DNA from: Candidatus Omnitrophota bacterium
GTDB taxonomy: Bacteria > Omnitrophota > Omnitrophia > Omnitrophales > Aquincolibacteriaceae
Length of the DNA: 64,000 nt
Direction: 5' to 3'
Assembly (NCBI GenBank): GCA_022711115.1
Contig: JAKLFP010000002.1
Location: 143,674 to 207,673 of the forward strand
In this document: piece by piece, positions 1-64,000 of the stretch
Position numbering within the stretch: position 1 is the first letter of the stretch
How the letters are laid out: each line of letters opens with the position of its first letter
Notes under the pieces: generated by a model
What the model was told of the DNA's origin: nothing
Database searches by the model: none
What the model saw: the letters and a program-made list of their open reading frames with translations, nothing else
Translations under genes and position numbers: made by a program

Positions 1-1153
1 GCGCCCCTGCAAGAAGTCCCTTAACAACCTGTATCACTTTATGGACCTCTCGATGAGTCATTTCAAAGAAAATAGGCAAAGACAAAGTATCCGCATAATA
101 GTGCTCAGCCTCAGGACAATTGCTGCGGTAGCCTAAACGGCGATAATAAGGCTGCGTGTAAATGGGGATGTAATGGACCTGGCTACCCACTCCTAAGTTC
201 TGAAGTTTGCTCATGAACTCGGTCCGCGACAATCCTATTTGTTTAAAATCAATCCGAAGAGGATAGAGATGATAAACATTTATTCGGTCTTTCAGGTCAA
301 GAGGTGTTTGGACGCCAGAAAGTTTTTTAAATGCCTGGTCATAAAGAGCGGCAATTTCGCGGCGACGTTTCACAAAAGCGTCCAGCTTTTGCAACTGTGA
401 AATCCCAAGTGCTGCTTGAATATCCGTAAGGCGATAATTAAATCCGAGATCTGTCATGGCGTAATACCAAGGTCCCATACGCCGGGACAATGCCGGGGTT
501 CGAACCACTCCATGGCTTCGCAGCGATAAAAGCTTCTCATACAGTTTTCTTGAATTGGTGGTAATCGCGCCACCCTCGCCTGTCGTAATATGTTTGACCG
601 GATGAAAACTGAACACCGCCATATCCGAATGCGCACAGGATCCTACCTTAAACCACGAACCGTTGCTCTTATAACGCGCCCCAAGCGCATGGCAAGCGTC
701 TTCCACAACAAAGAGATCACGCTTTTGCGCTAGTTTGTGGATCGAGGGCATATCGCAAGGCAATCCTCCAAAATGAACAGGAAAAATAGCTTTTATGCGT
801 GACCGCGCGATGAGTTTCTGAAGACACAAAACAGAGATATTGGCAGTGGCATAGTCGACGTCGCAAAATACGGGTTTTGCTCCGACATACAGAGCAGCGT
901 TCGAGGTAGCTAAAAAAGAAATCGGCGTTGTGAGGACTTCATCTCCTTTTTTGAGACCAAGAGCTAAGGCCGCCAGATGTAAAGCAGCAGTTCCAGTTGA
1001 AACAGCCACCGCATATCGAGCGCCACATTGATGAGCCAACTTCGCTTCAAAACCATCGATAAGAGGCCCTTGCGTGATCTTCGGAGAGCGGAGAGCCCGG
1101 ACCACTGAATCAATATCGTCTTGATCGATCGATTGTTTACCGTAGGGTATCAT
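1..1153 (-). CDS. DegT/DnrJ/EryC1/StrS-family PLP-dependent sugar aminotransferase; the C-terminal end runs off the window edge. It is absent from the ORF track because it has no bounding stop on that side
   Basis: I translated the minus strand from the ATG at 1153 (MIPYGKQSIDQDDIDSVVRALRSPKITQGPLIDGFEAKLA...). The reading frame stays open to position 1. It carries the family PLP-lysine motif (FSFHPVKHITTGEGG) and typical DegT blocks (YYAMTDLGFNYRLTDIQAALG). The start overlaps the stop of the adjacent dehydratase. Confidence 0.85.
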   Translation of the reverse strand, partial: MIPYGKQSIDQDDIDSVVRALRSPKITQGPLIDGFEAKLAHQCGARYAVAVSTGTAALHLAALALGLKKGDEVLTTPISFLATSNAALYVGAKPVFCDVDYATANISVLCLQKLIARSRIKAIFPVHFGGLPCDMPSIHKLAQKRDLFVVEDACHALGARYKSNGSWFKVGSCAHSDMAVFSFHPVKHITTGEGGAITTNSRKLYEKLLSLRSHGVVRTPALSRRMGPWYYAMTDLGFNYRLTDIQAALGISQLQKLDAFVKRRREIAALYDQAFKKLSGVQTPLDLKDRINVYHLYPLRIDFKQIGLSRTEFMSKLQNLGVGSQVHYIPIYTQPYYRRLGYRSNCPEAEHYYADTLSLPIFFEMTHREVHKVIQVVKGLLAGA

Positions 1154-2156
1154 TGCCAGAGTATTCGCTTTTAAGCCAGGCTTGAAGTTGTTCCTTGGTC
1201 ATCCATTCCTGGTTGTTTTCACTGGAATAGCTGAAACCATCCGCGCATTTTTTTCCGTTGCCGATTCGCTGAGTGCATTTGTGCCAATTATAAATATCCG
1301 GCAAAATCTTGAAAAAAGTGCGATACTCATAGGTGTGGCGAGCATCGTCTTCACCAATCATAAATTCATGGAGTTTTTCTCCAGGACGAATCCCGATGAT
1401 TTTCTGCTTTGCCTTGGACGAAATAGCTTTGGCAATATCCACCACCTTCATCGATGGGATTTTAGGCACATAAATTTCGCCGCCCACGCAATCCTCCAAC
1501 GCAAACCAGACGAGCTCAACCGCTTGTTCCAATGTGATCATAAAGCGGGTCATCCGCTTGTCCGTGATGGGAATTTCACCGGTCTTAGCTCTTTCATTAA
1601 AAAACGGAATGACGGAACCGCGACTGCCCATGACATTCCCGTAGCGAACCACCGCAAAACGGATGTCATGCGCACCGGCATAAGCATTCCCGGCAACAAA
1701 TAATTTATCCGAGCATAGCTTGGTGGCACCGTAAAGATTAATCGGGTTACAGGCCTTGTCCGTACTGAGGGCAATGACACGCTTCACTTTTTGAGCAATG
1801 GCCGCCTCGATGACATTCATCGCGCCATGAATATTGGTCTTGATAGCTTCAAAAGGATTGTATTCGGCCGTCGGAACGATCTTGGTTGCCGCAGCGTGGA
1901 TCACATAATCCACTTCCTGAAACGCCAAATTGAGTCGTTCACGTTCACGAACGTCGCCTATGAAATAACGAAGTACTCCTTTTTTATCATGAGGAGCAAA
2001 TTCCTTCTGCATATCCCACTGCTTCATTTCATCCCGGGACAGCACGATCAGTTTTTTGGGAGAAAACTTTTCAAGCGTCATCCGGACAAATTTCTTCCCG
2101 AAAGAACCCGTTCCGCCCGTAATAAGAATTGATTTGTTATCCAATAGATTTTTCAT
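1137..2156 (-). CDS. pseB: UDP-N-acetylglucosamine 4,6-dehydratase, short soluble PseB/FlaA1/CapD-like SDR
   Basis: 339 aa. Rossmann motif ITGGTGSFGK, catalytic YGATKLCSDK (YxxxK), and the PseB-like block PITDKRMTRFMITLEQAVELV. It is immediately followed by a DegT aminotransferase, the classic dehydratase/aminotransferase pair. Confidence 0.75.
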   Translation of the reverse strand: MKNLLDNKSILITGGTGSFGKKFVRMTLEKFSPKKLIVLSRDEMKQWDMQKEFAPHDKKGVLRYFIGDVRERERLNLAFQEVDYVIHAAATKIVPTAEYNPFEAIKTNIHGAMNVIEAAIAQKVKRVIALSTDKACNPINLYGATKLCSDKLFVAGNAYAGAHDIRFAVVRYGNVMGSRGSVIPFFNERAKTGEIPITDKRMTRFMITLEQAVELVWFALEDCVGGEIYVPKIPSMKVVDIAKAISSKAKQKIIGIRPGEKLHEFMIGEDDARHTYEYRTFFKILPDIYNWHKCTQRIGNGKKCADGFSYSSENNQEWMTKEQLQAWLKSEYSGNDTLR

Positions 2157-2173
2157 AGATTTCCTCTGAAAGG

Positions 2174-2416
2174 TTATCCATCAATATCCTTATGAACCCA
2201 ATGCCTTGCTTTGTTATAGGCTTTCCCGACTTTATCTTCAAGCTCAGGCGATAAAACACGCAAAAGCTCTTTGCCCATGATCCGATATTGTTTCCCGACT
2301 TTGGCCGCGCGGATCAATCCCTTTTTGATCATGCGCGTCATGGTGCTGGAACTGATTTTGAGTAATTTCTGGGATTCTTTTGGGGTATAAACTGCATTCT
2401 CTTCAATCGCTGGCAT
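2174..2416 (-). CDS. Small HTH_17 / excisionase-family DNA-binding protein
   Basis: 80 aa. The core LLKISSSTMTRMIKKGLIRAAKVGKQYRIMGKELL matches the Xis/MerR-like HTH_17 signature (...G.I.A.KVG.QYRI). ATG verified at 2416. Confidence 0.6.
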   Translation of the reverse strand: MPAIEENAVYTPKESQKLLKISSSTMTRMIKKGLIRAAKVGKQYRIMGKELLRVLSPELEDKVGKAYNKARHWVHKDIDG

Positions 2417-2540
2417 AGCATCTCCTCATCAAGTGAACTTATAAAGAAGTATAGCTATCAATTCATATTATGTCAATAGATGTCATTGATAGTCATTGGA
2501 CGCCAAAAACCACTGACAATATTGCTCTAACCTATTGAAT
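2417..2540. promoter_or_regulatory. AT-rich intergenic region with imperfect palindromic/direct repeats (tgtcaatagatgtcattgatagtcattgg). Candidate promoter/operator upstream of the HTH gene
   Basis: Repeated gtcattg units and a tcaatag...tcattga near-palindrome sit directly 5' of the minus-strand HTH gene. Confidence 0.25.
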
Positions 2541-4903
2541 TACAATGGGTTAAATCTTAAAGACAAAACATACCGTCCTGCCCTTGAAATCCAAATCCCC
2601 TGAAAAAGCCCATGGGCATAGAGGATGGATTGTTTTTGTCCGTTGAGCGTTGCATGCCAACCCGGATATAAGGTATTTGAGATGACAAAAAATCCCGGAC
2701 GATCCGTTTCGATTTCCCATTGCTGCCGAGAAGTCTCATTGATCGTGCGGTGAAACGTGGCACGCGCGTCGGTGTTATCCGGAGAAGAGAAATTTTTTAT
2801 TTTTTGCAACTCGGATTCTTCAAAAAGAACGGCTCGCCGCGGGTCAAATCCGGAAGCCATGAATTGATTCTTGAGCTCCTCCCATCCCTTGACGATTTGA
2901 CATTGCGTCACAAAGAAAGCACGGGCATGATCTCCCTGATTTCGATAAAGGTAATAAGCCTTTGCAGGGTCGGAGAACTCAAGAGAAAGGTCGGGATGAT
3001 GGAAAGGCTGTGTGGATACCACAAATGCGACATCCAGGAAATTCAAAAGATTCAGATGATTCAGAACAAACTGCGGCGAAGGATTAACGATGAAATTGGA
3101 ATCGTTGACATTACCAAGTTGGCCGATGGTTTCATAATACCTCGAAAAAACAAACGGCGAATAAGCCCCGATTTCTTCAATGCCATACAGCATATTGGCA
3201 TTCGGCGTCAGAGGCAGTAACTCTCCGGTCTGGCGAAACCCATAAATCCTGCCCGGGGTTTGCTCTAATGCTTTGGCCAATTTCTCAGCAAATACGGCCT
3301 TGGATTTTAAATGCTCATAGCTATCAAAATCGGTTTTGATATCAAAAAAAGAAAACGCATAGAGATCCAGAAAGAGAAATACGAAGCCAGCAACTAGCCA
3401 ATACTGAATTCGTATCTTAAGACGCCGCAAACCCAATGTAAAAAGAACCCCGATCCCTAGAATGAAATAACTCCATAAGCTCCATGAATTTTTAAAAGAA
3501 AAAACGGGATAAAGGGTACGCAAATAGCCCTGCATCTTTTCTTGATACATCAACAAACTATGCGGATGGCCTGGCTTTTGGAAAAGAAAATGACGAATGA
3601 ACCAATCCCCTGCTTGCTGCATCAGGGCGGGATATTGTTGAACAACACAAAGTACCAACGCAACAAGCAGACAGAAACCGACGATCAGCATAAAAAAAGC
3701 CTTGGAAACTTTTGTTCGGAGCATTTGTGAATCTTGATCATCGCTTGAAAGCCAGGCTTTTTGAAAACCGATCCCGGATAGCATCGAAAGCGAGAAACAA
3801 ACAAAAATTAAAAATTTGGCGGGTGTCCGAAATGAATAAAAATGCGTCAACTTGATCAAACCGATATAAAGCGGACTCCATTGTCCCAATGCCAAAAGAA
3901 GTGTTAAAACCGCAATACAAACCCATAGTCGGAAAAGCTTTTGTTCATCTTTGGTTTTCGATGAAAAAAAAGCAAAGAAAATCAAAAAGAGCGAGAAAAT
4001 CCCCATATAAAAGCTGTTGCCGCGAAAAAGAATTTGAGTCAACGGAAAGATCAGGGTTGCCAAAGCCCCCGGAAACAAGGAGCCCACATAGGCATAACCT
4101 TCAACCGCCAGAGCACGATTGGATCTCATCGCCAAATCAAAGGTTAAAAGAAGTTGCGGCAAGGAAATAAGTACGGCTATGCCCAGAGTGCAAAAAATGC
4201 CTCCGACTCCAATGATTGTCTTGCGTATGCCTTGAACCTCATCATCAGGAAATAAAAAAAGGCGCAGGAATCCATAAAGCACAAAAACAAATAATGCCAA
4301 AATCGCGATCTGAAGATAACCCGCCAAAAGGACCAAGGAACCTAAAAAGCCAAGGGCCACAACATACAAGAACTTGCGCGTTTTGTAGAAACGTTCAAAA
4401 ATAAAAAGCAGCCAAGGAAACCACGTCAGCGCTTTTAACGAAGTCACATTGTAGTAAGCACCGCCATAAGAGGTCCCGAATACGTAAATAAAGGCAACCA
4501 TAAAAGCCGCGAGGGGAATCAATTTCATCTGCCTCGCGTAGGCATAAGTCCCCCACCCCACAAGCAGATAATGGACAGCATGCATATACGTATAAGCCCA
4601 CTGAATCGGAAGGAGTCCGTAGAGAAGCAAATTCGGGAGGTAAAAAATACCGATCTGACCCTCCGCCGCAATCGGGAATCCGCATTGAATCAACGGTGTC
4701 CAAAACGGCAGAACGCCCCGGTGCAGGGATTGCCATAAAAGATCGGCCCAGGGATAATGCTGTTCCAGATGATCCGCGATCAAAGCGCCGGATCTCGCTA
4801 GAAAAAGTTCGGGATAAAAGATGACGAGAGAAACCAGAACGGCAAAAAAAGCGAGTTTATCTTGAAAACTTTCATCATCGAAACGTTGCTGGGTTAGCGC
4901 CAT
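2540..4903 (-). CDS. Polytopic membrane protein, YfhO-like / putative GT-C-fold glycosyltransferase
   Basis: 787 aa. More than 12 hydrophobic helices fill the N-terminal two thirds, followed by a soluble C-terminal domain. The architecture resembles YfhO-type polyprenyl-P-sugar-dependent transferases. Its stop and the upstream gene's start share a TGATG overlap at 4903. Confidence 0.45.
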   Translation of the reverse strand: MALTQQRFDDESFQDKLAFFAVLVSLVIFYPELFLARSGALIADHLEQHYPWADLLWQSLHRGVLPFWTPLIQCGFPIAAEGQIGIFYLPNLLLYGLLPIQWAYTYMHAVHYLLVGWGTYAYARQMKLIPLAAFMVAFIYVFGTSYGGAYYNVTSLKALTWFPWLLFIFERFYKTRKFLYVVALGFLGSLVLLAGYLQIAILALFVFVLYGFLRLFLFPDDEVQGIRKTIIGVGGIFCTLGIAVLISLPQLLLTFDLAMRSNRALAVEGYAYVGSLFPGALATLIFPLTQILFRGNSFYMGIFSLFLIFFAFFSSKTKDEQKLFRLWVCIAVLTLLLALGQWSPLYIGLIKLTHFYSFRTPAKFLIFVCFSLSMLSGIGFQKAWLSSDDQDSQMLRTKVSKAFFMLIVGFCLLVALVLCVVQQYPALMQQAGDWFIRHFLFQKPGHPHSLLMYQEKMQGYLRTLYPVFSFKNSWSLWSYFILGIGVLFTLGLRRLKIRIQYWLVAGFVFLFLDLYAFSFFDIKTDFDSYEHLKSKAVFAEKLAKALEQTPGRIYGFRQTGELLPLTPNANMLYGIEEIGAYSPFVFSRYYETIGQLGNVNDSNFIVNPSPQFVLNHLNLLNFLDVAFVVSTQPFHHPDLSLEFSDPAKAYYLYRNQGDHARAFFVTQCQIVKGWEELKNQFMASGFDPRRAVLFEESELQKIKNFSSPDNTDARATFHRTINETSRQQWEIETDRPGFFVISNTLYPGWHATLNGQKQSILYAHGLFQGIWISRAGRYVLSLRFNPL

Positions 4904-6672
4904 CAGGCAAAACTCTTTTCAATTTTTTCTAAAACAGCATGATTCTTTTTCAAATCATAAGTGCCCCGATAGTAACTCCGATCCGGGTACGCGGCAAAAA
5001 GCTCTTTATTGCGTTCGCCAAGGTCATGGGCATATAGAATACGCCCATCGAGGAACGGGCTGTTCCGGACAGAATCTTCTTCTGCAATGATAAGACGATT
5101 GCCCAGATGTCCATGGATGAAAACAATGGTAGGCTCGTGGATGGTTTGTTCCACAAGATCAAAGAGCGCCCGCCTCTGGCGGCTTGCCTCTTCAGTAAAG
5201 GCCGCATGTTTTGCAAAAAGGACGCCCGAGGTAGCCAATGAGGCCATGACAAAAACAAGAAGAAATTTCCGGATCCGTAAACCGCCATCACGCCATCGGA
5301 TTACAATCCAATCCGCTACCGCAATACAAAGAAAGGGCATGCCTTCCCACCAATAGCGCGGTCCCCACTGGTTTCCGCCCCAGGAATAATAGAGGAAATA
5401 CGCAAAAGCAAGAAAGACCATGCTAAGTCGAAAAAGATTTTTCAAAACATCCTCTCGAATTCGCTTCATCCATCCAGGCATCAAAAACAAATAACATCCC
5501 ACAAAGGCCGGCGCAAACCAGTCCATAAGATAAAAAATGCGTCCTAACAGAAAAACAAGCGCATCGATGGGCGTGTAGTGACCTTTTTTAAATCCAAGCC
5601 GCTCCCAAGACTGATGATACTTTGTAGGAGGCTTCAGCATTTTTCCGGTCACGAGATAGTTTTGAGCAAGGATTAAAATCATAAACATGCCTATGCTCCC
5701 GATGACGATCCAGTCGCCTTTCCGAAGCTGAGGACGTTTCAATGAAAAAGGCATCCATCCGAAGCGACCATGACTTGGAAATTGTTTTTTAAAGCCTTTC
5801 CATTCAAAAAAGATAGGTAAAAAATGATACAGGAGAAATGGCCCGGCGATCGCGGCCATAGTCAGGTATCGGGTCATCAGACCATAACCAACCGCAATCC
5901 CGCAAACAATTGCCCACCCCACGGGATCTTTTCCTTCCGCATAGGCCTCCCGCCATCTCAAGAACGAATAAAGAAAGATCGCGATCATCAGAAGACAAGT
6001 TCCATGAGAAAAATAGGATGCCGCCGTAAACATAAAAAAAGGACTCAAACCCATGATCGTCAGTCCGAGAATCGCGGAGGACCGACCAAAAAGTTTTTTG
6101 CCTGAAAGATATAAAAAGAAAACAGCCACAGAAGACATAACGGGATTGAGCCAGTCCACGATATTAAACTGTAGCCCCAAAATCCATATCAAGGGCCAAC
6201 CCGGAGGATAAACACTGAACCATTTCCCGTCGCGCATCCCGACATTTACCACTTTGAAAAAATCGGCAAGCGGGGGTTTCTCGACATACAATTTTCCTTT
6301 TCGAAGACACTCCGCCAAGAAATAACAGGAATGTTCATCCGCCGAACTGAGAAAGGAATGGAGAATGTGCCGGTTCACCCAAAGCAGGATAAAAACCAAT
6401 CCGGCAAGAGCCAGAATACCGATAGGGATGCTAAGATTTTTTGTATGACTTCGGCTGAAGTCCAATATCCCCTTCCGCACTAAAAAATCAGGCAGAAGAT
6501 AAGAAGCAAGAAGCGATATCAGAAGCGTCACGCCTAAAAGTGAAACCGCCTCAGGGGTTAAAAATATTCCATGCCCGGCAATGGTCGGCACGCGAGATGC
6601 CCATAGGGACGCCAAAGAAAAAAATGCACCCCAAGAAAAAATCACTGCCACTTTAAAATATTTTTTGTCCAT
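4903..6672 (-). CDS. ArnT/PMT-family (GT39/GT83-like) GT-C membrane glycosyltransferase
   Basis: 589 aa polytopic membrane protein. The loop motif SADEHSCYFLAECLRKGKLYVEKPPL matches the ArnT/PMT DE..Y...A.EML...YFEKPPL signature. Confidence 0.6.
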   Translation of the reverse strand: MDKKYFKVAVIFSWGAFFSLASLWASRVPTIAGHGIFLTPEAVSLLGVTLLISLLASYLLPDFLVRKGILDFSRSHTKNLSIPIGILALAGLVFILLWVNRHILHSFLSSADEHSCYFLAECLRKGKLYVEKPPLADFFKVVNVGMRDGKWFSVYPPGWPLIWILGLQFNIVDWLNPVMSSVAVFFLYLSGKKLFGRSSAILGLTIMGLSPFFMFTAASYFSHGTCLLMIAIFLYSFLRWREAYAEGKDPVGWAIVCGIAVGYGLMTRYLTMAAIAGPFLLYHFLPIFFEWKGFKKQFPSHGRFGWMPFSLKRPQLRKGDWIVIGSIGMFMILILAQNYLVTGKMLKPPTKYHQSWERLGFKKGHYTPIDALVFLLGRIFYLMDWFAPAFVGCYLFLMPGWMKRIREDVLKNLFRLSMVFLAFAYFLYYSWGGNQWGPRYWWEGMPFLCIAVADWIVIRWRDGGLRIRKFLLVFVMASLATSGVLFAKHAAFTEEASRQRRALFDLVEQTIHEPTIVFIHGHLGNRLIIAEEDSVRNSPFLDGRILYAHDLGERNKELFAAYPDRSYYRGTYDLKKNHAVLEKIEKSFA

Positions 6673-6687
6673 CGACGCGTCACACCT

Positions 6688-7761
6688 CTAGAAAGACTTT
6701 TGAATGACTTCCGCTGCCAACTGATGCCCCTTGGCGGTCCAATGCCAATCCCCTTTGATGTAGTATGCCTCAAGGCCGTCTTTGGCAACCGCTTCATTGA
6801 ACGCGGGCTTCAAATTGATCAGTTTCACTTTTTCCCTTTCCGCGAATCGAAGAAGCGAACGTTCCAGGGAAGTTTTTCGAGTGCTTTCCGCCCAATCTTG
6901 CGGCGGCATCAACACCAGCACTGGAACAGCTCCGTCTTTTCGAACCTCAACGATCAATTCATGCAAAACAACTCGGCCGATGATCCATTCCTCGCTAGAA
7001 TCGGGATCGATCAAACGTATATTTTTTGCAAGTTTTATGAGCGGCTTTCTCGCCAAACGGTATAACACGCTTTGATCCAGTAATTTTTGTACCATGTTCT
7101 GCTCAAGAAGCGGTGGAAATTGATTCGAATTTAACGAAAATGGCGGCGGCACAGGCACATTATGGAGCTTCAGCTTGCCATTTTCCGTGAGCGTGAAATA
7201 GGGCTTCACATGTCCTGAATCCGTGAAGGAACGCGTGCATCGCCAAAAATCTTCCGGGAAAATACCGATCATGACAATATCGGGATGATAAGGCCGGGCG
7301 ATCTCCTTATAGCTTAAATAGATCTGATCCACACCATATCCCGGAATACCCAAATTCAAGACTTCCCGGTTCTTGTCCGCAGCTTCAAGCAGAGCCGGAA
7401 ATGTCGCGTCATCCGGTACGCCAAACCCAAATACGAAACTATCTCCGAGCACAACCGATCGGATGACACCACTTGGTTTTTCCCGAGCATATTCGCGAAG
7501 CCCGCGAAACCCTGCGGCATTGGTGTGAATGCTCACTTCCGGGAAGTTCGGGTTTGTAAGAACCGCCGTCTTATTTTTCTGAGAGTACCAACCAAGCACC
7601 GAATGATGTTCAATCCAGATATTTTCAGGGACCGAAACCCAACTCATCCGCGTTTTTTCTTGGAACTTTATTCGATCGAGGCCCACGAAACGCAAGACGA
7701 TTTCCGCTATGGACAACGCCAATAACAATGAAAGGATTGCTAAAATTACGTTCTTTTTCAT
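6688..7761 (-). CDS. SGNH/GDSL-family hydrolase (AlgX/AlgJ-like glycan O-acyl transferase or esterase), secreted. The start was moved to the ATG at 7761 (MKKNVILAIL...)
   Basis: Signal/anchor helix. GDS block LGDSFVFGFGV and C-terminal DWHWTAKGH (D-x-x-H of the SGNH triad). Paralog of 8580-9719. Confidence 0.55.
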   Translation of the reverse strand: MKKNVILAILSLLLALSIAEIVLRFVGLDRIKFQEKTRMSWVSVPENIWIEHHSVLGWYSQKNKTAVLTNPNFPEVSIHTNAAGFRGLREYAREKPSGVIRSVVLGDSFVFGFGVPDDATFPALLEAADKNREVLNLGIPGYGVDQIYLSYKEIARPYHPDIVMIGIFPEDFWRCTRSFTDSGHVKPYFTLTENGKLKLHNVPVPPPFSLNSNQFPPLLEQNMVQKLLDQSVLYRLARKPLIKLAKNIRLIDPDSSEEWIIGRVVLHELIVEVRKDGAVPVLVLMPPQDWAESTRKTSLERSLLRFAEREKVKLINLKPAFNEAVAKDGLEAYYIKGDWHWTAKGHQLAAEVIQKSF

Positions 7762-7824
7762 AGCCTTATAGATCACTTTTGGGAGTTGATAGCTCAAATT
7801 GAAACATAGGGTAACAGAAATCCC

Positions 7825-8622
7825 ATGACTCGGCAATTGACAATGCTCATGAAAAACATTAATCTTTGCCCTATGAATCCAACGCCTTTTATCACTTTTA
7901 TCACGCCGGTTTACAATGAAGAGCTGAACATCGCAAGAATGCTTAAAAATCTCTTTGCGGTGCTGAATGCCCATACGGAATGGAACTGGGAAGTCATTCT
8001 GATTGAAGACGGCAGCAAAGATAACACGCGCGCGGTACTTCAGGCCGAAGTCCTGAAGTACCCCAACACGAAATTACTCATCCACGAGGTCAATCGAGGA
8101 TACACCCAATCGCTGAAAGACGGCCTTCAGGCCGCACGAGGTCAATATTTGATGTATGTCGGCGCGGACGAAGAATTTGATTCTTCCGAAATCCCGAATT
8201 TCGTGGAGATCCTGCGCAAGGGTGAGACCGACATCCTTTTAGGCGTCCGGTGGCAGAGAAACGCCTATCAGCTTTTCCGCTTTTTTCTTTCCGTGATCTA
8301 TATCTTTTTCCTGAACTGGATGTACAAGATCCGTATCAATGATTACAACTGGTCGCAGGCCTGGAACCGGAAGGTCTTTCAAAAGATTGAACTCAACTCG
8401 AAATCCCTTTTCATCCTCCCCGAGATCATCGTCAAGGCTCATGACTTGGGATTCCGCATCAAGGAAATCCCCTCCAACCACCGCGGCCGTCAGGCAGGAA
8501 AATCTTCGGTAAATCTTAAGATCATGGGAACGGCCTTGTGCGATGCCATCCAATTCGGTATTTTCCGTCGATCACGCCGCTACGTCCCCGCTTCCGATAA
8601 ACCGTTTCTCGCCAGCCTCTGA
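7825..8622 (+). CDS. GT2 polyprenyl-phosphate glycosyltransferase (Dpm1/ArnC/GtrB-like). The start is uncertain (ATG at 7825, 7843, 7849 or 7873)
   Basis: ITPVYNEELNI...EVILIEDGSKDNT...VGADEEFD are the GT2 DxD/Dpm1-type motifs. About 250 aa with a C-terminal amphipathic tail. Confidence 0.7.
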   Translation: MTRQLTMLMKNINLCPMNPTPFITFITPVYNEELNIARMLKNLFAVLNAHTEWNWEVILIEDGSKDNTRAVLQAEVLKYPNTKLLIHEVNRGYTQSLKDGLQAARGQYLMYVGADEEFDSSEIPNFVEILRKGETDILLGVRWQRNAYQLFRFFLSVIYIFFLNWMYKIRINDYNWSQAWNRKVFQKIELNSKSLFILPEIIVKAHDLGFRIKEIPSNHRGRQAGKSSVNLKIMGTALCDAIQFGIFRRSRRYVPASDKPFLASL

Positions 8623-9719
8623 GTCTGATCCAACTCCGTTTCCCTATTGTGTCCCGCCAGATACTGCTGGATCATATCCGCTGCTAAAACATGCCCTTTC
8701 GGGTTCCAGTGCCAATCGAATTTGATAAAATTATCCAATGCTCCCTGTTTCGGATTGGGTAACTTAAATACCGGCATCAGATTGATGACATCCACTCCTT
8801 CACGTTCCGCAAAACGCAGGTAGGCATTGGTTATCGGTTCGCGACGATTCAGAAGCGTTTCATCCGCAGACGGTAAAATCAAAAAAACAGGCCGTGCCCC
8901 ATCTCTTCGAATGGCCTCAACAAGTTGAAGAAGAATCGCTTTTCCGATCCGCCACTCATCTGAGTTTTCCGGATCACCCCAGCCAAAATTTCCCGCAAAG
9001 TTCAAAATAAGCCTTCGAAGCTTTCGGTACAACATGCTTCTGTTGAGTATTTTTTCAAAGATATTTTCCTCAAAGAGTGCCGGGAATTGGCCTTTTTGCA
9101 TGGAAAAAGGCGGCGGGACAGGCACATTATGAAGTGCCAATTTCCCTTGTTTATTAAGTGAAAAATAGGGTTTTGCATGCCCCGAATCGGCAAAGGCACG
9201 CGTCGAACGCCAAAAATCCATAATAAAAATGCCAATCAGAACAATATCCGGTTTATAGTGATACGCGATCGTCTGATAGCAGAGACTGATTTGGTCATAG
9301 CCATACCCGGGCACACCAAAATTCATCACCTCAAGACTGTTGTCTCTAGCTTCCAGAACGGCAGCAAAAGTCTCGTGATCCTGGACGCCAAACCCGAATA
9401 CTAAACTGTCTCCAAGCGCAGCAATGCGAGTGATTCCTTTTGGTTTTTCAAGTAAATATTCTCGCATCCCGCGCGCACCTGCAGAGTTTGTGTGGACATA
9501 AACCGTTGGAAAGCTAGAGTCTTCCAAAACTGCCGTCTTGTTTTTTTGAGGATACCAACCGAGAATCGGATGATATTCGACCCAAATATGCTCGGGAACT
9601 TGGATCCAATTTTTCTTGGCCTGGTGAGTCGGCTCCGGATAAGCGACACGCAATCCCAGTTCCGCAACGGCAAAGGCAATCAAAGTTGACAGAATTGCTA
9701 AAAGAATGTTTTTTCGCAT
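8580..9719 (-). CDS. SGNH/GDSL-family hydrolase, paralog of 6688-7761
   Basis: N-terminal anchor MRKNILLAILSTLIAFAV, then LGDSLVFGFGV and DWHWNPKGH. Colinear similarity to the other SGNH gene runs the full length. Its 3' end overlaps the convergent GT2 gene by about 43 bp. Confidence 0.55.
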   Translation of the reverse strand: MRKNILLAILSTLIAFAVAELGLRVAYPEPTHQAKKNWIQVPEHIWVEYHPILGWYPQKNKTAVLEDSSFPTVYVHTNSAGARGMREYLLEKPKGITRIAALGDSLVFGFGVQDHETFAAVLEARDNSLEVMNFGVPGYGYDQISLCYQTIAYHYKPDIVLIGIFIMDFWRSTRAFADSGHAKPYFSLNKQGKLALHNVPVPPPFSMQKGQFPALFEENIFEKILNRSMLYRKLRRLILNFAGNFGWGDPENSDEWRIGKAILLQLVEAIRRDGARPVFLILPSADETLLNRREPITNAYLRFAEREGVDVINLMPVFKLPNPKQGALDNFIKFDWHWNPKGHVLAADMIQQYLAGHNRETELDQTQRLARNGLSEAGT

Positions 9720-9809
9720 AAAACCTCAAAAGGATTCGCAATCATCTGAACTGCCCTAAGCTCCTTTTCCTGCGCCGCATCACAACGAAACAGACAAAAT
9801 CAATTTGAT

Positions 9810-11483
9810 TTAATCACGGAGCTTGTAGACAGCGATCGGATAACCGTTCCGTTCTCGCGCAGCGATATCCTTCCAGAGAAACGGACCGCCCGTCAACGAT
9901 TGTGCGTCATAAATGCGCGTGGAGATCTTATTTCTATACGGAGAAAAACTCACTAGCCGAGTCGCATGGTTCTGTAATTCCGAAAAGAATAAATCCCCTG
10001 CAGCATACAATGGTTCAACAACGAGCACATACTCCACGTTCTTTTGTTTTAAAACACGCATATCAAAAGGAATTTGCGGCTCCCCAAACAAAAAACGCGG
10101 TGTCTGAGGATCCGGGCTCAAGAAATATTGTTCATACGATGGCTCATGCCCCTTAGCAAGCAGTGCGTCGACACGGCGGATTTTGGATCGTGCCTGCAGC
10201 TGTTTTTGAGCAAGAGCTTTCTTTTCCTCAAGCTGCTTTGTGGAAAAAGCCAACCGCGGCATAAAAAAATCATGGCTCATCGCGATCCGGCTTCCGTTTG
10301 GAATATTATCTTCCACCCACTCCCTCACAAGCGTCCGCATATCCTTGGCCGTCATGAGTTGGTCCCAAGCAACAATTTTTATCAACGGCGGCAAAACAAC
10401 CACGAGGATCAAAAAAACAAACAAGGGCCTTGACCAAATCTTAAGCTTTAAAAGAACTTGTGAGGCCGCAAAAAGCATCAACGGTATAAGTGGAAGTACA
10501 TACCGGTCATAAGATTGGCCCCAATGACAAAGCACAAGATAATAACCCACCACAAAAACCGAAACAGCTTCTTGTCTGGGATCCCTCACAAAAAATGATC
10601 CTATCATCCCTAGCAATGAAATCAGGAGCAACGGCCATCCGAGAGCTCCGCCAAGTGAATAAGTCAAATGATGAAACCATGGAACCCCGCTATTCGCCTG
10701 GGACTGTTCCGTAATTTCCTTTAAAAAAAACGAGGAATCAAAGATGGAATAGGGATTCAGCGCAAGGAACACGAAAACAGCAGCCATACTTGCCAACGCC
10801 CAGCAAGGCAGCCATTTTCTCCATGGGATGGTTCGAAAACATATCCAGGCATAGGGCATCGCAAGAAAAATCCCGTTATATTTCACAGCCGCTGATAATC
10901 CAATCAAAACACCGACGAGCACATGCCGTTTCCACGATACGGGATTTTGGGGAATCTTGAAAATCACGCTAAATCCGAGCAAAAACGTCAAGACAAGCGG
11001 AATGTCGGCATAAATGTAATGGGAATCGCGGGCGTGCAAAAAATTGATTGCAAGAAAAAAGGCCGCCCAAAGACCCGCTTCGACATTCCAAAAAAGTTTG
11101 ACAAGACGATAGAGGATATACACAGAAATCGTACCGGCAAAAACGCCGAATATGATTCGAGCGATAAGGTAGAACAATGTTGGATCAAAATAGAAAAGCT
11201 GCTCGAAATCACGGACAGTATGAAAAAATCCGATGCCTTTGCCCAAAATGAAAAAAAGACCGTAGCAGACAAAAAGTAAATAGCTTACAAGAGGCGGGAT
11301 CTTGAAAAAGTGCGGGTTCAAATCCCCCGATCCATAGGCGAGCGCATGGTTCACCACAATCGGTTCATCCGCGTGATAAAGAAAAGGCAGGCCGAAATGG
11401 ACAGCCCAAATTCTTAAGGCCAATGCCAGGGTCAGAATAGCAAAAAGAAGGAACGTTTCACGGGATAGGCGAACAACTCTCAT
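9810..11483 (-). CDS. ArnT/PMT-family GT-C membrane glycosyltransferase. The ATG start is at 11483; the track start at 11519 is TTG
   Basis: Polytopic. The first loop has HADEP...A......G......FKIPPL (the GT-C DE/KPPL motif pattern). The ATG overlaps the stop of the upstream GT2 gene (ATGA). Confidence 0.55.
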   Translation of the reverse strand: MRVVRLSRETFLLFAILTLALALRIWAVHFGLPFLYHADEPIVVNHALAYGSGDLNPHFFKIPPLVSYLLFVCYGLFFILGKGIGFFHTVRDFEQLFYFDPTLFYLIARIIFGVFAGTISVYILYRLVKLFWNVEAGLWAAFFLAINFLHARDSHYIYADIPLVLTFLLGFSVIFKIPQNPVSWKRHVLVGVLIGLSAAVKYNGIFLAMPYAWICFRTIPWRKWLPCWALASMAAVFVFLALNPYSIFDSSFFLKEITEQSQANSGVPWFHHLTYSLGGALGWPLLLISLLGMIGSFFVRDPRQEAVSVFVVGYYLVLCHWGQSYDRYVLPLIPLMLFAASQVLLKLKIWSRPLFVFLILVVVLPPLIKIVAWDQLMTAKDMRTLVREWVEDNIPNGSRIAMSHDFFMPRLAFSTKQLEEKKALAQKQLQARSKIRRVDALLAKGHEPSYEQYFLSPDPQTPRFLFGEPQIPFDMRVLKQKNVEYVLVVEPLYAAGDLFFSELQNHATRLVSFSPYRNKISTRIYDAQSLTGGPFLWKDIAARERNGYPIAVYKLRD

Positions 11484-12190
11484 TGGGAATGAAGGCGGCG
11501 GATCTTCAGGACATCCCAAAACATCAGCAACGGATCCCGAAGAACCTGCACCCGGCTTTGCGCGGAATTCCGCCAGATCACCGGTAGTTCGAGTATCCGG
11601 TAGCCGTGTTTTTGTGCTAAATAAAGGATCTCCACATCAAAACTAAAACCATCCAGTTTCTGCTCGCTGAAAAGCTTATGCGCAACATCCCCCCGAAAGC
11701 CCTTGAACCCGCACTGGGAATCATGGATACCTTTGAAGGCCCAAGCCCGCGCGATCAGATTAAAGGTTTTTCCCATCAGCTCGCGCAGAAAGTTCTGATG
11801 GACCTCGACCTTGGAATCCGGCATGGCCCGCGAACCGATCACAACATCGCAATCATGCTTAAGGCGTTCCAGAAATCGGCTTACCTCTTCGATGGGCGTG
11901 GAAAGATCCGCGTCCGTGAACAGGATATATTGCCCGGCAGAAACAAGCACTCCCTGGCGGACCGCATGGCCTTTGCCTCGATTTTGGGAAGTGATCAGAA
12001 TGCGGTGATTGAAGTTCCTCAATTTTTCCTGGGCGATCGCCACGGTACCATCCTGGCTGCCATCATCAGAAACGATGATTTCGGAATCAAATTCTTGCCG
12101 TTTAAGAAAACCAAGAATTGTATTCAAGGTTTGGGGCAAACGCTTTTCTTCATTGAAAGCCGGAATCACCACAGACAAAAAAGGAGCCAT
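11480..12190 (-). CDS. GT2 undecaprenyl-phosphate glycosyltransferase (ArnC/GtrB/Dpm1-like)
   Basis: LSVVIPAFNEE...IIVSDDGSQDGT...FTDADLSTP...DSQCGFKGF are the canonical ArnC/GtrB motifs. About 236 aa. Confidence 0.75.
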   Translation of the reverse strand: MAPFLSVVIPAFNEEKRLPQTLNTILGFLKRQEFDSEIIVSDDGSQDGTVAIAQEKLRNFNHRILITSQNRGKGHAVRQGVLVSAGQYILFTDADLSTPIEEVSRFLERLKHDCDVVIGSRAMPDSKVEVHQNFLRELMGKTFNLIARAWAFKGIHDSQCGFKGFRGDVAHKLFSEQKLDGFSFDVEILYLAQKHGYRILELPVIWRNSAQSRVQVLRDPLLMFWDVLKIRRLHSQ

Positions 12191-12192
12191 CG

Positions 12193-13143
12193 CTATTTTT
12201 TCCCCAACGCTTCTTTAAAATACTCCACGGTGAGTTTGAGCCCATCTTCCAAAGCAACCTTCGGGTCCCAAGACAAAAGTTTTTCTGCCTTTCGAACATC
12301 GGGTTGCCGGACCTTAGGATCGTCCACGGGCAATGGTTTATGAATGATCCGGCTGGAACTATTTGTGATTTTAATAATTTTTTGAGCCAGCTCCAGCATG
12401 GAGATTTCGTCGGGGTTTCCGATATTTACCGGTTCATTGACTTTGGAAAGTAACAGGCTCTCAATCCCGTTTACCATATCATCGATATAACAAAGACTTC
12501 GGGTCTGCTGCCCGTCGCCGAAAACCGTGAGCGGTTCCCCCGTCAAGGCCTGGGAAAGAAACGCCGGAATGGCACGCCCATCCCGGAGGCGCATCCTGGG
12601 GCCGTAGGTATTAAAAATGCGGATGATCTTGGTATCCATTTTATGGGTGCGGTGATAGGCCATGGTTAATGCTTCGGCATAGCGTTTGGCTTCATCATAA
12701 ACACCTCGCGGACCGATCGGATTGACATTCCCCCAATATTCTTCCGGCTGAGGATGAACCAACGGATCGCCATAGACTTCCGATGTGGAGGCTAATAGAA
12801 AGACCGCTTTTTTTTCTTTCGCCAAGCCGAGAGCATTATGGGTTCCCAAAGCTCCGACCTTTAAGGTCTGTATGGGAAACTGAAGATAATCAAGAGGACT
12901 GGCGGGAGACGCGAAGTGAAGCACATAGTGGACAGGACCCGGAATCCGCAAATGCAGGCTGATATCATGGCGGATCAATTCAAAAGCCGGATGCCCCATC
13001 AGTGGTTCAATGTTTTTTTCATTCCCGGTAAGGAAGTTATCGACCACGATGACGCGAAATCCGCGATCGATGAATCTACCGCATAAATGAGACCCCAGAA
13101 ATCCCCCGCCTCCGGTGATCAAACAGGTTTTCATGGAAGTCAT
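12193..13143 (-). CDS. UDP-glucuronate decarboxylase (UXS / ArnA C-terminal-domain-like SDR)
   Basis: [21 protein letters not shown] (YxxxK), and the UXS-family block [18 protein letters not shown]. Its start overlaps the rmlD stop (ATGA). Confidence 0.75.
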
Positions 13144-14117
13144 CCGGCCGTGTTTTCCTTTTCCGCAGCCTGGGCTTTGGATCTTTCATCCTGAGCGGCC
13201 AGTTCCCGCTTCAGGCGGGGTAGAAACAAACGAGTGGCGTCTTGCCATGACGGCAGTTCAAGCGCAAGTTCATGCTTTAATTTTTCGAGTGAAAGCACGG
13301 AATTCAAGGGACGAGGAGCCGGGCGTTTTAATTGAGTACTGGAGATATCCTCAATCTTGACCGAACCTAAATTAGATTCATTCAAAATAAAACGTGCAAA
13401 ATCCGCCCAATTCACGGTTCCCATATTTCCAAGATGAAAGATCGTAGGTTTTTGGTCGAATACAAACTCTCGTTTTTTGAGCAGTACGGACTTCATAGCT
13501 TCCGCGACATCCCACGAATAAGTGGGACGACCTACTTGATCATTGACTACGGTCATTTTCTTGGCGTCCGCGGCCTGACGCAGGATGGCTTTGGGAAAAC
13601 AGCGCCCCCAAACCCCGAAAAGCCAGGTAATGCGGAAAATCACTGCTTGTTTGGCCTGCGCCAAAATATATTGTTCGGCCTGAAGCTTTGTGTTGCCGTA
13701 GAAACTGATCGGATTGGGTGTATCCTCTTCGGTATATTCCCCCTTTTTTTGGCCGTCAAAAACATAATCCGTACTGTAAAAAATAAGCGCCGCATTCACA
13801 TCATTGCAGGCATCCACCACATTCTTCGTCGCACCGACATTTTGTTCGATGGCCTCCTCATGATGGTCTTCACAATAGTCGACATCGGTCAGCGCCGCTG
13901 CATGAATCACCAGATTCGGCTGATGGCTTACTATCGCATCCCGCGTCTTCCGGGCATGCGTCAGATCACAGATATCATACGGAACCGTGAGATGCGTCAC
14001 GGGTCTCTTGTCCAGTCCCACAACCTCAAAATCGTCCTTTAGAACAGCGGCAAGATCGGATCCGAGCATACCGCCCGCACCTGTGATGAGGATCTTAAAA
14101 GTCTTCTGGTTTGGCAT
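13140..14117 (-). CDS. rfbD: dTDP-4-dehydrorhamnose reductase
   Basis: [23 protein letters not shown]. Length and colinearity match RmlD. A C-terminal charged tail is present. Confidence 0.85.
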
Positions 14118-14118
14118 C

Positions 14119-15096
14119 TTATTTAACCGTATATTTATCTTTTTTAAGAGGCTGCCACCAACCGGGATTTTTCCTGTACCAATCTGCGGTCACAGCCAGC
14201 CCTTTTTTGAAATTCCATTCGGGTTTGAACCCGAGTTTTCGAAGTTTATTAAAATTGAGCGCATAGCGCAGATCATGCCCCGGACGGTCCTTCACATATC
14301 GAATCATCTCGGGTCCTTTTTTGAAATGCTTGAGAACCTTATGTGTCATCTCCAAATTGCTCATTTCCTGATGCGAACCGACATTGTAAATTTCTCCTGA
14401 CTTCCCTTTCTCAAGCACCAGAAGCACCGCCCGGCACGCATCCTCGACAAAGATCCAATCCCGGCGGTTTTGCCCATTCCCATAAAGCGGCACCGTTTTA
14501 TTCTCCAAAAGATTCGTCACAAAAAGCGGTATGACTTTCTCGGGGAACTGATAGGGTCCGTAATTGTTCGTACAGCGAATGATCATGGCGGGATGCCGGA
14601 AAGTCTCCTGAAATGACCGCACCAAGAGATCGGCACCTGCCTTTGAGGCTGAATAAGGGCTATTGGGTAAAAGATGCGCACACTCATCCACAAAACCTTT
14701 TTTGATCGAGCCATAAACCTCGTCGGTGGACATATGAACAAAACGTTTGATCCCGCAGGCTAAAGAAGCCTCGAGCAAGGCCGCAGTCCCCATGATATTT
14801 GTTTTGAGGAAATCATCCGCGCTTTCGATGGAACGGTCCACATGAGTTTCTGCGGCAAAATGTACCACCGCCGAAACCTTTTTCATCAGCTTTAAGACAA
14901 GTTTCTTATCCGTGATGTCCCCTTTGACAAATTGATAGCGGGAAGATCCTTTGAGATCTTGAAGATTGGCCGGATTACCGGAGTAACTCAGCTTATCAAG
15001 ATTCAGAACGCTCCAACCAGGACGATGGGCAAAAATATAATGTATAAAATTCGAGCCAATAAAACCGCAGCCACCTGTCACAAGAATTTGCTTCAC
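14119..15096 (-). CDS. rfbB: dTDP-glucose 4,6-dehydratase. GTG start overlapping the rmlA stop (GTGA)
   Basis: VTGGCGFIGSNF, STDEVYG, YSASKAGAD, and RmlB-type C-terminal blocks. Confidence 0.9.
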   Translation of the reverse strand: MKQILVTGGCGFIGSNFIHYIFAHRPGWSVLNLDKLSYSGNPANLQDLKGSSRYQFVKGDITDKKLVLKLMKKVSAVVHFAAETHVDRSIESADDFLKTNIMGTAALLEASLACGIKRFVHMSTDEVYGSIKKGFVDECAHLLPNSPYSASKAGADLLVRSFQETFRHPAMIIRCTNNYGPYQFPEKVIPLFVTNLLENKTVPLYGNGQNRRDWIFVEDACRAVLLVLEKGKSGEIYNVGSHQEMSNLEMTHKVLKHFKKGPEMIRYVKDRPGHDLRYALNFNKLRKLGFKPEWNFKKGLAVTADWYRKNPGWWQPLKKDKYTVK

Positions 15097-15821
15097 TTTC
15101 GTTGTCTCCCATGTTTTTCAACCAGAGTCCCCGCTTTAAAAAGAGATTCGAATGTTCCGGCATCCGTCCAAAATCCCTTCAAAATGTCATATTCAAGTTT
15201 CCCTTGCTTTAAGTACCAATTATTGACATCCGTGATCTCAAGCTCCCCCCGTTTGGAGGGTTTTAAAGTTTTGATGAAATTAAAAACGGTCGCATCATAC
15301 ATATAGATGCCAATAACCGCATAAGAACTTTTTGGGTTTTTGGGTTTCTCGATGATCTCGGTGATCTTCCCCCACTTTAAAGTGGGCACGCCGAACCTTT
15401 CGGGATCCGGAACTTTTTTCAAAAGAAGCCGTGCACCGCTCTTCTGTTTCTCAAAATGCTGCACGTGAGTCGTAATATCTTCCTGAATGATATTATCACC
15501 CAAGATCACAACAATCTTATCGCCTGCCGCAAAGTGTTTTGCAAGACCAAGGGCATGAGCAATCCCGCCCTCACCTTCCTGATAAGTGTAATTGATATGG
15601 TGAAGCCCGAATTGCGCACCGTTCCCGAGCAGTCTCAGAAAATCTCCAGCTGAATTGCCTCCCGTAACGATTAAAATATCCTTAATGCCCGCCTGCACCA
15701 GCGTTTCAATCGGATAATAGATCATGGGCTTATCGTAAACCGGAAGCAAATGCTTATTGGTGACTTTCGTCAGGGGATGCAACCGACTGCCGAGCCCCCC
15801 CGCAAGGATAACACCTTTCAT
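15093..15821 (-). CDS. rfbA: Glucose-1-phosphate thymidylyltransferase (short form)
   Basis: MKGVILAGGLGSRLHPLT (GGxGxRLxPxT) and a nucleotidyltransferase fold of about 240 aa. Sits with rmlB and rmlD. Confidence 0.8.
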   Translation of the reverse strand: MKGVILAGGLGSRLHPLTKVTNKHLLPVYDKPMIYYPIETLVQAGIKDILIVTGGNSAGDFLRLLGNGAQFGLHHINYTYQEGEGGIAHALGLAKHFAAGDKIVVILGDNIIQEDITTHVQHFEKQKSGARLLLKKVPDPERFGVPTLKWGKITEIIEKPKNPKSSYAVIGIYMYDATVFNFIKTLKPSKRGELEITDVNNWYLKQGKLEYDILKGFWTDAGTFESLFKAGTLVEKHGRQRK

Positions 15822-15839
15822 AGAAATGGACCTCCTGTG

Positions 15840-17138
15840 TTAAGCAGATGGACGACCGATACTTGTGTAGTTGAAACCGTGTTTTTTCATTTCAGGAGCG
15901 GAAAACATATTGCGTCCGTCGAAAAAGAATTTCCCAGTCATCTGACGCTTGAGTCGGGACCACTCCAGATTTAAAAACTCACTCCATTCCGTAAGCACAG
16001 CAACCGCGTGGGCGCCCTTGGCCGCATCGTAGGCATTGGCTGCCAATGTCACATTTTTAAATATTAACTTTGCTTTTTCCATCGCTTGAGGATCATAAGC
16101 CTGGATACGCACTCCCTCCCGCTGAAGCATTTGAATGATCGGGATCGAAGGCGCCGAGCGCATGTCATCGGTATCGGGCTTGAAAGCCAGCCCAAGCACC
16201 GCAATGGTTTTTCCTTTAAGCGAGCGCAAGGTGTTCTGTATTTTCTGCACAAAGTACTTCGCCTGAAATTCATTAATACGCAACACGCCGGCCAAAAGCT
16301 CGAAACGAGCGCCTAACTGTTCTGAAATATGCAGAAAGGCACTCAGATCCTTGGGAAAACAAGATCCCCCAAATCCGATACCAGCCTTGAGAAACTGCGC
16401 GCCGATACGGGGGTCGAGCCCCATACCAAGCACCACTTTTTCAACATCCGCACCCACGGCATCGCAGATCCGCGACAAGCCGTTTGCAAAAGAAATTTTT
16501 AGAGCAAGAAAGGAATTCGAAGCGTGTTTAATCAGTTCGGCACTTTTGATGTCCGTCACAATCATCGGAGCTTTCAAAGGACCGTAGAGTTCCCGGAAAA
16601 TTTTTTCCGAACGTTCATTGGCCACTCCGATGACGATCCTGTCCGGCTTGAGAAAATCATGGATCGCAGACCCCTCTCTTAAGAATTCCGGATTCGAAGC
16701 CACATCAAAATGAACGCCTTTTTTGATGTTTCGCTTGATGGTCCGGAAAACCCACTCGCCGGTTTCGACCGGCACGGTGCTTTTTTCAACGATCAGACAA
16801 TACTTGCGCAGATTTTTAGCAATTTGACGCGCCACTTTATCCACGAAAGTAAGATCGGCTTCCCCGTTGGCTCTGGACGGGGTATGAACACAAATAAAAA
16901 GGACTTCACACCGATTGACAACCTTCGCAATGTCCCCGACGAAAGAAAGCCGCTTCGCTTCCACATTGGTCAGCACCATCTCTGACAAACCGGGCTCATA
17001 AAAAGGCACTTTCCCCGTTTTCAGTGTGCGGATCTTATTTTCATCATGATCCACACACGTCACGGTATGTCCCAGATGCGCCAGACAAGCACCCGTCACT
17101 AAACCGACATAACCTGAGCCGATGATTCCTATTTTCAT
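15840..17138 (-). CDS. ugd: UDP-glucose 6-dehydrogenase
   Basis: N-terminal GSGYVGLVTG and the catalytic Cys block GFGGSCFPKD. Full-length colinearity of about 430 aa. Confidence 0.9.
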   Translation of the reverse strand: MKIGIIGSGYVGLVTGACLAHLGHTVTCVDHDENKIRTLKTGKVPFYEPGLSEMVLTNVEAKRLSFVGDIAKVVNRCEVLFICVHTPSRANGEADLTFVDKVARQIAKNLRKYCLIVEKSTVPVETGEWVFRTIKRNIKKGVHFDVASNPEFLREGSAIHDFLKPDRIVIGVANERSEKIFRELYGPLKAPMIVTDIKSAELIKHASNSFLALKISFANGLSRICDAVGADVEKVVLGMGLDPRIGAQFLKAGIGFGGSCFPKDLSAFLHISEQLGARFELLAGVLRINEFQAKYFVQKIQNTLRSLKGKTIAVLGLAFKPDTDDMRSAPSIPIIQMLQREGVRIQAYDPQAMEKAKLIFKNVTLAANAYDAAKGAHAVAVLTEWSEFLNLEWSRLKRQMTGKFFFDGRNMFSAPEMKKHGFNYTSIGRPSA

Positions 17139-17162
17139 GAGATCCGTCCTATTTCTTTGAGG

Positions 17163-19562
17163 TTAAAACTGCGAAGCTCTTGGGTTATACCACGATTCAT
17201 CCATAATGGATGAAAAACGGCCGCCTTCGTGATTAGCCCCCGCAACGGTATCACCGATACGCGGTTCCGAAAAGGTCGCACGACCGTTGCCGCCGCTTAG
17301 CGCCAAGTTCGGAAGCGCTTTCATACGAAATGTAAAGAAGAGAGTGTTATTGTTAGAATCGATGAGGGAATTACGAACACTGTAACCGAAGTCGAGAACA
17401 AAGTCATGCAAGTCACGAGACGCGGAGACCTGCCATTCGTTGTAGGAATTCGACGCGGTATCCCATCGGATGTAACCGCCTACTGCCCACAAATGGTTAA
17501 GCCGATATTGGAGATCAAAGACAAATTCATGGCTCGTCGAAATATCCTGATCCGTGTACCAATCATAATAATCATGAACATACCGTTGGCCAAAAAGAAA
17601 CCGCCACTTTCCAGTCCGGATCGCGATATCATGATTCCAAAACTTGATATACGACATATACGTCCGAGAAAAATCAAAGGTTGCCCGAGCCTGATACTGC
17701 AACCACTCATAGGGACGAAGCGTTAATTCATTTTCGGAAAGCGTAAATTTATTGCCGCCGACATTCGCATCTTCCGGAGAAATCTCAAAATGCAAAAACG
17801 TGTTAAAACTGACAATATCGACCCGTTGGTTTTTTCCGCTAACCACGCGTTTGGTCTGAAGCCGGTTTTCTAAACCTAAAATAACCTGAGAAGCGTCATC
17901 AATCTTGTCCGTAGTGTCAAAATGATTAACGTGGTAACTGCTTAATGAAGAACTTGTTCCTTTAAAAACAACGCTCGGTTCGGCAATGTGCCTTAGCTGG
18001 TTCACTTCGATGCCAATTTTATTAAAACTGACATCAAGGGTTTTATAAAAATGAGTCCTCAAATCCGTGCCATACTCCATGACATTGCGATAAACCGATG
18101 CATCGGTGGTCAATTGCCGGCTATATTCCGTGCCCCGATAACCGGCAAACGGTGTAAAACTGAAATCATTCCAGCGTAACGGCATAAAAAATCGGCTATA
18201 TGCATCCGTCCGCAGAGCTGTATGATCAAAATCATTGCGGCTTAAGGGAAATTCGGATAAATTGTCGAACTGGACACGGCTTTCGTTGTAAATAAGTTCT
18301 TTAACCACCGGCTGATTCTTCCAATCCAGGCGTATTTCCGGTAAACGTTCTACCATGGTTTCATAAGAATTCATTTTTTTCTCAAGATGGATCATGGCAC
18401 CGTAGCGTTCGGTATTATGATTGGCCGTTAGAAAAGAAGTCGGCTGAACGTTGGCACGGTATTCATTTTCAAAAAAATCCTGAAGGAAATACTCATCCGC
18501 CGCGCGGTGATAGCGCAGAAGGATATTGGTATTGTCATCAATATCGGTGCGATGTTTCCACGTAATGCGACCTCGATTGCGGTCTTCACGTTGATCGTAA
18601 GGGTTTACCTCCGTTGATGAACCCGGAGGTTTATAGCCCGGGGTTGGGGCTTTCTTGTCTTGCGTTCCATAAATTTTAATACTGCCCTTTGCATATTTTC
18701 CAAATTCGTAATACTGATCCCATCCCGCGCCAAAACCCCGCTTGGAGCGCCAATCAATGTGTGCTTTTCCCCAAAGATGTTTGTTAAACGTCACACCCTT
18801 CAGCAATTCGATATACGCCCCATACTCCGAACTATAGCCAGCTGTCGCTTGAACCGGGATATTAGGCCAATTCAAGGGTATGTCGATAACAGGAAACCAA
18901 AAAACGGGCTTCCCAAGCACATAAATCGTCGCATTGTACATAATGAGTTTTTCACCCGTATACAAAGTCGCTTTTTTGGAGCGAATCTCATAATGAGGCT
19001 TGTCCAAATTACAGGTGGTCACACCCCCGTTTTTGATCTTGTTCACACCCTCCCGGATCTGTCGGATTTGTTCACCGCGAGCATACCATGGCGCGCTGAA
19101 TGGCTCGGATCTGCTGATTGCCCGCCCATTCGGAAAATTTCCAGTATGCTTCCCAAAATCATAATAAACCTCCTCGCCACGGACAGTCGGAGTGTCGTTT
19201 TTAAATACAATCACATGCCCCTTGGCATAAGCTTGATTGGCATCCGATTCGACCTCCGCATAGTCGGCAAGCAATTTATAATTTTGGTAAGTAATGACCG
19301 CATTCCCGCGAGCAATAAGTTTTTTTGAATCTTTTTGATATTCTAAGCTGTCCGCAACAGCTTCAACCTTGCCAGTTTTCCGGTCATAAAAATCCTGGAC
19401 AGGCGTCGATCGCACCGCCGCCGGCACCGATGCGGAAGATTTGGGAGAGGACTCCTGCAGGTCAGAATTTTCTGCAAAAAGGGAAGGACAAAGAAACGGC
19501 CAAAAACCAAAAATGATCAAAAATGCGAACACATTTTTTGTGATAAAAAAAAATTTTTTCAC
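17163..19562 (-). CDS. lptD: LPS-assembly outer-membrane protein LptD (OstA family). GTG start overlapping the upstream GGDEF gene stop (GTGA)
   Basis: Signal peptide, an N-terminal OstA-like beta-jellyroll (RGNAVITYQNYKLLADYAEV...), then about 600 aa of beta-barrel-type sequence ending in an aromatic residue. Confidence 0.6.
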   Translation of the reverse strand: MKKFFFITKNVFAFLIIFGFWPFLCPSLFAENSDLQESSPKSSASVPAAVRSTPVQDFYDRKTGKVEAVADSLEYQKDSKKLIARGNAVITYQNYKLLADYAEVESDANQAYAKGHVIVFKNDTPTVRGEEVYYDFGKHTGNFPNGRAISRSEPFSAPWYARGEQIRQIREGVNKIKNGGVTTCNLDKPHYEIRSKKATLYTGEKLIMYNATIYVLGKPVFWFPVIDIPLNWPNIPVQATAGYSSEYGAYIELLKGVTFNKHLWGKAHIDWRSKRGFGAGWDQYYEFGKYAKGSIKIYGTQDKKAPTPGYKPPGSSTEVNPYDQREDRNRGRITWKHRTDIDDNTNILLRYHRAADEYFLQDFFENEYRANVQPTSFLTANHNTERYGAMIHLEKKMNSYETMVERLPEIRLDWKNQPVVKELIYNESRVQFDNLSEFPLSRNDFDHTALRTDAYSRFFMPLRWNDFSFTPFAGYRGTEYSRQLTTDASVYRNVMEYGTDLRTHFYKTLDVSFNKIGIEVNQLRHIAEPSVVFKGTSSSLSSYHVNHFDTTDKIDDASQVILGLENRLQTKRVVSGKNQRVDIVSFNTFLHFEISPEDANVGGNKFTLSENELTLRPYEWLQYQARATFDFSRTYMSYIKFWNHDIAIRTGKWRFLFGQRYVHDYYDWYTDQDISTSHEFVFDLQYRLNHLWAVGGYIRWDTASNSYNEWQVSASRDLHDFVLDFGYSVRNSLIDSNNNTLFFTFRMKALPNLALSGGNGRATFSEPRIGDTVAGANHEGGRFSSIMDESWYNPRASQF

Positions 19563-20941
19563 GATCTCTTCATATCCTTATAAAGACAGACTCGATTGCG
19601 CCCTTCCTCTTTGGCGCGATACATAGCTTCATCAGCCTGTTGGATCAGTTCTGAAGCAATAAGTTTTGTATCCGCTGTTTCCAAATCCGCGAACGAATCT
19701 CCCTCAAAAACCGCGATCCCTTGACTGACAGTCACTTTGGTTTTGTCATTATAGACTTGGAAATCATGGCGCGCGATATTCGAGCGAATACGTTCCGCAA
19801 CTTCTGCTGCATTGGCCACCCTCGTTTCCGGCATTGCAACGATAAACTCTTCTCCGCCATAGCGGCCTACGAGATCCACGCGCCTCAAATTTCGTTTCAG
19901 CAGATCGGCCACCTCTTTGAGCGTTGCATCACCTACAAGGTGTCCGAATTCGTCATTATATCTTTTGAAATGATCGATGTCTAACATTAATACGGTCAGC
20001 GGTAACTTAAACCGTAGACTGCGTTTAAGCTCCTCTTCCAACCGCTCCATAAAATGGTGGCGTACAAAAACCTGCGTCAGCTCGTCAATAATCGAAAGCT
20101 CCCGAACGGTCTCATACAATTTGATTTTTTTGATCAGAAGAACGAGATAAGCGCTCAAGACTTCAACCCTGGCAAGATCTTCCTCTTGAATCCCATGGAT
20201 TGAGAAAACCGCGATCATTTCATTTCCCTCTAAAATCGGAAAAGACCACCCATTGTCACGACGCAACATGGTCTTGGTGTTCTTCATCGCATTGAAGTCC
20301 GCCCGTTCCTGCGCTGCTAGCTCCCGTTCCTCTTCCTGAATACCTTCGGGCAGCATCTCATAGATTTTGACTCGAACCGCCTCGTCTTCCTGTCCAGGCT
20401 TCAAAATCAAAAAAATCCTCATCGTTTGAAATGCAAGTTCCGACTTTAATTTTTTCAGCAAAAATTCCGCAAGCGTTTCAAAATCCATACATTCGCTAAA
20501 ATCCCTAGCAATCTCAAACAGGTTCATGAGACTTCCAACTTGCGTCTCAAGATGACGCAAACTATTCAAACGCATCTGATACTTCCCTTGAAGTGATTCC
20601 AGATTTTTTCGTACATTCTCTTTTCTTTCGTCCGCAATCTTGAAAAAACGTCTCAGTTCCCAGAAGTACGTACAAAACGCAAAAAACAAAGCGCCCTGTA
20701 CCATCAAAAGCATGAACATGCGGGGTTGAGGATGCTGGAATAAAAACCAACCGTGTATCAAAACCATCCCTGCCAAGCAAAGGACAAATAGTAAGTAGAT
20801 TTTTTCTTTCAAAAAATAAAATAGCGGAAAAAGCCAGAGAGGCGAAAGAAGATAATAGACCAGCAAAAGCTCCCGTGCTTGAAAGAAAACGAAAACCGCC
20901 ATCCCCAAAAAGACGGCGAAAATCAGGAGATGCTTACGCAT
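19559..20941 (-). CDS. Membrane-anchored GGDEF diguanylate cyclase
   Basis: N-terminal TM helices plus a sensor region. The GGDEF domain has RYGGEEF and the upstream DxLTGL-type block (DELTQVFVRHHF). Overlaps the next GGDEF gene by 19 nt. Confidence 0.85.
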   Translation of the reverse strand: MRKHLLIFAVFLGMAVFVFFQARELLLVYYLLSPLWLFPLFYFLKEKIYLLFVLCLAGMVLIHGWFLFQHPQPRMFMLLMVQGALFFAFCTYFWELRRFFKIADERKENVRKNLESLQGKYQMRLNSLRHLETQVGSLMNLFEIARDFSECMDFETLAEFLLKKLKSELAFQTMRIFLILKPGQEDEAVRVKIYEMLPEGIQEEERELAAQERADFNAMKNTKTMLRRDNGWSFPILEGNEMIAVFSIHGIQEEDLARVEVLSAYLVLLIKKIKLYETVRELSIIDELTQVFVRHHFMERLEEELKRSLRFKLPLTVLMLDIDHFKRYNDEFGHLVGDATLKEVADLLKRNLRRVDLVGRYGGEEFIVAMPETRVANAAEVAERIRSNIARHDFQVYNDKTKVTVSQGIAVFEGDSFADLETADTKLIASELIQQADEAMYRAKEEGRNRVCLYKDMKRS

Positions 20942-22386
20942 ACGCGGTTCCTTCCTTCACGTTTTGCCCGGTACAGCGCTTGATCGGCTTTTTGAACCAA
21001 AACTTCGAGATCCATCGTGTCATCCGGCAGATTCGCCAATCCAACCGACACAGTCATATTGACCTGTTCCCTGCGGATAAAAAATGACGTCTTCTCAACA
21101 GCCTTGCGGACTTGTTCCGCAACCTTCAACGCCTCGGCTTTTTCCGTTTCAGGAAGAAGGACCGCGAATTCTTCGCCACCATACCGCGCCAAAATCACAT
21201 TCTTCAGATTCTTTTGAAGAATTTCGGAAAACTGCACAAGCATCAGGTCGCCGCCTTGGTGGCCAAAACGATCATTACATTCTTTAAAATGGTCGAGGTC
21301 ACACATAAGAAGCGACATGGTTTTTTTATTAAGAAGCGTACGGCGATGTTCTTCTTTGAGACGGTCAAAAAAATACCGGCGGACAAAAAGTCCTGTCAAT
21401 GCATCTTTAATCGCCAATTCTTCCGTCTTCTCATACAGCATGGCATTAGAAATCGCGGAAGAAGCTAGCGTGGCAATGGCATCAAGAAGACGCAGGTCGT
21501 CATGGCTAAAAACGTTCGGGCGCGTGGCATGAATGGCCAAAGTCCCCATCACACGACCTTCGTGAAAAAGCGGCGCCACAATAAGGCTTCTGATGTTTTC
21601 TTTTTTCTCCACATCGCCCAACACAAAACGAAAATCTTCCTGGCTATCCATCACAATAAGCCGCCGACGATTTTTGATGCACCAAAAATCAAAAATATCT
21701 CCCTGCTTGGCGCTCCAACTGCCTACAGGTCTCATCCGACGTCTTGCAACCACCGGCAATTTTCTCTCTTCAGCGTAGGCAAGCGTTACTTTTGAATAGT
21801 CACCTCGCGGAATGAAATCCATCGAACGATCCACGGTTTTTTGAGCGAGTTCTCCCCAGGAAAGACTTACCGTTAACTCTTCGGCCAGCTTCCTGAGATT
21901 GTAATAAGTGGAGTATTTTTCAAAAAAAGTGCTGATTCCTTCGCCCTTGGCCTTGAATGTGACCTCAAGATTATTCAATTCATCTTGATATTTTTCTTGC
22001 TCGATACCCACCATGGCAATATGGGTCTCAAAGTATTGCTCCACGCGATAAAGGATGACAAGAATCCCGCCATAGACAAGAAAAGACCAGAAAAAAACAG
22101 GAAATTTTGTAATTGAAACAATAAAAAGGACCATCGGGATAAGAAATCCCAGAATCAGGATATTCACCCCAATCCACTTAAACCGCCACCAGGTCGTAAA
22201 AACAGGCAGGGCAAAAGCCACTAGACAAAGCGCCATGCGGTGAAGGTATATCTCCGGAATCACAGAATCCCCAAGATGAGAGAGAGAGTAAACGATAAGA
22301 TAGGTGAGGAGAAAAATCAAACCGACGCCTACCGCAAAAGCAATCTGACGTCGGGTTCGGGAGCCCATAGTCCAGGTCATCTGCAC
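20923..22386 (-). CDS. Membrane-anchored GGDEF diguanylate cyclase with a GAF-like sensor. Track start GTG at 22386; ATG at 22380
   Basis: DALTGLFVRRYF...RYGGEEFAVLL...YRAKREGRNRV. N-terminal TM segments. Confidence 0.85.
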   Translation of the reverse strand: MQMTWTMGSRTRRQIAFAVGVGLIFLLTYLIVYSLSHLGDSVIPEIYLHRMALCLVAFALPVFTTWWRFKWIGVNILILGFLIPMVLFIVSITKFPVFFWSFLVYGGILVILYRVEQYFETHIAMVGIEQEKYQDELNNLEVTFKAKGEGISTFFEKYSTYYNLRKLAEELTVSLSWGELAQKTVDRSMDFIPRGDYSKVTLAYAEERKLPVVARRRMRPVGSWSAKQGDIFDFWCIKNRRRLIVMDSQEDFRFVLGDVEKKENIRSLIVAPLFHEGRVMGTLAIHATRPNVFSHDDLRLLDAIATLASSAISNAMLYEKTEELAIKDALTGLFVRRYFFDRLKEEHRRTLLNKKTMSLLMCDLDHFKECNDRFGHQGGDLMLVQFSEILQKNLKNVILARYGGEEFAVLLPETEKAEALKVAEQVRKAVEKTSFFIRREQVNMTVSVGLANLPDDTMDLEVLVQKADQALYRAKREGRNRVCVSIS

Positions 22387-23492
22387 TACGAAATTGCAAT
22401 ACCCGTGAGAGGATCGAAGAAATGTGCCTTGCTCATATCAAAAACCACCTGCAGATCCTGGTTCATGGTGGCCGTATCTTGATTGGAAACCCGCACTACA
22501 AAGTTATTGCTGCCGGAAGTGACATACAAATAGATTTCAGAACCCATCGGCTCCACCACATCTACCGTAGCGGTGATAGTGAACTCTGGCCTCGCGTCCT
22601 GCGCGAAAATTTTATCGTAGATGTCTTCGGGGCGAATCCCCATCGTAATGGTTTGCCCTTTAAATTGGGCAATTCGGGAATAAAAATGAGGCAAAATGCG
22701 CAGTTTAATATTGCGATCGCTAAAGAAATAGTCGCCGTCCTCAGCAAGAATGGTGCCCTTCAGGAAGTTCATTGGTGGAGAACCGATAAAACCGGCCACA
22801 AATTTATTGTTTGGCCTTTCATAAAGATTCACGGGATCGGCCACCTGTTGGACAATGCCGTGATGCATGACTACAATGCGATCTCCAAGCGTCAAAGCTT
22901 CCACTTGGTCATGGGTCACATAGATCATGGTCGATTGCAACCGGTTGTGAAGTTTTTGAAGTTCCATGCGCATCTGAACGCGTAATTTCGCGTCAAGATT
23001 GCTGAGAGGCTCATCGAAAAGAAACACTTTCGGCTTGCGGACAATCGCGCGCCCAACCGCAACACGTTGCCGCTCCCCTCCGGAGAGCTCTTTCGGACGG
23101 CGCTTGAGCATTTCTAAAGTAAGCCCCAGGATCTCCGCAGCCTCATGAACACGTCGCTCGATCTCTTTAGCCGGATAGCGGCGCAATTTTAATCCGAACG
23201 CTAGATTTTCATACACCGTCATGTGCGGGTAAAGTGCATAATTCTGAAAAACCATGGCGATATCGCGATTCTTGGCAGGCACATCATTGACAAGCACGTC
23301 TTCGATGAAAATCTCACCTTGGGAAATATCTTCCAGACCGGCAATCATCCGCAACGTGGTTGACTTGCCACAACCGGAAGGTCCGACAAGGACTACAAAT
23401 TCGCGGTCATGGATTTCGAGATTGACATTATTAACGGCGCGGACATCATCTTTGTAGATCTTCGAAAGGTTCTTCAGTGAAACATTCGCCAC
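22386..23492 (-). CDS. ABC transporter ATP-binding protein, MalK/UgpC/MsmK family, with a C-terminal TOBE regulatory domain. GTG start
   Basis: Walker A GPSGCGKST, signature LSGGERQRVA, Walker B LFDEPLSNLD, H-loop VTHDQ, and a MalK-type C-terminal domain. No permease or binding protein is adjacent. Confidence 0.9.
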   Translation of the reverse strand: MANVSLKNLSKIYKDDVRAVNNVNLEIHDREFVVLVGPSGCGKSTTLRMIAGLEDISQGEIFIEDVLVNDVPAKNRDIAMVFQNYALYPHMTVYENLAFGLKLRRYPAKEIERRVHEAAEILGLTLEMLKRRPKELSGGERQRVAVGRAIVRKPKVFLFDEPLSNLDAKLRVQMRMELQKLHNRLQSTMIYVTHDQVEALTLGDRIVVMHHGIVQQVADPVNLYERPNNKFVAGFIGSPPMNFLKGTILAEDGDYFFSDRNIKLRILPHFYSRIAQFKGQTITMGIRPEDIYDKIFAQDARPEFTITATVDVVEPMGSEIYLYVTSGSNNFVVRVSNQDTATMNQDLQVVFDMSKAHFFDPLTGIAIS

Positions 23493-23515
23493 TTGGCTGA
23501 TCCCCTTTTAGGCCT

Positions 23516-24352
23516 TCATGCAAGATATTCGAGCAAAAGCCCGAGCTTTTGTTTCAAATTTTTCCGTTCGACCACCATGTCCACAAAACCATGCTCCATC
23601 AAAAACTCGGAAGTCTGGAAATCTTCGGGAAGTTTTTGCCGGATGGTCTGCTCGATCACGCGAGGCCCCGCAAAGCCCAAAAGAGCATGCGGTTCCGCAA
23701 TGATTAAATCCCCCAACGATGCAAAACTTGCCATGACACCACCCATCGTCGGATTGGTAAGAACCGAAATAAAAGGAAGTTTCTCTTTCTGAAAACGATT
23801 CAACACCACCGAAGTCTTGGCCATTTGCATCAGGCTGAGGGCCCCCTCATACATGCGGGCACCACCGCCGGAACCAGAGACAATAATCAGCGGAAGTTTT
23901 TTCTCCAAGGCATATTCAACAAGCCTTGTGATTTTTTCTCCGACCACGGAACCCATCGAACCCATGATGAATCGGGAGTCGGTCACTCCCAGGGCACAGC
24001 CTTTGTTTTCAATTTTCGCTTCACCCGTGACACAGGCTTCTTTGAGGCCTGTTCTTTTCTGATCTTGCTTGATCTTCTCTCGATAAGATTTGACTGCGGA
24101 AAATTTAAGAGGATCTTCGGAAACCAGGTCGGCGTTGATCTCCACAAAAGACCCTTCATCGACAAGATGGCGGATACGCTCCCAAGCCCCCATGATAAAA
24201 TGATAAGAGCACTTCGTACAGACCAGAAGGTTCTCTTTAAGAGTCTTATTGAACATCACCGTCTGACAATTCGGACATTTGGTCCAAAGTCCAGCAGGCA
24301 TGTTTTTCTTTTTAAGACCCTTCGTTGTCAAAAGGGCTGGTGCTTGCGCCAT
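23516..24352 (-). CDS. accD: Acetyl-CoA carboxylase carboxyltransferase beta subunit
   Basis: N-terminal Zn ribbon CPNCQ...CTKC followed by the carboxyltransferase domain (GGARMYEG, SVLTNPTMGGV). Confidence 0.9.
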   Translation of the reverse strand: MAQAPALLTTKGLKKKNMPAGLWTKCPNCQTVMFNKTLKENLLVCTKCSYHFIMGAWERIRHLVDEGSFVEINADLVSEDPLKFSAVKSYREKIKQDQKRTGLKEACVTGEAKIENKGCALGVTDSRFIMGSMGSVVGEKITRLVEYALEKKLPLIIVSGSGGGARMYEGALSLMQMAKTSVVLNRFQKEKLPFISVLTNPTMGGVMASFASLGDLIIAEPHALLGFAGPRVIEQTIRQKLPEDFQTSEFLMEHGFVDMVVERKNLKQKLGLLLEYLA

Positions 24353-24570
24353 CAAAATACATCCCTCTCAAAACCGATATAGTCATCATCGGTTGATGAA
24401 AAAAAACCACGAGTGAATATCTCTCGGAATCCTTTCCCGTGGTAGGCATTTTTTATTTGTAACACGCAACCATTATAAAAAATTAGCGCGGTGTGTCAAT
24501 TTCTTTCTTCCCTGTAAGTATCGAAATCTCCTGACTTTACAACATTTTTTTTGCATGGTATGTTCTTTAT

Positions 24571-26001
24571 ATGGATCCCAAGCTCAATCAAACACAATCT
24601 CAGAAAATGCAGCTTTCACCGCAAATGCGCGAGTACCTGAGACTTCTTCATTTACCGATCGCCGACCTGCGTCTTGCTGTCGAAGAGGCGTTGGAGGCCA
24701 ACCCGATGTTGGAGGAAGTTTCGCGATCCGTCGAGATTGAATATCCGGACGTAACCGCCTCAAAACCAAAGGACATCGAGGATGATAGCGGAGACGGAGA
24801 AGCTCTTTCCGGCGATTGGACTGATAAAGAGCCGCTTTTATTTCCTAAGACACCGATTGACCTTTCCCGGCGAAATGCGGATGACCTTCAAAAAATCAAG
24901 GACTTCCAAGAGACTCTCATCACAAGACCCGAGAGTCTTTTTGATTATCTTGAATGGCAGCTCCATTTTTTAGATCTCGATGAGAAGCAAAAAAAAATAG
25001 CCGAACAAATCATCGGCAATATCGACCAGGATGGCTACCTGAAAGTTTCTCTGGAAGAAATTGCTTCGGAAGCAAAATCGACTATCCCCGAGGCACAAGA
25101 CATTCTCGACAAGATCCAGAAGCTGGATCCCCCAGGAATCGGCGCCCGCGATCTCCGGGAAGCACTTTTGATCCAGCTTCAACGGCACAAGACCGGAACA
25201 ACGCTTGCGAAAGAAATTGTCCAAGATCATCTCGGATTAATCGCCAAAAGAGATTTCAGAATTCTTTCAAAAATCTTCAATGCCAGCGAAGAAGAAATTA
25301 AAAGGGCCGTCAGTCTTATTTCAAGACTCGAGCCGAAACCTGGGCGAAGCTTTTACGTTGAAGAACCTATCGCAGTCACTCCCGACGCGACGATCTCGAT
25401 CAAGGACGGTACGGAAGAAGGCCTCGAGATCGAAATCCATAATGAACTCATTCCAGAGATCCGCATTAATCACGAGTATCGAAGTTTGATGCGCGATAAA
25501 AACACCGACAATAAAACAAAAGAGTTCCTTCGGACTCGGCTCGCAAGCGGTGTCGATTTCTTAAAGGCGTTGGAACTGAGAAAATCCACCTTACGTTCCA
25601 TCACGGAAGAAATCGTACGAGCTCAACCGCTTTTTTTTACACGAGGTTTCTCGCAGCTACGTCCACTGCGACTTAAAGATATTGCCGAACGCCTTGGGCT
25701 CCATGAATCAACCATCAGCCGAGCCATTCATGCCAAGTACTTGAAAACACCGCAGGGCACTATTCCCTATAAAAGCTTTTTTTCGCAAAAAATAGAGACG
25801 GAAGATGGCGAGAGCGAATCTCAAAAAAGCATCCTGGAGCGGATTCGAATGCTCCTCGAAAAGGAAAATGCCAAAAAACCTTGGAGTGATCAAGCCATTG
25901 TAAGATTGTTAAAAGAGGAAGGGATCCCTATTGCAAGGCGAACGGTCACAAAATACCGAGAACTGCTCAAGATACCTCCCTCCCACCTGCGCCGCAACTA
26001 A
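24571..26001 (+). CDS. rpoN: RNA polymerase sigma-54 factor
   Basis: Gln/Leu-rich N-terminus (LSPQMREYLRLLHLP), a core-binding region, the C-terminal HTH, and the RpoN box ARRTVTKYRE. Confidence 0.9.
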   Translation: MDPKLNQTQSQKMQLSPQMREYLRLLHLPIADLRLAVEEALEANPMLEEVSRSVEIEYPDVTASKPKDIEDDSGDGEALSGDWTDKEPLLFPKTPIDLSRRNADDLQKIKDFQETLITRPESLFDYLEWQLHFLDLDEKQKKIAEQIIGNIDQDGYLKVSLEEIASEAKSTIPEAQDILDKIQKLDPPGIGARDLREALLIQLQRHKTGTTLAKEIVQDHLGLIAKRDFRILSKIFNASEEEIKRAVSLISRLEPKPGRSFYVEEPIAVTPDATISIKDGTEEGLEIEIHNELIPEIRINHEYRSLMRDKNTDNKTKEFLRTRLASGVDFLKALELRKSTLRSITEEIVRAQPLFFTRGFSQLRPLRLKDIAERLGLHESTISRAIHAKYLKTPQGTIPYKSFFSQKIETEDGESESQKSILERIRMLLEKENAKKPWSDQAIVRLLKEEGIPIARRTVTKYRELLKIPPSHLRRN

Positions 26002-26038
26002 AAGCATTCCACGCTTCGCAGCAAGTTCACACGAGGTT

Positions 26039-26722
26039 TCATCGTGACCTCATCTTCCAAAGACGTATGAGACGTATCTGCTGCGGGTCATTCATCCTAT
26101 CAATCAGCAGTTGCGCATCCCGTTCGAAGAACTTCGAAGTCTCATCGCCGCCGAAATCTTTCATTTTTAATTTTAAAGACGAAAGTATCATGTTGGTCTT
26201 ATAGGAGGCAATCACAAGTTTTCTGACTCGATCCTCGAAATATCGGATCTGGATATTTTTTTCGTCGGGAGAATTTGTCTTTTCGAAAACAAGGATCAAG
26301 TATTCATCCGGAAAATTCTCAATACGCTGTTTGTACTCACTCACTTTAGGCGAAGAAAAATAAATGGAGGCGGGCATACTCAAATACCGGAGATCATCGC
26401 TTTCACGAAATATCCTGTAGACCGTAACACGAATTCCAGGCACGCGAACAGCTAGCTCGGCAGTCACATCATCTCCGATCCGAACTCCGACCGCATAGAC
26501 GCTGAAGAAATGATCACCTCGAAGTTTATTGTTCCGATTGACCAGAATCCTCAAGGGACGAGTGCCAAGACCGGATAGATCCTGCACCGTCACATGAGCT
26601 GGTTTGCCATTCAAGAAAATTCTCGGTGTGTCCGAATCCGCCTCAAACGCCAAGGACGAACTTGAGACAATAACCAGCAAAAAAAATAGGAAAGAAATAC
26701 TGCCTGAAATTTTTTTAAACAT
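26039..26722 (-). CDS. Hypothetical secreted protein
   Basis: Signal peptide MFKKISGSISFLFFLLVIVSSSSLA. I recognise no motif. Confidence 0.4.
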   Translation of the reverse strand: MFKKISGSISFLFFLLVIVSSSSLAFEADSDTPRIFLNGKPAHVTVQDLSGLGTRPLRILVNRNNKLRGDHFFSVYAVGVRIGDDVTAELAVRVPGIRVTVYRIFRESDDLRYLSMPASIYFSSPKVSEYKQRIENFPDEYLILVFEKTNSPDEKNIQIRYFEDRVRKLVIASYKTNMILSSLKLKMKDFGGDETSKFFERDAQLLIDRMNDPQQIRLIRLWKMRSR

Positions 26723-26786
26723 AGTTTATTTTAAATTAATGAAGATTAAAAAACATCACAAACCGCCCGATATGGAAATGATCGAT

Positions 26787-27363
26787 TTACACTTTGCCTT
26801 GAGGTCTTTGATCTATTTCGCTCAAAATCTCCTGAAAAGTAAGTTGTTTAGGGACACCTGTCGTTGAAGTGGATACCGCGGTATGAGTATAATGCTCATC
26901 GCCTGGTTTCACATGCATCTCATACGCAACTGTGCCCGCAGTCCCGACAGCAATGGCCACTCCGGTTGCACCGTAGAACCCCGCACCGCCCGTGGCACCC
27001 GTCGACGCTGCCGCCGCAGGCAATGCCGCTGCGGCCACCATACTTCCGGCTACCCCAAGTGTTGCGATCGTCGCGGCAAACACATAAACCTTGGTCCGAT
27101 CGCTGACCGGACCATCATAAGGGATGCCCTTTGCATAAGCATCCAGCATTTTATAATCCGGACGCACCTCCCGCTTGACAAAACCTTTGAAAGGATCCGC
27201 GGGATTGTTTTCAGATCGAATACTTACAAACGGTTTGCCGGTTTGAGGATGCTCGCGGATAAAAACATCCGCCATCGGTTTTCGCATGGCTTCATTTTCC
27301 ATTCCAAAAGAAAAACCATGAAACGAAAGAAGACATATGACAATTGCGGTTATCTTTTTCATG
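26787..27363 (-). CDS. Putative glycine-zipper (Gly/Ala-rich) outer-membrane lipoprotein or secreted protein. ATG at 27363 preceded by a GGGAGG Shine-Dalgarno
   Basis: Signal peptide MKKITAIVICLLSFHGFSFG. The central segment ATLGVAGSMVAAAALPAAAASTGATGGAGFYGATGVAIAVGTAG resembles glycine-zipper 2TM domains. Confidence 0.4.
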
Positions 27364-27982
27364 CCTTTCCTCCCTGCCAACGATTGCTGCGAATCGCATC
27401 CTGAATGTGGAGGATCATGGTTTCAACGTTGTTTTCAAGCGAAGCATTTAAATTGATCTGAGGTCCTCCTTTTTTAGCAAAAACCCGCCGTGCGTCACTC
27501 GATCCTGTATTTTGGAACCGATCCATCAAATTTAAGTTCTGGTCAAAAACTAGGGTTTCCGTTTCAAATGACAGTGCCTGACCTTTCAAGGTGACGTCAT
27601 TCAAAAATGCCCTGGGTCTGATATAAACAAGATAGGGCACAGCGTATCTCGAAAGTATTTCTTGAGAAGGCTCGTTCTCGATGAGAATAAATTCGCTGAA
27701 TCCCTGCTGGAATCCTTCGATAAGGATCGGAATGTACGCCTCTCCAATGTGATAAGTTTGCGGGTCGGCAAAACGGCCGCCTTTATTTTTAGAGATAAGA
27801 CCGGGCAGAGAGGGATCCAAATAGACTGCCAACCGCTGATTCTGCGTTTGCACGTGTGTATAGAAGCGCTGTGAAAGGACGGCTGGGGCGTGGATATCCC
27901 AACCAAACAATGTCGCGCATCCCGAAAAGGCCAAACACGCGAATACCGCCACACAAGATTGTCGCCAAAAAAGAATCCTCAT
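27359..27982 (-). CDS. Hypothetical lipoprotein. ATG at 27982; lipobox LAFSGC
   Basis: MRILFWRQSCVAVFACLAFSGCATLF is a typical signal peptidase II substrate. The rest has no recognisable motif. Confidence 0.4.
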   Translation of the reverse strand: MRILFWRQSCVAVFACLAFSGCATLFGWDIHAPAVLSQRFYTHVQTQNQRLAVYLDPSLPGLISKNKGGRFADPQTYHIGEAYIPILIEGFQQGFSEFILIENEPSQEILSRYAVPYLVYIRPRAFLNDVTLKGQALSFETETLVFDQNLNLMDRFQNTGSSDARRVFAKKGGPQINLNASLENNVETMILHIQDAIRSNRWQGGKA

Positions 27983-28172
27983 CGCTTTTATTTTATCATG
28001 AAAACAACTCGTCAACGACTCGAAGAATAACCGACAGACCATCAAGGCCTCCAACTTATTAAAAATTAAAATGTATCCGGCATTTAAATCTATTTCAATT
28101 TTTATTGATTTCCATTAGTCTGTTATCAAATTCTTGGTCATTCAGCAGCCAGAAAGTCACATACACCAATCA

Positions 28173-29720
28173 ATGAAACTTAGCATCCCGAGCACGATCA
28201 GTTTAACATCCCGAAACCCTTCGGCGTTAATTTTCAGAGCGTCTTTGATTTTTTTTCTAATCATCAATGCCATTTTTTTACGGTTTAACTTTTTATCTTT
28301 TTTTGAACCGATGGACTCGGGAGGATTTCAGGCCCTCGCCTACAGGCTTCTGGAACACCAGAAACCCTACGTCGATTTTCTTTATCACAGCGGCCCTGTG
28401 TTTCCTCTGACCATGGCATTATTTATGACCCTTTTCGGGTTCGGGAAAGCTGCTATTTTCGCCCATTTATTATTCACAAGTTCTGCTTACATTCTTTTTA
28501 CCTATTGGATCGCAAAAAAATTCCTTCCCCCTGCATTTGTTTTCTTTATCTTGCTTGTCACCACGGTTTCTTTCCACTGGTTCTATCCTTTTCCCAATTT
28601 CGGAACGGATGCCCTGCTGTGGAGTCTTATCGGAGTTTGGTTTTTATTACGTGCGGAACCTTTTAAAAATCCTTCGAGTGCCTTTGTGCATCATTTCGGA
28701 TGTGCGCTCTCCGGAGTTTTAGCTTGTTTTACGAAATATAATTTGGGCCTTCCTTTTGTGTTGTTTTTCTTTATCGTCTCTTTCTTTTCATCTTTCCGTC
28801 CCGCCGCCTTGCTCGGGTTCCTGCTCGGTATGTTTTTAACCGTCTTCCTTTTGCGTATTTTCTTAATACCGGACTTTCACGCATTCCTTTTTGGCAACCT
28901 TCTGCCTTACACCATCACCCAAAGCAATCGTATCGCGGACATTTTAAAACCCCAGACGCTCATGATTCACGCATACTTTCCTGTGCTCCTTGTAACCCTT
29001 TTTTATATTTTTCCGCACACAAAACAATTTCTCAAATTAACCGTTCTCCTAACGCTAAGCACTTTAGGCGCCATTATCTTTTTCTCTACGAATTCCGCCC
29101 ATTTTTTTTCAAATGTGCCACTCCTCCTGGGATTCATTCTTATCTGCCAAACATACGGGAGTGATCAGAACTCTGAGATGAGAACAGGTCTTCGACAATT
29201 CAAGTATGGTTTGGCAGCTTTGTTTGTATTAGGGATATCCGTCATGGCATATTTTTCGGCCTTTACTCTCGCTCTTTTAAAAGATTACCATCGCCAAAAT
29301 ACCTATAAACTTCAGACCGAACCCCTAAAGGGATGGTCGAGTCCCTCTTCCTGGGGGCCGGCCCTTGATCATCTCGTCCCTCTCATTCGCCAGCAGATAC
29401 CTAAGACCGATTCGATGGCTGTTTTAACTGAAATGGAAATTCTTTATCCATTGACAGGTCATAAGAGCTTCAAAGGGCTTCCCCTGAATTTTTTTATGCC
29501 GCACCTGGAAAGATCCGAAAAAACTCAATCTGACATCCGAAATGCGATTATTCTGAACCCGCCTGACTGGATTATTACGGAAAACCGACATTATCCCCTT
29601 TTCCCCTTTAACGTCATCGTCCATATCACAGGTCTGGATAATTTTCTTCTCCAAAACTACAGAACTGTTCACACATTTGGTTATTATGTTGTGTTAAAAA
29701 AAATCAATCATCAAATCTAA
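28173..29720 (+). CDS. Polytopic membrane protein, probably a fourth GT-C (ArnT/PMT-like) glycosyltransferase. ATG at 28173; the track start at 28134 is TTG
   Basis: At least 12 hydrophobic helices. The first loop MDSGGFQALAYRLLEHQKPYV fits the GT-C D..Y...A..LL..KP pattern. A soluble C-terminal domain follows. Confidence 0.4.
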   Translation: MKLSIPSTISLTSRNPSALIFRASLIFFLIINAIFLRFNFLSFFEPMDSGGFQALAYRLLEHQKPYVDFLYHSGPVFPLTMALFMTLFGFGKAAIFAHLLFTSSAYILFTYWIAKKFLPPAFVFFILLVTTVSFHWFYPFPNFGTDALLWSLIGVWFLLRAEPFKNPSSAFVHHFGCALSGVLACFTKYNLGLPFVLFFFIVSFFSSFRPAALLGFLLGMFLTVFLLRIFLIPDFHAFLFGNLLPYTITQSNRIADILKPQTLMIHAYFPVLLVTLFYIFPHTKQFLKLTVLLTLSTLGAIIFFSTNSAHFFSNVPLLLGFILICQTYGSDQNSEMRTGLRQFKYGLAALFVLGISVMAYFSAFTLALLKDYHRQNTYKLQTEPLKGWSSPSSWGPALDHLVPLIRQQIPKTDSMAVLTEMEILYPLTGHKSFKGLPLNFFMPHLERSEKTQSDIRNAIILNPPDWIITENRHYPLFPFNVIVHITGLDNFLLQNYRTVHTFGYYVVLKKINHQI

Positions 29721-29835
29721 TTTGTTATCCCACCAAATAAGTTTCTCAATGGAGAATAGTTCTGTCAGAAAAAATGCTGAGTGCTTTTGGAAATTTTTGT
29801 ATCTGGAGGATTGTTTTGAGAAATAGCGGAAAACA

Positions 29836-29908
<73 letters not shown>

Positions 29909-29956
29909 ATGAGGGAATTATAGCACTATTGCTATGCAAAATACGACAAGGTCTAC

Positions 29957-31384
29957 CTAAGACTTAAGAAAAGAATCGATTGCCTGCGCGGCCTGACGTC
30001 CCTGGCTGATGGCCCACACCACAAGCGAAGCACCGCGAACAGTATCCCCAGCCGCAAAAATTCCGGGGACCGAACTCATATAATTTCCGTTCGTTGCGAC
30101 ATTGCCGCGAACATCAAATTGAACACCGAGATCGGCAAGAAATTTTGAGTGTTCGACATGGACAAAACCCATGGCCAGAAGCACCAGATCCACTTGAACC
30201 ACAAAATCAGATCCCGGGATTTCCTTCATGAGATATTGTCCCGTAGTTTTATCCATTTCCCAATGAACTCGTTTGCAATGAGCTTCTTTGACCCTTCCGT
30301 CTGCGCCGACAAACTTGCTAGTCGTAATGGCCCAGTCGCGATCACAACCCTCTTCATGGGAAGTGGAAGTTCGAAGGATCTTCGGCCAGTTCGGCCATTC
30401 CGGATTCCATGGTTCCTTCCAATCCAACGGTTTGGGAAGAATTTCAAATTGATAAACCTTGGATGCCCGCTGGCGGTTCGACGTGCCCACACAGTCCGAT
30501 CCCGTATCGCCGCCGCCAATCACCAACACATTTTTTCCTTCGGCAGAAATGATCTGCCCCGCATGAACCTCTCTGGCAATTAATTTATTAGAAAGCGTTA
30601 AGAACTCGAGTGCAAAATGAACGCCTTGCAACTCACGCCCCGGAATTTTGAGGTCACGGGGTTCGCCGGCTCCCATGGTTAAGAGAATGACGTCAAATTT
30701 TTTCTTTAATTCCGCGGCCAAAACATCGACCCCGACATGAACCTTTGTCTCAAACCTGACACCTTCACTTTTCATTTGCTCGAGGCGACGGTCGATCACC
30801 CATTTCTCGAGCTTGAAATCCGGGATCCCATACCTCAAAAGCCCGCCGATTTTTGCTGATTTTTCAAAAAGCGTCACTGAATGGCCCATGCGACGTAGCT
30901 GTTGGGCTGCCGCAATTCCAGCAGGGCCAGATCCGATGACCGCTACTTTTTTCTTTGTTTCAATTGCGGGAGTCTTCGGCCTGACCCAGCCTTCGGCAAA
31001 CGCCTTTTCAATGATGGCAAGTTCAATTTGTTCAATAGTGACGGGTGCTGAGTTAATCGACAAGGTGCAAGCCGTTTCACACGGTGCAGGACAAACGCGC
31101 CCTGTGATCTCCGGCAGATTGTTTGTAAGACTCAAGCGCTCATAAGCTTCTTTCCACTGCCCGCGATAAACCGCATCATTCCACTCTGGAATCAAATTAA
31201 AAACGGGACAGCCAAGTGCATGACAGAATGGAATCCCGCAATCCATACATCGTGCACCCTGCTTATGGATTTCCTCTGAAAGCAACGGTGCTGTGATTTC
31301 TTTATAATCCTTAAGGCGTTCCGCAATTGCCCGCTTTCCGGATAGAACCCGCTGATATTCTAAAAAACCATCCGCTTTCCCCAT
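29957..31384 (-). CDS. gltD: Glutamate synthase (NADPH) small subunit
   Basis: 4Fe-4S Cys clusters (CMDCGIPFC...CPAPCETAC), FAD/NAD Rossmann motifs (VAVIGSGPAGIAAA, VIGGGDTGSDC). Its start overlaps the gltB stop (TAATG). Confidence 0.9.
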   Translation of the reverse strand: MGKADGFLEYQRVLSGKRAIAERLKDYKEITAPLLSEEIHKQGARCMDCGIPFCHALGCPVFNLIPEWNDAVYRGQWKEAYERLSLTNNLPEITGRVCPAPCETACTLSINSAPVTIEQIELAIIEKAFAEGWVRPKTPAIETKKKVAVIGSGPAGIAAAQQLRRMGHSVTLFEKSAKIGGLLRYGIPDFKLEKWVIDRRLEQMKSEGVRFETKVHVGVDVLAAELKKKFDVILLTMGAGEPRDLKIPGRELQGVHFALEFLTLSNKLIAREVHAGQIISAEGKNVLVIGGGDTGSDCVGTSNRQRASKVYQFEILPKPLDWKEPWNPEWPNWPKILRTSTSHEEGCDRDWAITTSKFVGADGRVKEAHCKRVHWEMDKTTGQYLMKEIPGSDFVVQVDLVLLAMGFVHVEHSKFLADLGVQFDVRGNVATNGNYMSSVPGIFAAGDTVRGASLVVWAISQGRQAAQAIDSFLKS

Positions 31385-34300
31385 TATGGAAAAACCTCCT
31401 CGGTCATGTCCGCTACTTCCGAGCTCCTCATTTGACGTTCTTTGAGTCTTGCAAGTGCTTTTTTATAGTCCATGGGCATCACTTTCACAAAACGCGGGAG
31501 CATTTCATCCCAGCTCGCAAGAATGCCTTTGGCATACTGACTACCGGTAAATTTGACATGACGTTCAATATGTGATTTCAGGAATTTCTGGTCCTCTGGA
31601 TCCACAACCGGCTCAATATCAACCATCTCAAGATTGCAACGCGTATCAAATAGCTGGTTCTCATCCAGTACATAGGCAATGCCACCGCTCATCCCGGCAG
31701 CAAAATTCACACCGGTTTCACCAAGGATAATCGCCCTTCCCCCTGTCATATATTCACAGCCATGATCACCAACGCCCTCGACGACCGCAAGCGCCCCGCT
31801 GTTTCGCACACAGAACCGCTCACCGGCCCGTCCGTGGATATAAACTTCGCCGGACGTGGCACCAAAAAGGTTCACATTTCCTGTAATAATATTATCCTGA
31901 GGCCTGAAGGTTGCAGAGCGGGAAGGATAAACGATGATGCGACCTCCCGAAAGGCCCTTCCCAAAATAATCGTTTGCGTCCCCTTCGAGTTCAAAAATAA
32001 TCCCATGCGCGAGAAAAGCCCCGAAACTCTGCCCGGCAGATCCGTCAAACTTGATATGCAGGGTATCTTCGGGCAATCCCTGCAAACCATACCGTTTTGC
32101 GATTTCATAGCTCAAGGTCGTTCCCACCGTCCTGTTGCAATTGCGGATCCTTTGTTCAAGCACCATGGGTTGTTTGAACTCGATGGCGTTCTTCGCTTTT
32201 CGAATCAGAGCGGGATCCAACGAAAGCGAAAAGTCAGGCTGAGGACTTGTGAGACAGCGAACCGATCCACCTTCCGGAACTTCAGGTTTTGCCAAAACCT
32301 TCGTAAAATCAAGCCCTTTAGCTTTGTAATGTTCGATGGCATCATTCACTTCGAGGAGATCCACGCGACCGACCATATCTTCAAATTTTCTGAAGCCCAG
32401 TTCGGCCATAAGCTCGCGGACCTCTTGCGCGACAAATTTCATAAAGTTCATCAGGTGCTCGGGTTTTCCTGCAAAACGTTTCCGCAATTCCGGGTTTTGC
32501 GTCGCCACCCCGACCGGACAAGTATTTAAATGACACTTTCGCATCATAATGCAGCCCAGCGACACGACCGAAGCCGTACCAAACCCGAATTCTTCGGCCC
32601 CAAGCAATGCGGCGATCACAACATCTCGTCCTGTTTTAAGCTGACCATCCGTCTGAACTCGAATGCGGCCACGCAGTTTGTTCCTAATTAACACCTGCTG
32701 CGTTTCAGCCAAACCGATCTCCCACGGCGAGCCGGCATATTTGATCGAAGAAACCGGCGAAGCGCCCGTTCCCCCATCATGGCCGCTGATAAGCACCATA
32801 TCGGCTTTTCCTTTCGCAACACCGGCTGCCACAGTGCCAACACCGACTTCTGAAACAAGCTTTACCGAGATGCGGGCTTCGGGATTTGCGTTTTTGAGGT
32901 CGAAAATCAATTGTGCCAAGTCTTCGATGGAATAAATGTCATGATGAGGCGGCGGCGAAATCAGCATTACACCCGGTGTGGAATGGCGCACTTTTGCGAT
33001 CATCTCATCAACTTTATGTCCCGGCAACTGACCTCCTTCACCCGGCTTTGCACCCTGAGCCATTTTGATCTGAAGCTCTTTGGAATTCACAAGATAATTG
33101 ATGGTCACGCCAAACCGCGCGGAAGCGACTTGTTTGATCGCGCTTTTTTTGGAATCGCCATTCGGCAACGGCTCATACCGCACTTCATCCTCGCCCCCTT
33201 CGCCGGAATTACTGGCAGCTCCCAAACGGTTCATGGCAATGGCCATGGTTTCGTGTGTCTCTTTGCTGATTGAACCGAAGGACATGGCGGAAGACACAAA
33301 GCGTTTGATTATGGAATCCGCAGATTCCACCTCCTCGATAGGAACGGGCGAACCTTTTTTAAAACGGAAAAGCCCTCGGAGCGTGCAAAGATTTTTCTGA
33401 ATATCATTGACTTCGGACGAATATTTTTTAAAAGCCGCATAATCCCCCTCACGAACCGCTTTCTGGAGGAATGTCACGGCGAGCGGCGACCAAAGATGCT
33501 TTTCCGAAAAAAGCCTGTATTGGTAATTGCCGCCGGAATTCAACGTTTCAACAGGCGCTTGAGGTTCTTTAAATGCTTCCTGAAATCGCATGAGAGTTTC
33601 TTTTTCAATGACCTTGATACCGATCCCGTTGATACGTGAAGCCGTACCAGGAAAATACTTTGCCACAAATTCATCATTCAAGCCGACCGCCTCAAAGATC
33701 TGAGCTCCACGATAACTGCGGATCGTGGAAATACCCATTTTAGACATCACTTTAAGCAAGCCTTTTTTAATCGAGGTAATGTAATTTTCAATCGCAGCTT
33801 CGAGGGTTAAACCCGCGGATAACACATTGCGGTTTTTTAAATCTGCCAATGTCTCAAACGCCAGATAAGGGTTGATGGCATTAACCCCATAAGCAATCAA
33901 ACAGGCAAAATGCTGGACTTCACGCACCTCGCCCGTTTCCAGCACAAGCCCGACAAGATAACGCTTCCCTCGTCGGATCAAATATTGATGAACGGCCGTA
34001 GCAGCCAAAAGCGCGGGAATCGGCGCATTTTCGGGACCCACCTCACGATCACTGAGAATCACCAGAGAACATCCTTCATCGACTTTTTTCTCTACTTCCT
34101 TGCAAAGCATCTCCACAGCATTTTCAAGACCTTCGATAACGGCCTTGGGATTAAAAATCATGGAAAGTGTCGCAACCTTTAAATGTTCAAGCGTCGAATT
34201 CCTTAACCGGTGCACATCATCATTCGTTAAAACAGGATGGGACAATTTAAGCTGGCGGCAATGCTCCGGAGTTTCGTCAAGCAGGTTCCATTGGCGTCCC

Positions 34301-35907
34301 ACAAAGCTCATCAAGGACATGACAAGATTTTCACGATACGGATCGATCGGCGGATTGGTGACTTGGGCAAAAAGTTGCTTGAAATAATTGTAAAGGAGTT
34401 GCGGACGAGTTGATAACACGGCAAGCGCCGCATCGTTCCCCATGGAACCCACGGGCTCTTGCGCATTTTCGGCCATCGGTCTGAGAATTATATTTTCGTC
34501 TTCAAGCGTATACCCAAAAATGCGCTGACGGACCGCCAGCGTTTTTTGATCGACCTCCACCGGCCCTGGAACCTGCAATAATCCCCGCAGTTCGATCTTG
34601 TTCTCTTCAAGCCACTGCCGGTACGGTCGGTGCCTTGAGATGGCGGATTTGATCTCATTGTCCTTGATCACCCGTTTTGACGCCGTATCCACCAAAAACA
34701 TTTTCCCTGGGGCGAGTCGTCCCTTTTCAAGAATATCCGGAGGATTCAAATCCAGCACACCCACCTCAGAAGCCATCACCACAAGCCCGCTTTTAGTGAT
34801 CACAAACCGCGCAGGCCGGAGACCGTTTCGGTCTAGTGTGGCGCCGACCTTCACTCCGTCCGTGAATGCAATCGCCGCAGGACCGTCCCACGGCTCCATA
34901 ATAGCCGCATGGTATTCAAAAAACGCACGCTTGGCCTCGCTGATGTGGTATTTAGCGCCAAAGGCCTCCGGCACCATCATCATCATCGAATGTTCCGCCG
35001 AACGTCCTCCCATTGTCAAAAGTTCGAAGACATTATCAAAAATAGCGGAATCGCTTAAAGAGGGATTGATGATTGGTAAAAGCTTTTTGATTTCAGCGCC
35101 GAATAAATTGGAAGAAATCCGGACTTCGCGGGCCATCATCTTATTAATATTCCCGCGGAGGGTATTGATCTCACCGTTATGCGCCAAAAAACGGAACGGG
35201 TGCGCGAGAGGCCAGGATGGAAAAGTATTCGTGGAATAACGCTGGTGAACGACCGCAAGAGCACTGATAAAATCGGTATCAAGAAGATCCGGATAGAAAT
35301 CCGCAAATTGCGGAGCGGCAAACATGCCTTTATAAACAATCGTACGGCACGAAAGCGAAGGGATATAGAAATCCTCCACAGACCATCCTAGGCTTATGGC
35401 CTCGTTCTCTAGAACCTTTCGCAGAATATAGAGTTTACGCTCAAGAGCGATAGCTTCAAGACCTTCAAAAACAACAAAGACCTGCCAAATGGACGGCATG
35501 GCAGCACGCGCCATTTCGCCAAGACAATCCGGCTGAATCGGGACTTCACGCCACCCAAGCACCTTGCCACCTTCTTTGGCAGTCTGTGCCGCAATCATTT
35601 TGCGAGCGCGTTCGGAATCGTTTTCACTGCGCGGCAAAAACACCATTCCCGTACCATATTGGCTTTCCCCGGGAAGTTTGAAATTCAGAGTTTTGCCGAA
35701 AAACTTGTGCGGCATTTGGATGATCATGCCTGCACCGTCACCGGTCTTGAGATCACCTCCGACGGCACCTCGATGCACCAGGTTACAAAGGATCTTCACC
35801 CCGTCCCGGACAATCTGATGGGAACGCGTCCCGTCAATCCTGACGACAAAACCTACCCCGCAAGCATCATGCTCATAACTGGGATCATACAATCCATTAT
35901 GTTCCAT
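31384..35907 (-). CDS. gltB: Glutamate synthase large subunit. ATG at 35907; the track start at 35919 is TTG
   Basis: N-terminal amidotransferase with the Cys nucleophile (EHDACGVGF), the FMN/TIM-barrel domain, and the C-terminal GXGXG beta-helix domain. About 1507 aa. Confidence 0.95.
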   Translation of the reverse strand: MEHNGLYDPSYEHDACGVGFVVRIDGTRSHQIVRDGVKILCNLVHRGAVGGDLKTGDGAGMIIQMPHKFFGKTLNFKLPGESQYGTGMVFLPRSENDSERARKMIAAQTAKEGGKVLGWREVPIQPDCLGEMARAAMPSIWQVFVVFEGLEAIALERKLYILRKVLENEAISLGWSVEDFYIPSLSCRTIVYKGMFAAPQFADFYPDLLDTDFISALAVVHQRYSTNTFPSWPLAHPFRFLAHNGEINTLRGNINKMMAREVRISSNLFGAEIKKLLPIINPSLSDSAIFDNVFELLTMGGRSAEHSMMMMVPEAFGAKYHISEAKRAFFEYHAAIMEPWDGPAAIAFTDGVKVGATLDRNGLRPARFVITKSGLVVMASEVGVLDLNPPDILEKGRLAPGKMFLVDTASKRVIKDNEIKSAISRHRPYRQWLEENKIELRGLLQVPGPVEVDQKTLAVRQRIFGYTLEDENIILRPMAENAQEPVGSMGNDAALAVLSTRPQLLYNYFKQLFAQVTNPPIDPYRENLVMSLMSFVGRQWNLLDETPEHCRQLKLSHPVLTNDDVHRLRNSTLEHLKVATLSMIFNPKAVIEGLENAVEMLCKEVEKKVDEGCSLVILSDREVGPENAPIPALLAATAVHQYLIRRGKRYLVGLVLETGEVREVQHFACLIAYGVNAINPYLAFETLADLKNRNVLSAGLTLEAAIENYITSIKKGLLKVMSKMGISTIRSYRGAQIFEAVGLNDEFVAKYFPGTASRINGIGIKVIEKETLMRFQEAFKEPQAPVETLNSGGNYQYRLFSEKHLWSPLAVTFLQKAVREGDYAAFKKYSSEVNDIQKNLCTLRGLFRFKKGSPVPIEEVESADSIIKRFVSSAMSFGSISKETHETMAIAMNRLGAASNSGEGGEDEVRYEPLPNGDSKKSAIKQVASARFGVTINYLVNSKELQIKMAQGAKPGEGGQLPGHKVDEMIAKVRHSTPGVMLISPPPHHDIYSIEDLAQLIFDLKNANPEARISVKLVSEVGVGTVAAGVAKGKADMVLISGHDGGTGASPVSSIKYAGSPWEIGLAETQQVLIRNKLRGRIRVQTDGQLKTGRDVVIAALLGAEEFGFGTASVVSLGCIMMRKCHLNTCPVGVATQNPELRKRFAGKPEHLMNFMKFVAQEVRELMAELGFRKFEDMVGRVDLLEVNDAIEHYKAKGLDFTKVLAKPEVPEGGSVRCLTSPQPDFSLSLDPALIRKAKNAIEFKQPMVLEQRIRNCNRTVGTTLSYEIAKRYGLQGLPEDTLHIKFDGSAGQSFGAFLAHGIIFELEGDANDYFGKGLSGGRIIVYPSRSATFRPQDNIITGNVNLFGATSGEVYIHGRAGERFCVRNSGALAVVEGVGDHGCEYMTGGRAIILGETGVNFAAGMSGGIAYVLDENQLFDTRCNLEMVDIEPVVDPEDQKFLKSHIERHVKFTGSQYAKGILASWDEMLPRFVKVMPMDYKKALARLKERQMRSSEVADMTEEVFP

Positions 35908-36077
35908 GGACAGCCTCAATCTGATAAAACTTTTTAAAAACGTTAAACGAAAAAAATATCGGACAGCACATTAGCTATTCAGATGATGCAAGATTAGGGC
36001 AGAGGCAGGCAGATGCTATTCTACAGATTTTTAGTACTGCTTCAAGATTAAATTTCAAACACTTTTTGTAATTATAA

Positions 36078-36611
36078 TTAATGAGAATTTTTTAAATAAA
36101 AAAAACCGATCATGGTTTTACCGTCCACAATTTCCCCCTCCCGGATCATCCTTCCGATCTCGGAAAGGCTGAATTTCCCCAATTCAAAATCCTCATCTTC
36201 ATCTTTAGGCGCTGTCGCCGGCTTTAAGGCGGAAGCCAAGAAAAGATGCATGCTTTCCCCGGAAACTCCCGGGGTCGGATAAAACTGAAGAAGCTTTTGG
36301 AGTTTGCCAGGCTTGTGACCAATTTCCTCCATCAATTCGCGTTGGGCGGCAGCCGCAAAACTTTCACCGGCTTCCCGACCTCCTGCCGGAAATTCCCAAA
36401 GCCGTTTTCCGATAGGAAAACGAAACTGCCGGACCAAGACATAAACATCCGATGCAATCCTCGGGATAATCACGACGCATCCCGGATGTTCCAAAATTTG
36501 TCTCGATAAAATCTTCCCATGCGGAGTACGAACCTTGCAATCCACAAGATGGATCGGTCCTTTTGAGAAAATCGTTTTTTTGTCAAAAATTTGATACTGT
36601 TTGCTTCTCAT
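36078..36611 (-). CDS. NUDIX hydrolase (ADP-ribose pyrophosphatase-like)
   Basis: Nudix box GGREAGESFAAAAQRELMEEIGH (GX5EX7REUXEEXGU). Confidence 0.85.
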   Translation of the reverse strand: MRSKQYQIFDKKTIFSKGPIHLVDCKVRTPHGKILSRQILEHPGCVVIIPRIASDVYVLVRQFRFPIGKRLWEFPAGGREAGESFAAAAQRELMEEIGHKPGKLQKLLQFYPTPGVSGESMHLFLASALKPATAPKDEDEDFELGKFSLSEIGRMIREGEIVDGKTMIGFFYLKNSH

Positions 36612-36732
36612 AAAAATCGGCCCCCTTCAGACGAGCCGGTTAGATTTTGCTGTGTGCCTACAAGATGTAGCGATAAAAACCCGCTTATTTAAAAAGTTCT
36701 ACTCTCGTCCTTGCGATTTTTCCTTATAAAAC

Positions 36733-36768
36733 AGCGCTCCCCGCCCGTAAAGGCGGGGAGCTTTTGCC
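36733..36768. terminator. Bidirectional rho-independent terminator hairpin
   Basis: gctccccgcc-cgtaaa-ggcggggagc is a GC-rich stem with U-tracts on both strands. It lies downstream of the minus-strand small secreted gene. Confidence 0.5.
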
Positions 36769-36866
36769 GCACTAGATATTTTTTTCTTTTGTATTTCACC
36801 AGTATGACTTCAACAAACCAATCTCGATCATACCAGCCGACATTTCATTTAAATTAAAATATTCCC

Positions 36867-37238
36867 CTACTTCTTAGCTGTGGAACCGCATCCACAACAA
36901 GTGGCAAACTGAACACCGTTATCAGGAAGCGGCAAATCCAGCACCAATGGGAATGTGAGCAAATGAATCGCACCGCCAACCTCGTTTACAATCGCATCCG
37001 TAAGTCCTTTGCCAAGCCCCGTCCATAGGCTGTCACAACTTTCACACTTCTTGGAGGCGCGAATCGGCTCAAAGAAAAGATCTGTCCATCCCAGAAGAGT
37101 GTTTGTTAAACCAAACTGGAGTTTTCCGGAAACTTTATCGCCATACGTCGCTTCTTCTGTCCACGGACTGGCTGCAAAACCTACCGCTGGTAACACCAGC
37201 ATCGCTAACAAAAGCAAAAAAGTCGTCGCTTTTTTCAT
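36867..37238 (-). CDS. Small secreted cysteine-rich protein of unknown function
   Basis: Signal peptide MKKATTFLLLLAMLVLPAVGFAA. A CESC pair and a C-terminal CCGCG cluster. 123 aa. Confidence 0.45.
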   Translation of the reverse strand: MKKATTFLLLLAMLVLPAVGFAASPWTEEATYGDKVSGKLQFGLTNTLLGWTDLFFEPIRASKKCESCDSLWTGLGKGLTDAIVNEVGGAIHLLTFPLVLDLPLPDNGVQFATCCGCGSTAKK

Positions 37239-37409
37239 GTTAATCTCCTTTTTTTATGTTCACTAAAACCCTTACGATTCCGCTCCAAATCGGTGCCAGT
37301 TTAGCTCTATCTGTTTTATTCTGTCAAGCGTGTTACTTCCGTTTCCGTTCGAAAACACGATAGACTTCTTTTACATCAAGTATGTCTTGTGTCGATTGCT
37401 AAGAAAAAA

Positions 37410-37480
37410 AGCGGGATACGGGAATCGAACCCGTCTGACCAGCTTGGGAAGCTGGGACATTACCACTATGCTAATCCCGC
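37410..37480 (-). tRNA. tRNA-Gly (anticodon CCC)
   Basis: The reverse complement GCGGGAT-TA-GCAT-AGTGGTA-ATGT-C-CCAGC-TTCCCAA-GCTGG-TCAG-ACGGG-TTCGATT-CCCGT-ATCCCGC folds as a cloverleaf with T-loop TTCGATT and anticodon CCC. Confidence 0.85.
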
Positions 37481-37610
37481 TTGTTATTCTTTGACATTCC
37501 TGGGGAAGAGGAATCATCCCCAACGCATTTTTTCGTTAAACAAAGTTAGAACTAGATCCGTCTACCACCACCGGTAAGGCTTAACCTAAAGAAACCTCAT
37601 AAAAACCTTA

Positions 37611-38525
37611 TTAAATTTTACAGATTTTTTTCAAAACTTCCAGCCGTTTATCAAAGTTCTCGCGCTTCACTTCGCGGAGTCTTTCGAGACCGAATTTCTC
37701 GACCGTAAACGAGGCCACAATACTGCCATAAGCGATGGCTGTTTTCATGGTTTTTAGATTTACCTTTCGGGCAGCAGCGAGGTAACCCATGACACCCCCC
37801 GCGAAGCTATCCCCAGCACCTGTCGGATCAAAAACGGTTTCAAGCGGATACGCCGGATAGATAAAAACACCTTCATGGCTGTAAAGAAGAGCTCCATGCT
37901 CTCCTTTTTTGATAATCACATATTCCGGGCCCAAATGATGAATGTACTGCGCCGCTTTGATGAGATTGACTTCCCCCGTCAGCTGACGCGCCTCTCCGTC
38001 GTTCATGAAAACCGCGTGGACACGGCCCAGAACTTTTTTTACGGCATCACATTTGTTCTTGATCCAAAAATTCATCGTGTCACAGGCAACGAACTTCAGC
38101 GACGATCCATGGACCTGATCCAGGACTTCAAGCTGGAGATCCGGATCGATGTTCGCTAGAAAAACAAATTCGGGTGTTTTGCTGTAATGGATCTTTGGCT
38201 TGAAATCCAAAAGGACGTTCAAGTCGGTTTGAAGCGTAATGGCAGAATTCATGTCCGTCTCATACTTGCCCTTCCAGTGAAAAGTCTTTCCGGGCAGCAC
38301 CTCCAAATGGCTCAGGTCGATATCCCGTTCCTCAAGGACTTGCCGATATTCCTCGGGAAAATCCTTCCCGACCACTGCGACAACTCCCACTTTTGTAAAA
38401 AAACTTGCGGCATATGAAAAGTAAGAAGCAGATCCTCCGAAAACTTTCTGCTCGACGCCAAACGGTGTGGACAATTCGTCGATAGCTACGGTTCCGATCA
38501 CGATCAAATACGGGGGTTTTAACAT
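37611..38525 (-). CDS. pfkB-family carbohydrate kinase. In this context it may be the heptose-7-phosphate kinase (HldE domain I) that pairs with the adenylyltransferase. ATG at 38525; the track start is GTG
   Basis: Ribokinase-fold motifs, including the anion hole/catalytic block DPTGAGDSFAGG. It lies 4 nt downstream of thiE, in an operon with the hldE adenylyltransferase domain and gmhA. Confidence 0.7.
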   Translation of the reverse strand: MLKPPYLIVIGTVAIDELSTPFGVEQKVFGGSASYFSYAASFFTKVGVVAVVGKDFPEEYRQVLEERDIDLSHLEVLPGKTFHWKGKYETDMNSAITLQTDLNVLLDFKPKIHYSKTPEFVFLANIDPDLQLEVLDQVHGSSLKFVACDTMNFWIKNKCDAVKKVLGRVHAVFMNDGEARQLTGEVNLIKAAQYIHHLGPEYVIIKKGEHGALLYSHEGVFIYPAYPLETVFDPTGAGDSFAGGVMGYLAAARKVNLKTMKTAIAYGSIVASFTVEKFGLERLREVKRENFDKRLEVLKKICKI

Positions 38526-38529
38526 GATT

Positions 38530-39174
38530 TTATCCTTTAAGTGATTTTTTAAGAAATTGAGCTGCTTTTTCCGGATCTTTCGCGCCAAGCACCGCACGCA
38601 CCACAGCGACCCGGCTTGCTCCCGCTGCGATTACAGTTTGAATATTTTGGAGATCGATCCCGCCAATGGCCACGCAAGGAATCCGAACTTTATCAGACAC
38701 CTCACACACCAATTTCAGCCCTACCGCATTGGCAGACGGCTTCGTCGGCGTCAAAAAAACAGGCCCGAACCCAATGTAATCGGCACCTTCTTTTTCAGCT
38801 TTCAGTGCCTGATTCATCGTATGCGTCGACCTGCCAATCCAGAGCCTTTTAGCAGCTTGGCGGACTATTTTGATTGCCATCTTTTGAGGCATATCCTCCT
38901 GCCCCAGATGAACGCCGTCCGCATCCGTCGCCAACGCCAGATCGATGCGGTCATTTACAAAAAAAAGTTTGCGATACCGCGTCGCAATCTTCCGCATCTT
39001 CAGTCCGAAACGAATCATCACTGCATCGGGAAGAACCTTGGATCGAAGCTGAACGATATCCGCTCCGCCGCGATAGGCTTGCTCGATCTTCTGTAGCATG
39101 GCATCCGGCGCAGCTTTTAAATCGGTCACAACACAAAGCGTGAAGTCCTTAAAAACCTTTTCGCGCCAATCCAT
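38530..39174 (-). CDS. thiE: Thiamine-phosphate synthase
   Basis: ThiE blocks: CVVTD, GADIVQLRSK, FFVNDRIDLALATDADGVHLGQED, GADYIGFGPVFLTPTKP, VAIGGI. About 214 aa. Confidence 0.8.
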   Translation of the reverse strand: MDWREKVFKDFTLCVVTDLKAAPDAMLQKIEQAYRGGADIVQLRSKVLPDAVMIRFGLKMRKIATRYRKLFFVNDRIDLALATDADGVHLGQEDMPQKMAIKIVRQAAKRLWIGRSTHTMNQALKAEKEGADYIGFGPVFLTPTKPSANAVGLKLVCEVSDKVRIPCVAIGGIDLQNIQTVIAAGASRVAVVRAVLGAKDPEKAAQFLKKSLKG

Positions 39175-39178
39175 GAAA

Positions 39179-39652
39179 CTACGCCAGCTTTAGCATCTTA
39201 ATGACACGCGTCGAAGATCGGCCCTTGACCAGAGGGATGCGCTTTACTTTCCCGCCCCACGCCATCACTTCCCGCGCTCCGACAATATCCCTAAGGGACC
39301 AATCCGCGCCTTTCACAAGGACATCCGGCTGAATCGCCAGAATCAGTTTCAGGGGCGTCGGATCACTGAAGAGTATCGCAAAATCCACACAGGACAGAGC
39401 TGTCAACACCTTGATGCGATCTTGCTCGGGATTCACGGGACGGGTGGGATCTTTATACGTCTTGACGGATCTGTCGGTATTCACACCAACCACAAGCACA
39501 TCTCCGAAAGCCTTGGCCTTCTGGAGATAAGTCACATGACCCAAATGAAGGATGTCAAACGTCCCATTCGTAAAAACAATCCGCTTCCTCTGGGCTTTGA
39601 GACGACGGATCACCGATGAAATTTTTTTATACGTCAGGATTTTGGTTTTCAT
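39179..39652 (-). CDS. D-glycero-beta-D-manno-heptose-1-phosphate adenylyltransferase (RfaE/HldE domain II, cytidylyltransferase fold)
   Basis: The RIVFTNGTFDILHLGHVTYL nucleotidyltransferase (T/H)xGH motif and the ...VNTDRSVK... block. 157 aa, standalone domain II. Confidence 0.8.
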   Translation of the reverse strand: MKTKILTYKKISSVIRRLKAQRKRIVFTNGTFDILHLGHVTYLQKAKAFGDVLVVGVNTDRSVKTYKDPTRPVNPEQDRIKVLTALSCVDFAILFSDPTPLKLILAIQPDVLVKGADWSLRDIVGAREVMAWGGKVKRIPLVKGRSSTRVIKMLKLA

Positions 39653-39676
39653 CGTCTCAAATGGAGCGTCGGCCTC

Positions 39677-40249
39677 TTATTCAAAAAGAATATTTTCCAC
39701 GGCTTCGCAGATCGCGTGCAGTGCGGTAATATGCATTTCCTGAACATGCGTGGTTTTATTCGCCTTGGCAATGAAACAGAGATCGACCGCGTCTTTCAGA
39801 ATACCTCCGTCCTTGCCCGTAAAACCTATGGTCAAAATACCTTGCTGTTTGGCCTGCCCGATCGCTTCCAGGATATTCGGCGAACGACCGCTTGTGGAAA
39901 TGGTGATCAGGACATCCCCTTTTTTCCCAAGGCCTTCGATCTGTCGCGAAAAAACCTTGTCGAATCCATAGTCATTTCCAATCGCGGTCAACGCCGCCGT
40001 ATCCGCGGTCAGCGCGATCGCCGGCAAGCTGATGCGTTCCGTTGAAAACCGGCCTATAAATTCTGCGGCCACATGCTGAGAATCGCTGGCAGATCCACCA
40101 TTCCCGCAAATCAGGATCTTGTTCCCGGATTTCAGCACATTGACAATTGCGTGCGTGATCTTATGCAGAACTTCGATCTGCGCAGGAACAAAAGTCTTGT
40201 CAAATGCTTCTTGATGCCCTTGGATGAGAGAAGCGAAGTGATTTTTCAT
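39677..40249 (-). CDS. gmhA: Phosphoheptose isomerase (SIS domain)
   Basis: SIS-domain blocks ILICGNGGSASDSQHVAAEF and DVLITISTSGRSPNI. About 190 aa. Confidence 0.85.
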   Translation of the reverse strand: MKNHFASLIQGHQEAFDKTFVPAQIEVLHKITHAIVNVLKSGNKILICGNGGSASDSQHVAAEFIGRFSTERISLPAIALTADTAALTAIGNDYGFDKVFSRQIEGLGKKGDVLITISTSGRSPNILEAIGQAKQQGILTIGFTGKDGGILKDAVDLCFIAKANKTTHVQEMHITALHAICEAVENILFE

Positions 40250-40252
40250 AGA

Positions 40253-41281
40253 TCAACCAAAGAAAACTTTTGCGAGTTCATACATATCCGCCGGAACGGT
40301 TTTGAGTTTTCCAACCGCAGACGAAAGAGCGACCGAGACGATATCTCGTCCGCAAAGACTTACCATTTGACCGAATTTACCGTCTTTCACGAGCTGAACA
40401 GCTTTGACGCCAAAACGTGTCCCGAGAACACGATCAAAGGCAGTTGGCGAACCGCCGCGCTGGATATGGCCAAGCACCGTCGCCCGAGTTTCGAATCCTG
40501 TTTCTTTCTCGATCAATTTTGCCAGGCGTTCCCCGACACCGCCTAGATGAACATGGCCGAAAGCATCAAGTGTTTTCCCTGTCGTCACTATCTTTTCACC
40601 CTTGATAATGAATCCTTCCGCGACCGCAATGACACTGAAATTCTTCCCGCGCGCATGGCGCTCTTCAATGTAACCGCAAATATCCTTTACGGTCATCGGT
40701 ACCTCGGGAATCAGCACCACATCAGCACCGCCGGCAATGCCTGCTTCAAGCGTGATCCATCCCGCATGACGCCCCATGATCTCCACCACCATAATGCGGT
40801 CATGTGAGTCTGCGGTGGTATGGAGGCGATCAATACATTCCATCGCAATATTCAGGGCTGTGTCATAGCCAAAAGTGTAATCCGTCGCATTGAGATCGTT
40901 ATCGATCGTTTTGGGGACACCAATCACCGGAATCCCATCTTTATAAAGCTTGTTCGCGGCACCAAGCGTGTCTTCCCCTCCGATGGCAATCAAGGCATCC
41001 AGCTTATTCAACTTCATCGTGCGCCGAATCTTTGCCACATCCCCGTCCTTCTTGTAGGGATTCGTCCGCGAAGTCCCGATGATCGTTCCTCCACGTTGCA
41101 AAATCCCCGAGGTGGAGTTGAGATCCAACTCAACGAATTCATTCTGGATAATACCCCTCCAGCCGCGCCGAAATCCGATCACGGCCCAGTTTTCCATTCT
41201 GGCTGTTCGCACAATTGCGCGAATCACTGGATTAAGCCCTGGACAATCACCACCCCCTGTAAGAACACCAATGCGCTTCAT
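40253..41281 (-). CDS. 6-phosphofructokinase, probably pyrophosphate-dependent (Pfp-type)
   Basis: MKRIGVLTGGGDCPGLN and MGRHAG. The residues aligned to E. coli Gly104/Gly124 are Asp (GGEDT) and Lys (PKTIDND), the signature usually linked to PPi rather than ATP use. Confidence 0.85.
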   Translation of the reverse strand: MKRIGVLTGGGDCPGLNPVIRAIVRTARMENWAVIGFRRGWRGIIQNEFVELDLNSTSGILQRGGTIIGTSRTNPYKKDGDVAKIRRTMKLNKLDALIAIGGEDTLGAANKLYKDGIPVIGVPKTIDNDLNATDYTFGYDTALNIAMECIDRLHTTADSHDRIMVVEIMGRHAGWITLEAGIAGGADVVLIPEVPMTVKDICGYIEERHARGKNFSVIAVAEGFIIKGEKIVTTGKTLDAFGHVHLGGVGERLAKLIEKETGFETRATVLGHIQRGGSPTAFDRVLGTRFGVKAVQLVKDGKFGQMVSLCGRDIVSVALSSAVGKLKTVPADMYELAKVFFG

Positions 41282-41376
41282 GGTTGACTCCTTATAACGT
41301 TAATTTTTGCCCTAGTGAGAAACCTTCGACTTCCGAGCATTCTCTATGGCGTTGTTTGAAATAAAATGTTAAATGA

Positions 41377-41940
41377 TTACTGTTCTGTTTCACTATCCAA
41401 ACCGTTCGAGCCGGCATCATCAATCCCCCGAACATCACAAGTCACCGCAAGAATCGAATCCGGCCCGAGTAATCGCTTTTCCCGATTCAGAACCTCTTGT
41501 TGCACCTCCGCTAAAAAAGTAGAAACATTAGCTCCCGACCAAAGCACCAGGCGCAACCGTATTTCTACATTCTTGCCTGACAAGATCACTTTGACCTTGC
41601 AGTTTTTGACAAGGGAAAACCGTTTGATCGCCTTAATCGCCGTGTTTTCAATCGTTTTTGACGAGACAACCACCGGGCCCGATTCACCCTGGAAAATAAT
41701 AGCCTCGTTGGGCCTTCCTTCCTTAACCAGCATCTTGGCAAACATGAGTCCGAGAATGATAAAAACCATTCCGACAACACCGGATTGCACCGACCGCACA
41801 GGATTCTGATAAATTTCCTGGACTTTTAAAATGGCATCATCAAATGAAAGCAGGTGAAGCGACACAATCAAAAGCAAACTGCCCAAGGTCAAAAAAGAAA
41901 AAACGGAAAAAAGAAAGGCAAAGGCATTCGCAACTTTCAT
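41377..41940 (-). CDS. Membrane-anchored Asp23/AmaP-like protein (alkaline-shock family anchor)
   Basis: Two N-terminal TM helices followed by an Asp23-like soluble region. Weak similarity only. Its start overlaps the accC stop (ATGA). Confidence 0.35.
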
Positions 41941-43322
41941 TTCTTCCCCTTTTCCTCAGTAGAAGTTTCTGACTTGCCGGCACCAAAAATAACATTCTCG
42001 ATGAACTTGGTATTGACCCCGCTTTGACGGAACCTTGGATTGCTCAGGATTTTTTCATGAAGAGAAATCGTGCTCTTGATCGGCGCGATTTTCATTTCAC
42101 GAAGCGCCCTCAGCATGACCGCAAGGGTCTCCTGACGGTTCGCTCCATGTGCAATGATTTTGGCAAGCATGGAATCATAAAACGGCGGCATGCTATAGCC
42201 TGGATACCCGTGGCTGTCAATGCGGATGCGCGGTCCGCCAGGCATCTGCCAAACATCGATTTTCCCGGGCGACGGCATAAAATTATTGTCGGGATCTTCC
42301 GCATTGATGCGACATTCAATGGCATGTCCGTGAAACTTTACATCCACCTGAGAAAAGCTTAGTTTTTCACCTGCCGCAATTCGCAGCTGTTCTTTCACAA
42401 GATCCAATCCCGTTACCATCTCCGTCACCGGATGTTCCACTTGAAGCCGCGTGTTCATTTCCATGAAATAAAACTCTTCATCATGATCCAGCAAGAATTC
42501 GATCGTCCCGGCGTTCTCATATTTGAATGCCTTCGCGGCCCGGATAGCCGCCTCCCCGATTTTACGCCTTATCTTGGCGCTCAGACCAGGCGCCGGAGAT
42601 TCCTCAATCAATTTCTGATGGCGCCGCTGCACCGAACAATCACGCTCCCCGAGATGCACCACATTCCCAAAGCTGTCCGCGATGATCTGCACTTCGATAT
42701 GTCGCGGTTCCTCGATGCACTTTTCGATATAAACTTCCCGGTTCCCGAACGCCGCTTCGGCTTCGGTCTGAGCGGTCAAAAACGCACTAATAAGTTTCCC
42801 GTCATTGTGAGCGATCTTGATTCCCTTCCCGCCGCCGCCCGCGGATGCCTTGATAATCACAGGGTAGCCTAATTTTTTGGCAATACGCAAAGCCTCTTCC
42901 TGATCCTTGACCGTTCCCTTGCTCCCGGGAATGATCGGAACACCGACTTTTTTCATTTCGTCTCTGGCCACAGCTTTATCGCCGGCCAAACGGATGCTCT
43001 CCGGTTTGGGGCCAATGAATTTAATCTGGCAGGATTCGCAAATTTCCGCAAAATGAGGATTTTCCGCAAGAAACCCGTAACCCGGATGGATCGCTTCCAC
43101 ATCCGCGATTTCTGCCGCGGAAATAAGCGCGGGAATATTCAAATAACTTTCGCTGCTCGGCGCTTCCCCGATGCAAATGGCCTCATCGGCCAGTGTGACG
43201 TGCAAGGATTCACGATCCGCTTTGGAGAAAACCGCCACGGTCTTGACGCCGAGTTCCCGGCATGCGCGAATGATACGAATGGCAATTTCGCCACGATTTG
43301 CTATTAGGATTTTTGAGAACAT
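41937..43322 (-). CDS. accC: Acetyl-CoA carboxylase biotin carboxylase subunit
   Basis: [21 protein letters not shown]..., the ATP-grasp blocks, and [14 protein letters not shown]. 461 aa. Confidence 0.95.
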
Positions 43323-43368
43323 AAAATTTTTCCAGTCTGAGTCGTTAAAGTAATCGCAGGTTAAAGGA

Positions 43369-43854
43369 TCAAGCTTTTTTAATCTTCAGGATCGGCTGAT
43401 CATATTCCACGGTTTGACCGTTTTGTACCAGAATCTCCGTCACGGTGCCGCCGCCTTCGGCCTTGATCTCGTTCATCAGCTTCATGGCTTCAATGATGCA
43501 CAGAACATCTCCGTCCTTGACCACCTTCCCGACCGAAACATACGCGGGTTGATCTGGTGCCGGCGCCGCATAAAATGTCCCGACCATCGGCGAACGCACG
43601 ATGGTCACACCGTCTTCAACCGCCGACGGAACTGCCGCCGCAGCACTCGAAACAGAAGCAATCTGGGCGGGCGCCGCCACCACCGTCTGGATGGGAGGCA
43701 TCATCGCAGTCATTGGCTGTCCATGTTCCATCATGATCTTCCCGTTCGGCATCTTCCGAAGCTTGATCTTCATGTTGTCTTTCTCGATCTCAATCTCAGA
43801 GACATTATGATCGGCCATCAATTCTAGAAGTTCTTTGATCTCTTTAATGTTCAT
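43369..43854 (-). CDS. accB: Biotin carboxyl carrier protein
   Basis: Ala/Pro-rich linker and a C-terminal biotinyl domain with the biotinylation motif EAMKLMNEI. Its start overlaps the aroQ stop (ATGA). Confidence 0.9.
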
Positions 43855-44330
43855 TTGGCTTTCCTCTTGGAGTGGACTTTTTTAATAGGTTTTTGTTGAG
43901 AGCAATAGGCCACAAGCCCCATCAGGCCCAGATTATAGCTATCCTTCCCGAACCCCGTCACCTGGGCAACACATGCCGGAGCGGTCATGGAATGCTGACG
44001 AAAATCTTCACGCTTGTAGATATGGCTGAGATGAACCTCGACGGCGGGCAGTCCCGAAGCCGATAAGGCATCCCGGATGGCAACGCTGGTATGCGTATAA
44101 GCTGCCGGATTGATAAGAATCCCGTTAAAAAGCCTCTTAGCACTTCCAATCCGGTCGACAATTTCCCCTTCATGGTTGCTCTGGGTGATTTGCAGTGAAA
44201 CGCCGAGTTTCTGCGCCTCTTTTTGAAGGCCTTCATTGATTTGACGAAGTGTTACCTGCCCATAGACCGAAACTTCGCGTTCGCCTAGAAGCTGCAGATT
44301 CGGCCCATGAATCACGAGTATCTTTAGCAT
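43851..44330 (-). CDS. aroQ: 3-dehydroquinate dehydratase, type II
   Basis: [16 protein letters not shown]...[16 protein letters not shown] are the type II DHQase signature residues. It sits in the conserved aroQ-accB-accC arrangement. Confidence 0.9.
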
Positions 44331-44400
44331 AAAAAAATTCCCCTTTTAAAAATGAGTCTTGCTGATCCCCAAAACGGCTTCTTGTAAGCTTTTCCTTCTG

Positions 44401-45375
44401 TTATCGCATTATTTCCGCTTGCACATCACTTTTTTTCAAACCACCGCGGAATGCATAAACGATACCCGCGCCAAAGCTGAAAGAATAAGTCAAAATATCC
44501 ATCAAAACCGTCAAGGCCAATGCCCGTTCCGGGGGTAGGTAACGGCTAAAAAGATAAATCACGCTAGCTTCGCGGACACCGAGTCCGCCGATCGAAGGTG
44601 CCATACTAACGATGCCGATGACAGGTATCAAGATAAAAAATTTCCAATAGACAATATTCGCGCCAAGGCTCACAGCCAACCAATAGTTGGTCGTGATAAA
44701 AACAGCCTGGCTGATGAAGGAGAGCAAGAGCGCCACAAAAACAGGCCAGTGGTGGTGGCGGTAACCGTAAATCGCATGATAAACCTCTGCCAATCGTGAC
44801 TTCCATTTTTCACTGGGGATGAGACGCCCCACCCCCTTGAACAGTCGGGCGAAATGCCGGCTGGCGAAAAAGGCCGTAAAAAAAAGCAAGAAGCCAAAAG
44901 CTCCATAAACGGCATAATCGACATAAGCACTTTCCACTTCCTTGCTGAAATACAAAAGCCCCAGGAACGCCATCACAATCAGAGCGATAAAACCGAGAAC
45001 ACGGTCCAAAAAAATCGAGGTTGCGGATTCGATCTTTTTTCCCGAATGTTTATAGGCATAGTAAGCCTTGGCGACATCTCCGCCGACCGCTGAAGGAAGG
45101 AAAAGGTTATAAAAAAGCCCGACAAACCCGAGATAATAGCAGGATAGAAAAGTGATGTGGATTTCCTGAACCCGGAAAACCCATTGAAGCCGTATCGCAA
45201 TAAGAGCAAGGCCAATCGCATAGCCAACCGCCGCTGCCGCAACCCATCCCCACTGTACCTCATGGCGAAGAATCGCCATGGCGTCATGGAGCTTGTCTCT
45301 CATAAAAAAAACAATGATCCCGATCGCGGCAAAACTGATAAAAAAACGGATGATCTTTCCCTTGATACCGTTCAT
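44401..45375 (-). CDS. Polytopic membrane protein of the UPF0104/LPG-synthase-TM (flippase-like) family
   Basis: About 8 TM helices with a lysylphosphatidylglycerol-synthase-TM-like topology. Weak motif support. Its start overlaps the DUF1844 stop (ATGA). Confidence 0.45.
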   Translation of the reverse strand: MNGIKGKIIRFFISFAAIGIIVFFMRDKLHDAMAILRHEVQWGWVAAAAVGYAIGLALIAIRLQWVFRVQEIHITFLSCYYLGFVGLFYNLFLPSAVGGDVAKAYYAYKHSGKKIESATSIFLDRVLGFIALIVMAFLGLLYFSKEVESAYVDYAVYGAFGFLLFFTAFFASRHFARLFKGVGRLIPSEKWKSRLAEVYHAIYGYRHHHWPVFVALLLSFISQAVFITTNYWLAVSLGANIVYWKFFILIPVIGIVSMAPSIGGLGVREASVIYLFSRYLPPERALALTVLMDILTYSFSFGAGIVYAFRGGLKKSDVQAEIMR

Positions 45376-45755
45376 GAATTCTGGGCGGCCTGGGCGAATT
45401 TGAATTGCAGCTGGGTCAGGAGAGCTTTGAGCATATCGGCTTCCTCCGCGCTTAAATTCCCCTTTGTTTTATCACGAAGCGCGATTAAAAGGTCGATGGA
45501 CTCCTTGGCGGATTCCAATTGGACCTCGCGTTCGTTCGTCATGGGATTGGGTATTTCCCCCAAATGCATGAGGGCTTGGTAGCCAAGAGATTGAATCAGA
45601 CTCAGGAAAGACTGGGAAGTTTCAGGTATTTTCTCCGCTTCCCTGGGCGCAGGCGCTTTTTCTTTGACGTTTTCCACCTGTTCCTTCCAGCTTTCATCGA
45701 CTTTCTTTTCGGAAAATCGGATATCTCTGTCCATTGTTATCCACTCCTGCTTCAA
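45372..45755 (-). CDS. DUF1844-like small acidic protein. The track start at 45755 is TTG; the first ATG is at 45734
   Basis: The central block FLSLIQSLGYQALMHLGEIPNPMT resembles the conserved DUF1844 core. Otherwise charged and low-complexity. Confidence 0.4.
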   Translation of the reverse strand: MKQEWITMDRDIRFSEKKVDESWKEQVENVKEKAPAPREAEKIPETSQSFLSLIQSLGYQALMHLGEIPNPMTNEREVQLESAKESIDLLIALRDKTKGNLSAEEADMLKALLTQLQFKFAQAAQNS

Positions 45756-45774
45756 AATTCCTGCTGCCAGTTAA

Positions 45775-45850
45775 AAAAAAGAGGTTCGTGACCGAGTGGG
45801 GATCTGGTGGCCACGAACCTCTGCAGGTGAGTCGAGACCCGTAAGTCTCG
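45775..45850. terminator. Two stem-loops: a 13-bp stem flanked by an A-run that reads as a U-run on the minus strand, plus a short cgagac/gtctcg hairpin. Probable terminator of the transposase transcript
   Basis: gaggttcgtgacc...ggccacgaacctc has 1 mismatch. On the minus strand it is followed by TTTTTTTT. Confidence 0.4.
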
Positions 45851-45900
45851 CAATGGTTAAACTATACTCCATAAATGGCATTTTGTCACGAAAAAAATAC

Positions 45901-46742
45901 CTAACCTACCCTGGCAAATCCGGGTATTGCCAGGGTTAGTCCACCAAGCAGCTTTTTATAATCTGAAGTTCTCTTTGCGTATCTTGATGCTCTGCCACAA
46001 ATTTCTCGTATGCCCTAGGGACTATTGAGAAGACATGGTCGAAATGGCATAAATCTTCGCCTTGGTTTTTCTGGATATATTCCCGATAAGATGAATACTC
46101 CCAGTCCGAAGGCGATGAAACTAGCCCTGCAGAACATGGATTTATATGAATGTAACGCGACAAATGCAACGCCTGAGCATCGTTGTTGACAAGAACATAT
46201 TGGAATCGCGATTCCCAAAGCGTACCTTTTCGGCGGATTTTGAGATTGAAATAGCGCGAGTAACTATGAAGTACAAGCCGCATAAAATCCGATATACCCC
46301 TTTGCGTAACCTGCGCCAAAAGCAAATGCAAATGAGTCGGCATAACGCAATAGGCAATAATTTCAATACGTTCATCACTTTGAGAATTTCTTTTATCATT
46401 TTTATCATCTAAAAGAGAAGGCCGTTGGGACTTGGAAAAAGAGGTCTTGGGATGGGCGCTTTTGTAAAACCGAAGCGTTTCAATCATCCTCAGGAATTCG
46501 TCAGGATAGCGAAATATTTCAAATCCCGCGATACTTCGAGCGAAGACGTGATAAAAACAACCCGTTACAAGCGGAACTTTCCGTTGGGGCATATTCGCGT
46601 TGTCAAAATACCTTTCTTGATTGTCAGTGGGGCTACCGACCCCTTGTCAAATCCTGGATTTGACAAAACTAAGAGTATCATAATATTGAATAAAAATCAA
46701 ATATAAATTGAAGAAAAAGCATGTCAAATCCCGGATTTGACA
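45901..46742. mobile_element. REPtron-like unit: the RAYT gene flanked by REP-like hairpins at 45901-45939 (cctggcaa...ttgccagg stem with an aatccgggta core), 46645-46665 (tgtcaaatcctggatttgaca) and 46722-46742 (tgtcaaatcccggatttgaca)
   Basis: Two perfect 21-nt palindromes differ by one base, and a third related hairpin overlaps the RAYT stop. The shared core is aaatcc(c/t)gg. Confidence 0.5.
45936..46592 (-). CDS. IS200/IS605-like HuH tyrosine (Y1) transposase of the REP-associated (RAYT) type
   Basis: HuH motif YCVMPTHLHLLL, catalytic-Tyr region LSRYIHINP. About 218 aa, with no second (TnpB) ORF. Flanked by REP-like palindromes. Confidence 0.8.
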   Translation of the reverse strand: MPQRKVPLVTGCFYHVFARSIAGFEIFRYPDEFLRMIETLRFYKSAHPKTSFSKSQRPSLLDDKNDKRNSQSDERIEIIAYCVMPTHLHLLLAQVTQRGISDFMRLVLHSYSRYFNLKIRRKGTLWESRFQYVLVNNDAQALHLSRYIHINPCSAGLVSSPSDWEYSSYREYIQKNQGEDLCHFDHVFSIVPRAYEKFVAEHQDTQRELQIIKSCLVD

Positions 46743-46777
46743 GGGTTTTCAAGGAGGAAGATAAAAACGGCAGAAAA

Positions 46778-46815
46778 AAAGAGGGGCAAGTCCCCTTCCT
46801 TGCCCCTCTTTTTGA
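46778..46815. terminator. Bidirectional rho-independent terminator immediately 3' of the giant gene
   Basis: aaaaaaa-agaggggcaag-tccccttc-cttgcccctct-ttttt is a perfect 11-bp GC-rich stem with an A-run and a T-run on either side. Confidence 0.6.
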
Positions 46816-46832
46816 TCCCCAAATTGTTTGGA

Positions 46833-49800
46833 TTACGCGGCTTTCGACGTCGCCTGGATCGTCAGGATATCGGACCAGAGCTTCGCCAAACCCGCTAATT
46901 TCATCTCATCGATGCCAAAGTACGCCTTCACCCGCTTCAGAACATCATCGCCAAGCTGACGGTTCAAAAGCGCCATGGCATCCATATTCTTGATCGATAC
47001 GTTCAGTTGTGCCGCCTTCATGGCCAAGAGACCTCTCAGACCCGCGTAGGCCTTGTTCCCTTTTTGGCTGTCAAACACCGTTCCGCTGAATTCCTTGTCT
47101 AGCATCTCCGGCATATCTTCGATCAAAAGAACCAGATGCTCTCCTCGATCCATCTCGGCAGTCAAGGCAGGATCCATCTTCCGAAGGTCACGGAAAACCT
47201 CACCCTCCGCCGTGCGGATCGCTTGGGCCGCTTGAAGCGTATTCGCAAAATTAATCGTCATACGGTTATCGATCAGCGAGCCTCGATAATCCGTCGTCTG
47301 CTGGATATTATCCCTGATATCCGCTTGGATTGCCAACTGCTCCGCTACCGAAACCTTATCGTTAACAACCAAAATACGGACAACCGCTCTGGGGTTCATT
47401 CCCAGCTGAAGTTTCAACTCATTCAGCCTCGCGGCATCGGGCAGTTCTTTCATCACGATCAGCACACCGCCAATATCGGTCGAAACAGAAATCACGGCAT
47501 TCGTCATGATCGACTTAGCAACCTCGGATTCGAGGAACTTGGTCCAATCCATTTCTCCGGTCTTGAGTGCGACCAATGTCGTCAAGGCAGTCACAACTTG
47601 TTCCACAGTCGGATTGCCAAAGGCAGGCACTACGATTTTCGCGACCACATCATTCAGAGTATCTGTTCCATACTTAAAAGGTTCACTTTCCAATTTTCTC
47701 AGGATTTCCGGTGCTAGCAGCCTCCTGACCTGATCAACCAATTCCTGGCGGACTTCGATCTCCAACTTGATCACCGGCAATTGAGGCCCCGCCTCCCTCA
47801 CCTCGGAGCGGGTCAATCGCCCCTTCAGTGCTAATTTAACAGCTTCGATAGTTCCAGGTCGCTGGCTCCGATCAGTTTCAGCTTTTAGGATACTATCTTC
47901 AAGAGCATTCATGCTGTTCGCAAAAAAGTCATTCCTCGTTTCCAACACGGCCATATGATGCAAGCTAGGGTATGATCCAGTCCTGATGGCAAAAGCGTCC
48001 AACCAATGCATGACATCTTCCTCACGAGTTTGGATCGTGTCAGCCGCAGCTATCGTTATTTCCCATGCGCTGACCACGCGATCAATGGTCTGCATTATGT
48101 TCGCAGATAATTTCCCCCTCACCTCGGAGCGGGCAGGACTGCGATATACAGTTTCTCCGCGCAATGTAATTTGCGCCGGTAACATTAAACCATCCGTTGT
48201 TTCTATCCGTAATTTGGAAAATTTTCCGCCAATATCTCGAAAGGGCACATGCCTGGCTTCGTCAAGATCAGTGACGAGTATACGCATCATTTTCCCTACC
48301 GATTTTCCTTTAGCATCAAGGGCCGTGACAAACATAACACTCCCTGCATTTAAACCATTTTGACGGATCGGATTAAGATTCAGTCGAACAAGATCTTTGG
48401 CATTGATCGGCTGATCTAGCCGCAGGGTGTATTCTCTTGCCTGCGTTGTTTTTCCATCCACGTGTCCAGTTATGATTTGGGTACCTAAGCCTATCACATG
48501 GAATTGACTCATTCTTACTTCGGAACGAGGCCCTCCTAAAAATCCTTCTGCCCCTCCTCCTCCGATGTCCGGCGTAAAGTCATATCGGCCTTGTTTCACA
48601 TTGATGGTTGCCGATTCAGGGCCTGTTAACGTAAATGAAAAGGTTCTCGCTTCGTGCACATTGATCCCCTGAACATTATTGATGTCAATCGTGTAATTCT
48701 GAGGCGTGTTCAAAACTCCAGTCAAATTAGCACGCCAGGTCTTCCCTTCGGCATCTTGAATCTCATAGCCGACAACGGGAGCGTTTGTACTCCCTAAGGA
48801 AAAGGTGATCCCATTGGGAAACTGCGTCGGGAGATCCACATTATTGGTGTAATTTGCAAAAACACCCCCAAAACTCGCCGTATTTTCTCCCACATAATTG
48901 AATGTGAATGTGTTCGTCTCCGTAACCTTGAGCTCCCCAACCACATTCGTACTGCTCACAAAATTACCCAACCCAACAAATGGCAATGGCGTGACGCTGG
49001 CAGTTTGATTCCCAGGCGGAACATCGGGAGCAAAATTCCAAGAACCCATGACTAGATCAGCGTTCTTAGGACCTTGCCCTTCAAAAACATAGACCATCTG
49101 ACGGACCTGCGTCGGATCAATCTTACGAGCCATTTGGTCCAAAGGCAGCGTGTATTTTTGCGAGCTGGGAGTAATACCGCTTAAAATGCCTGTCCAAGTA
49201 TTCGTATTGGCATCTTTAACCTCGACCTTCAAATGATCCAGATTGGGACTCGCAATCGAAAAGGTTAATCCGTTCGGATAAAGACTTTGAAAGTTAATAT
49301 TATTGGTATATTCAAACACCGTTCCCGCATAACCGGTAGCATTCGTGCTCGAGTAACTCATGCTCATGGTGTTTGTCCCGGTAATATTATTGAAAACCAC
49401 TTCACCTCCTGGCCCTGTGAAATTCATCGGATTAACTTGCGGCAGCGGTGTAATGGCAGCACCCTGATTGCCAGGAGGAATCGAGGGAACATAATCCCAA
49501 GATCCTAAAACAAGATCCGCGCTCTTGGGACCTTGCCCTTCAAAAACATAGACCACCTGCCTCACCTGAGTCGGATCAATCTTTTGTTGAAGGAGGTTGA
49601 GCGACAGCGTGTATTTTTGTAAACCCGGAGTGATGCCGCCAAGCATCCCTCTCCAAGTGTTGGTATTCGCATCTTTGACCTCCACTTTCAAGTGATTCAG
49701 ATTGGGGCTTGCGATCGAAAACGTCAGACCATTCGGATAAAGACTTTGAAAGTTAATGTTATTGGTATATTCAAACACAGTGCCCGCATATCCCGTAAAA

Positions 49801-52800
49801 TTCGTACTCGTATAACTCGCAGTCAGCGTATTGGTGCCCGTGATATCATTGAAAACCGATTCACCAGTCGGACCTGTAAAGGTCGTCGGATTCACTTGCG
49901 GCAGCGGCGTGATGGCAGTACTTTGATTTCCGGGCGGAATGATAGGAACGTAATCATAAGGACCAAGCTCAATCACATAGGTCTTCTGCCCTTCTCCTGC
50001 GGCGGTGAACACAATCTCCCGGATCTTGGTCGTATCGATCCCGTATATCTGATTCAAATTCACCGTGTATTTCTGAGGCGTCTCGGTAATGTCGCTAACA
50101 TTGCCACGCCAAGATCTTCCGTTCTCATCCTTGATCTCGAGAACCAACGAAGTGGCATCCAAACTGCCTACCGAAAAGGTAAGTCCATTCGGGAATTGAC
50201 TCGCAAAATCCACGTTATTGGTGAAACTTGAAAAAACACCCCCGAAGCTCGCGACATTGATACCGCTGTAACTCAAACGAAGAGCATTGGTCCTGATCAC
50301 CGTAACATCGGCAACCGTGTTCGTGCTGTCGGTGTAACTTCCCGTATTATTATTGACAGGCAACGGCGTGATCAAAGCACCCTGATTGGCTGCGGGCAAA
50401 ATCGGAGGAACATAGCTGTAGGGTCCAAGTTCGATCACATAGGTCTTCTGCCCTTCCCCTACCGCAGTGAAAACGATCTCTCGGATCTTAGTCGTATCGA
50501 TCCCGAATATTTGATTCAAGTTGACCGTATGCTTTTGAGCAGTCGCGCTAATACCGCTGATATTCCCACGCCAAACGTTCCCGTTCTCATCCTTGATCTC
50601 AATGCCCAAAATCGTCGCATTCGTGCTGGAAACTGAAAAGGTAAGACCATTGGGAAATGCGCTTGCAAAATCGACGCTATTAGTAAAACTTGAGTAAACC
50701 CCTCCATAACTATCCGCACTCGGTCCCGCATAATTCAGCATCACAACATTGGTGTTTTGCGCTGTGGCCAGAACCGATGCGTTCGTGCTATTAAAAGTAC
50801 CGAAGTTATTAAACGGCAAAGGGGTGATGTTGGCCGCTTGATTCCCAGGCGGAATATCGGGAATAAAATTCCAAGAGCCCATGACAAGATCGGCACTCTT
50901 CGGGCCTTGCCCTTCAAAAACATAGACCATCTGACGGACCTGCGTCGGATCAATCTTCCGAGCTATTTGGTCCAAAGGCAGCGTGTACTTTTGCTGATCC
51001 GGCGTGATGCTGCTAAGCATGCCAGTCCAGGTGTTGGTATTGGCATCCTTAACCTCGACTTTTAAATGATCCAGATTGGGACTGGCAATCGAAAAGGTCA
51101 GACCATTCGGGTAGAGATTCTGAAAGTTGATATTATTCGTGTATTCAAACACTGTCCCCGCATAACCGGTGGCATTCGTGCTCGCATAACTCATGCTCAG
51201 GGTATTGGTCCCAGTCACATTATTGGTAACTACCTCGCCTGTTGGTCCTGTAAAAGTGGTGGGATTGACCGTTGGAAGCGGTGTAATGTCCGCGGTTTGA
51301 TTGCCGGGAGGAATCGACGGAATATAGTTAAAATTTCCCCAATCCACATAGAGCGTTTTCTGTCCCTGACCTTCGATCACAAGCGTGATTTCCGTGATAT
51401 GCGTCTGATCAAGCGCTGGAGCATATTGCGTCATAAAACTGAGCGGAATATTAAAGCCTTTTCCTGAAGGCGTCAGATTGGATAGATATGCCGCAAAAAC
51501 ATTACCTCTCCCGTCCTTGAACTCAATCTTCACCCTTGAAAGATTGGGACTCGCTGCGAAGAGTCTCAAACCAGTCGGATAATTGGTCACCAAATTGATG
51601 GGGTTGTCTGCAAAATTGAATGCGGGACCCGCATAACTGGCAGTTCTGGCGCCGTTGACATTCACGGTCAAAAAGTTTTGCTCGTTTACCGTGTTCGTGA
51701 TCGTCGTACCGTCGTTGGAGTCAAAACTCCATAAATTCTGAACGGTCGGAAGCGGAGTCGCGGCTTTCTTCACGGCGCGGTAAACCTGCATGGGATTCAG
51801 CGAGAAATTTTGAATGAAATCAAGCGGCTGACCGGGTAAAACGAATTGATTGGTAACCAAAGTTCTCCACGGGCCGTTCACCTGCGCTGCGGCTTGAAGA
51901 TCAATGGCTCCAGGGCTGTAAGGCGCTTCCACGCGTACAGTTCCATTTTCACTAATAGACATCTGAGGCGGCATGAGCCCAGCCTCTGCGGCGTTTGTCA
52001 TTGTCACAGGCGCTTGGGATATTCCTACCACACTCATCAAACCAAACATAAGGGTCCGCAAAAGCGACGGCCTCATACTTCTGACAAACTGCTCTTGCGG
52101 CTGCGCCATCTCTTGACCCCTCATCTCCGAACGCATGCGGCTCCGAATAGCTTCATCAAGCGCGCGCAATGCGGGCTCATCTATTAGACCAAATTCAACT
52201 AATTTTTCCTCCACTTGCCTGCTTGCGTTCGCCAGTGCGAGGGCATTCCGCACGGCCCTCGTCGGATCAATTTTGAAAGCTACAACATCCGCCACTGTTT
52301 CGAGAGCCCAATCCGACTCGTCTCCCTGCACCCATTGCAAAAATTTCTCGATACCCGCATCAACCGCCCCCCTCACTTCGGATCGGGAGGCAACAGCGGT
52401 TTTGACCGCATCGACAAGTTGAACACCTGAAAAGGGCTTTGACAAAAATCCAACACTGGATTGTGCTACTGCTTTTCCTTCCACTGCGCTCAACCCTTCT
52501 GTCCCACCGCTCATCACAAGTGCCGCAATCGAATTGTTTTTAGCCCGGGCAGCTTCGACAATAACACTTTTTATAACCCCATCGCTTTTTTGAAAGGTAT
52601 CCTGACCATGCAGGATCCTGTCCGTGACCAGTACGTCAAAATCGTTTTCACTGATGGCTTGACGAGCGCCGTCAACCGTATCTGCGAATATCACGATCGC
52701 CCCTTCGCTCTCAAGTATTGCTTTTACTACTTCAAGAATCATGGGCTCATCATCAACAGCAAGAATCCGTTTTCCCGCAAGATTGATATCCGTAGGCAGA

Positions 52801-55800
52801 ACCGCCCTCACCTCGGAGCGGGTGGATTCGTCATATCCCTCAAGACGGATGTGGAGAGGCGATTGCCATTGCATCGTGGGGGTACTTGAACCAGTCCAGG
52901 AATTATATTGGGAAATTTTGTTGATATGCCCCTTGGGGTCTATCTCAAGCAGATAAAGCTGGTCCCCTAGCCGCTGGGGCGCTGTGTCCCTGAAACGTGC
53001 CAATTTAACAGAGAACTTTCCGCCTTCCCAGGAAATCCGACCTACGATCAGCATACCGCGCCAACCGAAATGCAATATACCGCCAAGCGGCTTGGACAGA
53101 ACCAAATCCTGACCCCAAAGACCTCGTAATAGCGTAAACCATGGCCTTGTAATCATCCTGAAACCGAAATCGACCCCACGAGAAATCGGCGCTAACAGAC
53201 GAAAGCCAGAAACACTTGTTAATGAACGAAGCAATTTGTTATCAGCCTCTGGATCTCTTCCATTCCCTACAAGCATCGGCGATAGCGGACGTCCTGTGGC
53301 ATCGAGATTGTCTGTCGCTTTCAAAAAGGCTCTCTGCAGACGCTGATAAATTTCATAACTTGGCATGGCACGTCCATAAGCCAACCACACCAGAAAAGTC
53401 AAAAAGATAAAATCATGCCGCTTGAGATAAATGACCTGGTTGTTCGCGGTAACCAAAAATGCCCGGCTTGATTCGCTCAAACGTCCGGCAATGCTCTGAA
53501 TCGTCTGTCTGGGAACGACGCTTTCATCATTCGCAAGCGCGTCTTTTTCCAGTTGTTGGATAAACGGCCTCCAATTTTCCTGATCCGTTGCCAGCATTTC
53601 GATTGCCGTGTCGATATTAGACCTCACCTCGGAACGGGCGGATTCGTCGCGTTTCATTCGTTCTTGTCTGGCTATGAACCACTTCCCAAAATAGTAGAGG
53701 CTGGTGCCCGCTAAAATTGCCGCCGGAACCACCATAGCCCCACGAATGATCCTGCCGAGTGAAGCAAAATTTATGACCGCACGATCCGATAGTGAAGCCT
53801 TGCCTTGCGGAGGTCTGACATTCACAACATCACGAATGAATGCCGTTGCGGCAGGATATCCGGGCTTACTGAACGGAAAAGTCGTCAGCCCTTTTAATAC
53901 AAAATCAATTTGGCCGCGTGTATTTCTTTGATGCTCATCCCATGCCATCACAAGGATCATGGCCCGCATGACTGTGAATTCCGATTCGGGGTGCACGGTC
54001 ACGCGGGTTGCGCCGCCGGTCCGTACCAGCCGCGTCCCACTGATCATTCCAATCCGTGTCGGAATGCCCCCGGCTCCGACCACTTCGGCTCTTTCCAAAT
54101 CGCTTTGATTGATAATAAAATCCCGGGAAATGAGACTTCCGAAGATTCGCGCATTCCAGAGACTGATGAGCCACAAGGCCCTCTGGTCCATCTCCGAAAA
54201 ATTTCTCACGGCCGGGTATTTAGCCAGAAATTCCGATTTTTTCTGAGCCCAGAGATTGTTGATATGCCCATTGACTGTCTGGACACGTTCTACCGGTGTC
54301 TTTTCCTCAAAATAGGTCCAGGCATGAAAGCGCTGATACTTTCGAGCGTCATCGATCCACTGATTCACTGACGGATAGGCCTTCCCAAGCCGGTATTCCT
54401 GAAATTGAGGAAAACCTTGCGCCTTGAGCGCGGCAGCACCTGCCGACTGCACAGGTCCTTGTGTTCTGGGAGCCTCCCCTGCTTCCACGGTTAAAGCACT
54501 TGCCAAAAGACCCAAACTGGCGGCAAAAAAAGTACGTCGCGTCACGGGCTGAAGTATTTCACGTTCTGACACTCTCAGTTCGGATCGCAAATTTTCTCTC
54601 GTCTCTCGAGCGCTTTCAATCAACGTCCCAAGTCTTTGGAACTCACTCGGCATGTTCAACGAAACGCCTGGCTGGGCCCGCAATCTTTCCGCAGCGGTTA
54701 TCATGGCTGCTAATTGCCCGTCTGCCTCTGCATCAACTGTTCCGCTTTGGACACGATCCTGTAATGCCCAAAATTGGCGTTCCAATTTTTTCACATCATC
54801 CGGCGTCGCCCTCAATTCGGCACGGGCCGCCCCAGAAGAAGAAAAGCCTAAACGACGTTCAAAGAAAGCGCGAGCTGCCCCTGCATAGTCGCGAAACTCC
54901 GGTCTACCGCTTGCCGGTTGATACGGAATTTCGGAAACTCGAAGTTCGTTTCGTCTTGTCGAATCCGCATGGGCAACCACAAGACTTGCGCCCAAGGCCA
55001 TCGCATCATATAAATGCGTCACATGAAACGCCTGCATTTCCTGACCCGGCTTAAAAAGCTGAGGAAAACTGACGACGAGACCGGAAACTGCCTGACCCTT
55101 TTGATCAACCGCCCTTGATTCCGCACGGAGTTCGATCGCTTTTATTCTGCCTGTTGCTTTCAGTTTATCGATCAGTGTGTTAATATCGGCAATGTCAAGC
55201 GTCCGCAGTTCCGAGCGGCCGGTAGATGTTCCTATGAAAGGGCGAAAACCGTTAACCCTCTCCCCAAGCGCCCAGCGAAACTGTTTGACAATGAACGCCG
55301 GAACCGCCGCTTGATACAGATGGATCATGTTTAACATTTCACCAAGAAAATATCGCAGTCTCTTGCCCCGTAATTCCGAGCGGCCGGTCGTTGCGCCAGT
55401 CTTTTCAATCTTCATTTCTCTCAGAGAACTGTCATTAGCATCATTCACAACTATCGTTTCACGCCCACTCCTGATAAACATTTCTTGAACATTAGCGGGC
55501 AAATCCTGCATCGTCAGACTAGATGCCGGTAAGTCCATCTTGGTTACTGGCGCGTTCGGCGTCGTGCCCCCCGCAACATTCACAGCCATCTTTGTGCCAG
55601 CCGTCGTATTCGTAGAGCTGAGCCGTGCAAGCGCCGGAGAATTCGTCGAAAAGATGAAAACACCACCATCTCCTTTATTTAAATAATATCCGGACCGAGC
55701 CTCCCAATTCATCAGATTATGTGTCTCTTCCGTTCTTACACCATTTATGGCAACCTCAAACGTTGTCGCCATCCGTCCATTCGGTAGTTGGAACAAATTC

Positions 55801-57983
55801 GGTGACATCGTGCCTGCATTCCCTTGCGCTCGCGCCACGTTGAGTGACAACGCCAAACCCATCAACGCTAACCCTATCTTCTGCCACCAATTCGATCGCA
55901 GCTCAGAACGACCTGCTAATGCCGGAGCCGGAGTTTTAGCCGCTGTCTCGACGAGCGCCAATGATGGTACTGCAATGGATGTTGCTCTGGAAGCCGGCGC
56001 AGTCGCATTCACAATCGTCGCTTTTTCTCCCATGACCGCAGATTGACTTGTTGCGGTCGCGGTACGAATCATGGCGGTCGTGCCTTGCTGAACGGCTATA
56101 TCCCATGTCTTGGTACTATCATTAAATACAAGCGTTCGAGTTCCCGTTTTACCATCTACCACGTACGTCATCGACCCTCCGCGCGTGGTCATGATCGGTA
56201 CTGCGCCTTTATCCGCCATATATCGGAAATTCTGATCCATAGTTGCGGTCGTTGTGATATCAGCCGCTGCGTCCAAGGCCGCGCTGACCACGAGTCGAAG
56301 CGTTTTAGAGCCGTCCTTGCCCATCGGATCTCCAGTCATCGTGACAGCATTTTCAATGGTCGCAATGTCAAAACGGGTCTTGGTGCGCTGTAACATGGTA
56401 TCGCGGTAAAGCTTCTCATCACTTTTTTCGCTGAGACGCGGCGTGACGATCCCGTAGCTGATGTCATGATCGCGGAAGATCTCGCTCAAACCGTCCGTGT
56501 GATAACCCCCGGTAATCAGAACCGCTTTGCCGATATTTTCTTCTGAAAGTTTTTTTTGGATTTGCACAAAAAAGGCATCTTCACGTTTCCTCGCGAGATC
56601 ATAGAAATCAATGCCGCTTGTGAAAAGTTCGGACATGCGTTTGGAAAAATCGGGCGGCATGACTTTCTGTTTCATAAGCGATTCGTCATTTTTGGAGACG
56701 GCCACCGCCTCCGTCAAACGCCCGACCATGGACTCGATGGTGAGGATCTTTTGTTTGTCCTGCACTTTGCGCGATTCCGTGCGGTTGAGTTCCAGGTGCA
56801 GCAGTTTGCGGAGGAGTTCGCCATCCCGATAAAGTTCGAGAAGATTCTTCTGCGCGGGCTCCTTGGCCAAGGTATCAAGCATTTTAGCGAAAAGGAATTC
56901 GATCTCTTCAAAAAGAGCTTTCGGATCCAGTTCATTTTTGAGGACCACATAACCGGCATAAAGACTGAAATTCGGATAATCGCTGAACTTGAATCCTCTG
57001 GGTCCGGCTTCCGCCGCCAGTTGTTCCAGAACCCATCGGGGCAATATTTCTTTCGCATCCTTACCCGTACCGGCCCTGCCCATACTGATATTGCCTTCCT
57101 GAAAATTTTCGATGGCCCGGACAAGTGCCTCCGAAGTTCTTTTTTCGCGAAGAAACTTCACGAGGGAATCCCGTTCGGCCAGCGCCTTGTTCCGCTCCAC
57201 GTCTTTTTCCATTGTCTGAATAACAAGAAGACGCGTGATTTGCGGCCAACCGACCTGGGCGAACAGGCTTTCCAGGTCCACGTTCAGAACCTTCTTCGCT
57301 TGTTTGACAAGCGATTTTACATAGGGCAAAAATTCGCGCCGCCCCATCTCAAAGCTTTTCCAATCCGCGATAAGCCCGCGTGTATCCGGTGTAAACGTTT
57401 TGGACGCAACTTGCTCCAGCCTCACGTCGAAAACTCGAAAGAATTTTTCCACATCCGTTTCGGCCCCAAAGACTTTCTTCAAGGCGTTGTAATTTTGTTT
57501 ATAGAGGGAAGCATTTTCGATACCGATCGCCTCCACTTCCGGCGGTGCCTCCAGCAAATAAAGTTCGGCACCCGTCAATTCGCCCTGTTTTGCCAGATTA
57601 TCGGAAAGCTTCAGATTGCGTTCCTTGTCCGGGAAAAGACGGAGATAATCCGCATTCAGTTTTTCAGAAGCGCCTTCCACGAACACGGTTTTGATCGCGT
57701 ATTTTTTGTTCAGGTATTCCAGGAGCTGCTTGATCTTGATTTGCGCCTGATAATTGGCGTGGGCATTCTGAATGTGAAGCACAAATTTCGGATCTTGTTT
57801 GACTGGCGCCTCATAAATTTCATCGATGCTTGCAAGGTCCGCAGGAATATCAAGGCTCAGAAAATTAGGGATTTCCCGAGGGTTGGCTATTTCGATGCGA
57901 GCGCCCGGATCTGCCCATGTGCACTGCGTGGTCAAAAAACAAACTACTGTTATTATCGCGACCACTTTTAAATACTTTTTCAT
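46833..57983 (-). CDS. Giant modular protein (3716 aa) of unknown function. It has an N-terminal signal peptide and an embedded CheY-like receiver domain. About 7 tandem 150-aa beta-sandwich repeats are present. At least 13 RSE[LV]R junction motifs occur, and internal Sec/Tat-like hydrophobic segments follow some of them
   Basis: An uninterrupted 11.15-kb frame. ATG at 57983 is preceded by a GGGGG Shine-Dalgarno. The signal peptide is MKKYLKVVAIITVVCFLTTQCTWA. The receiver domain is RILAVDDEPMILEVVKAIL...VLVTDRILHG...LSKPF. See findings for the repeats and motif. Confidence 0.8.
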   Translation of the reverse strand: MKKYLKVVAIITVVCFLTTQCTWADPGARIEIANPREIPNFLSLDIPADLASIDEIYEAPVKQDPKFVLHIQNAHANYQAQIKIKQLLEYLNKKYAIKTVFVEGASEKLNADYLRLFPDKERNLKLSDNLAKQGELTGAELYLLEAPPEVEAIGIENASLYKQNYNALKKVFGAETDVEKFFRVFDVRLEQVASKTFTPDTRGLIADWKSFEMGRREFLPYVKSLVKQAKKVLNVDLESLFAQVGWPQITRLLVIQTMEKDVERNKALAERDSLVKFLREKRTSEALVRAIENFQEGNISMGRAGTGKDAKEILPRWVLEQLAAEAGPRGFKFSDYPNFSLYAGYVVLKNELDPKALFEEIEFLFAKMLDTLAKEPAQKNLLELYRDGELLRKLLHLELNRTESRKVQDKQKILTIESMVGRLTEAVAVSKNDESLMKQKVMPPDFSKRMSELFTSGIDFYDLARKREDAFFVQIQKKLSEENIGKAVLITGGYHTDGLSEIFRDHDISYGIVTPRLSEKSDEKLYRDTMLQRTKTRFDIATIENAVTMTGDPMGKDGSKTLRLVVSAALDAAADITTTATMDQNFRYMADKGAVPIMTTRGGSMTYVVDGKTGTRTLVFNDSTKTWDIAVQQGTTAMIRTATATSQSAVMGEKATIVNATAPASRATSIAVPSLALVETAAKTPAPALAGRSELRSNWWQKIGLALMGLALSLNVARAQGNAGTMSPNLFQLPNGRMATTFEVAINGVRTEETHNLMNWEARSGYYLNKGDGGVFIFSTNSPALARLSSTNTTAGTKMAVNVAGGTTPNAPVTKMDLPASSLTMQDLPANVQEMFIRSGRETIVVNDANDSSLREMKIEKTGATTGRSELRGKRLRYFLGEMLNMIHLYQAAVPAFIVKQFRWALGERVNGFRPFIGTSTGRSELRTLDIADINTLIDKLKATGRIKAIELRAESRAVDQKGQAVSGLVVSFPQLFKPGQEMQAFHVTHLYDAMALGASLVVAHADSTRRNELRVSEIPYQPASGRPEFRDYAGAARAFFERRLGFSSSGAARAELRATPDDVKKLERQFWALQDRVQSGTVDAEADGQLAAMITAAERLRAQPGVSLNMPSEFQRLGTLIESARETRENLRSELRVSEREILQPVTRRTFFAASLGLLASALTVEAGEAPRTQGPVQSAGAAALKAQGFPQFQEYRLGKAYPSVNQWIDDARKYQRFHAWTYFEEKTPVERVQTVNGHINNLWAQKKSEFLAKYPAVRNFSEMDQRALWLISLWNARIFGSLISRDFIINQSDLERAEVVGAGGIPTRIGMISGTRLVRTGGATRVTVHPESEFTVMRAMILVMAWDEHQRNTRGQIDFVLKGLTTFPFSKPGYPAATAFIRDVVNVRPPQGKASLSDRAVINFASLGRIIRGAMVVPAAILAGTSLYYFGKWFIARQERMKRDESARSEVRSNIDTAIEMLATDQENWRPFIQQLEKDALANDESVVPRQTIQSIAGRLSESSRAFLVTANNQVIYLKRHDFIFLTFLVWLAYGRAMPSYEIYQRLQRAFLKATDNLDATGRPLSPMLVGNGRDPEADNKLLRSLTSVSGFRLLAPISRGVDFGFRMITRPWFTLLRGLWGQDLVLSKPLGGILHFGWRGMLIVGRISWEGGKFSVKLARFRDTAPQRLGDQLYLLEIDPKGHINKISQYNSWTGSSTPTMQWQSPLHIRLEGYDESTRSEVRAVLPTDINLAGKRILAVDDEPMILEVVKAILESEGAIVIFADTVDGARQAISENDFDVLVTDRILHGQDTFQKSDGVIKSVIVEAARAKNNSIAALVMSGGTEGLSAVEGKAVAQSSVGFLSKPFSGVQLVDAVKTAVASRSEVRGAVDAGIEKFLQWVQGDESDWALETVADVVAFKIDPTRAVRNALALANASRQVEEKLVEFGLIDEPALRALDEAIRSRMRSEMRGQEMAQPQEQFVRSMRPSLLRTLMFGLMSVVGISQAPVTMTNAAEAGLMPPQMSISENGTVRVEAPYSPGAIDLQAAAQVNGPWRTLVTNQFVLPGQPLDFIQNFSLNPMQVYRAVKKAATPLPTVQNLWSFDSNDGTTITNTVNEQNFLTVNVNGARTASYAGPAFNFADNPINLVTNYPTGLRLFAASPNLSRVKIEFKDGRGNVFAAYLSNLTPSGKGFNIPLSFMTQYAPALDQTHITEITLVIEGQGQKTLYVDWGNFNYIPSIPPGNQTADITPLPTVNPTTFTGPTGEVVTNNVTGTNTLSMSYASTNATGYAGTVFEYTNNINFQNLYPNGLTFSIASPNLDHLKVEVKDANTNTWTGMLSSITPDQQKYTLPLDQIARKIDPTQVRQMVYVFEGQGPKSADLVMGSWNFIPDIPPGNQAANITPLPFNNFGTFNSTNASVLATAQNTNVVMLNYAGPSADSYGGVYSSFTNSVDFASAFPNGLTFSVSSTNATILGIEIKDENGNVWRGNISGISATAQKHTVNLNQIFGIDTTKIREIVFTAVGEGQKTYVIELGPYSYVPPILPAANQGALITPLPVNNNTGSYTDSTNTVADVTVIRTNALRLSYSGINVASFGGVFSSFTNNVDFASQFPNGLTFSVGSLDATSLVLEIKDENGRSWRGNVSDITETPQKYTVNLNQIYGIDTTKIREIVFTAAGEGQKTYVIELGPYDYVPIIPPGNQSTAITPLPQVNPTTFTGPTGESVFNDITGTNTLTASYTSTNFTGYAGTVFEYTNNINFQSLYPNGLTFSIASPNLNHLKVEVKDANTNTWRGMLGGITPGLQKYTLSLNLLQQKIDPTQVRQVVYVFEGQGPKSADLVLGSWDYVPSIPPGNQGAAITPLPQVNPMNFTGPGGEVVFNNITGTNTMSMSYSSTNATGYAGTVFEYTNNINFQSLYPNGLTFSIASPNLDHLKVEVKDANTNTWTGILSGITPSSQKYTLPLDQMARKIDPTQVRQMVYVFEGQGPKNADLVMGSWNFAPDVPPGNQTASVTPLPFVGLGNFVSSTNVVGELKVTETNTFTFNYVGENTASFGGVFANYTNNVDLPTQFPNGITFSLGSTNAPVVGYEIQDAEGKTWRANLTGVLNTPQNYTIDINNVQGINVHEARTFSFTLTGPESATINVKQGRYDFTPDIGGGGAEGFLGGPRSEVRMSQFHVIGLGTQIITGHVDGKTTQAREYTLRLDQPINAKDLVRLNLNPIRQNGLNAGSVMFVTALDAKGKSVGKMMRILVTDLDEARHVPFRDIGGKFSKLRIETTDGLMLPAQITLRGETVYRSPARSEVRGKLSANIMQTIDRVVSAWEITIAAADTIQTREEDVMHWLDAFAIRTGSYPSLHHMAVLETRNDFFANSMNALEDSILKAETDRSQRPGTIEAVKLALKGRLTRSEVREAGPQLPVIKLEIEVRQELVDQVRRLLAPEILRKLESEPFKYGTDTLNDVVAKIVVPAFGNPTVEQVVTALTTLVALKTGEMDWTKFLESEVAKSIMTNAVISVSTDIGGVLIVMKELPDAARLNELKLQLGMNPRAVVRILVVNDKVSVAEQLAIQADIRDNIQQTTDYRGSLIDNRMTINFANTLQAAQAIRTAEGEVFRDLRKMDPALTAEMDRGEHLVLLIEDMPEMLDKEFSGTVFDSQKGNKAYAGLRGLLAMKAAQLNVSIKNMDAMALLNRQLGDDVLKRVKAYFGIDEMKLAGLAKLWSDILTIQATSKAA
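48540..51950. repeat. About 7 tandem coding repeats of about 456 bp (152 aa) inside the giant gene, in two alternating sequence subtypes
   Basis: Units begin ...IPPGNQ.A.ITPLP and end ...(F/Y)(I/V)P. Subtype 1 carries TFTGPTGE...KVEVKDANTNTW; subtype 2 carries IKDENG..WRGN. Several units are at least 85-90% identical at protein level. The antisense frames repeat as well (MIQIGACDRKRQTIRIK... at 49692 and MIQIGTGNRKGQTIRVE... at 51066). Confidence 0.8.
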
Positions 57984-58178
57984 TACACCCCCCTTTGCGG
58001 TGTCTTTGAGAAACTCTTTTTAAGACTATATTAAAACTATTTAAAGAGTAACACCTTTTTGACAATTTTCAAGGGACAATGATTAACATTCTTCCTAATA
58101 CAACATCTATCAAAATAAAATATTTAAGGTCTATATTCATTCTAGATAATGACTCTAAATTGTTACAGATCCTGGATT

Positions 58179-58910
58179 TCAAGTTTTTTCAACAAAACGG
58201 ACAGCCAGACCTAATTGTTCCTTTCGAACTTCCTTGCGGCATATCTCCCCTGAAATTTGATATTCTTCCGGAAAGTTTGCGCTCGGAAATATATGGATCT
58301 CAACCTTAAGGCCCTCGATAGGATTCAACGCATCAATCCTATGAGAAACCCCAAGGTCAAGATATTCCCCGAAAAGCCCCCCCTCACTGATATTTGTCGC
58401 AATGGCGGTGGTTTGGATCATTTCTCCGCTTGCGGTAAATATCTTTAATTCCAGCGGAACCGCAACGTGCATGCGGTGGCTCCGCCGCTGTTCTAGCTGA
58501 TAGCCAAGCGACTCCTGGGGGGTTTTAACACCCTTGGCCATAATCTTCTTGTCGGGATCCTTAACGAAAAGAAAGGGCCCAAAAGATTCGGCCACCTGCT
58601 TCTCATCCGAGCAGATATCCACTTTCCCCGAGGGAAAGTTATCCTCGATACAGTGGGCCATTTCTGGCGTCACCCCGTAAAGCACGCTATGCTTGGGACG
58701 GATGCAAACCGTCAAAAGACGTCGCATCCCTATCGCATCCAGAGGACCCGACTCTTGGAAGTTTAGGATAATCTGCTGCAAGCCGTAGCGCCGGATGTTT
58801 TTCTGAATCTTCCAGGCTACCTCCTGCACCGATTCAAAGGTCGGCATGCCCTTGAGATCAAAAACCGAAACCCCGCCGATTTCTCGCGTTGAATAATGGA
58901 ATTTAGTCAT
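58179..58910 (-). CDS. STAS (anti-sigma-antagonist-like) - PilZ fusion protein; putative c-di-GMP receptor. ATG at 58910; the track start at 58997 is GTG
   Basis: N-terminal STAS-like fold (MTKFHYSTREIGGVSVFDLKG...). C-terminal PilZ motifs QRRSHRMHV (RxxxR) and NISEGGL (D/NxSxGG). Confidence 0.6.
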   Translation of the reverse strand: MTKFHYSTREIGGVSVFDLKGMPTFESVQEVAWKIQKNIRRYGLQQIILNFQESGPLDAIGMRRLLTVCIRPKHSVLYGVTPEMAHCIEDNFPSGKVDICSDEKQVAESFGPFLFVKDPDKKIMAKGVKTPQESLGYQLEQRRSHRMHVAVPLELKIFTASGEMIQTTAIATNISEGGLFGEYLDLGVSHRIDALNPIEGLKVEIHIFPSANFPEEYQISGEICRKEVRKEQLGLAVRFVEKT

Positions 58911-59341
58911 AACGCATCTTCCTCTTTTTGAACCGTTCGACCCTCCAAAGAATTCGGTGGATTCTGGGATAGATGTACCCTGAAAGAATATCTCCACGCT
59001 GGATGACGTAGGCCAATTGAGGACCCCCTTTCCCGTTCATTTTCATACTGCGAAAATCTTGAAGATCATGTGTCATTTTCATCACTCCTCTTTTTCAAAT
59101 TGTCCATAATATCATTTAACAACTTTTACTATGTTCTAACAAAAACATAACTCAGTAAAATACTTTTGTCAATATGTTATATATATAAAATATTTAATTA
59201 TATATTTTATTAATATTTATAAATATATATATCAAAAACAAGCAAATACATAACAAAAATGAGCCAAATTGACTCACTCTAAAAAACTTAAATCACTACC
59301 TTGGAAAGTCCTTGCCGGAGGCAAGAAGATTTTTAGAAGAT

Positions 59342-60694
59342 TTATTTAGGAGGCATTTGGAGCTTTTTCAGACGCTCCGAAAGGATTTTTTCAAAACCAA
59401 CTTCAACGGGACGGTAATAGCTGTTTTTTTTGCGGATGTAAATCTGATCCAGCTTCTGACCAGGATGGTCGTGCGGGTAAATATAACCAACGCCATGGCC
59501 GAGCGCCTTGGCACCGTGATAGGCAGAGCTTCGTAAATGCTGCGGCACCTGCTCGGATTTTTGATTCTGGACATCCTCAGTCGCCAGTTCAATAGCCCGA
59601 TAACTTGCATTGCTCTTCGGGGCAAGGGACAAATAACTCACGACTTGCGACAGGATAATTCTTGCTTCCGGCATCCCAACAAATTCGATCGCGGTGAAAC
59701 CGCTTGCGGCAAGCATTAGCGCCTGCGGATCCGCATTCCCGATATCTTCACTCGCAAAGATCATCATCCGCCGCATGATAAACCTTGGATCTTCTCCGGC
59801 GTAAAGCATCTTGGCCAGCCAGTAAATGGCGGCATCAACATCCGAACCGCGCATACTTTTGATGAACGCGCTGATGGTGTCGTAATGGAAATCTTCGTCC
59901 CAGTCATAATGCACGATCTTTTTTTGGCAGGACTCTTCCCCAACCGCGGGCGTAAAATGGATCACGTTTTTTTCATCAGGCGGCGTTGTCAAAACGCCGA
60001 TCTCCAGCGCATTCAACGCCCGCCGGGCATCCCCGGAAGATTGTTTTGCGATATGGCTCAATGCCGCAGGATCGATTTCGACTTTCAAATTTCCGAATCC
60101 GCGCTCTTTGTCCCCCACCGCGCGTTTCAGGATCTGAACCAGGTGAGATTCTTCATGAGGCTTGAGCTCACAGACGAGCGACCTTGAAAGAAGCGGCCCC
60201 CGGATCGCAAACGAGGGGTTCTGCGTGGTAGCACCGATCAGGATGATCACACCCGTTTCGACATCCGGCATAAGAATATCCTGCTGGGCTTTATTGAACC
60301 GATGGATTTCATCGATAAAGAGAACTGTTTTTTTGTGAGCATGCCTCAGCAGGCGCCGCGCATCAGCCTGAATCTTCCGCATCTCGGCCACATTGCTCAA
60401 AACCGCATTAATCGAAACGTAATGCGCAGCGGTCATCCGTGCAATCACAAGCGCGACGGTGGTTTTCCCGGTCCCTGGAGGACCATACAGAATAAGGGAA
60501 CTCAAGCGATCCGATTCGAGCGTGCGCCGGAGAAGCTTTCCTTTACCAAGAAGATGCTCCTGGCCCACAATCTCATCCAGGGAAACCGGCCGCATACGAA
60601 CTGCCAGTGGCGCATCTGGCGGAAGCTGGAGAACATCATCCACTTCGGATGGCTGAAACAACTCTCCGGAGGACATAGGATTTTTATTTGACAT
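59342..60694 (-). CDS. rarA: Replication-associated recombination protein A (AAA+ ATPase, MgsA/RarA)
   Basis: LRPVSLDEIVGQEHLLG..., Walker A GPPGTGKTT, Walker B VLFIDEIHRFNKAQQD, and the MgsA C-terminal domain. Confidence 0.9.
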   Translation of the reverse strand: MSNKNPMSSGELFQPSEVDDVLQLPPDAPLAVRMRPVSLDEIVGQEHLLGKGKLLRRTLESDRLSSLILYGPPGTGKTTVALVIARMTAAHYVSINAVLSNVAEMRKIQADARRLLRHAHKKTVLFIDEIHRFNKAQQDILMPDVETGVIILIGATTQNPSFAIRGPLLSRSLVCELKPHEESHLVQILKRAVGDKERGFGNLKVEIDPAALSHIAKQSSGDARRALNALEIGVLTTPPDEKNVIHFTPAVGEESCQKKIVHYDWDEDFHYDTISAFIKSMRGSDVDAAIYWLAKMLYAGEDPRFIMRRMMIFASEDIGNADPQALMLAASGFTAIEFVGMPEARIILSQVVSYLSLAPKSNASYRAIELATEDVQNQKSEQVPQHLRSSAYHGAKALGHGVGYIYPHDHPGQKLDQIYIRKKNSYYRPVEVGFEKILSERLKKLQMPPK

Positions 60695-60744
60695 TGAGGG
60701 TCCTTGGCTTTCACCCTGCCGATTCCGTAAACGACCTGGGCAGA

Positions 60745-62811
60745 CTATTTGCCGTTCTGAAAAGCAGCTTGATATTTTTGAACCAGCGTTTGTGCGATCG
60801 AATCGTGCAGTTTTTGTATTTCATCAGAAATCAAGGTCCGGTCCGGAGACTGGTAAATGATCCGGAATGCGAGGTTCTTGTACCCCTCGGGCACACGCTT
60901 CCCTCGAAAAAGATCGAACAACACGACTTCACAGATCAGCCCTTTTCCCATACCGCGAATCTCGGCCATCAGATCCCCGCAAGAGACAGATTCCCTGACC
61001 ACCAGCGACAGATCGCGGTCTATGGCAGGATAACGAGGCCATTCCTTGAACTTCCGGATGCGTGCGACATGCTGCAAAAGTTTTTCAAGCGAGATCTCGG
61101 CATAATAAACAGGCTCTTTGATCCCCCATTGTTTCAGAAGCCCTGCGCCGACTTTCCCCAAAAAAGCTACCGGCGTCTGCCAGATCCGCACCTCCTCGGA
61201 AGCGGTGGTATCAAAATAACTTTTCGCAGCTTTTGCGGCACATAAATCAACACAGCCGCAACTGGCCAGAACAGTCTCGACAATGCCTTTCAGATCATAA
61301 AAAGTTACCGCCCGAGCCGCATCGAGCCAGGTCTGGACAGCTTTTTTCCCATAAAGGGCCATCGCGCAAACCCGCTCTTCCACCGGATGTTTGTGAACAT
61401 CCGGCATCCTATAGATATTCGCGATCTCGAAAACAGGCACCGAATCAGCCCCGGCGTTAATGTTTTTTTGAATCACGGTCAACAGACTGGTCACAAGTGT
61501 CGGGCGCATCCAATGCAGGCCGTGGTGCAAGGGATTCACGATCTGCACGGCCTGTTTGAGATCCTTCTCAGGATCCAAACCGTCGTCCGAAACGAGACTG
61601 AAAGTTACTGCCTCCGATAACCCGATACCGCTCAATAAATAGCGGAGCTTTTGCTCTAGGGAGAGCCGCGGATTTTCTCCGACAGAAATCGGTGCTCGTT
61701 GGGGTAAGGTTTCCGGGATATTCTCATAGCCATAAATACGCGCCAGCTCTTCGACTAGATCCACGGGCCGTGTCAGATCCGGCCGAAACGATGGAATCCC
61801 AACCTTCCAGCTCCCTAGCGCATGTTGCTTCACGTCGAGTCCAAGGCGCCCCAGGATCAACGCGACCTGATTCGGTTTGATCTCGATCCCAAGCACTTGT
61901 TTGATTTCTTCGCTGCGCAAATGGATCGTTTTGATCGCAAGCTGCGGTTTTTCACCCGCTTTGATCACTGCACTGATGTGCCGCGGTTTCGCATATTTCC
62001 TGATCAAGGCCAGAGCGCGCTGCCGGCCGATATCGACTGCTTCCGGATCGACGCGTCTCTCAAACCGATAGGAGGATTCCGAAGCGAGCTGATGCCATCG
62101 CGATGTCTTGCGAACACGGCCCGGATCAAAAAAAGCGGACTCCAAAAAAACATTGCGCGTCCTATCCGAGATTTCGGATTCCTTCCCGCCCATGACCCCG
62201 GCAAGAGCGATGGCCCGGTCACTATCGGCCACCACAAGGTCATCCGCCTTAAGTTCGATTTCTGCGCCATTGATAGCCAAGAACTTTTCGCCAACCTTGG
62301 CCTTGCGCAGCTGAATTTCTTTGTCCCGAACAAGATCTGCGTCAAAAGCATGGAGCGGTTGCCCCACTTCCAGAAGCACATAATTCGTAATATCCACGAT
62401 CAGATTGACACTGCGGATACCGCAAGCCAGCAGACGCTCCACGATAAAATCAGGAGGCTTGGTTTCCGTAATGCCTTCGATCAAAACACCCGTATAATAA
62501 GGGCAGCCGTCAACATCCTTGATCTTGATCTTCCAACCGGGAGGAGGCGGTGTGCGGGCCAAATCAGGATCGATTACCGGATTTTTGTGTGAGATATTTT
62601 CCACCGCAGCGATTTCGCGCGCCACGCCCCAATGGGAAAGCCAATCCGGGCGATTCGATGTGATCTCGATTTCAAAAATTGTGTCTTGCGGATTGGAAAG
62701 CTGCTCGCATTTTTTGACTTCGAGACCGGCCAGCGTCAGACGCTCAGCAATGCGCGAGAGCGGGGGCGCCAGTTCTACAAAATCTTTGAGCCAATTCGTG
62801 CTGATTTTCAT
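60745..62811 (-). CDS. pheT: Phenylalanine--tRNA ligase beta subunit
   Basis: The N-terminus MKISTNWLKDFVEL matches the PheT start. B3/B4 and B5 domains, then the C-terminal FDX-ACB. 688 aa. Confidence 0.9.
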   Translation of the reverse strand: MKISTNWLKDFVELAPPLSRIAERLTLAGLEVKKCEQLSNPQDTIFEIEITSNRPDWLSHWGVAREIAAVENISHKNPVIDPDLARTPPPPGWKIKIKDVDGCPYYTGVLIEGITETKPPDFIVERLLACGIRSVNLIVDITNYVLLEVGQPLHAFDADLVRDKEIQLRKAKVGEKFLAINGAEIELKADDLVVADSDRAIALAGVMGGKESEISDRTRNVFLESAFFDPGRVRKTSRWHQLASESSYRFERRVDPEAVDIGRQRALALIRKYAKPRHISAVIKAGEKPQLAIKTIHLRSEEIKQVLGIEIKPNQVALILGRLGLDVKQHALGSWKVGIPSFRPDLTRPVDLVEELARIYGYENIPETLPQRAPISVGENPRLSLEQKLRYLLSGIGLSEAVTFSLVSDDGLDPEKDLKQAVQIVNPLHHGLHWMRPTLVTSLLTVIQKNINAGADSVPVFEIANIYRMPDVHKHPVEERVCAMALYGKKAVQTWLDAARAVTFYDLKGIVETVLASCGCVDLCAAKAAKSYFDTTASEEVRIWQTPVAFLGKVGAGLLKQWGIKEPVYYAEISLEKLLQHVARIRKFKEWPRYPAIDRDLSLVVRESVSCGDLMAEIRGMGKGLICEVVLFDLFRGKRVPEGYKNLAFRIIYQSPDRTLISDEIQKLHDSIAQTLVQKYQAAFQNGK

Positions 62812-62878
62812 CTAAAAAGTTTTTTTTTGCATTGTGTTTTGATTTCAAGACCCTGTCCAAGACCGGGTCTTGAAAAGG

Positions 62879-63853
62879 TCATGAAAATTGTTTCAAGAAA
62901 CGCAAGTCGTTTTCAAAAAAATGCCGTATATCCGTGATCCCGTGACGGAGCATGGCAATGCGTTCCACGCCGAGCCCGAATGCAAACCCGCGCACCACGC
63001 TCTTATCATATTTTACTTCGTCAAAAACATTCGGGTCTACGCTGCCCGCGCCCAAAATCTCAAGCCAGCCTTTTCCCCACTGGATGTCCACCTCGACGCT
63101 AGGTTCGGTAAACGGAAAAAAGTGGGGCCGGAAACGTATTTTTGTTTCAGAACCGAAAAGCGCACGCAAAAAAACATGGAGAACTCCTTTCAAATCGCTG
63201 AATGTGACCGCATCATCCACCATCAAGCCTTCGATCTGATGGAACATGAAGGAATGGCTCGCATCCACCGTGTCCGGCCGGTAAACACGCCCCGGAGCAA
63301 TGATCTTTAAAGGCGGCTTGCGATTCTGCATCACGCGAATCTGGACGGTCGAGGTCTGAGAACGCAAAAGCTGTCCGTGCGTGGTATAAAAAGTATCAAA
63401 GGCATCGCGCGACGGATGATCCAGAGGGATGTTCAAGGCCGTGAAATTATGAAATTCCGTTTCGATCTCGGGACCTTCGACGATCTCGAAACCCATACGA
63501 TTAAAAATTGTCGAGATTTCTTGGATGGTTTGCTGCAGGAGATGAATGCTGCCGCTTGACGGTCGAATACCGGGAAGCGAACCATCAAAAGTTTCTTTTC
63601 CCGAAACTTGCTGAGGCGCCTCTTGTTTCGCTGTTTCCACCGAGGCTTCGAGCCACTGTTTCAAACGGTTCAACTCGGCACCCACGGATTTTTTTTCTTC
63701 CGGGGCCACCGTGCCCAGCTGTTTAAATAGTTCGGTCAGCTTCCCTTTTTTTCCAAGATAGGCAATCCGAAAAGCTTCCGCCATTTCAGCAGAGTCGATT
63801 CGTGCCAGATCCTCTCGGGCCTCGTTTTCCAGATGATTTATCTGATCCTTCAT
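62879..63853 (-). CDS. pheS: Phenylalanine--tRNA ligase alpha subunit
   Basis: Class II motifs, including FFPFTEPSVEVDI and GAGSVDPNVF. 324 aa, upstream of pheT. Confidence 0.95.
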   Translation of the reverse strand: MKDQINHLENEAREDLARIDSAEMAEAFRIAYLGKKGKLTELFKQLGTVAPEEKKSVGAELNRLKQWLEASVETAKQEAPQQVSGKETFDGSLPGIRPSSGSIHLLQQTIQEISTIFNRMGFEIVEGPEIETEFHNFTALNIPLDHPSRDAFDTFYTTHGQLLRSQTSTVQIRVMQNRKPPLKIIAPGRVYRPDTVDASHSFMFHQIEGLMVDDAVTFSDLKGVLHVFLRALFGSETKIRFRPHFFPFTEPSVEVDIQWGKGWLEILGAGSVDPNVFDEVKYDKSVVRGFAFGLGVERIAMLRHGITDIRHFFENDLRFLKQFS

Positions 63854-63871
63854 AAGATGCCGGTCTCAAGT

Positions 63872-63947
63872 CCGTCATCCTAAGCAAATCGAATCATTTC
63901 GCCCCGATTCTTTGGCTGCCAAAATTCGTTAGATCTCAGGATGACGG
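63872..63947. promoter_or_regulatory. A 10-bp inverted repeat (ccgtcatcct ... aggatgacgg) in the 5' leader of pheS. Candidate attenuator, or the terminator of the upstream gene
   Basis: A perfect 10-bp stem with a loop of about 56 nt. It lies 20-95 nt upstream of the pheS start on the coding strand. Confidence 0.25.
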
Positions 63948-64000
63948 CTGGAAATTCTTTCTAAGCTTTTTTGACGAATTTGACGATTTCTTGAAAGGTC

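Follow-up and report, generated by a model that had tools for sequence, protein, structure and literature searches.

Three signal-like segments that lie deep inside a single 3716-aa ORF of an Omnitrophota bacterium may be N-terminal-type targeting signals, each of which would open one module of a modular precursor protein; on the sequence comparisons described below, we give this reading slightly less than an even chance. Two of the segments had been picked out in an initial annotation of the DNA, and the third (51975-52118) opens a later module of the same chain. Most likely, we infer, the chain would be cut at or beside a short peptide that recurs at the module boundaries (R-S-E-x-R, referred to here as the junction), and the pieces would then be routed separately. 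Each module may bear a signal of its own (a signal peptide, a Tat-type signal, or a lipoprotein signal) or else a signal-anchor or a C-tail anchor, and modules that are cytoplasmic domains, such as a receiver domain, may bear no signal; modules with a signal would pass into or across the inner membrane, and the remaining modules would stay in the cytoplasm. Equally compatible is a flavivirus-like variant, in which the chain would be threaded co-translationally, internal signals would re-start translocation, and signal peptidases would cut on the outer face. The Tiki/TraB-like domain at the head of the protein may be the processing enzyme, a candidate that is linked to the junctions by association only.

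A family of giant ORFs divided by a recurrent junction motif

The window, by which we mean the whole 64,000-nucleotide stretch of DNA analyzed, contains on its minus strand a 3716-aa ORF that translates uninterrupted and stop-free over 11 kb (Table 1); because the ORF stays in a single frame for 11 kb, we take the giant chain to be made as one piece, a point against the precursor reading. Four public contigs carry the same ORF, and all of the relatives that we found for the protein belong to the Omnitrophota. Members of this family range in size from 1 to 4 kaa or longer, and follow a four-part plan: the signal peptide leads into the Tiki/TraB-like N-domain, next comes a series of unrelated modules that turns over rapidly and in which R-[S/A/P]-E-x-R stands ahead of each module, and a conserved C-domain closes the chain. 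The N-domain has four invariant residues (H75, E103, H495, and R467), and its similar fold and conserved His/Glu/His positions place it with the Tiki/TraB/EreA/ChaN superfamily, which also includes esterases and heme binders; a Pfam/NCBIfam search of the giant protein reported no protease domain. The predicted model of the C-domain is weak (pLDDT 63), and its structural matches are generic Rossmann-like ones only. A separate possibility, that the giant is P0011 fused with its downstream neighbour, was ruled out, as the family C-domain is missing from the neighbouring ORF (3386 aa). With respect to cutting, two features of the layout run counter to it: the candidate protease domain has a signal peptide and would therefore be periplasmic, and, if the chain were threaded, 10 of its 14 junctions would lie in the cytoplasm.

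The giant ORF contains 11 copies of RSE[VLMI]R, compared with 0.01 expected from composition, and the motif is absent from every other window ORF of 100 aa or more, whichever the frame; the degenerate copies RNELR, RPEFR, and RAELR bring the total to 14 junctions. The same signature extends through the family: across 49 expanded relatives R-[SAP]-E-x-R outnumbers every other short peptide, the junction motif is the top 4-mer in most of them (with x being V, M, A, S, T, L, or K), and RSExR is present in 245 copies, at 1.94 per 1000 aa, compared with 0.28 for the remaining ORFs of those loci. The conserved C-domain is always preceded by a junction in the relatives, and in both the window protein and the 49 expanded relatives a conserved short site stands at every module boundary, as would be expected of a polyprotein. 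Literature searches for the R-S-E-x-R motif returned nothing relevant. Roughly half of the family members of about 1000 aa are without any junction, and the four-helix topology that can be drawn for the window protein matches that of the short relatives; both observations run counter to the precursor reading.

Table 1. Features of the giant protein, in positions of the window.
Feature	Position	Strand	Remarks
Giant modular ORF, 3716 aa	46833..57983	minus	Own AT-rich upstream region and Shine-Dalgarno-like sequence
N-terminal Sec-type signal peptide of whole protein, MKKYLKVVAIITVVCFLTTQCTWA	57912..57983	minus	Equivalent N-termini in relatives
Module M0, conserved N-domain, Tiki/TraB/EreA/ChaN-like fold with large helical insert	56379..57851	minus	
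Junction RSELR, aa 692-696	55896..55910	minus	Directly upstream of Sec-like segment
M1 start, Sec-type signal-like segment SNWWQK-IGLALMGLALSLNVA-RA|QG	55821..55895	minus	
Tandemly duplicated 55-aa unit, TGRSELR and module M2	55224..55388	minus	Duplicated in HOW58948.1
Junction RSELR, aa 868	55368..55382	minus	
Junction RSELR, aa 923	55203..55217	minus	
Degenerate junction RNELR, aa 1011	54939..54953	minus	
Degenerate junction RPEFR, aa 1027	54891..54905	minus	
Degenerate junction RAELR, aa 1054	54810..54824	minus	
Junction RSELR, aa 1133	54573..54587	minus	Directly upstream of RR segment
M7 start, twin-arginine-like signal VSEREILQPV-TRRTFF-AASLGLLASALTV-EA|G	54477..54572	minus	
TM-length helix GAMVVPAAILAGTSLYYFGKWFI, C-terminal end of M7	53673..53741	minus	Basic tail and next junction follow
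Junction RSEVR, aa 1450	53622..53636	minus	
13-residue hydrophobic stretch FIFLTFLVWLAYG, aa 1525-1537	53373..53411	minus	Inside M8
Junction RSEVR, aa 1722	52806..52820	minus	
Module M9, response-regulator receiver domain	52401..52766	minus	No signal; between junctions aa 1722 and 1867
Junction RSEVR, aa 1867	52371..52385	minus	
Junction RSEMR, aa 1951	52119..52133	minus	
M11 start, third signal-like segment GQEMAQPQEQFVRSMRPSLLR-TLMFGLMSVVGIS-QAPVTMTNAAEA|G	51975..52118	minus	After RSEMR
M11 body, about seven tandem repeats of ~150 aa	48528..51974	minus	No Pfam or PDB sequence match
Junction RSEVR, aa 3153	48513..48527	minus	
Junction RSEVR, aa 3285	48117..48131	minus	
Junction RSEVR, aa 3392	47796..47810	minus	Directly before C-domain; same position in relatives
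Module M14, conserved C-terminal domain of family, generic alpha/beta fold	46836..47795	minus	

Signal-like segments at module starts in the window protein

Minus-strand translation confirmed that both of the segments first picked out follow RSELR in the one frame of the giant ORF: positions 54478-54587 read RSELR-VSEREILQPVTRRTFFAASLGLLASALTVEA, and positions 55822-55910 read RSELR-SNWWQKIGLALMGLALSLNVARAQ. The giant protein holds nine uncharged hydrophobic stretches, one of which is the N-terminal signal peptide, and three stretches begin 6, 13, and 21 residues past junctions (aa 703-717, 1151-1166, and 1977-1989); for the giant protein alone, we estimate the significance of this association at about P = 0.03. 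Of the four internal segments, one is of TM length. As judged by inspection and a hydropathy script, aa 697-721 fit Sec anatomy, with a basic residue (K702), a 15-residue h-region (IGLALMGLALSLNVA), and A-R-A|Q, in an internal position that starts at residue 697. The second segment, aa 1138-1169, has T-R-R-T-F-F at the n/h boundary, in line with an S/T-R-R-x-F-L-K-type motif, and its C-flank reads EAGEAPR; with 1137 residues of the ORF ahead of it, the segment would be N-terminal only after processing. The initial description of its RRTFF as a near-textbook twin-arginine motif proved too generous, as the segment matches neither TIGR01409 nor PF10518 even at E<=10, whereas a segment of a relative passes both.

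Module M7 (residues 1138-1449) runs in the order RR signal, domain, C-terminal TM helix, basic tail, and junction. Tat-dependent C-tail-anchored proteins, such as the small subunits of hydrogenases and formate dehydrogenases, consist of an RR signal, a globular domain, a C-terminal TM helix, and a short basic tail, and M7 taken alone is laid out like them; it differs from them in being embedded in a 3716-aa chain, in having no cofactor motif or homolog, and in failing the Tat models. The two further hydrophobic helices that had been placed around 53100-53500 both exist, although VVPAAILAGTSLYYFGKWF (aa 1418-1436) belongs to the TM-length segment at the end of M7, slightly outside that range, and the FIFLTFLVWLAYG stretch, 70 residues from a junction, is too short for a TM-helix call.

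Coupling of junctions and signals across relatives

The same grammar recurs across the family, bearing out the idea that the two segments stand at the starts of junction-delimited modules and are not random hydrophobic patches. Among the relatives, 56 of 236 hydrophobic segments begin no more than 30 aa past a junction, in intervals that make up 8.6% of the sequence (P = 2e-12), and the median distance from junction to hydrophobic segment is 10 aa. A search in six frames of 1.33 Mb of related DNA for RR-x-F-[LIVMFA] with an uncharged run found four distinct occurrences, every one of them 3-14 aa after a junction. The segment in the relative L052 passes both TIGR01409 (20.5 bits; cut-off 16.7) and PF10518 (22.7 bits; cut-off 22.7). 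By tblastn, neither the window nor the 84 loci searched (1.33 Mb, which is less than a whole genome) gave a TatA or TatC match, and the related loci searched, likewise amounting to less than a whole genome, contained no ordinary N-terminal Tat signal; within this scope, both negatives would weigh against the precursor reading.

In the closest relative (L035), junction 1299 is followed by an RR and lipobox segment, SRRDFVTTTFVAAGFVALTGC, and then by a complete homolog of an enzyme that is secreted as a stand-alone protein; this glycoside hydrolase module matches endo-beta-1,2-glucanase (PDB 6imu, E = 8.7e-89), with its residues 52-506 aligned to residues 34-493 of the 505 in the 6imu chain. The presence of a signal follows domain type, in that glucanase and beta-helix-like modules have one and receiver modules do not; in both the window and the relatives, the receiver-domain modules begin at the usual post-junction distance. 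The receiver of M9 scores 34.5 bits against PF00072 (cut-off 30.2). The coupling of junctions to signals, the placement of RR-x-F, the succession of RR, lipobox, and glucanase in L035, and the signal-less receiver modules together suggest that the modules resemble complete proteins.

Whether the signals are cleavable is a different matter. The AxA ends noted in the initial annotation drew less support across the family: AxA is not enriched after post-junction segments, and these segments are mostly of TM length (median core 18 residues). Many of them are signal-anchors and not signal peptides that would be cleaved off. More K+R on the N-side than on the other is seen in 78% of post-junction segments, a bias that is weak (25 vs 18) when the arginines of the motif itself are excluded. 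As observations on the precursor reading, the unenriched AxA, the weakness of the corrected charge bias, and the RR segment's miss against both Tat-signal models run counter to it.

Homologs of individual modules

The proposal that formerly independent proteins are concatenated in one frame stood up in part. Complete proteins joined in frame would fit the signals at module starts, the enzyme module of L035 with its signal, and the signal-less receiver modules; against this, no homolog, stand-alone or otherwise, was detected for M1-M8, and for those modules the outcome is one of those that the initial annotation had named as telling against it. No homolog of M7 and M8 was found among 5.8 billion proteins, a phmmer search with aa 692-1726 gave 0 matches among 1.84 billion representatives, and the same residues gave 0 relatives in GTDB genomes and JGI metagenomes. 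Because these searches missed the query's own protein, their coverage is perhaps imperfect, and the results for M1-M8 are to be read as "no homolog found" and not as absence. PDB sequence searches with M7, M8, and M11 of the window and with modules of two relatives returned no matches, and Pfam and NCBIfam, applied to every window module, reported the receiver domain only.

A single uncut membrane protein as an alternative

The hydrophobic segments could instead be alternating start- and stop-transfer helices of a single uncut polytopic membrane protein, an alternative that had been raised from the outset and that we consider possible, if rather unlikely. RSExR would then be a linker or topogenic element kept cytoplasmic by its two arginines, and the RR helix would be inserted by Sec/YidC or passed to Tat as in dual Sec/Tat proteins. 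A single ORF with zero stop codons suits such a protein, and a self-consistent topology can be drawn for the window protein, in which the signal peptide and the helices at aa 703, 1151, 1415, and 1977 would keep the receiver in the cytoplasm and put the N-domain, the repeats, and the C-domain on the outer side; in short relatives that lack internal helices, both conserved domains would likewise come to lie outside. The predominance of TM-length segments and the unenriched AxA in relatives point in the same direction, and Omnitrophota giant proteins are usually interpreted as multi-TM. Yet three of the four internal window segments have cores of only 13-16 residues, each with a small-x-small site after it, the helix at aa 703 would be forced N-out despite three basic residues on its N-side, and the return helix that alternation demands is missing in relatives from 17 of the 25 intervals between consecutive post-junction hydrophobic segments, which hold no other hydrophobic segment. 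The tandem paralogous single-TM modules found in P0011 and in the neighbouring L005 ORF of 3386 aa would, moreover, adopt opposite topologies (a profile of four paralogous TM modules gave no matches and was too divergent for a locus scan), and ordinary TM helices would not be expected to bring a consensus Tat signal, a lipobox, or a whole secreted enzyme directly after junctions.

Internal RR motifs are indeed known from polytopic proteins: in the dual Sec/Tat proteins (actinobacterial Rieske proteins, Sco3746, and polyferredoxins), an internal RR precedes a low-hydrophobicity helix and comes after earlier hydrophobic segments (PMC5449189, PMC3471235). The RR motif of the window resembles these in being internal and directly before a helix. 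In the dual Sec/Tat families, however, the RR helix closes the series of TMDs, with positive charges and a cofactor domain beyond it, whereas behind the RR segment of the window protein come an acidic flank, an orphan domain of 250 aa, one more helix, and over 2200 additional residues. The window protein thus lacks the arrangement by which a dual Sec/Tat-integrated membrane protein is recognized, which argues against the polytopic alternative.

Module turnover, junction DNA, and the remaining alternatives

The protein HOW58948.1 (3771 aa) differs from the window protein solely by an exact duplication of a junction and M2; ACCGGCCGCTCGGAA is present at both flanks of the 55-aa duplicated unit, and the end-points of the duplication fall in junction DNA. 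No homolog of M2-M13 was found even in relatives whose N-domain is 57-65% identical. Junction codons are biased, with CGY at 83% versus 43% in the background, TCC at 55% versus 21%, and AGG at 31% versus 13%; because this bias exceeds the amino-acid requirement, it suggests that junction DNA is copied or homogenized.

Such observations also accord with the signals being fossils, in which case whole genes would recently have been captured in frame through recombination at junction-coding DNA, the signals would now be functionless, and the whole chain would obey its N-terminal signal peptide or remain where it is made. Very fast turnover of modules without homologs in close relatives, a module-sized tandem duplication ending within junction DNA, the codon bias, and the sub-consensus RR segment of the window would all be at home in this account. 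We nevertheless regard it as improbable: the association of junctions and signals spans many genomes and many unrelated modules, signal presence matches domain type, and donor genes were not found; unselected signals, furthermore, decay quickly, yet several of those seen here are consensus-grade.

If the modules were translated separately, with start codons at the junction or immediately beyond it, the signals would be truly N-terminal. This account is very improbable: the fourth motif codon is mostly NTG in the window and L005, GAGGTGAGG at seven junctions is Shine-Dalgarno-like, and M11 has a Shine-Dalgarno-like sequence and an ATG three codons past its junction (aa 1959, the only plausible such internal combination in the ORF), but position 4 is family-wide also A, S, T, or K, never start codons, M1 and M7 have no combination of Shine-Dalgarno sequence and start, L-type junctions are not Shine-Dalgarno-like, and separate translation would make an 11-kb stop-free frame unnecessary. 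Two related candidates were ruled out, namely, an origin of the fourth motif codon from a start codon (by the A, S, T, or K in relatives) and the junction as an internal ribosome-binding site (it is Shine-Dalgarno-like only in V-type copies, and M1 and M7 have no start codon).

Comparison with known systems and implications

For a precursor whose internal signals follow a basic site, one likeness is viral. In flavivirus and pestivirus polyproteins, a basic protease site lies a few residues before an internal hydrophobic signal with a signal-peptidase site at its end, and the products land on both sides of the membrane. These polyproteins belong to viruses, act at the eukaryotic ER, and have a known protease, whereas the Omnitrophota proteins form a bacterial chromosomal family with a candidate protease only and, unlike the viral polyproteins, include Tat-type and lipobox signals. 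The RTX repeats and CPD autoprocessing domain that would identify a MARTX protein were not reported by Pfam or NCBIfam, for which the receiver domain was the sole hit. In further contrast, MARTX proteins have a Leu-X site and type I secretion, while the Omnitrophota protein has R-S-E-x-R and an N-terminal Sec signal, and its modules, whose processing we infer, bear their own Sec, Tat, or lipoprotein signals.

Closer in phylogeny are the giant proteins already described from Omnitrophota (the Archaeovorin and Dockerin types, and a 916-protein catalogue), for which post-translational cleavage is suspected. They share with the present family the phylum, great ORF length, large numbers of predicted TM helices, and the presence of carbohydrate-active modules and of receiver domains; the present family is set apart from the catalogued giants by its Tiki/TraB-like head and conserved tail. 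Whether Omnitrophota giants are single molecules or precursors is an explicit open question: the papers on them state the cleavage points as unknown, the main one describes analysis as blocked by the lack of known cleavage points, and the recent catalogue pipeline discards internal signal-peptide calls as artefacts. Neither the main paper nor the recent catalogue mentions the R-S-E-x-R junction. What is added here is a concrete, family-wide candidate boundary, R-[SAP]-E-x-R, together with a candidate processing domain and evidence that the pieces between boundaries resemble complete proteins with Sec, Tat, or lipoprotein signals of their own. The junction also supplies a rule for cutting giants into units for structure and function prediction.

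That these Omnitrophota ORFs are true bacterial polyproteins, with an operon written as one frame, a dedicated protease (possibly the Tiki/TraB-like head) that would cut at R-S-E-x-R, and pieces that would be routed by their own signals, is a stronger proposition that we put forward as a doubtful but real possibility. If it is true, the junction would be the missing cleavage map of Omnitrophota giant proteins, junction-coding DNA would be a handle for adding, duplicating, and losing whole genes, and one chain would yield dozens of unrelated proteins, among them cytoplasmic regulators, enzymes exported by Sec, Tat, or lipoprotein signals, and membrane anchors. If the chain is uncut, the family would be unusual in another way, as a polytopic protein that contains Tat-type and lipobox signals at internal positions.

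Signal-like segments behind the junctions of the giant protein

The initial annotation had singled out a twin-arginine (RR) and a Sec-like segment, each directly after an R-S-E-x-R-type junction. Both are present (RSELR-VSEREILQPVTRRTFFAASLGLLASALTVEA and RSELR-SNWWQKIGLALMGLALSLNVARAQ, respectively) and lie in one giant ORF, whose modules between junctions we call M0 to M14. Its product contains nine uncharged hydrophobic stretches, one being the N-terminal signal peptide; three of the nine begin 6, 13 and 21 residues past a junction (aa 703-717, 1151-1166 and 1977-1989), the third of these missing from the earlier list. In all three, basic residues precede a short hydrophobic core (13-16 residues), and behind the core comes a small-x-small triplet (ARA, VEA and AEA). 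The RR segment of M7 fits a minimal T-R-R-x-F-F pattern; its description as near-textbook was an overstatement, since the curated Tat-signal models give it no match. Because a TM-length stretch (aa 1415-1437) lies at the C-terminal end of M7, ahead of a basic tail and the subsequent junction, M7 alone reads as an RR signal, a domain and a C-tail anchor. Pfam and NCBIfam models match the giant protein only at the M9 receiver domain; the M11 repeats have no sequence match in Pfam or PDB.

Positions of features in the window, the giant protein (aa) and related loci
Feature	Position	Strand	Remarks
Giant ORF	window 46833-57983	-	single, unbroken; 3716 aa
M0	aa 1-691		begins with a normal signal peptide
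Sec-like segment	window 55822-55910 (with RSELR)	-	
RR segment of M7	window 54478-54587 (with RSELR)	-	
TGRSELR+M2 unit	window 55224-55388	-	duplicated in HOW58948.1
M9 receiver domain	aa 1740-1861		complete; PF00072, 34.5 bits; framed exactly by junctions 1722 and 1867
M11	window 48528-51974	-	~7 tandem repeats of ~150 aa, boundaries near PPGNQxAxITPLP
IS200-like Y1 transposase gene	window 45936-46592; L001 13392-14048	- (window)	directly downstream of giant gene
PilZ-domain protein	window 58179-58997	-	c-di-GMP-binding domain type; directly upstream of giant gene
Second long ORF	window 31384-35919	-	1511 aa; zero RSExR junctions
L035 glucanase module	CAIJDY010000166.1, ORF residues 1304-1909		junction-delimited, full-length homolog
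P0011 (L005; GCA_016196555.1, JACPXL010000034.1)	10001-13222		1073 aa; without the usual C-domain
ORF following P0011 (L005)	13267-23222		3386 aa
Large ORF, L065	1-9774		
Large ORF, L038	3-9824		
Large ORFs, L074			several
Large ORF, L080	13541-21874		

The junction motif

RSE[VLMI]R occurs 11 times in the giant ORF against 0.01 expected, and is absent from every other ORF of 100 aa or more in all frames of the 64 kb; counting three degenerate copies, the giant ORF has 14 junctions. RSEx/SExR are the top 4-mers in most expanded relatives, with the fourth position differing by genome (V, M, A, S, T, L or K; one locus, L009, has RAEKR). Junction density per 1000 aa is 1.94 in family ORFs versus 0.28 for the remaining ORFs at those loci, where hits concentrate in a few large neighbouring ORFs. 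The conserved C-domain always has a junction directly before its start. Among members of ~1000 aa, R[SA]E[VLMI]R is enriched 17-fold (12 observed versus 0.7 expected), and about half carry no junction copy. Neither of the two principal papers on giant proteins of Omnitrophota, one of which cites missing cleavage points as the obstacle, mentions this junction, and literature searches for the motif returned nothing relevant.

Over all 14 window junctions and 245 RSExR copies in the related loci L006-L084, codon usage is biased beyond the amino-acid requirement (R1 CGY 83% versus 43% in the background, Ser TCC 55% versus 21%, R5 AGG 31% versus 13%). Junctions in the 3' half of the window gene hardly vary at the DNA level, reading CGY TCC GAG GTG AGG. 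Such a bias could stem from selection at the DNA or RNA level, from homogenisation, or from junction DNA being copied. The variant HOW58948.1 (P0008; 3771 aa) is identical to the window protein except for a second, exact tandem copy of the 55-aa unit TGRSELR+M2; the boundaries of the repeat lie inside the shared junction DNA ACCGGCCGCTCGGAA.

In locus L005, from another genome, the family member P0011 is followed in a different frame by a separate ORF with at least 10 [QR]SE[ML]R junctions, near-invariant in DNA (CAA TCC GAA ATG/TTG CGG); TM helices follow five of these, tandem paralogous single-TM modules among them. Large ORFs with 5-10 RSExR junctions each also lie beside family genes in L065, L038, L074 and L080; some may be tails of neighbouring family members running off the fetched stretch.

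Coupling of junctions and signals across relatives

The junction-then-signal arrangement generalises, and once relatives are counted it is confirmed far beyond chance. Across the 49 relatives that reach 1200 aa or more (299 junctions), 56 of 236 hydrophobic segments begin no more than 30 residues past a junction, in windows that make up 8.6% of the sequence (P=2e-12); the median junction-to-segment distance is 10 residues. RR-x-F-[LIVMFA] preceding an uncharged run has only four distinct cases in all six frames of 1.33 Mb, and all four sit 3-14 residues past a junction. One, SRRQFLTTVAAAAGALMLPGGALGA in L052, passes both TIGR01409 and PF10518. In L035, whose head is the closest among relatives, SRRDFVTTTFVAAGFVALTGC, an RR motif with a lipobox, comes after junction 1299, and the module past this signal matches endo-beta-1,2-glucanase (6imu, E=8.7e-89; module 52-506 against chain 34-493 of 505). 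This module is an entire secreted enzyme, its own signal sitting where expected, and it fits the cell-wall/glycan-degrading role proposed for giant proteins of Omnitrophota. In L026 and L043, modules with signals have weak beta-helix/NosD-like and NAGPA-like matches, and an L020 module without a signal contains three receiver domains.

One chain or many

The initial annotation proposed formerly independent exported proteins concatenated in one frame. As anatomy, complete and separately targeted proteins strung together are the best-supported reading; we infer that the chain is cut at R-S-E-x-R, that a protease does this and that the Tat pathway is used. Between consecutive post-junction helices, 17 of 25 intervals lack a return helix, and the N-side is richer in basic residues in 78% of post-junction segments. 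In one chain, moreover, tandem paralogous single-TM modules would need opposite topologies, and ordinary TM helices are not expected to show consensus Tat and lipobox signals.

A single polytopic chain is nevertheless a serious rival. Four internal helices of the window protein add up to a consistent topology, with the receiver domain inside and the head, repeats and tail outside, matching short relatives. Family-wide, post-junction segments are mostly of TM length, AxA is not enriched, and the N-side charge bias is mostly due to the motif's own arginines; a candidate protease would be periplasmic, with most junctions cytoplasmic. Internal translation initiation at junctions is unlikely, because the fourth motif residue is frequently A, S, T or K, and neither M1 nor M7 has a Shine-Dalgarno sequence with a start.

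Tat genes were not found in the window and 84 related loci (1.33 Mb), which are a small part of any genome. Among known systems, the nearest analogues are MARTX toxins, viral polyproteins carrying internal signals, and membrane proteins of the dual Sec/Tat type (PMC6254334, PMC5449189, PMC3471235); the Omnitrophota giant protein lacks defining features of each.

Family architecture and gene neighbourhood

M14, whose fold is modelled as a generic alpha/beta sandwich, is the family's conserved C-terminal domain; a variable middle therefore lies between a conserved head and a conserved tail. Even relatives with heads 57-65% identical lack counterparts of M2-M13, and homologs of M1-M8 were not detected in any collection searched, where the query's own protein was likewise not returned. 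About 40 of 79 fetched ORFs are expanded to at least 2000 aa, some exceeding 3900 aa. GTDB genomes hold 343 loci encoding a relative; within L006-L084, the family with the Tiki/TraB-like head occurs in multiple copies, and 3-5 separate loci come from each of several MAGs (five in bin-136).

Four public contigs carry the identical 3716-aa protein. An AT-rich upstream region of its own and a Shine-Dalgarno-like sequence precede the gene, which sits among housekeeping neighbours such as pheST, rarA, accBC and aroQ. The Y1 transposase gene is present on one public contig (L001) and missing from the otherwise identical L002 from another sample, an insertion polymorphism. Read from its first start codon, the PilZ ORF has no exact match in the protein collection, the public annotation giving a shorter gene (243 aa). 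Every 2-kb bin of window 1-64000 has negative GC skew, the minus strand carries nearly all long ORFs, and transcription runs one way across the whole window.

What the first reader, a model, noticed from the sequence alone, without database searches (positions are those of the whole stretch)
58179..59341. A STAS-PilZ fusion protein and a 250-bp extremely AT-rich spacer immediately upstream of the giant gene
The gene upstream of the giant ORF fuses an anti-sigma-antagonist-like STAS domain to a PilZ domain (RxxxR ... NxSxGG), i.e. a putative c-di-GMP receptor. Two membrane GGDEF cyclases lie 37 kb away in the same window, and the giant protein carries a REC domain. This suggests second-messenger control of the island. 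Region 59086-59341 is more than 80% AT and contains a near-perfect palindrome (ataaaatatttaattatatattttat). Its composition departs sharply from the 50% GC of the housekeeping genes around it. That fits a foreign-DNA boundary, or a regulatory region bound by nucleoid proteins.
Basis: partly seen in the sequence, partly recalled or inferred. Interest (0 to 1): 0.55.

Follow-up and report, generated by a model that had tools for sequence, protein, structure and literature searches.

The report
Omnitrophota STAS-PilZ operon and its promoter
The gene is a real STAS-PilZ fusion and a likely c-di-GMP receptor, co-translated with an overlooked 57-residue protein, and the AT-rich DNA upstream is its conserved promoter region, not a foreign-DNA boundary or a dedicated switch for the giant gene.

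Summary
On the minus strand, 58179-58910 encodes a 243-aa protein. Its N-terminal half folds like SpoIIAA/RsbS. Its C-terminal half is a PilZ domain whose RRxxR and NxSxGG motifs are invariant in 53 of 53 orthologues. The spacer is the most AT-rich 250 bp of the window, at 77% AT overall and 88% in the core.

The gene sits in a conserved Omnitrophota core block: thrS-infC-rpmI-rplT-pheS-pheT-rarA-[small ORF]-STAS-PilZ-DUF1844-LPG synthase. About 35 species-level genomes keep it without an adjacent giant gene. The giant gene is a lineage-specific insertion with its own conserved promoter.

The AT-rich spacer is present in 22 related lineages, including lineages without the giant gene. It holds an invariant ATTGACAAA -35 element, a -10 element 17 nt downstream, and helically phased TGCTAT repeats. 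The palindrome is not conserved.

It is conserved under purifying selection, and its stop codon overlaps the STAS-PilZ start. The STAS domain lacks the phosphorylatable serine.

My reading is that c-di-GMP, rather than phosphorylation, gates partner binding by the STAS domain, and that the small protein is the likely partner. The family appears restricted to Omnitrophota, and I found no description of it. This is a new variant of a known kind, of moderate interest.

The parts
59342..60694 (-). rarA/mgsA (AAA+ recombination factor). This is the upstream housekeeping neighbour and the last gene of the conserved thrS-infC-rpmI-rplT-pheS-pheT-rarA block.
   Evidence: Pfam MgsA_C scores 213.9 bits, with AAA_assoc_2 and RuvB_N also matched. 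The synteny is seen.
59256..59325 (-). Two terminator-like hairpins after rarA, at 59311-59325 and 59256-59280. The second is followed by a T-run.
   Evidence: Consensus scan. The TGGCTCA part of the second hairpin recurs in relatives. This is consensus-level evidence only.
59077..59341 (-). AT-rich intergenic spacer of 265 nt with GC 0.23. It holds the promoter and 5' UTR of the small-ORF/STAS-PilZ operon.
   Evidence: It contains the lowest-GC 250 nt of the window. Homologous spacers of 172-450 nt (two longer: 622 and 1038 nt), mostly GC 0.20-0.36, occur in 22 lineages whose loci are GC 0.41-0.56.
59229..59255 (-). Degenerate copies (TGATAT, TGTTAT) of the upstream TGCTAT repeat. This is a candidate operator for an unknown transcription factor.
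   Evidence: TGCTAT occurs in 15 of 22 loci against a null mean of 2.8 (z = 6.2). Copies sit at -42, -52 and -62 from the -35 start, a 10-nt phasing.
59185..59210 (.). It lies 13-38 nt upstream of the -35 hexamer.
   Evidence: It is not conserved in relatives and is probably a by-product of AT-rich sequence.
59167..59172 (-). -35 hexamer TTGACA, within an invariant ATTGACAAA.
   Evidence: Promoter scan gives 10 of 12 matches. The element is invariant in all 22 aligned spacers.
59144..59149 (-). -10 hexamer TATGTT with a 17-nt spacer. The inferred transcription start is near 59137.
   Evidence: alignment consensus TATG.TT. The start site is inferred, not measured.
59085..59090 (-). Shine-Dalgarno sequence GAGGAG of the small ORF, 8 nt before the ATG.
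   Evidence: AGGAG is conserved upstream of the ATG in 22 loci.
58903..59076 (-). Small ORF of 57 aa: MTHDL...GKGGP...LSGYxxPxxHRxLRRxERxKKRK. It is basic (13 K+R against 5 D+E). Its stop overlaps the STAS-PilZ ATG by 8 nt.
   Evidence: It is conserved in about 35 loci, with a 4- or 8-nt overlap in most. Pairwise codon-position differences are 0.29, 0.24 and 0.57. NCBI lists it as hypothetical protein PLO78_04400. It has no Pfam or PDB match.
58179..58910 (-). STAS-PilZ protein of 243 aa, cytoplasmic.
   Evidence: No hydrophobic segment was found.
58575..58910 (-). STAS domain (residues 1-112, beta-beta-alpha-beta-alpha-beta-alpha-beta-alpha). SpoIIAA Ser58 aligns to Ala59.
   Evidence: Foldseek matches SpoIIAA, RsbS and RsbV. 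HMM alignment to SpoIIAA. That column reads A17 P17 T6 D5 Q4 S2 E1 H1.
58188..58493 (-). PilZ domain (residues 140-241). RRSHR is encoded at 58473-58487 and NISEGG at 58377-58394.
   Evidence: Pfam 24.1 bits, above the cut-off. R142, R143, R146, N173, G177 and G178 are invariant in 53 of 53, and S175 in 48 of 53. The fold matches the PilZ domains of BcsA, MotI and VCA0042.
57984..58178 (-). Spacer between STAS-PilZ and the giant gene (GC 0.29). It carries the giant gene's own promoter: -35 TTGAAA at 58067-58072 and an extended -10 TGTTACTCT at 58045-58053.
   Evidence: Alignment of 21 distinct spacers gives the consensus CTTGAAA..T.......A.GTGTTA..TTT, then TTTAAAAAG and AAGG. No terminator was predicted here in this window.
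46833..57983 (-). Giant gene of 3716 aa. It is context, not part of the operon. It is a lineage-specific insertion between STAS-PilZ and DUF1844.

Best explanation
The region is a conserved, Omnitrophota-specific two-gene operon with its own promoter.

**Anatomy (shown)**
- The AT-rich spacer after rarA carries rarA's terminator hairpins, helically phased TGCTAT repeats, an AT-rich upstream tract, and a sigma-70-type promoter (TTGACA, 17 nt, TATGTT).
- The transcript encodes first a 57-aa basic protein and then the 243-aa STAS-PilZ protein. The second cistron is translationally coupled to the first through an overlapping stop and start.

**Mechanism (inferred)**
- STAS-PilZ is a cytoplasmic c-di-GMP receptor.
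- c-di-GMP binds the RRxxR arm at the inter-domain linker and the NxSxGG site on the PilZ barrel. This repositions the STAS domain.
- The STAS domain is the output, acting through protein-protein contact. It lacks the phosphorylatable serine, so c-di-GMP replaces phosphorylation as the switch.
- The most likely partner is the co-translated small basic protein. In other lineages the partner may be a paralogous STAS-PilZ encoded in the same slot.

**Relation to the giant gene.** The operon is part of the core genome. The giant gene downstream is a later insertion with its own promoter. Any functional link to it would be secondary.
For: **Domains**
- PilZ scores above the Pfam cut-off.
- The AF2 model has pLDDT 86 and pTM 0.84.
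- Fold matches are SpoIIAA, RsbS and RsbV for the N-terminal half, and the PilZ domains of BcsA, MotI and VCA0042 for the C-terminal half.
- The binding motifs are invariant in 53 orthologues. R136, R140 and G172 are invariant and N167 and S169 nearly so in 21 paralogues.
- The phospho-serine position is Ala or Pro in most members.

**Operon**
- The small ORF is conserved in about 35 loci, with a 4- or 8-nt stop/start overlap in most.
- Its third codon positions vary twice as much as the first two.
- Its Shine-Dalgarno sequence is conserved.

**Promoter**
- The -35 element is invariant and the -10 element conserved in 22 lineages.
- TGCTAT is enriched (z = 6.2) and phased at 10 nt.

**Core-genome position**
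- The order pheT-rarA-STAS-PilZ holds in nearly every locus with enough upstream flank.
- DUF1844 and LPG synthase follow directly in about 35 loci, and follow the giant gene in L012, L016, L019, L022 and this window.
- A tree of the STAS-PilZ proteins shows giant-gene adjacency in one clade plus two isolated cases.
- The giant gene has its own conserved promoter.

**c-di-GMP supply.** Two GGDEF proteins are encoded in the window.
Against: - No binding or interaction data exist. c-di-GMP binding is inferred from motifs only.
- The small-protein partnership rests on translational coupling and co-occurrence alone. A minority of lineages have STAS-PilZ without a detectable small ORF or paralogue upstream, for example L003, L029, L036 and L047.
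- AF2 gives only a low-confidence three-helix model for the small protein (pLDDT 58).
- No intrinsic terminator is predicted between STAS-PilZ and the giant gene in this window, so read-through co-transcription is possible.
- Large ORFs follow STAS-PilZ in two further distant lineages, L042 and L058. This is a little more than expected if the association were purely accidental.
Confidence: 0.6

Rival explanations
1. STAS-PilZ is the dedicated c-di-GMP-responsive regulator of the giant gene or 'island', controlling its expression or the activity of its REC-containing product.
For: - The two genes are adjacent on the same strand in about 22 species-level genomes of one clade.
- Large ORFs also follow STAS-PilZ in distant L058 (homologous N-terminus) and L042 (unrelated).
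- No terminator is predicted in the 195-nt spacer of this window.
- The giant protein carries a REC domain.
Against: - About 35 species-level genomes keep STAS-PilZ in the same core position with DUF1844 directly downstream and no giant gene.
- A sub-branch next to the window's own clade (L013, L024, L025, L026) lacks the giant gene but keeps the small ORF, STAS-PilZ and the AT-rich promoter.
- The giant gene has its own conserved -35 and extended -10 elements.
- Several relatives have terminator hairpins in the spacer (L001, L020, L034; read from the alignment).
- In L047, L053 and L055 the giant-gene N-terminal homologue lies about 10 kb away, not adjacent.
Confidence: 0.15
2. The AT-rich spacer marks a horizontally acquired segment or is a xenogeneic-silencing target bound by nucleoid proteins.
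For: It is the lowest-GC stretch of the window. A Y1/IS200-like transposase lies at the far end of the giant gene.
Against: - The spacer lies between two core genes, rarA and the small-ORF/STAS-PilZ pair, whose order is conserved across the phylum.
- It is equally AT-rich in relatives without the giant gene.
- It contains a conserved promoter.
- The GC and GC3 of STAS-PilZ (0.49, 0.56) and of the giant gene (0.49, 0.52) match their neighbours.
- Several other longer intergenic regions in the window are also GC 0.29-0.39.
Confidence: 0.04
3. The small ORF is only a leader or coupling device (a uORF) that sets STAS-PilZ translation. It is not a functional partner protein, and the STAS domain's partner is encoded elsewhere.
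For: The stop/start overlap is the most conserved feature. Some lineages lack the ORF. The AF2 model is of low confidence.
Against: - The amino-acid sequence is conserved over deep divergence, including the motifs GKGGP, LSGYxxPxxH and a basic tail.
- The codon-position pattern of 0.29, 0.24 and 0.57 indicates purifying selection on the peptide.
- Where it is absent, a full paralogous STAS-PilZ often occupies the coupled upstream slot.
Confidence: 0.12
4. The PilZ domain is a non-binding adaptor, like type-IV-pilus PilZ, and the protein acts independently of c-di-GMP.
For: The Pfam score is only just above the cut-off (24.1 against 22.5). The profile and sequence searches tried against PDB sequences found no PilZ chain.
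Against: Both binding motifs are intact and invariant in 53 of 53 orthologues. R136, R140 and G172 are invariant and N167 and S169 nearly so in the paralogues. From my own recollection, known non-binding PilZ proteins lack these motifs.
Confidence: 0.08

Closest known systems
Two-domain PilZ adaptors (YcgR, MotI/DgrA, PlzD/VCA0042)
   Same: - It has a C-terminal canonical PilZ barrel with RxxxR on the inter-domain linker and (D/N)xSxxG on the barrel.
- Fold matches include 5vx6 and 2rde.
- The expected mechanism is the same: c-di-GMP at the domain junction changes how the N-terminal domain meets a partner.
- The spacing from R146 to N173 (27 positions) equals that from R118 to D145 in E. coli YcgR, as I recall it.
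   Different: The N-terminal domain is a STAS fold, not a PilZN/YcgR_N or degenerate PilZ domain. The review of PilZ architectures I could read lists fusions with PilZN, PilZNR, HlyD, REC, GGDEF, EAL, HD-GYP, MCP and CheC, but not STAS.
Anti-sigma-factor antagonists and stressosome STAS proteins (SpoIIAA, RsbV, RsbS)
   Same: The STAS fold matches (TM 0.7-0.78 on the target, rmsd 2.4-3.1 Å). The sequence aligns to SpoIIAA through the LNL...D-S-S-G-L region. N50 and R63 are invariant and D58 and G61 are largely conserved around the canonical interaction face.
   Different: - The phosphorylatable Ser58 is Ala here, and Ser or Thr occurs in only 8 of 53 orthologues.
- No SpoIIAB/RsbW-type kinase, PP2C phosphatase or sigma factor is encoded in the gene neighbourhoods examined.
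- The domain is fused to PilZ.
- Pfam STAS is below the cut-off for this member.
c-di-GMP links to partner-switching systems (Streptomyces RsiG-sigma WhiG; Pseudomonas HsbA-HsbD). Recalled from memory, not tested.
   Same: The concept is shared: c-di-GMP signalling intersects with anti-sigma or anti-anti-sigma type protein switches.
   Different: In those systems c-di-GMP binds an anti-sigma factor, or a STAS protein binds a cyclase. No PilZ domain is fused to STAS. There is no homology beyond the STAS fold.

Membership tests
PilZ domain (PF07238), canonical c-di-GMP-binding type | Match to the family HMM at or above the curated cut-off | tested here: met
   24.1 bits against a cut-off of 22.5, covering residues 140-241 and profile positions 1-87. 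Most orthologues carry precomputed PF07238.
PilZ domain (PF07238), canonical c-di-GMP-binding type | RxxxR motif at the N-terminal arm | tested here: met
   R142-R143-S-H-R146. R142, R143 and R146 are invariant in 53 of 53. The corresponding arginines are invariant in 21 paralogues.
PilZ domain (PF07238), canonical c-di-GMP-binding type | (D/N)xSxxG motif on the barrel | tested here: met
   N173-I-S175-E-G-G178. N173, G177 and G178 are invariant in 53 of 53, and S175 in 48 of 53.
PilZ domain (PF07238), canonical c-di-GMP-binding type | Six-stranded beta-barrel fold resembling solved PilZ domains | tested here: met
   The AF2 model shows beta strands from 151 to 239. Foldseek matches BcsA PilZ (5ej1, 4p00), MotI (5vx6) and VCA0042 (2rde) at E of 2e-4 to 8e-4.
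PilZ domain (PF07238), canonical c-di-GMP-binding type | Binds c-di-GMP | not testable with these tools
   This needs DRaCALA, ITC or a co-crystal.
STAS domain / anti-sigma-factor antagonist (PF01740, SpoIIAA/RsbV type) | Match to the family HMM at or above the curated cut-off | tested here: not met
   This protein scores 14.2 bits against a cut-off of 22.6. The cut-off is met in some orthologues (precomputed PF01740) and in paralogues P0140, P0143 and P0180 at 23.2-26.5 bits.
STAS domain / anti-sigma-factor antagonist (PF01740, SpoIIAA/RsbV type) | STAS alpha/beta fold | tested here: met
   Best PDB matches are 1til_B SpoIIAA (TM 0.77, rmsd 2.8 Å over 115 columns), 6jhk RsbS, 4hyl, 1vc1 and 6m36 RsbV.
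STAS domain / anti-sigma-factor antagonist (PF01740, SpoIIAA/RsbV type) | Conserved phosphorylatable Ser/Thr at the start of helix alpha-2 (SpoIIAA Ser58) | tested here: not met
   It aligns to Ala59. The family column reads A17 P17 T6 D5 Q4 S2 E1 H1.
STAS domain / anti-sigma-factor antagonist (PF01740, SpoIIAA/RsbV type) | Cognate anti-sigma kinase, PP2C phosphatase or sigma factor in the same gene cluster | tested here: not met
   The neighbours are rarA, pheST, the small ORF, the giant gene or DUF1844, and LPG synthase. None has HATPase_c, SpoIIE or sigma domains. Only the neighbourhood was checked, not the whole genome.

The most novel reading that the evidence does not exclude
The small basic protein and STAS-PilZ form a new kind of partner switch. 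A second messenger (c-di-GMP, sensed by the fused PilZ) replaces serine phosphorylation as the input that makes a STAS domain bind or release its partner. The released 57-aa basic protein is the effector, for example a nucleic-acid- or ribosome-binding factor. That role would fit the operon's fixed place at the end of the thrS-infC-rpmI-rplT-pheST-rarA cluster. Lineages with two tandem STAS-PilZ paralogues would run a more elaborate version of the same switch.
Probability: 0.25. Interest if true: 0.6.

Novelty: new variant of a known kind. Interest (0 to 1): 0.4.

Why it matters
Omnitrophota are uncultured, often ultra-small and possibly predatory or symbiotic bacteria, and their signalling is essentially unstudied. 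A phylum-wide, single-copy, core-genome c-di-GMP receptor with a STAS output and a dedicated micro-protein would be a tractable entry point. Two small proteins can be expressed in E. coli and tested for c-di-GMP binding and for interaction.

The result would also add a domain architecture (STAS-PilZ) to the catalogue of c-di-GMP effectors. It would give an example of a STAS switch that is not driven by phosphorylation.

For the scan itself, the result removes a tempting but wrong inference that this gene and the AT-rich tract belong to, or delimit, the giant-gene 'island'.

Tried and rejected
- **Rfam.** An E-value-threshold search of 57700-59600 gave only a chance miRNA match at E = 0.93, so there is no riboswitch.
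- **5' UTR folding.** The 71-nt 5' UTR folds at -6.5 kcal/mol with z = -0.78, so there is no significant structure.
- **Palindrome as operator.** Rejected. It is not conserved, relatives show no enrichment (Fisher P = 0.71), and the window itself gives P = 0.15 under a flexible definition.
- **Shared 13-nt AT motif.** TTAAATATTTTAT occurs in both the 59077-59341 and the 57984-58178 spacers (D3/I5). I judged it chance for AT-only sequence, and it is not conserved in the alignments.
- **PDB sequence searches.**
  - The family profile gave only sub-threshold SpoIIAA hits at E = 0.24-0.9, used only for residue alignment.
  - The PilZ half alone gave nothing.
  - The small-protein profile gave nothing.
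- **Pfam on 23 small-protein homologues.** Only weak Antitox_RHH hits in 3 members, best E = 0.005. I treat this as a lead, not a finding.
- **AF2 of the small protein.** pLDDT 58, so no fold search was attempted.
- **AFDB fold search.** The library was unavailable, so the occurrence of STAS-PilZ in other phyla could not be checked by structure.
- **Literature.** No paper in the held library mentions a STAS-PilZ fusion. The initial hits were the surname 'Stassinopoulos'.
Full report
**Layout**

All genes in this part of the window are on the minus strand:

| Feature | Coordinates | Note |
|---|---|---|
| pheS | 62879-63853 | |
| pheT | 60745-62811 | |
| rarA/mgsA | 59342-60694 | Pfam MgsA_C 213.9 bits |
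| AT-rich spacer | 59077-59341 | |
| Small ORF | 58903-59076 | |
| STAS-PilZ | 58179-58910 | |
| Second spacer | 57984-58178 | |
| Giant gene | 46833-57983 | 3716 aa |

The mechanical ORF for STAS-PilZ starts at a GTG at 58997. All homologues start at the ATG at 58910 (MTKF/MSKF). A 243-aa NCBI protein from a Candidatus Omnitrophota MAG is identical over its full length (P0001).

**The protein**

- *PilZ half.* Pfam PilZ matches residues 140-241 at 24.1 bits, above the 22.5 cut-off, starting at profile position 1. The two c-di-GMP-binding motifs are R142-R143-S-H-R146 and N173-I-S175-E-G177-G178. In an alignment of 53 orthologues (51-87% identity), R142, R143, R146, N173, G177 and G178 are invariant, and S175 is present in 48.
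- *STAS half.* Pfam STAS is sub-threshold at 14.2 bits against 22.6. An AlphaFold2 model built on the 53-sequence alignment is confident (pLDDT 86.3, pTM 0.84) and gives the pattern beta-beta-alpha-beta-alpha-beta-alpha-beta-alpha for residues 1-110.
- *Fold matches.* Foldseek against the PDB ranks SpoIIAA first (1til_B, TM 0.77 on the target, rmsd 2.8 Å). RsbS, other anti-sigma antagonists and RsbV follow. The C-terminal half matches the PilZ domains of BcsA, MotI and VCA0042.
- *Transitive support for STAS.* Several orthologues and paralogues pass the STAS cut-off themselves.

The fusion is therefore real.

A profile alignment to B. subtilis SpoIIAA places its phosphorylatable Ser58 opposite Ala59. 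That column is A, P, D, Q, E or H in 45 of 53 orthologues. No kinase, phosphatase or sigma factor is encoded nearby. The STAS domain is therefore not a classical phospho-switch. Neither this protein nor the small one has a hydrophobic segment.

**A missed gene**

Directly upstream lies a 57-codon ORF encoding MTHDLQDFRSMKMNGKGGPQLAYVIQRGDILSGYIYPRIHRILWRVERFKKRKMRYD. A GAGGAG Shine-Dalgarno sequence sits 8 nt before its ATG. Its stop overlaps the STAS-PilZ start codon by 8 nt.

- tblastn and frame inspection find it in about 35 related loci, including distant ones. The overlap is 4 or 8 nt in most, and nearly all keep their stop at the STAS-PilZ start.
- Pairwise differences per codon position are 0.29, 0.24 and 0.57. 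This is the signature of a translated, selected peptide.
- It has no Pfam, NCBIfam or PDB relative. Its AF2 model is of low confidence.
- In 16 loci a paralogous STAS-PilZ (about 22% identity, motifs intact) lies between rarA and the orthologue. It either replaces the small ORF in the coupled slot or precedes it.

**Synteny**

Contigs carrying homologues, together with 58 species-level loci from GTDB genomes, show an upstream order of thrS-infC-rpmI-rplT-pheS-pheT-rarA-STAS-PilZ. All titles that name a phylum name Omnitrophota, except one 1.7-kb contig binned as an archaeon. The pheT-rarA-STAS-PilZ part holds in nearly every locus with enough flank.

- *Downstream without a giant gene.* In about 35 loci DUF1844 and an LPG-synthase-like gene follow directly.
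- *Downstream with a giant gene.* In this window, and in L012, L016, L019 and L022, the same genes follow the giant gene instead. In this window aroQ, accB and accC come next, as they do directly after LPG synthase in L003. The giant gene, together here with a Y1/IS200-like transposase at 45936-46592, is thus an insertion into a core block.
- *Distribution on the tree.* On a neighbour-joining tree of the STAS-PilZ proteins, giant-gene adjacency marks one clade. A neighbouring branch lacks it (L013, L024, L025, L026). There are two isolated cases: L058 shares only the N-terminal ~530 aa, and L042 has an unrelated ORF.
- *Composition.* The GC and GC3 of the giant gene equal those of its neighbours.

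**The AT-rich spacer**

It contains the lowest-GC 250 nt of the window (0.208). It is 77% AT over 59086-59341 and 87.6% AT over 59140-59260.

- *Conservation.* Homologous spacers in 22 lineages are likewise AT-rich. Most are GC 0.20-0.36, in loci of GC 0.41-0.56. They include lineages without the giant gene.
- *Promoter.* Their alignment shows an invariant ATTGACAAA, a TATG.TT element 17 nt downstream, a conserved 5' UTR stretch and AGGAG. In the window these are 59167-59172 (-35) and 59144-59149 (-10), which the consensus scan found independently at 10 of 12 matches.
- *Upstream repeats.* TGCTAT occurs in 15 of 22 loci (null 2.8, z = 6.2), at -42, -52 and -62 from the -35 start. This helically phased array suggests a transcription-factor site. 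The copies in the window are degenerate.
It lies between the repeats and the -35 element. It is not conserved and not enriched in relatives.
- *RNA elements.* There is no Rfam family match and no significant 5' UTR structure.
- *After rarA.* Terminator-like hairpins follow rarA.

**The second spacer**

The 57984-58178 spacer carries its own conserved promoter-like block: CTTGAAA, N16, TGnTACnnT, then TTTAAAAAG and AAGG(A)GG. This block is present in 21 distinct spacers from loci with the giant gene. Some relatives also have terminator hairpins there. This window does not, so read-through is possible here.

**Breadth and literature**

- A profile search of 1.84 billion cluster representatives finds only 79 proteins at E of 1e-3 or better.
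- The paralogue profile finds 31.
- Every source name among the listed protein hits names Omnitrophota or Omnitrophica.
- No paper in the held library describes a STAS-PilZ fusion. The PilZ architecture review does not list one.
- A structure-based census (AFDB) was unavailable.

**Interpretation**

*Shown:*
- a STAS-PilZ fusion with intact binding motifs;
- a coupled, conserved micro-protein;
- a conserved promoter in the AT-rich spacer;
- a core-genome position;
- insertion of the giant gene with its own promoter.

*Inferred:*
- c-di-GMP binds at the linker and barrel, as in YcgR or MotI-type adaptors, and changes what the STAS face binds;
- the small basic protein (or a paralogous STAS-PilZ) is the partner;
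- the TGCTAT repeats are an operator.

*Not supported:*
- dedicated control of the giant gene;
- a foreign-DNA boundary;
- a functional palindrome.

**Verdict**

The eye-catching parts of the interpretation are wrong. The module is an undescribed, phylum-restricted variant of known signalling parts and is of moderate interest.

Noticed in passing
window 46833-57983 (-), giant protein residues 692-3392: The motif R-[SNAP]-E-[VLMF]-R (mostly RSEVR or RSELR) occurs 14 times, always between recognisable blocks. Several copies are followed within 5-30 residues by signal-peptide, TM or Tat-like stretches (after 692, 1133 and 1951) or by a domain start (1722, then REC at 1740-1861). Codons vary, so selection looks protein-level, although five copies read TCCGAGGTGAGG, which resembles a Shine-Dalgarno sequence. 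These may be processing sites or module delimiters of a polyprotein.
   Followed up: partly
window 45936-46592 (-): A Y1/IS200-like transposase (Pfam Y1_Tnp, 38.4 bits) lies directly after the giant gene. Its GC of 0.42 is lower than its neighbours. Homologues sit after the giant gene in L009 and upstream of STAS-PilZ in L020.
   Followed up: partly
L042:9743-19295 and L058:10941-20723: Two distant Omnitrophota lineages also have very large ORFs (at least 3184 and 3261 aa, both cut by the end of the fetched locus) in the slot right after STAS-PilZ. The L042 ORF shows no similarity to the window's giant protein. The L058 ORF shares only the N-terminal ~530 aa at 22% identity. The site may be a recurrent landing place for giant genes.
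   Followed up: partly
L047:19941-20723, L053:20177-20701, L055:19835-20695: Homologues of the giant protein's N-terminal domain (about 29-30% identity) lie about 10 kb downstream of STAS-PilZ in lineages where the two genes are not adjacent.
   Followed up: no
L005:9259-10014, and 15 further loci (L027, L028, L030, L032, L037, L040, L051, L053, L055-L061): A paralogous STAS-PilZ gene (about 22% identity, RxxxR and NLSEGG intact) sits between rarA and the orthologue. Some members keep a Ser at the SpoIIAA Ser58 position (IDSLG). In some loci it overlaps the orthologue's start, and in others the small ORF lies between the two.
   Followed up: partly
window 59229-59255 and the homologous spacers of L012, L013, L024, L025, L026: TGCTAT(A) repeats with 10-nt phasing lie upstream of the operon's -35 element. 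They are a candidate binding array for an unknown regulator.
   Followed up: partly
window 58014-58032 (approx.) and homologous spacers: A conserved TTTAAAAAG..TTAA block lies in the presumed 5' UTR of the giant gene, between its promoter and its ribosome-binding site. It is present in nearly all relatives with the giant gene. Its function is unknown.
   Followed up: no
window 19559-22386 (-): Two overlapping tandem GGDEF genes encode proteins of 460 and 487 aa. The second carries a GAF domain. Both have long hydrophobic N-terminal regions. Another GGDEF gene lies 10 kb downstream of STAS-PilZ in L003.
   Followed up: partly
L063 (JACQXV010000087.1, 1715 nt): A contig binned as 'Candidatus Woesearchaeota archaeon' carries the small ORF and the STAS-PilZ start at 73% identity to the window. 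This is most likely a mis-binned Omnitrophota contig.
   Followed up: no
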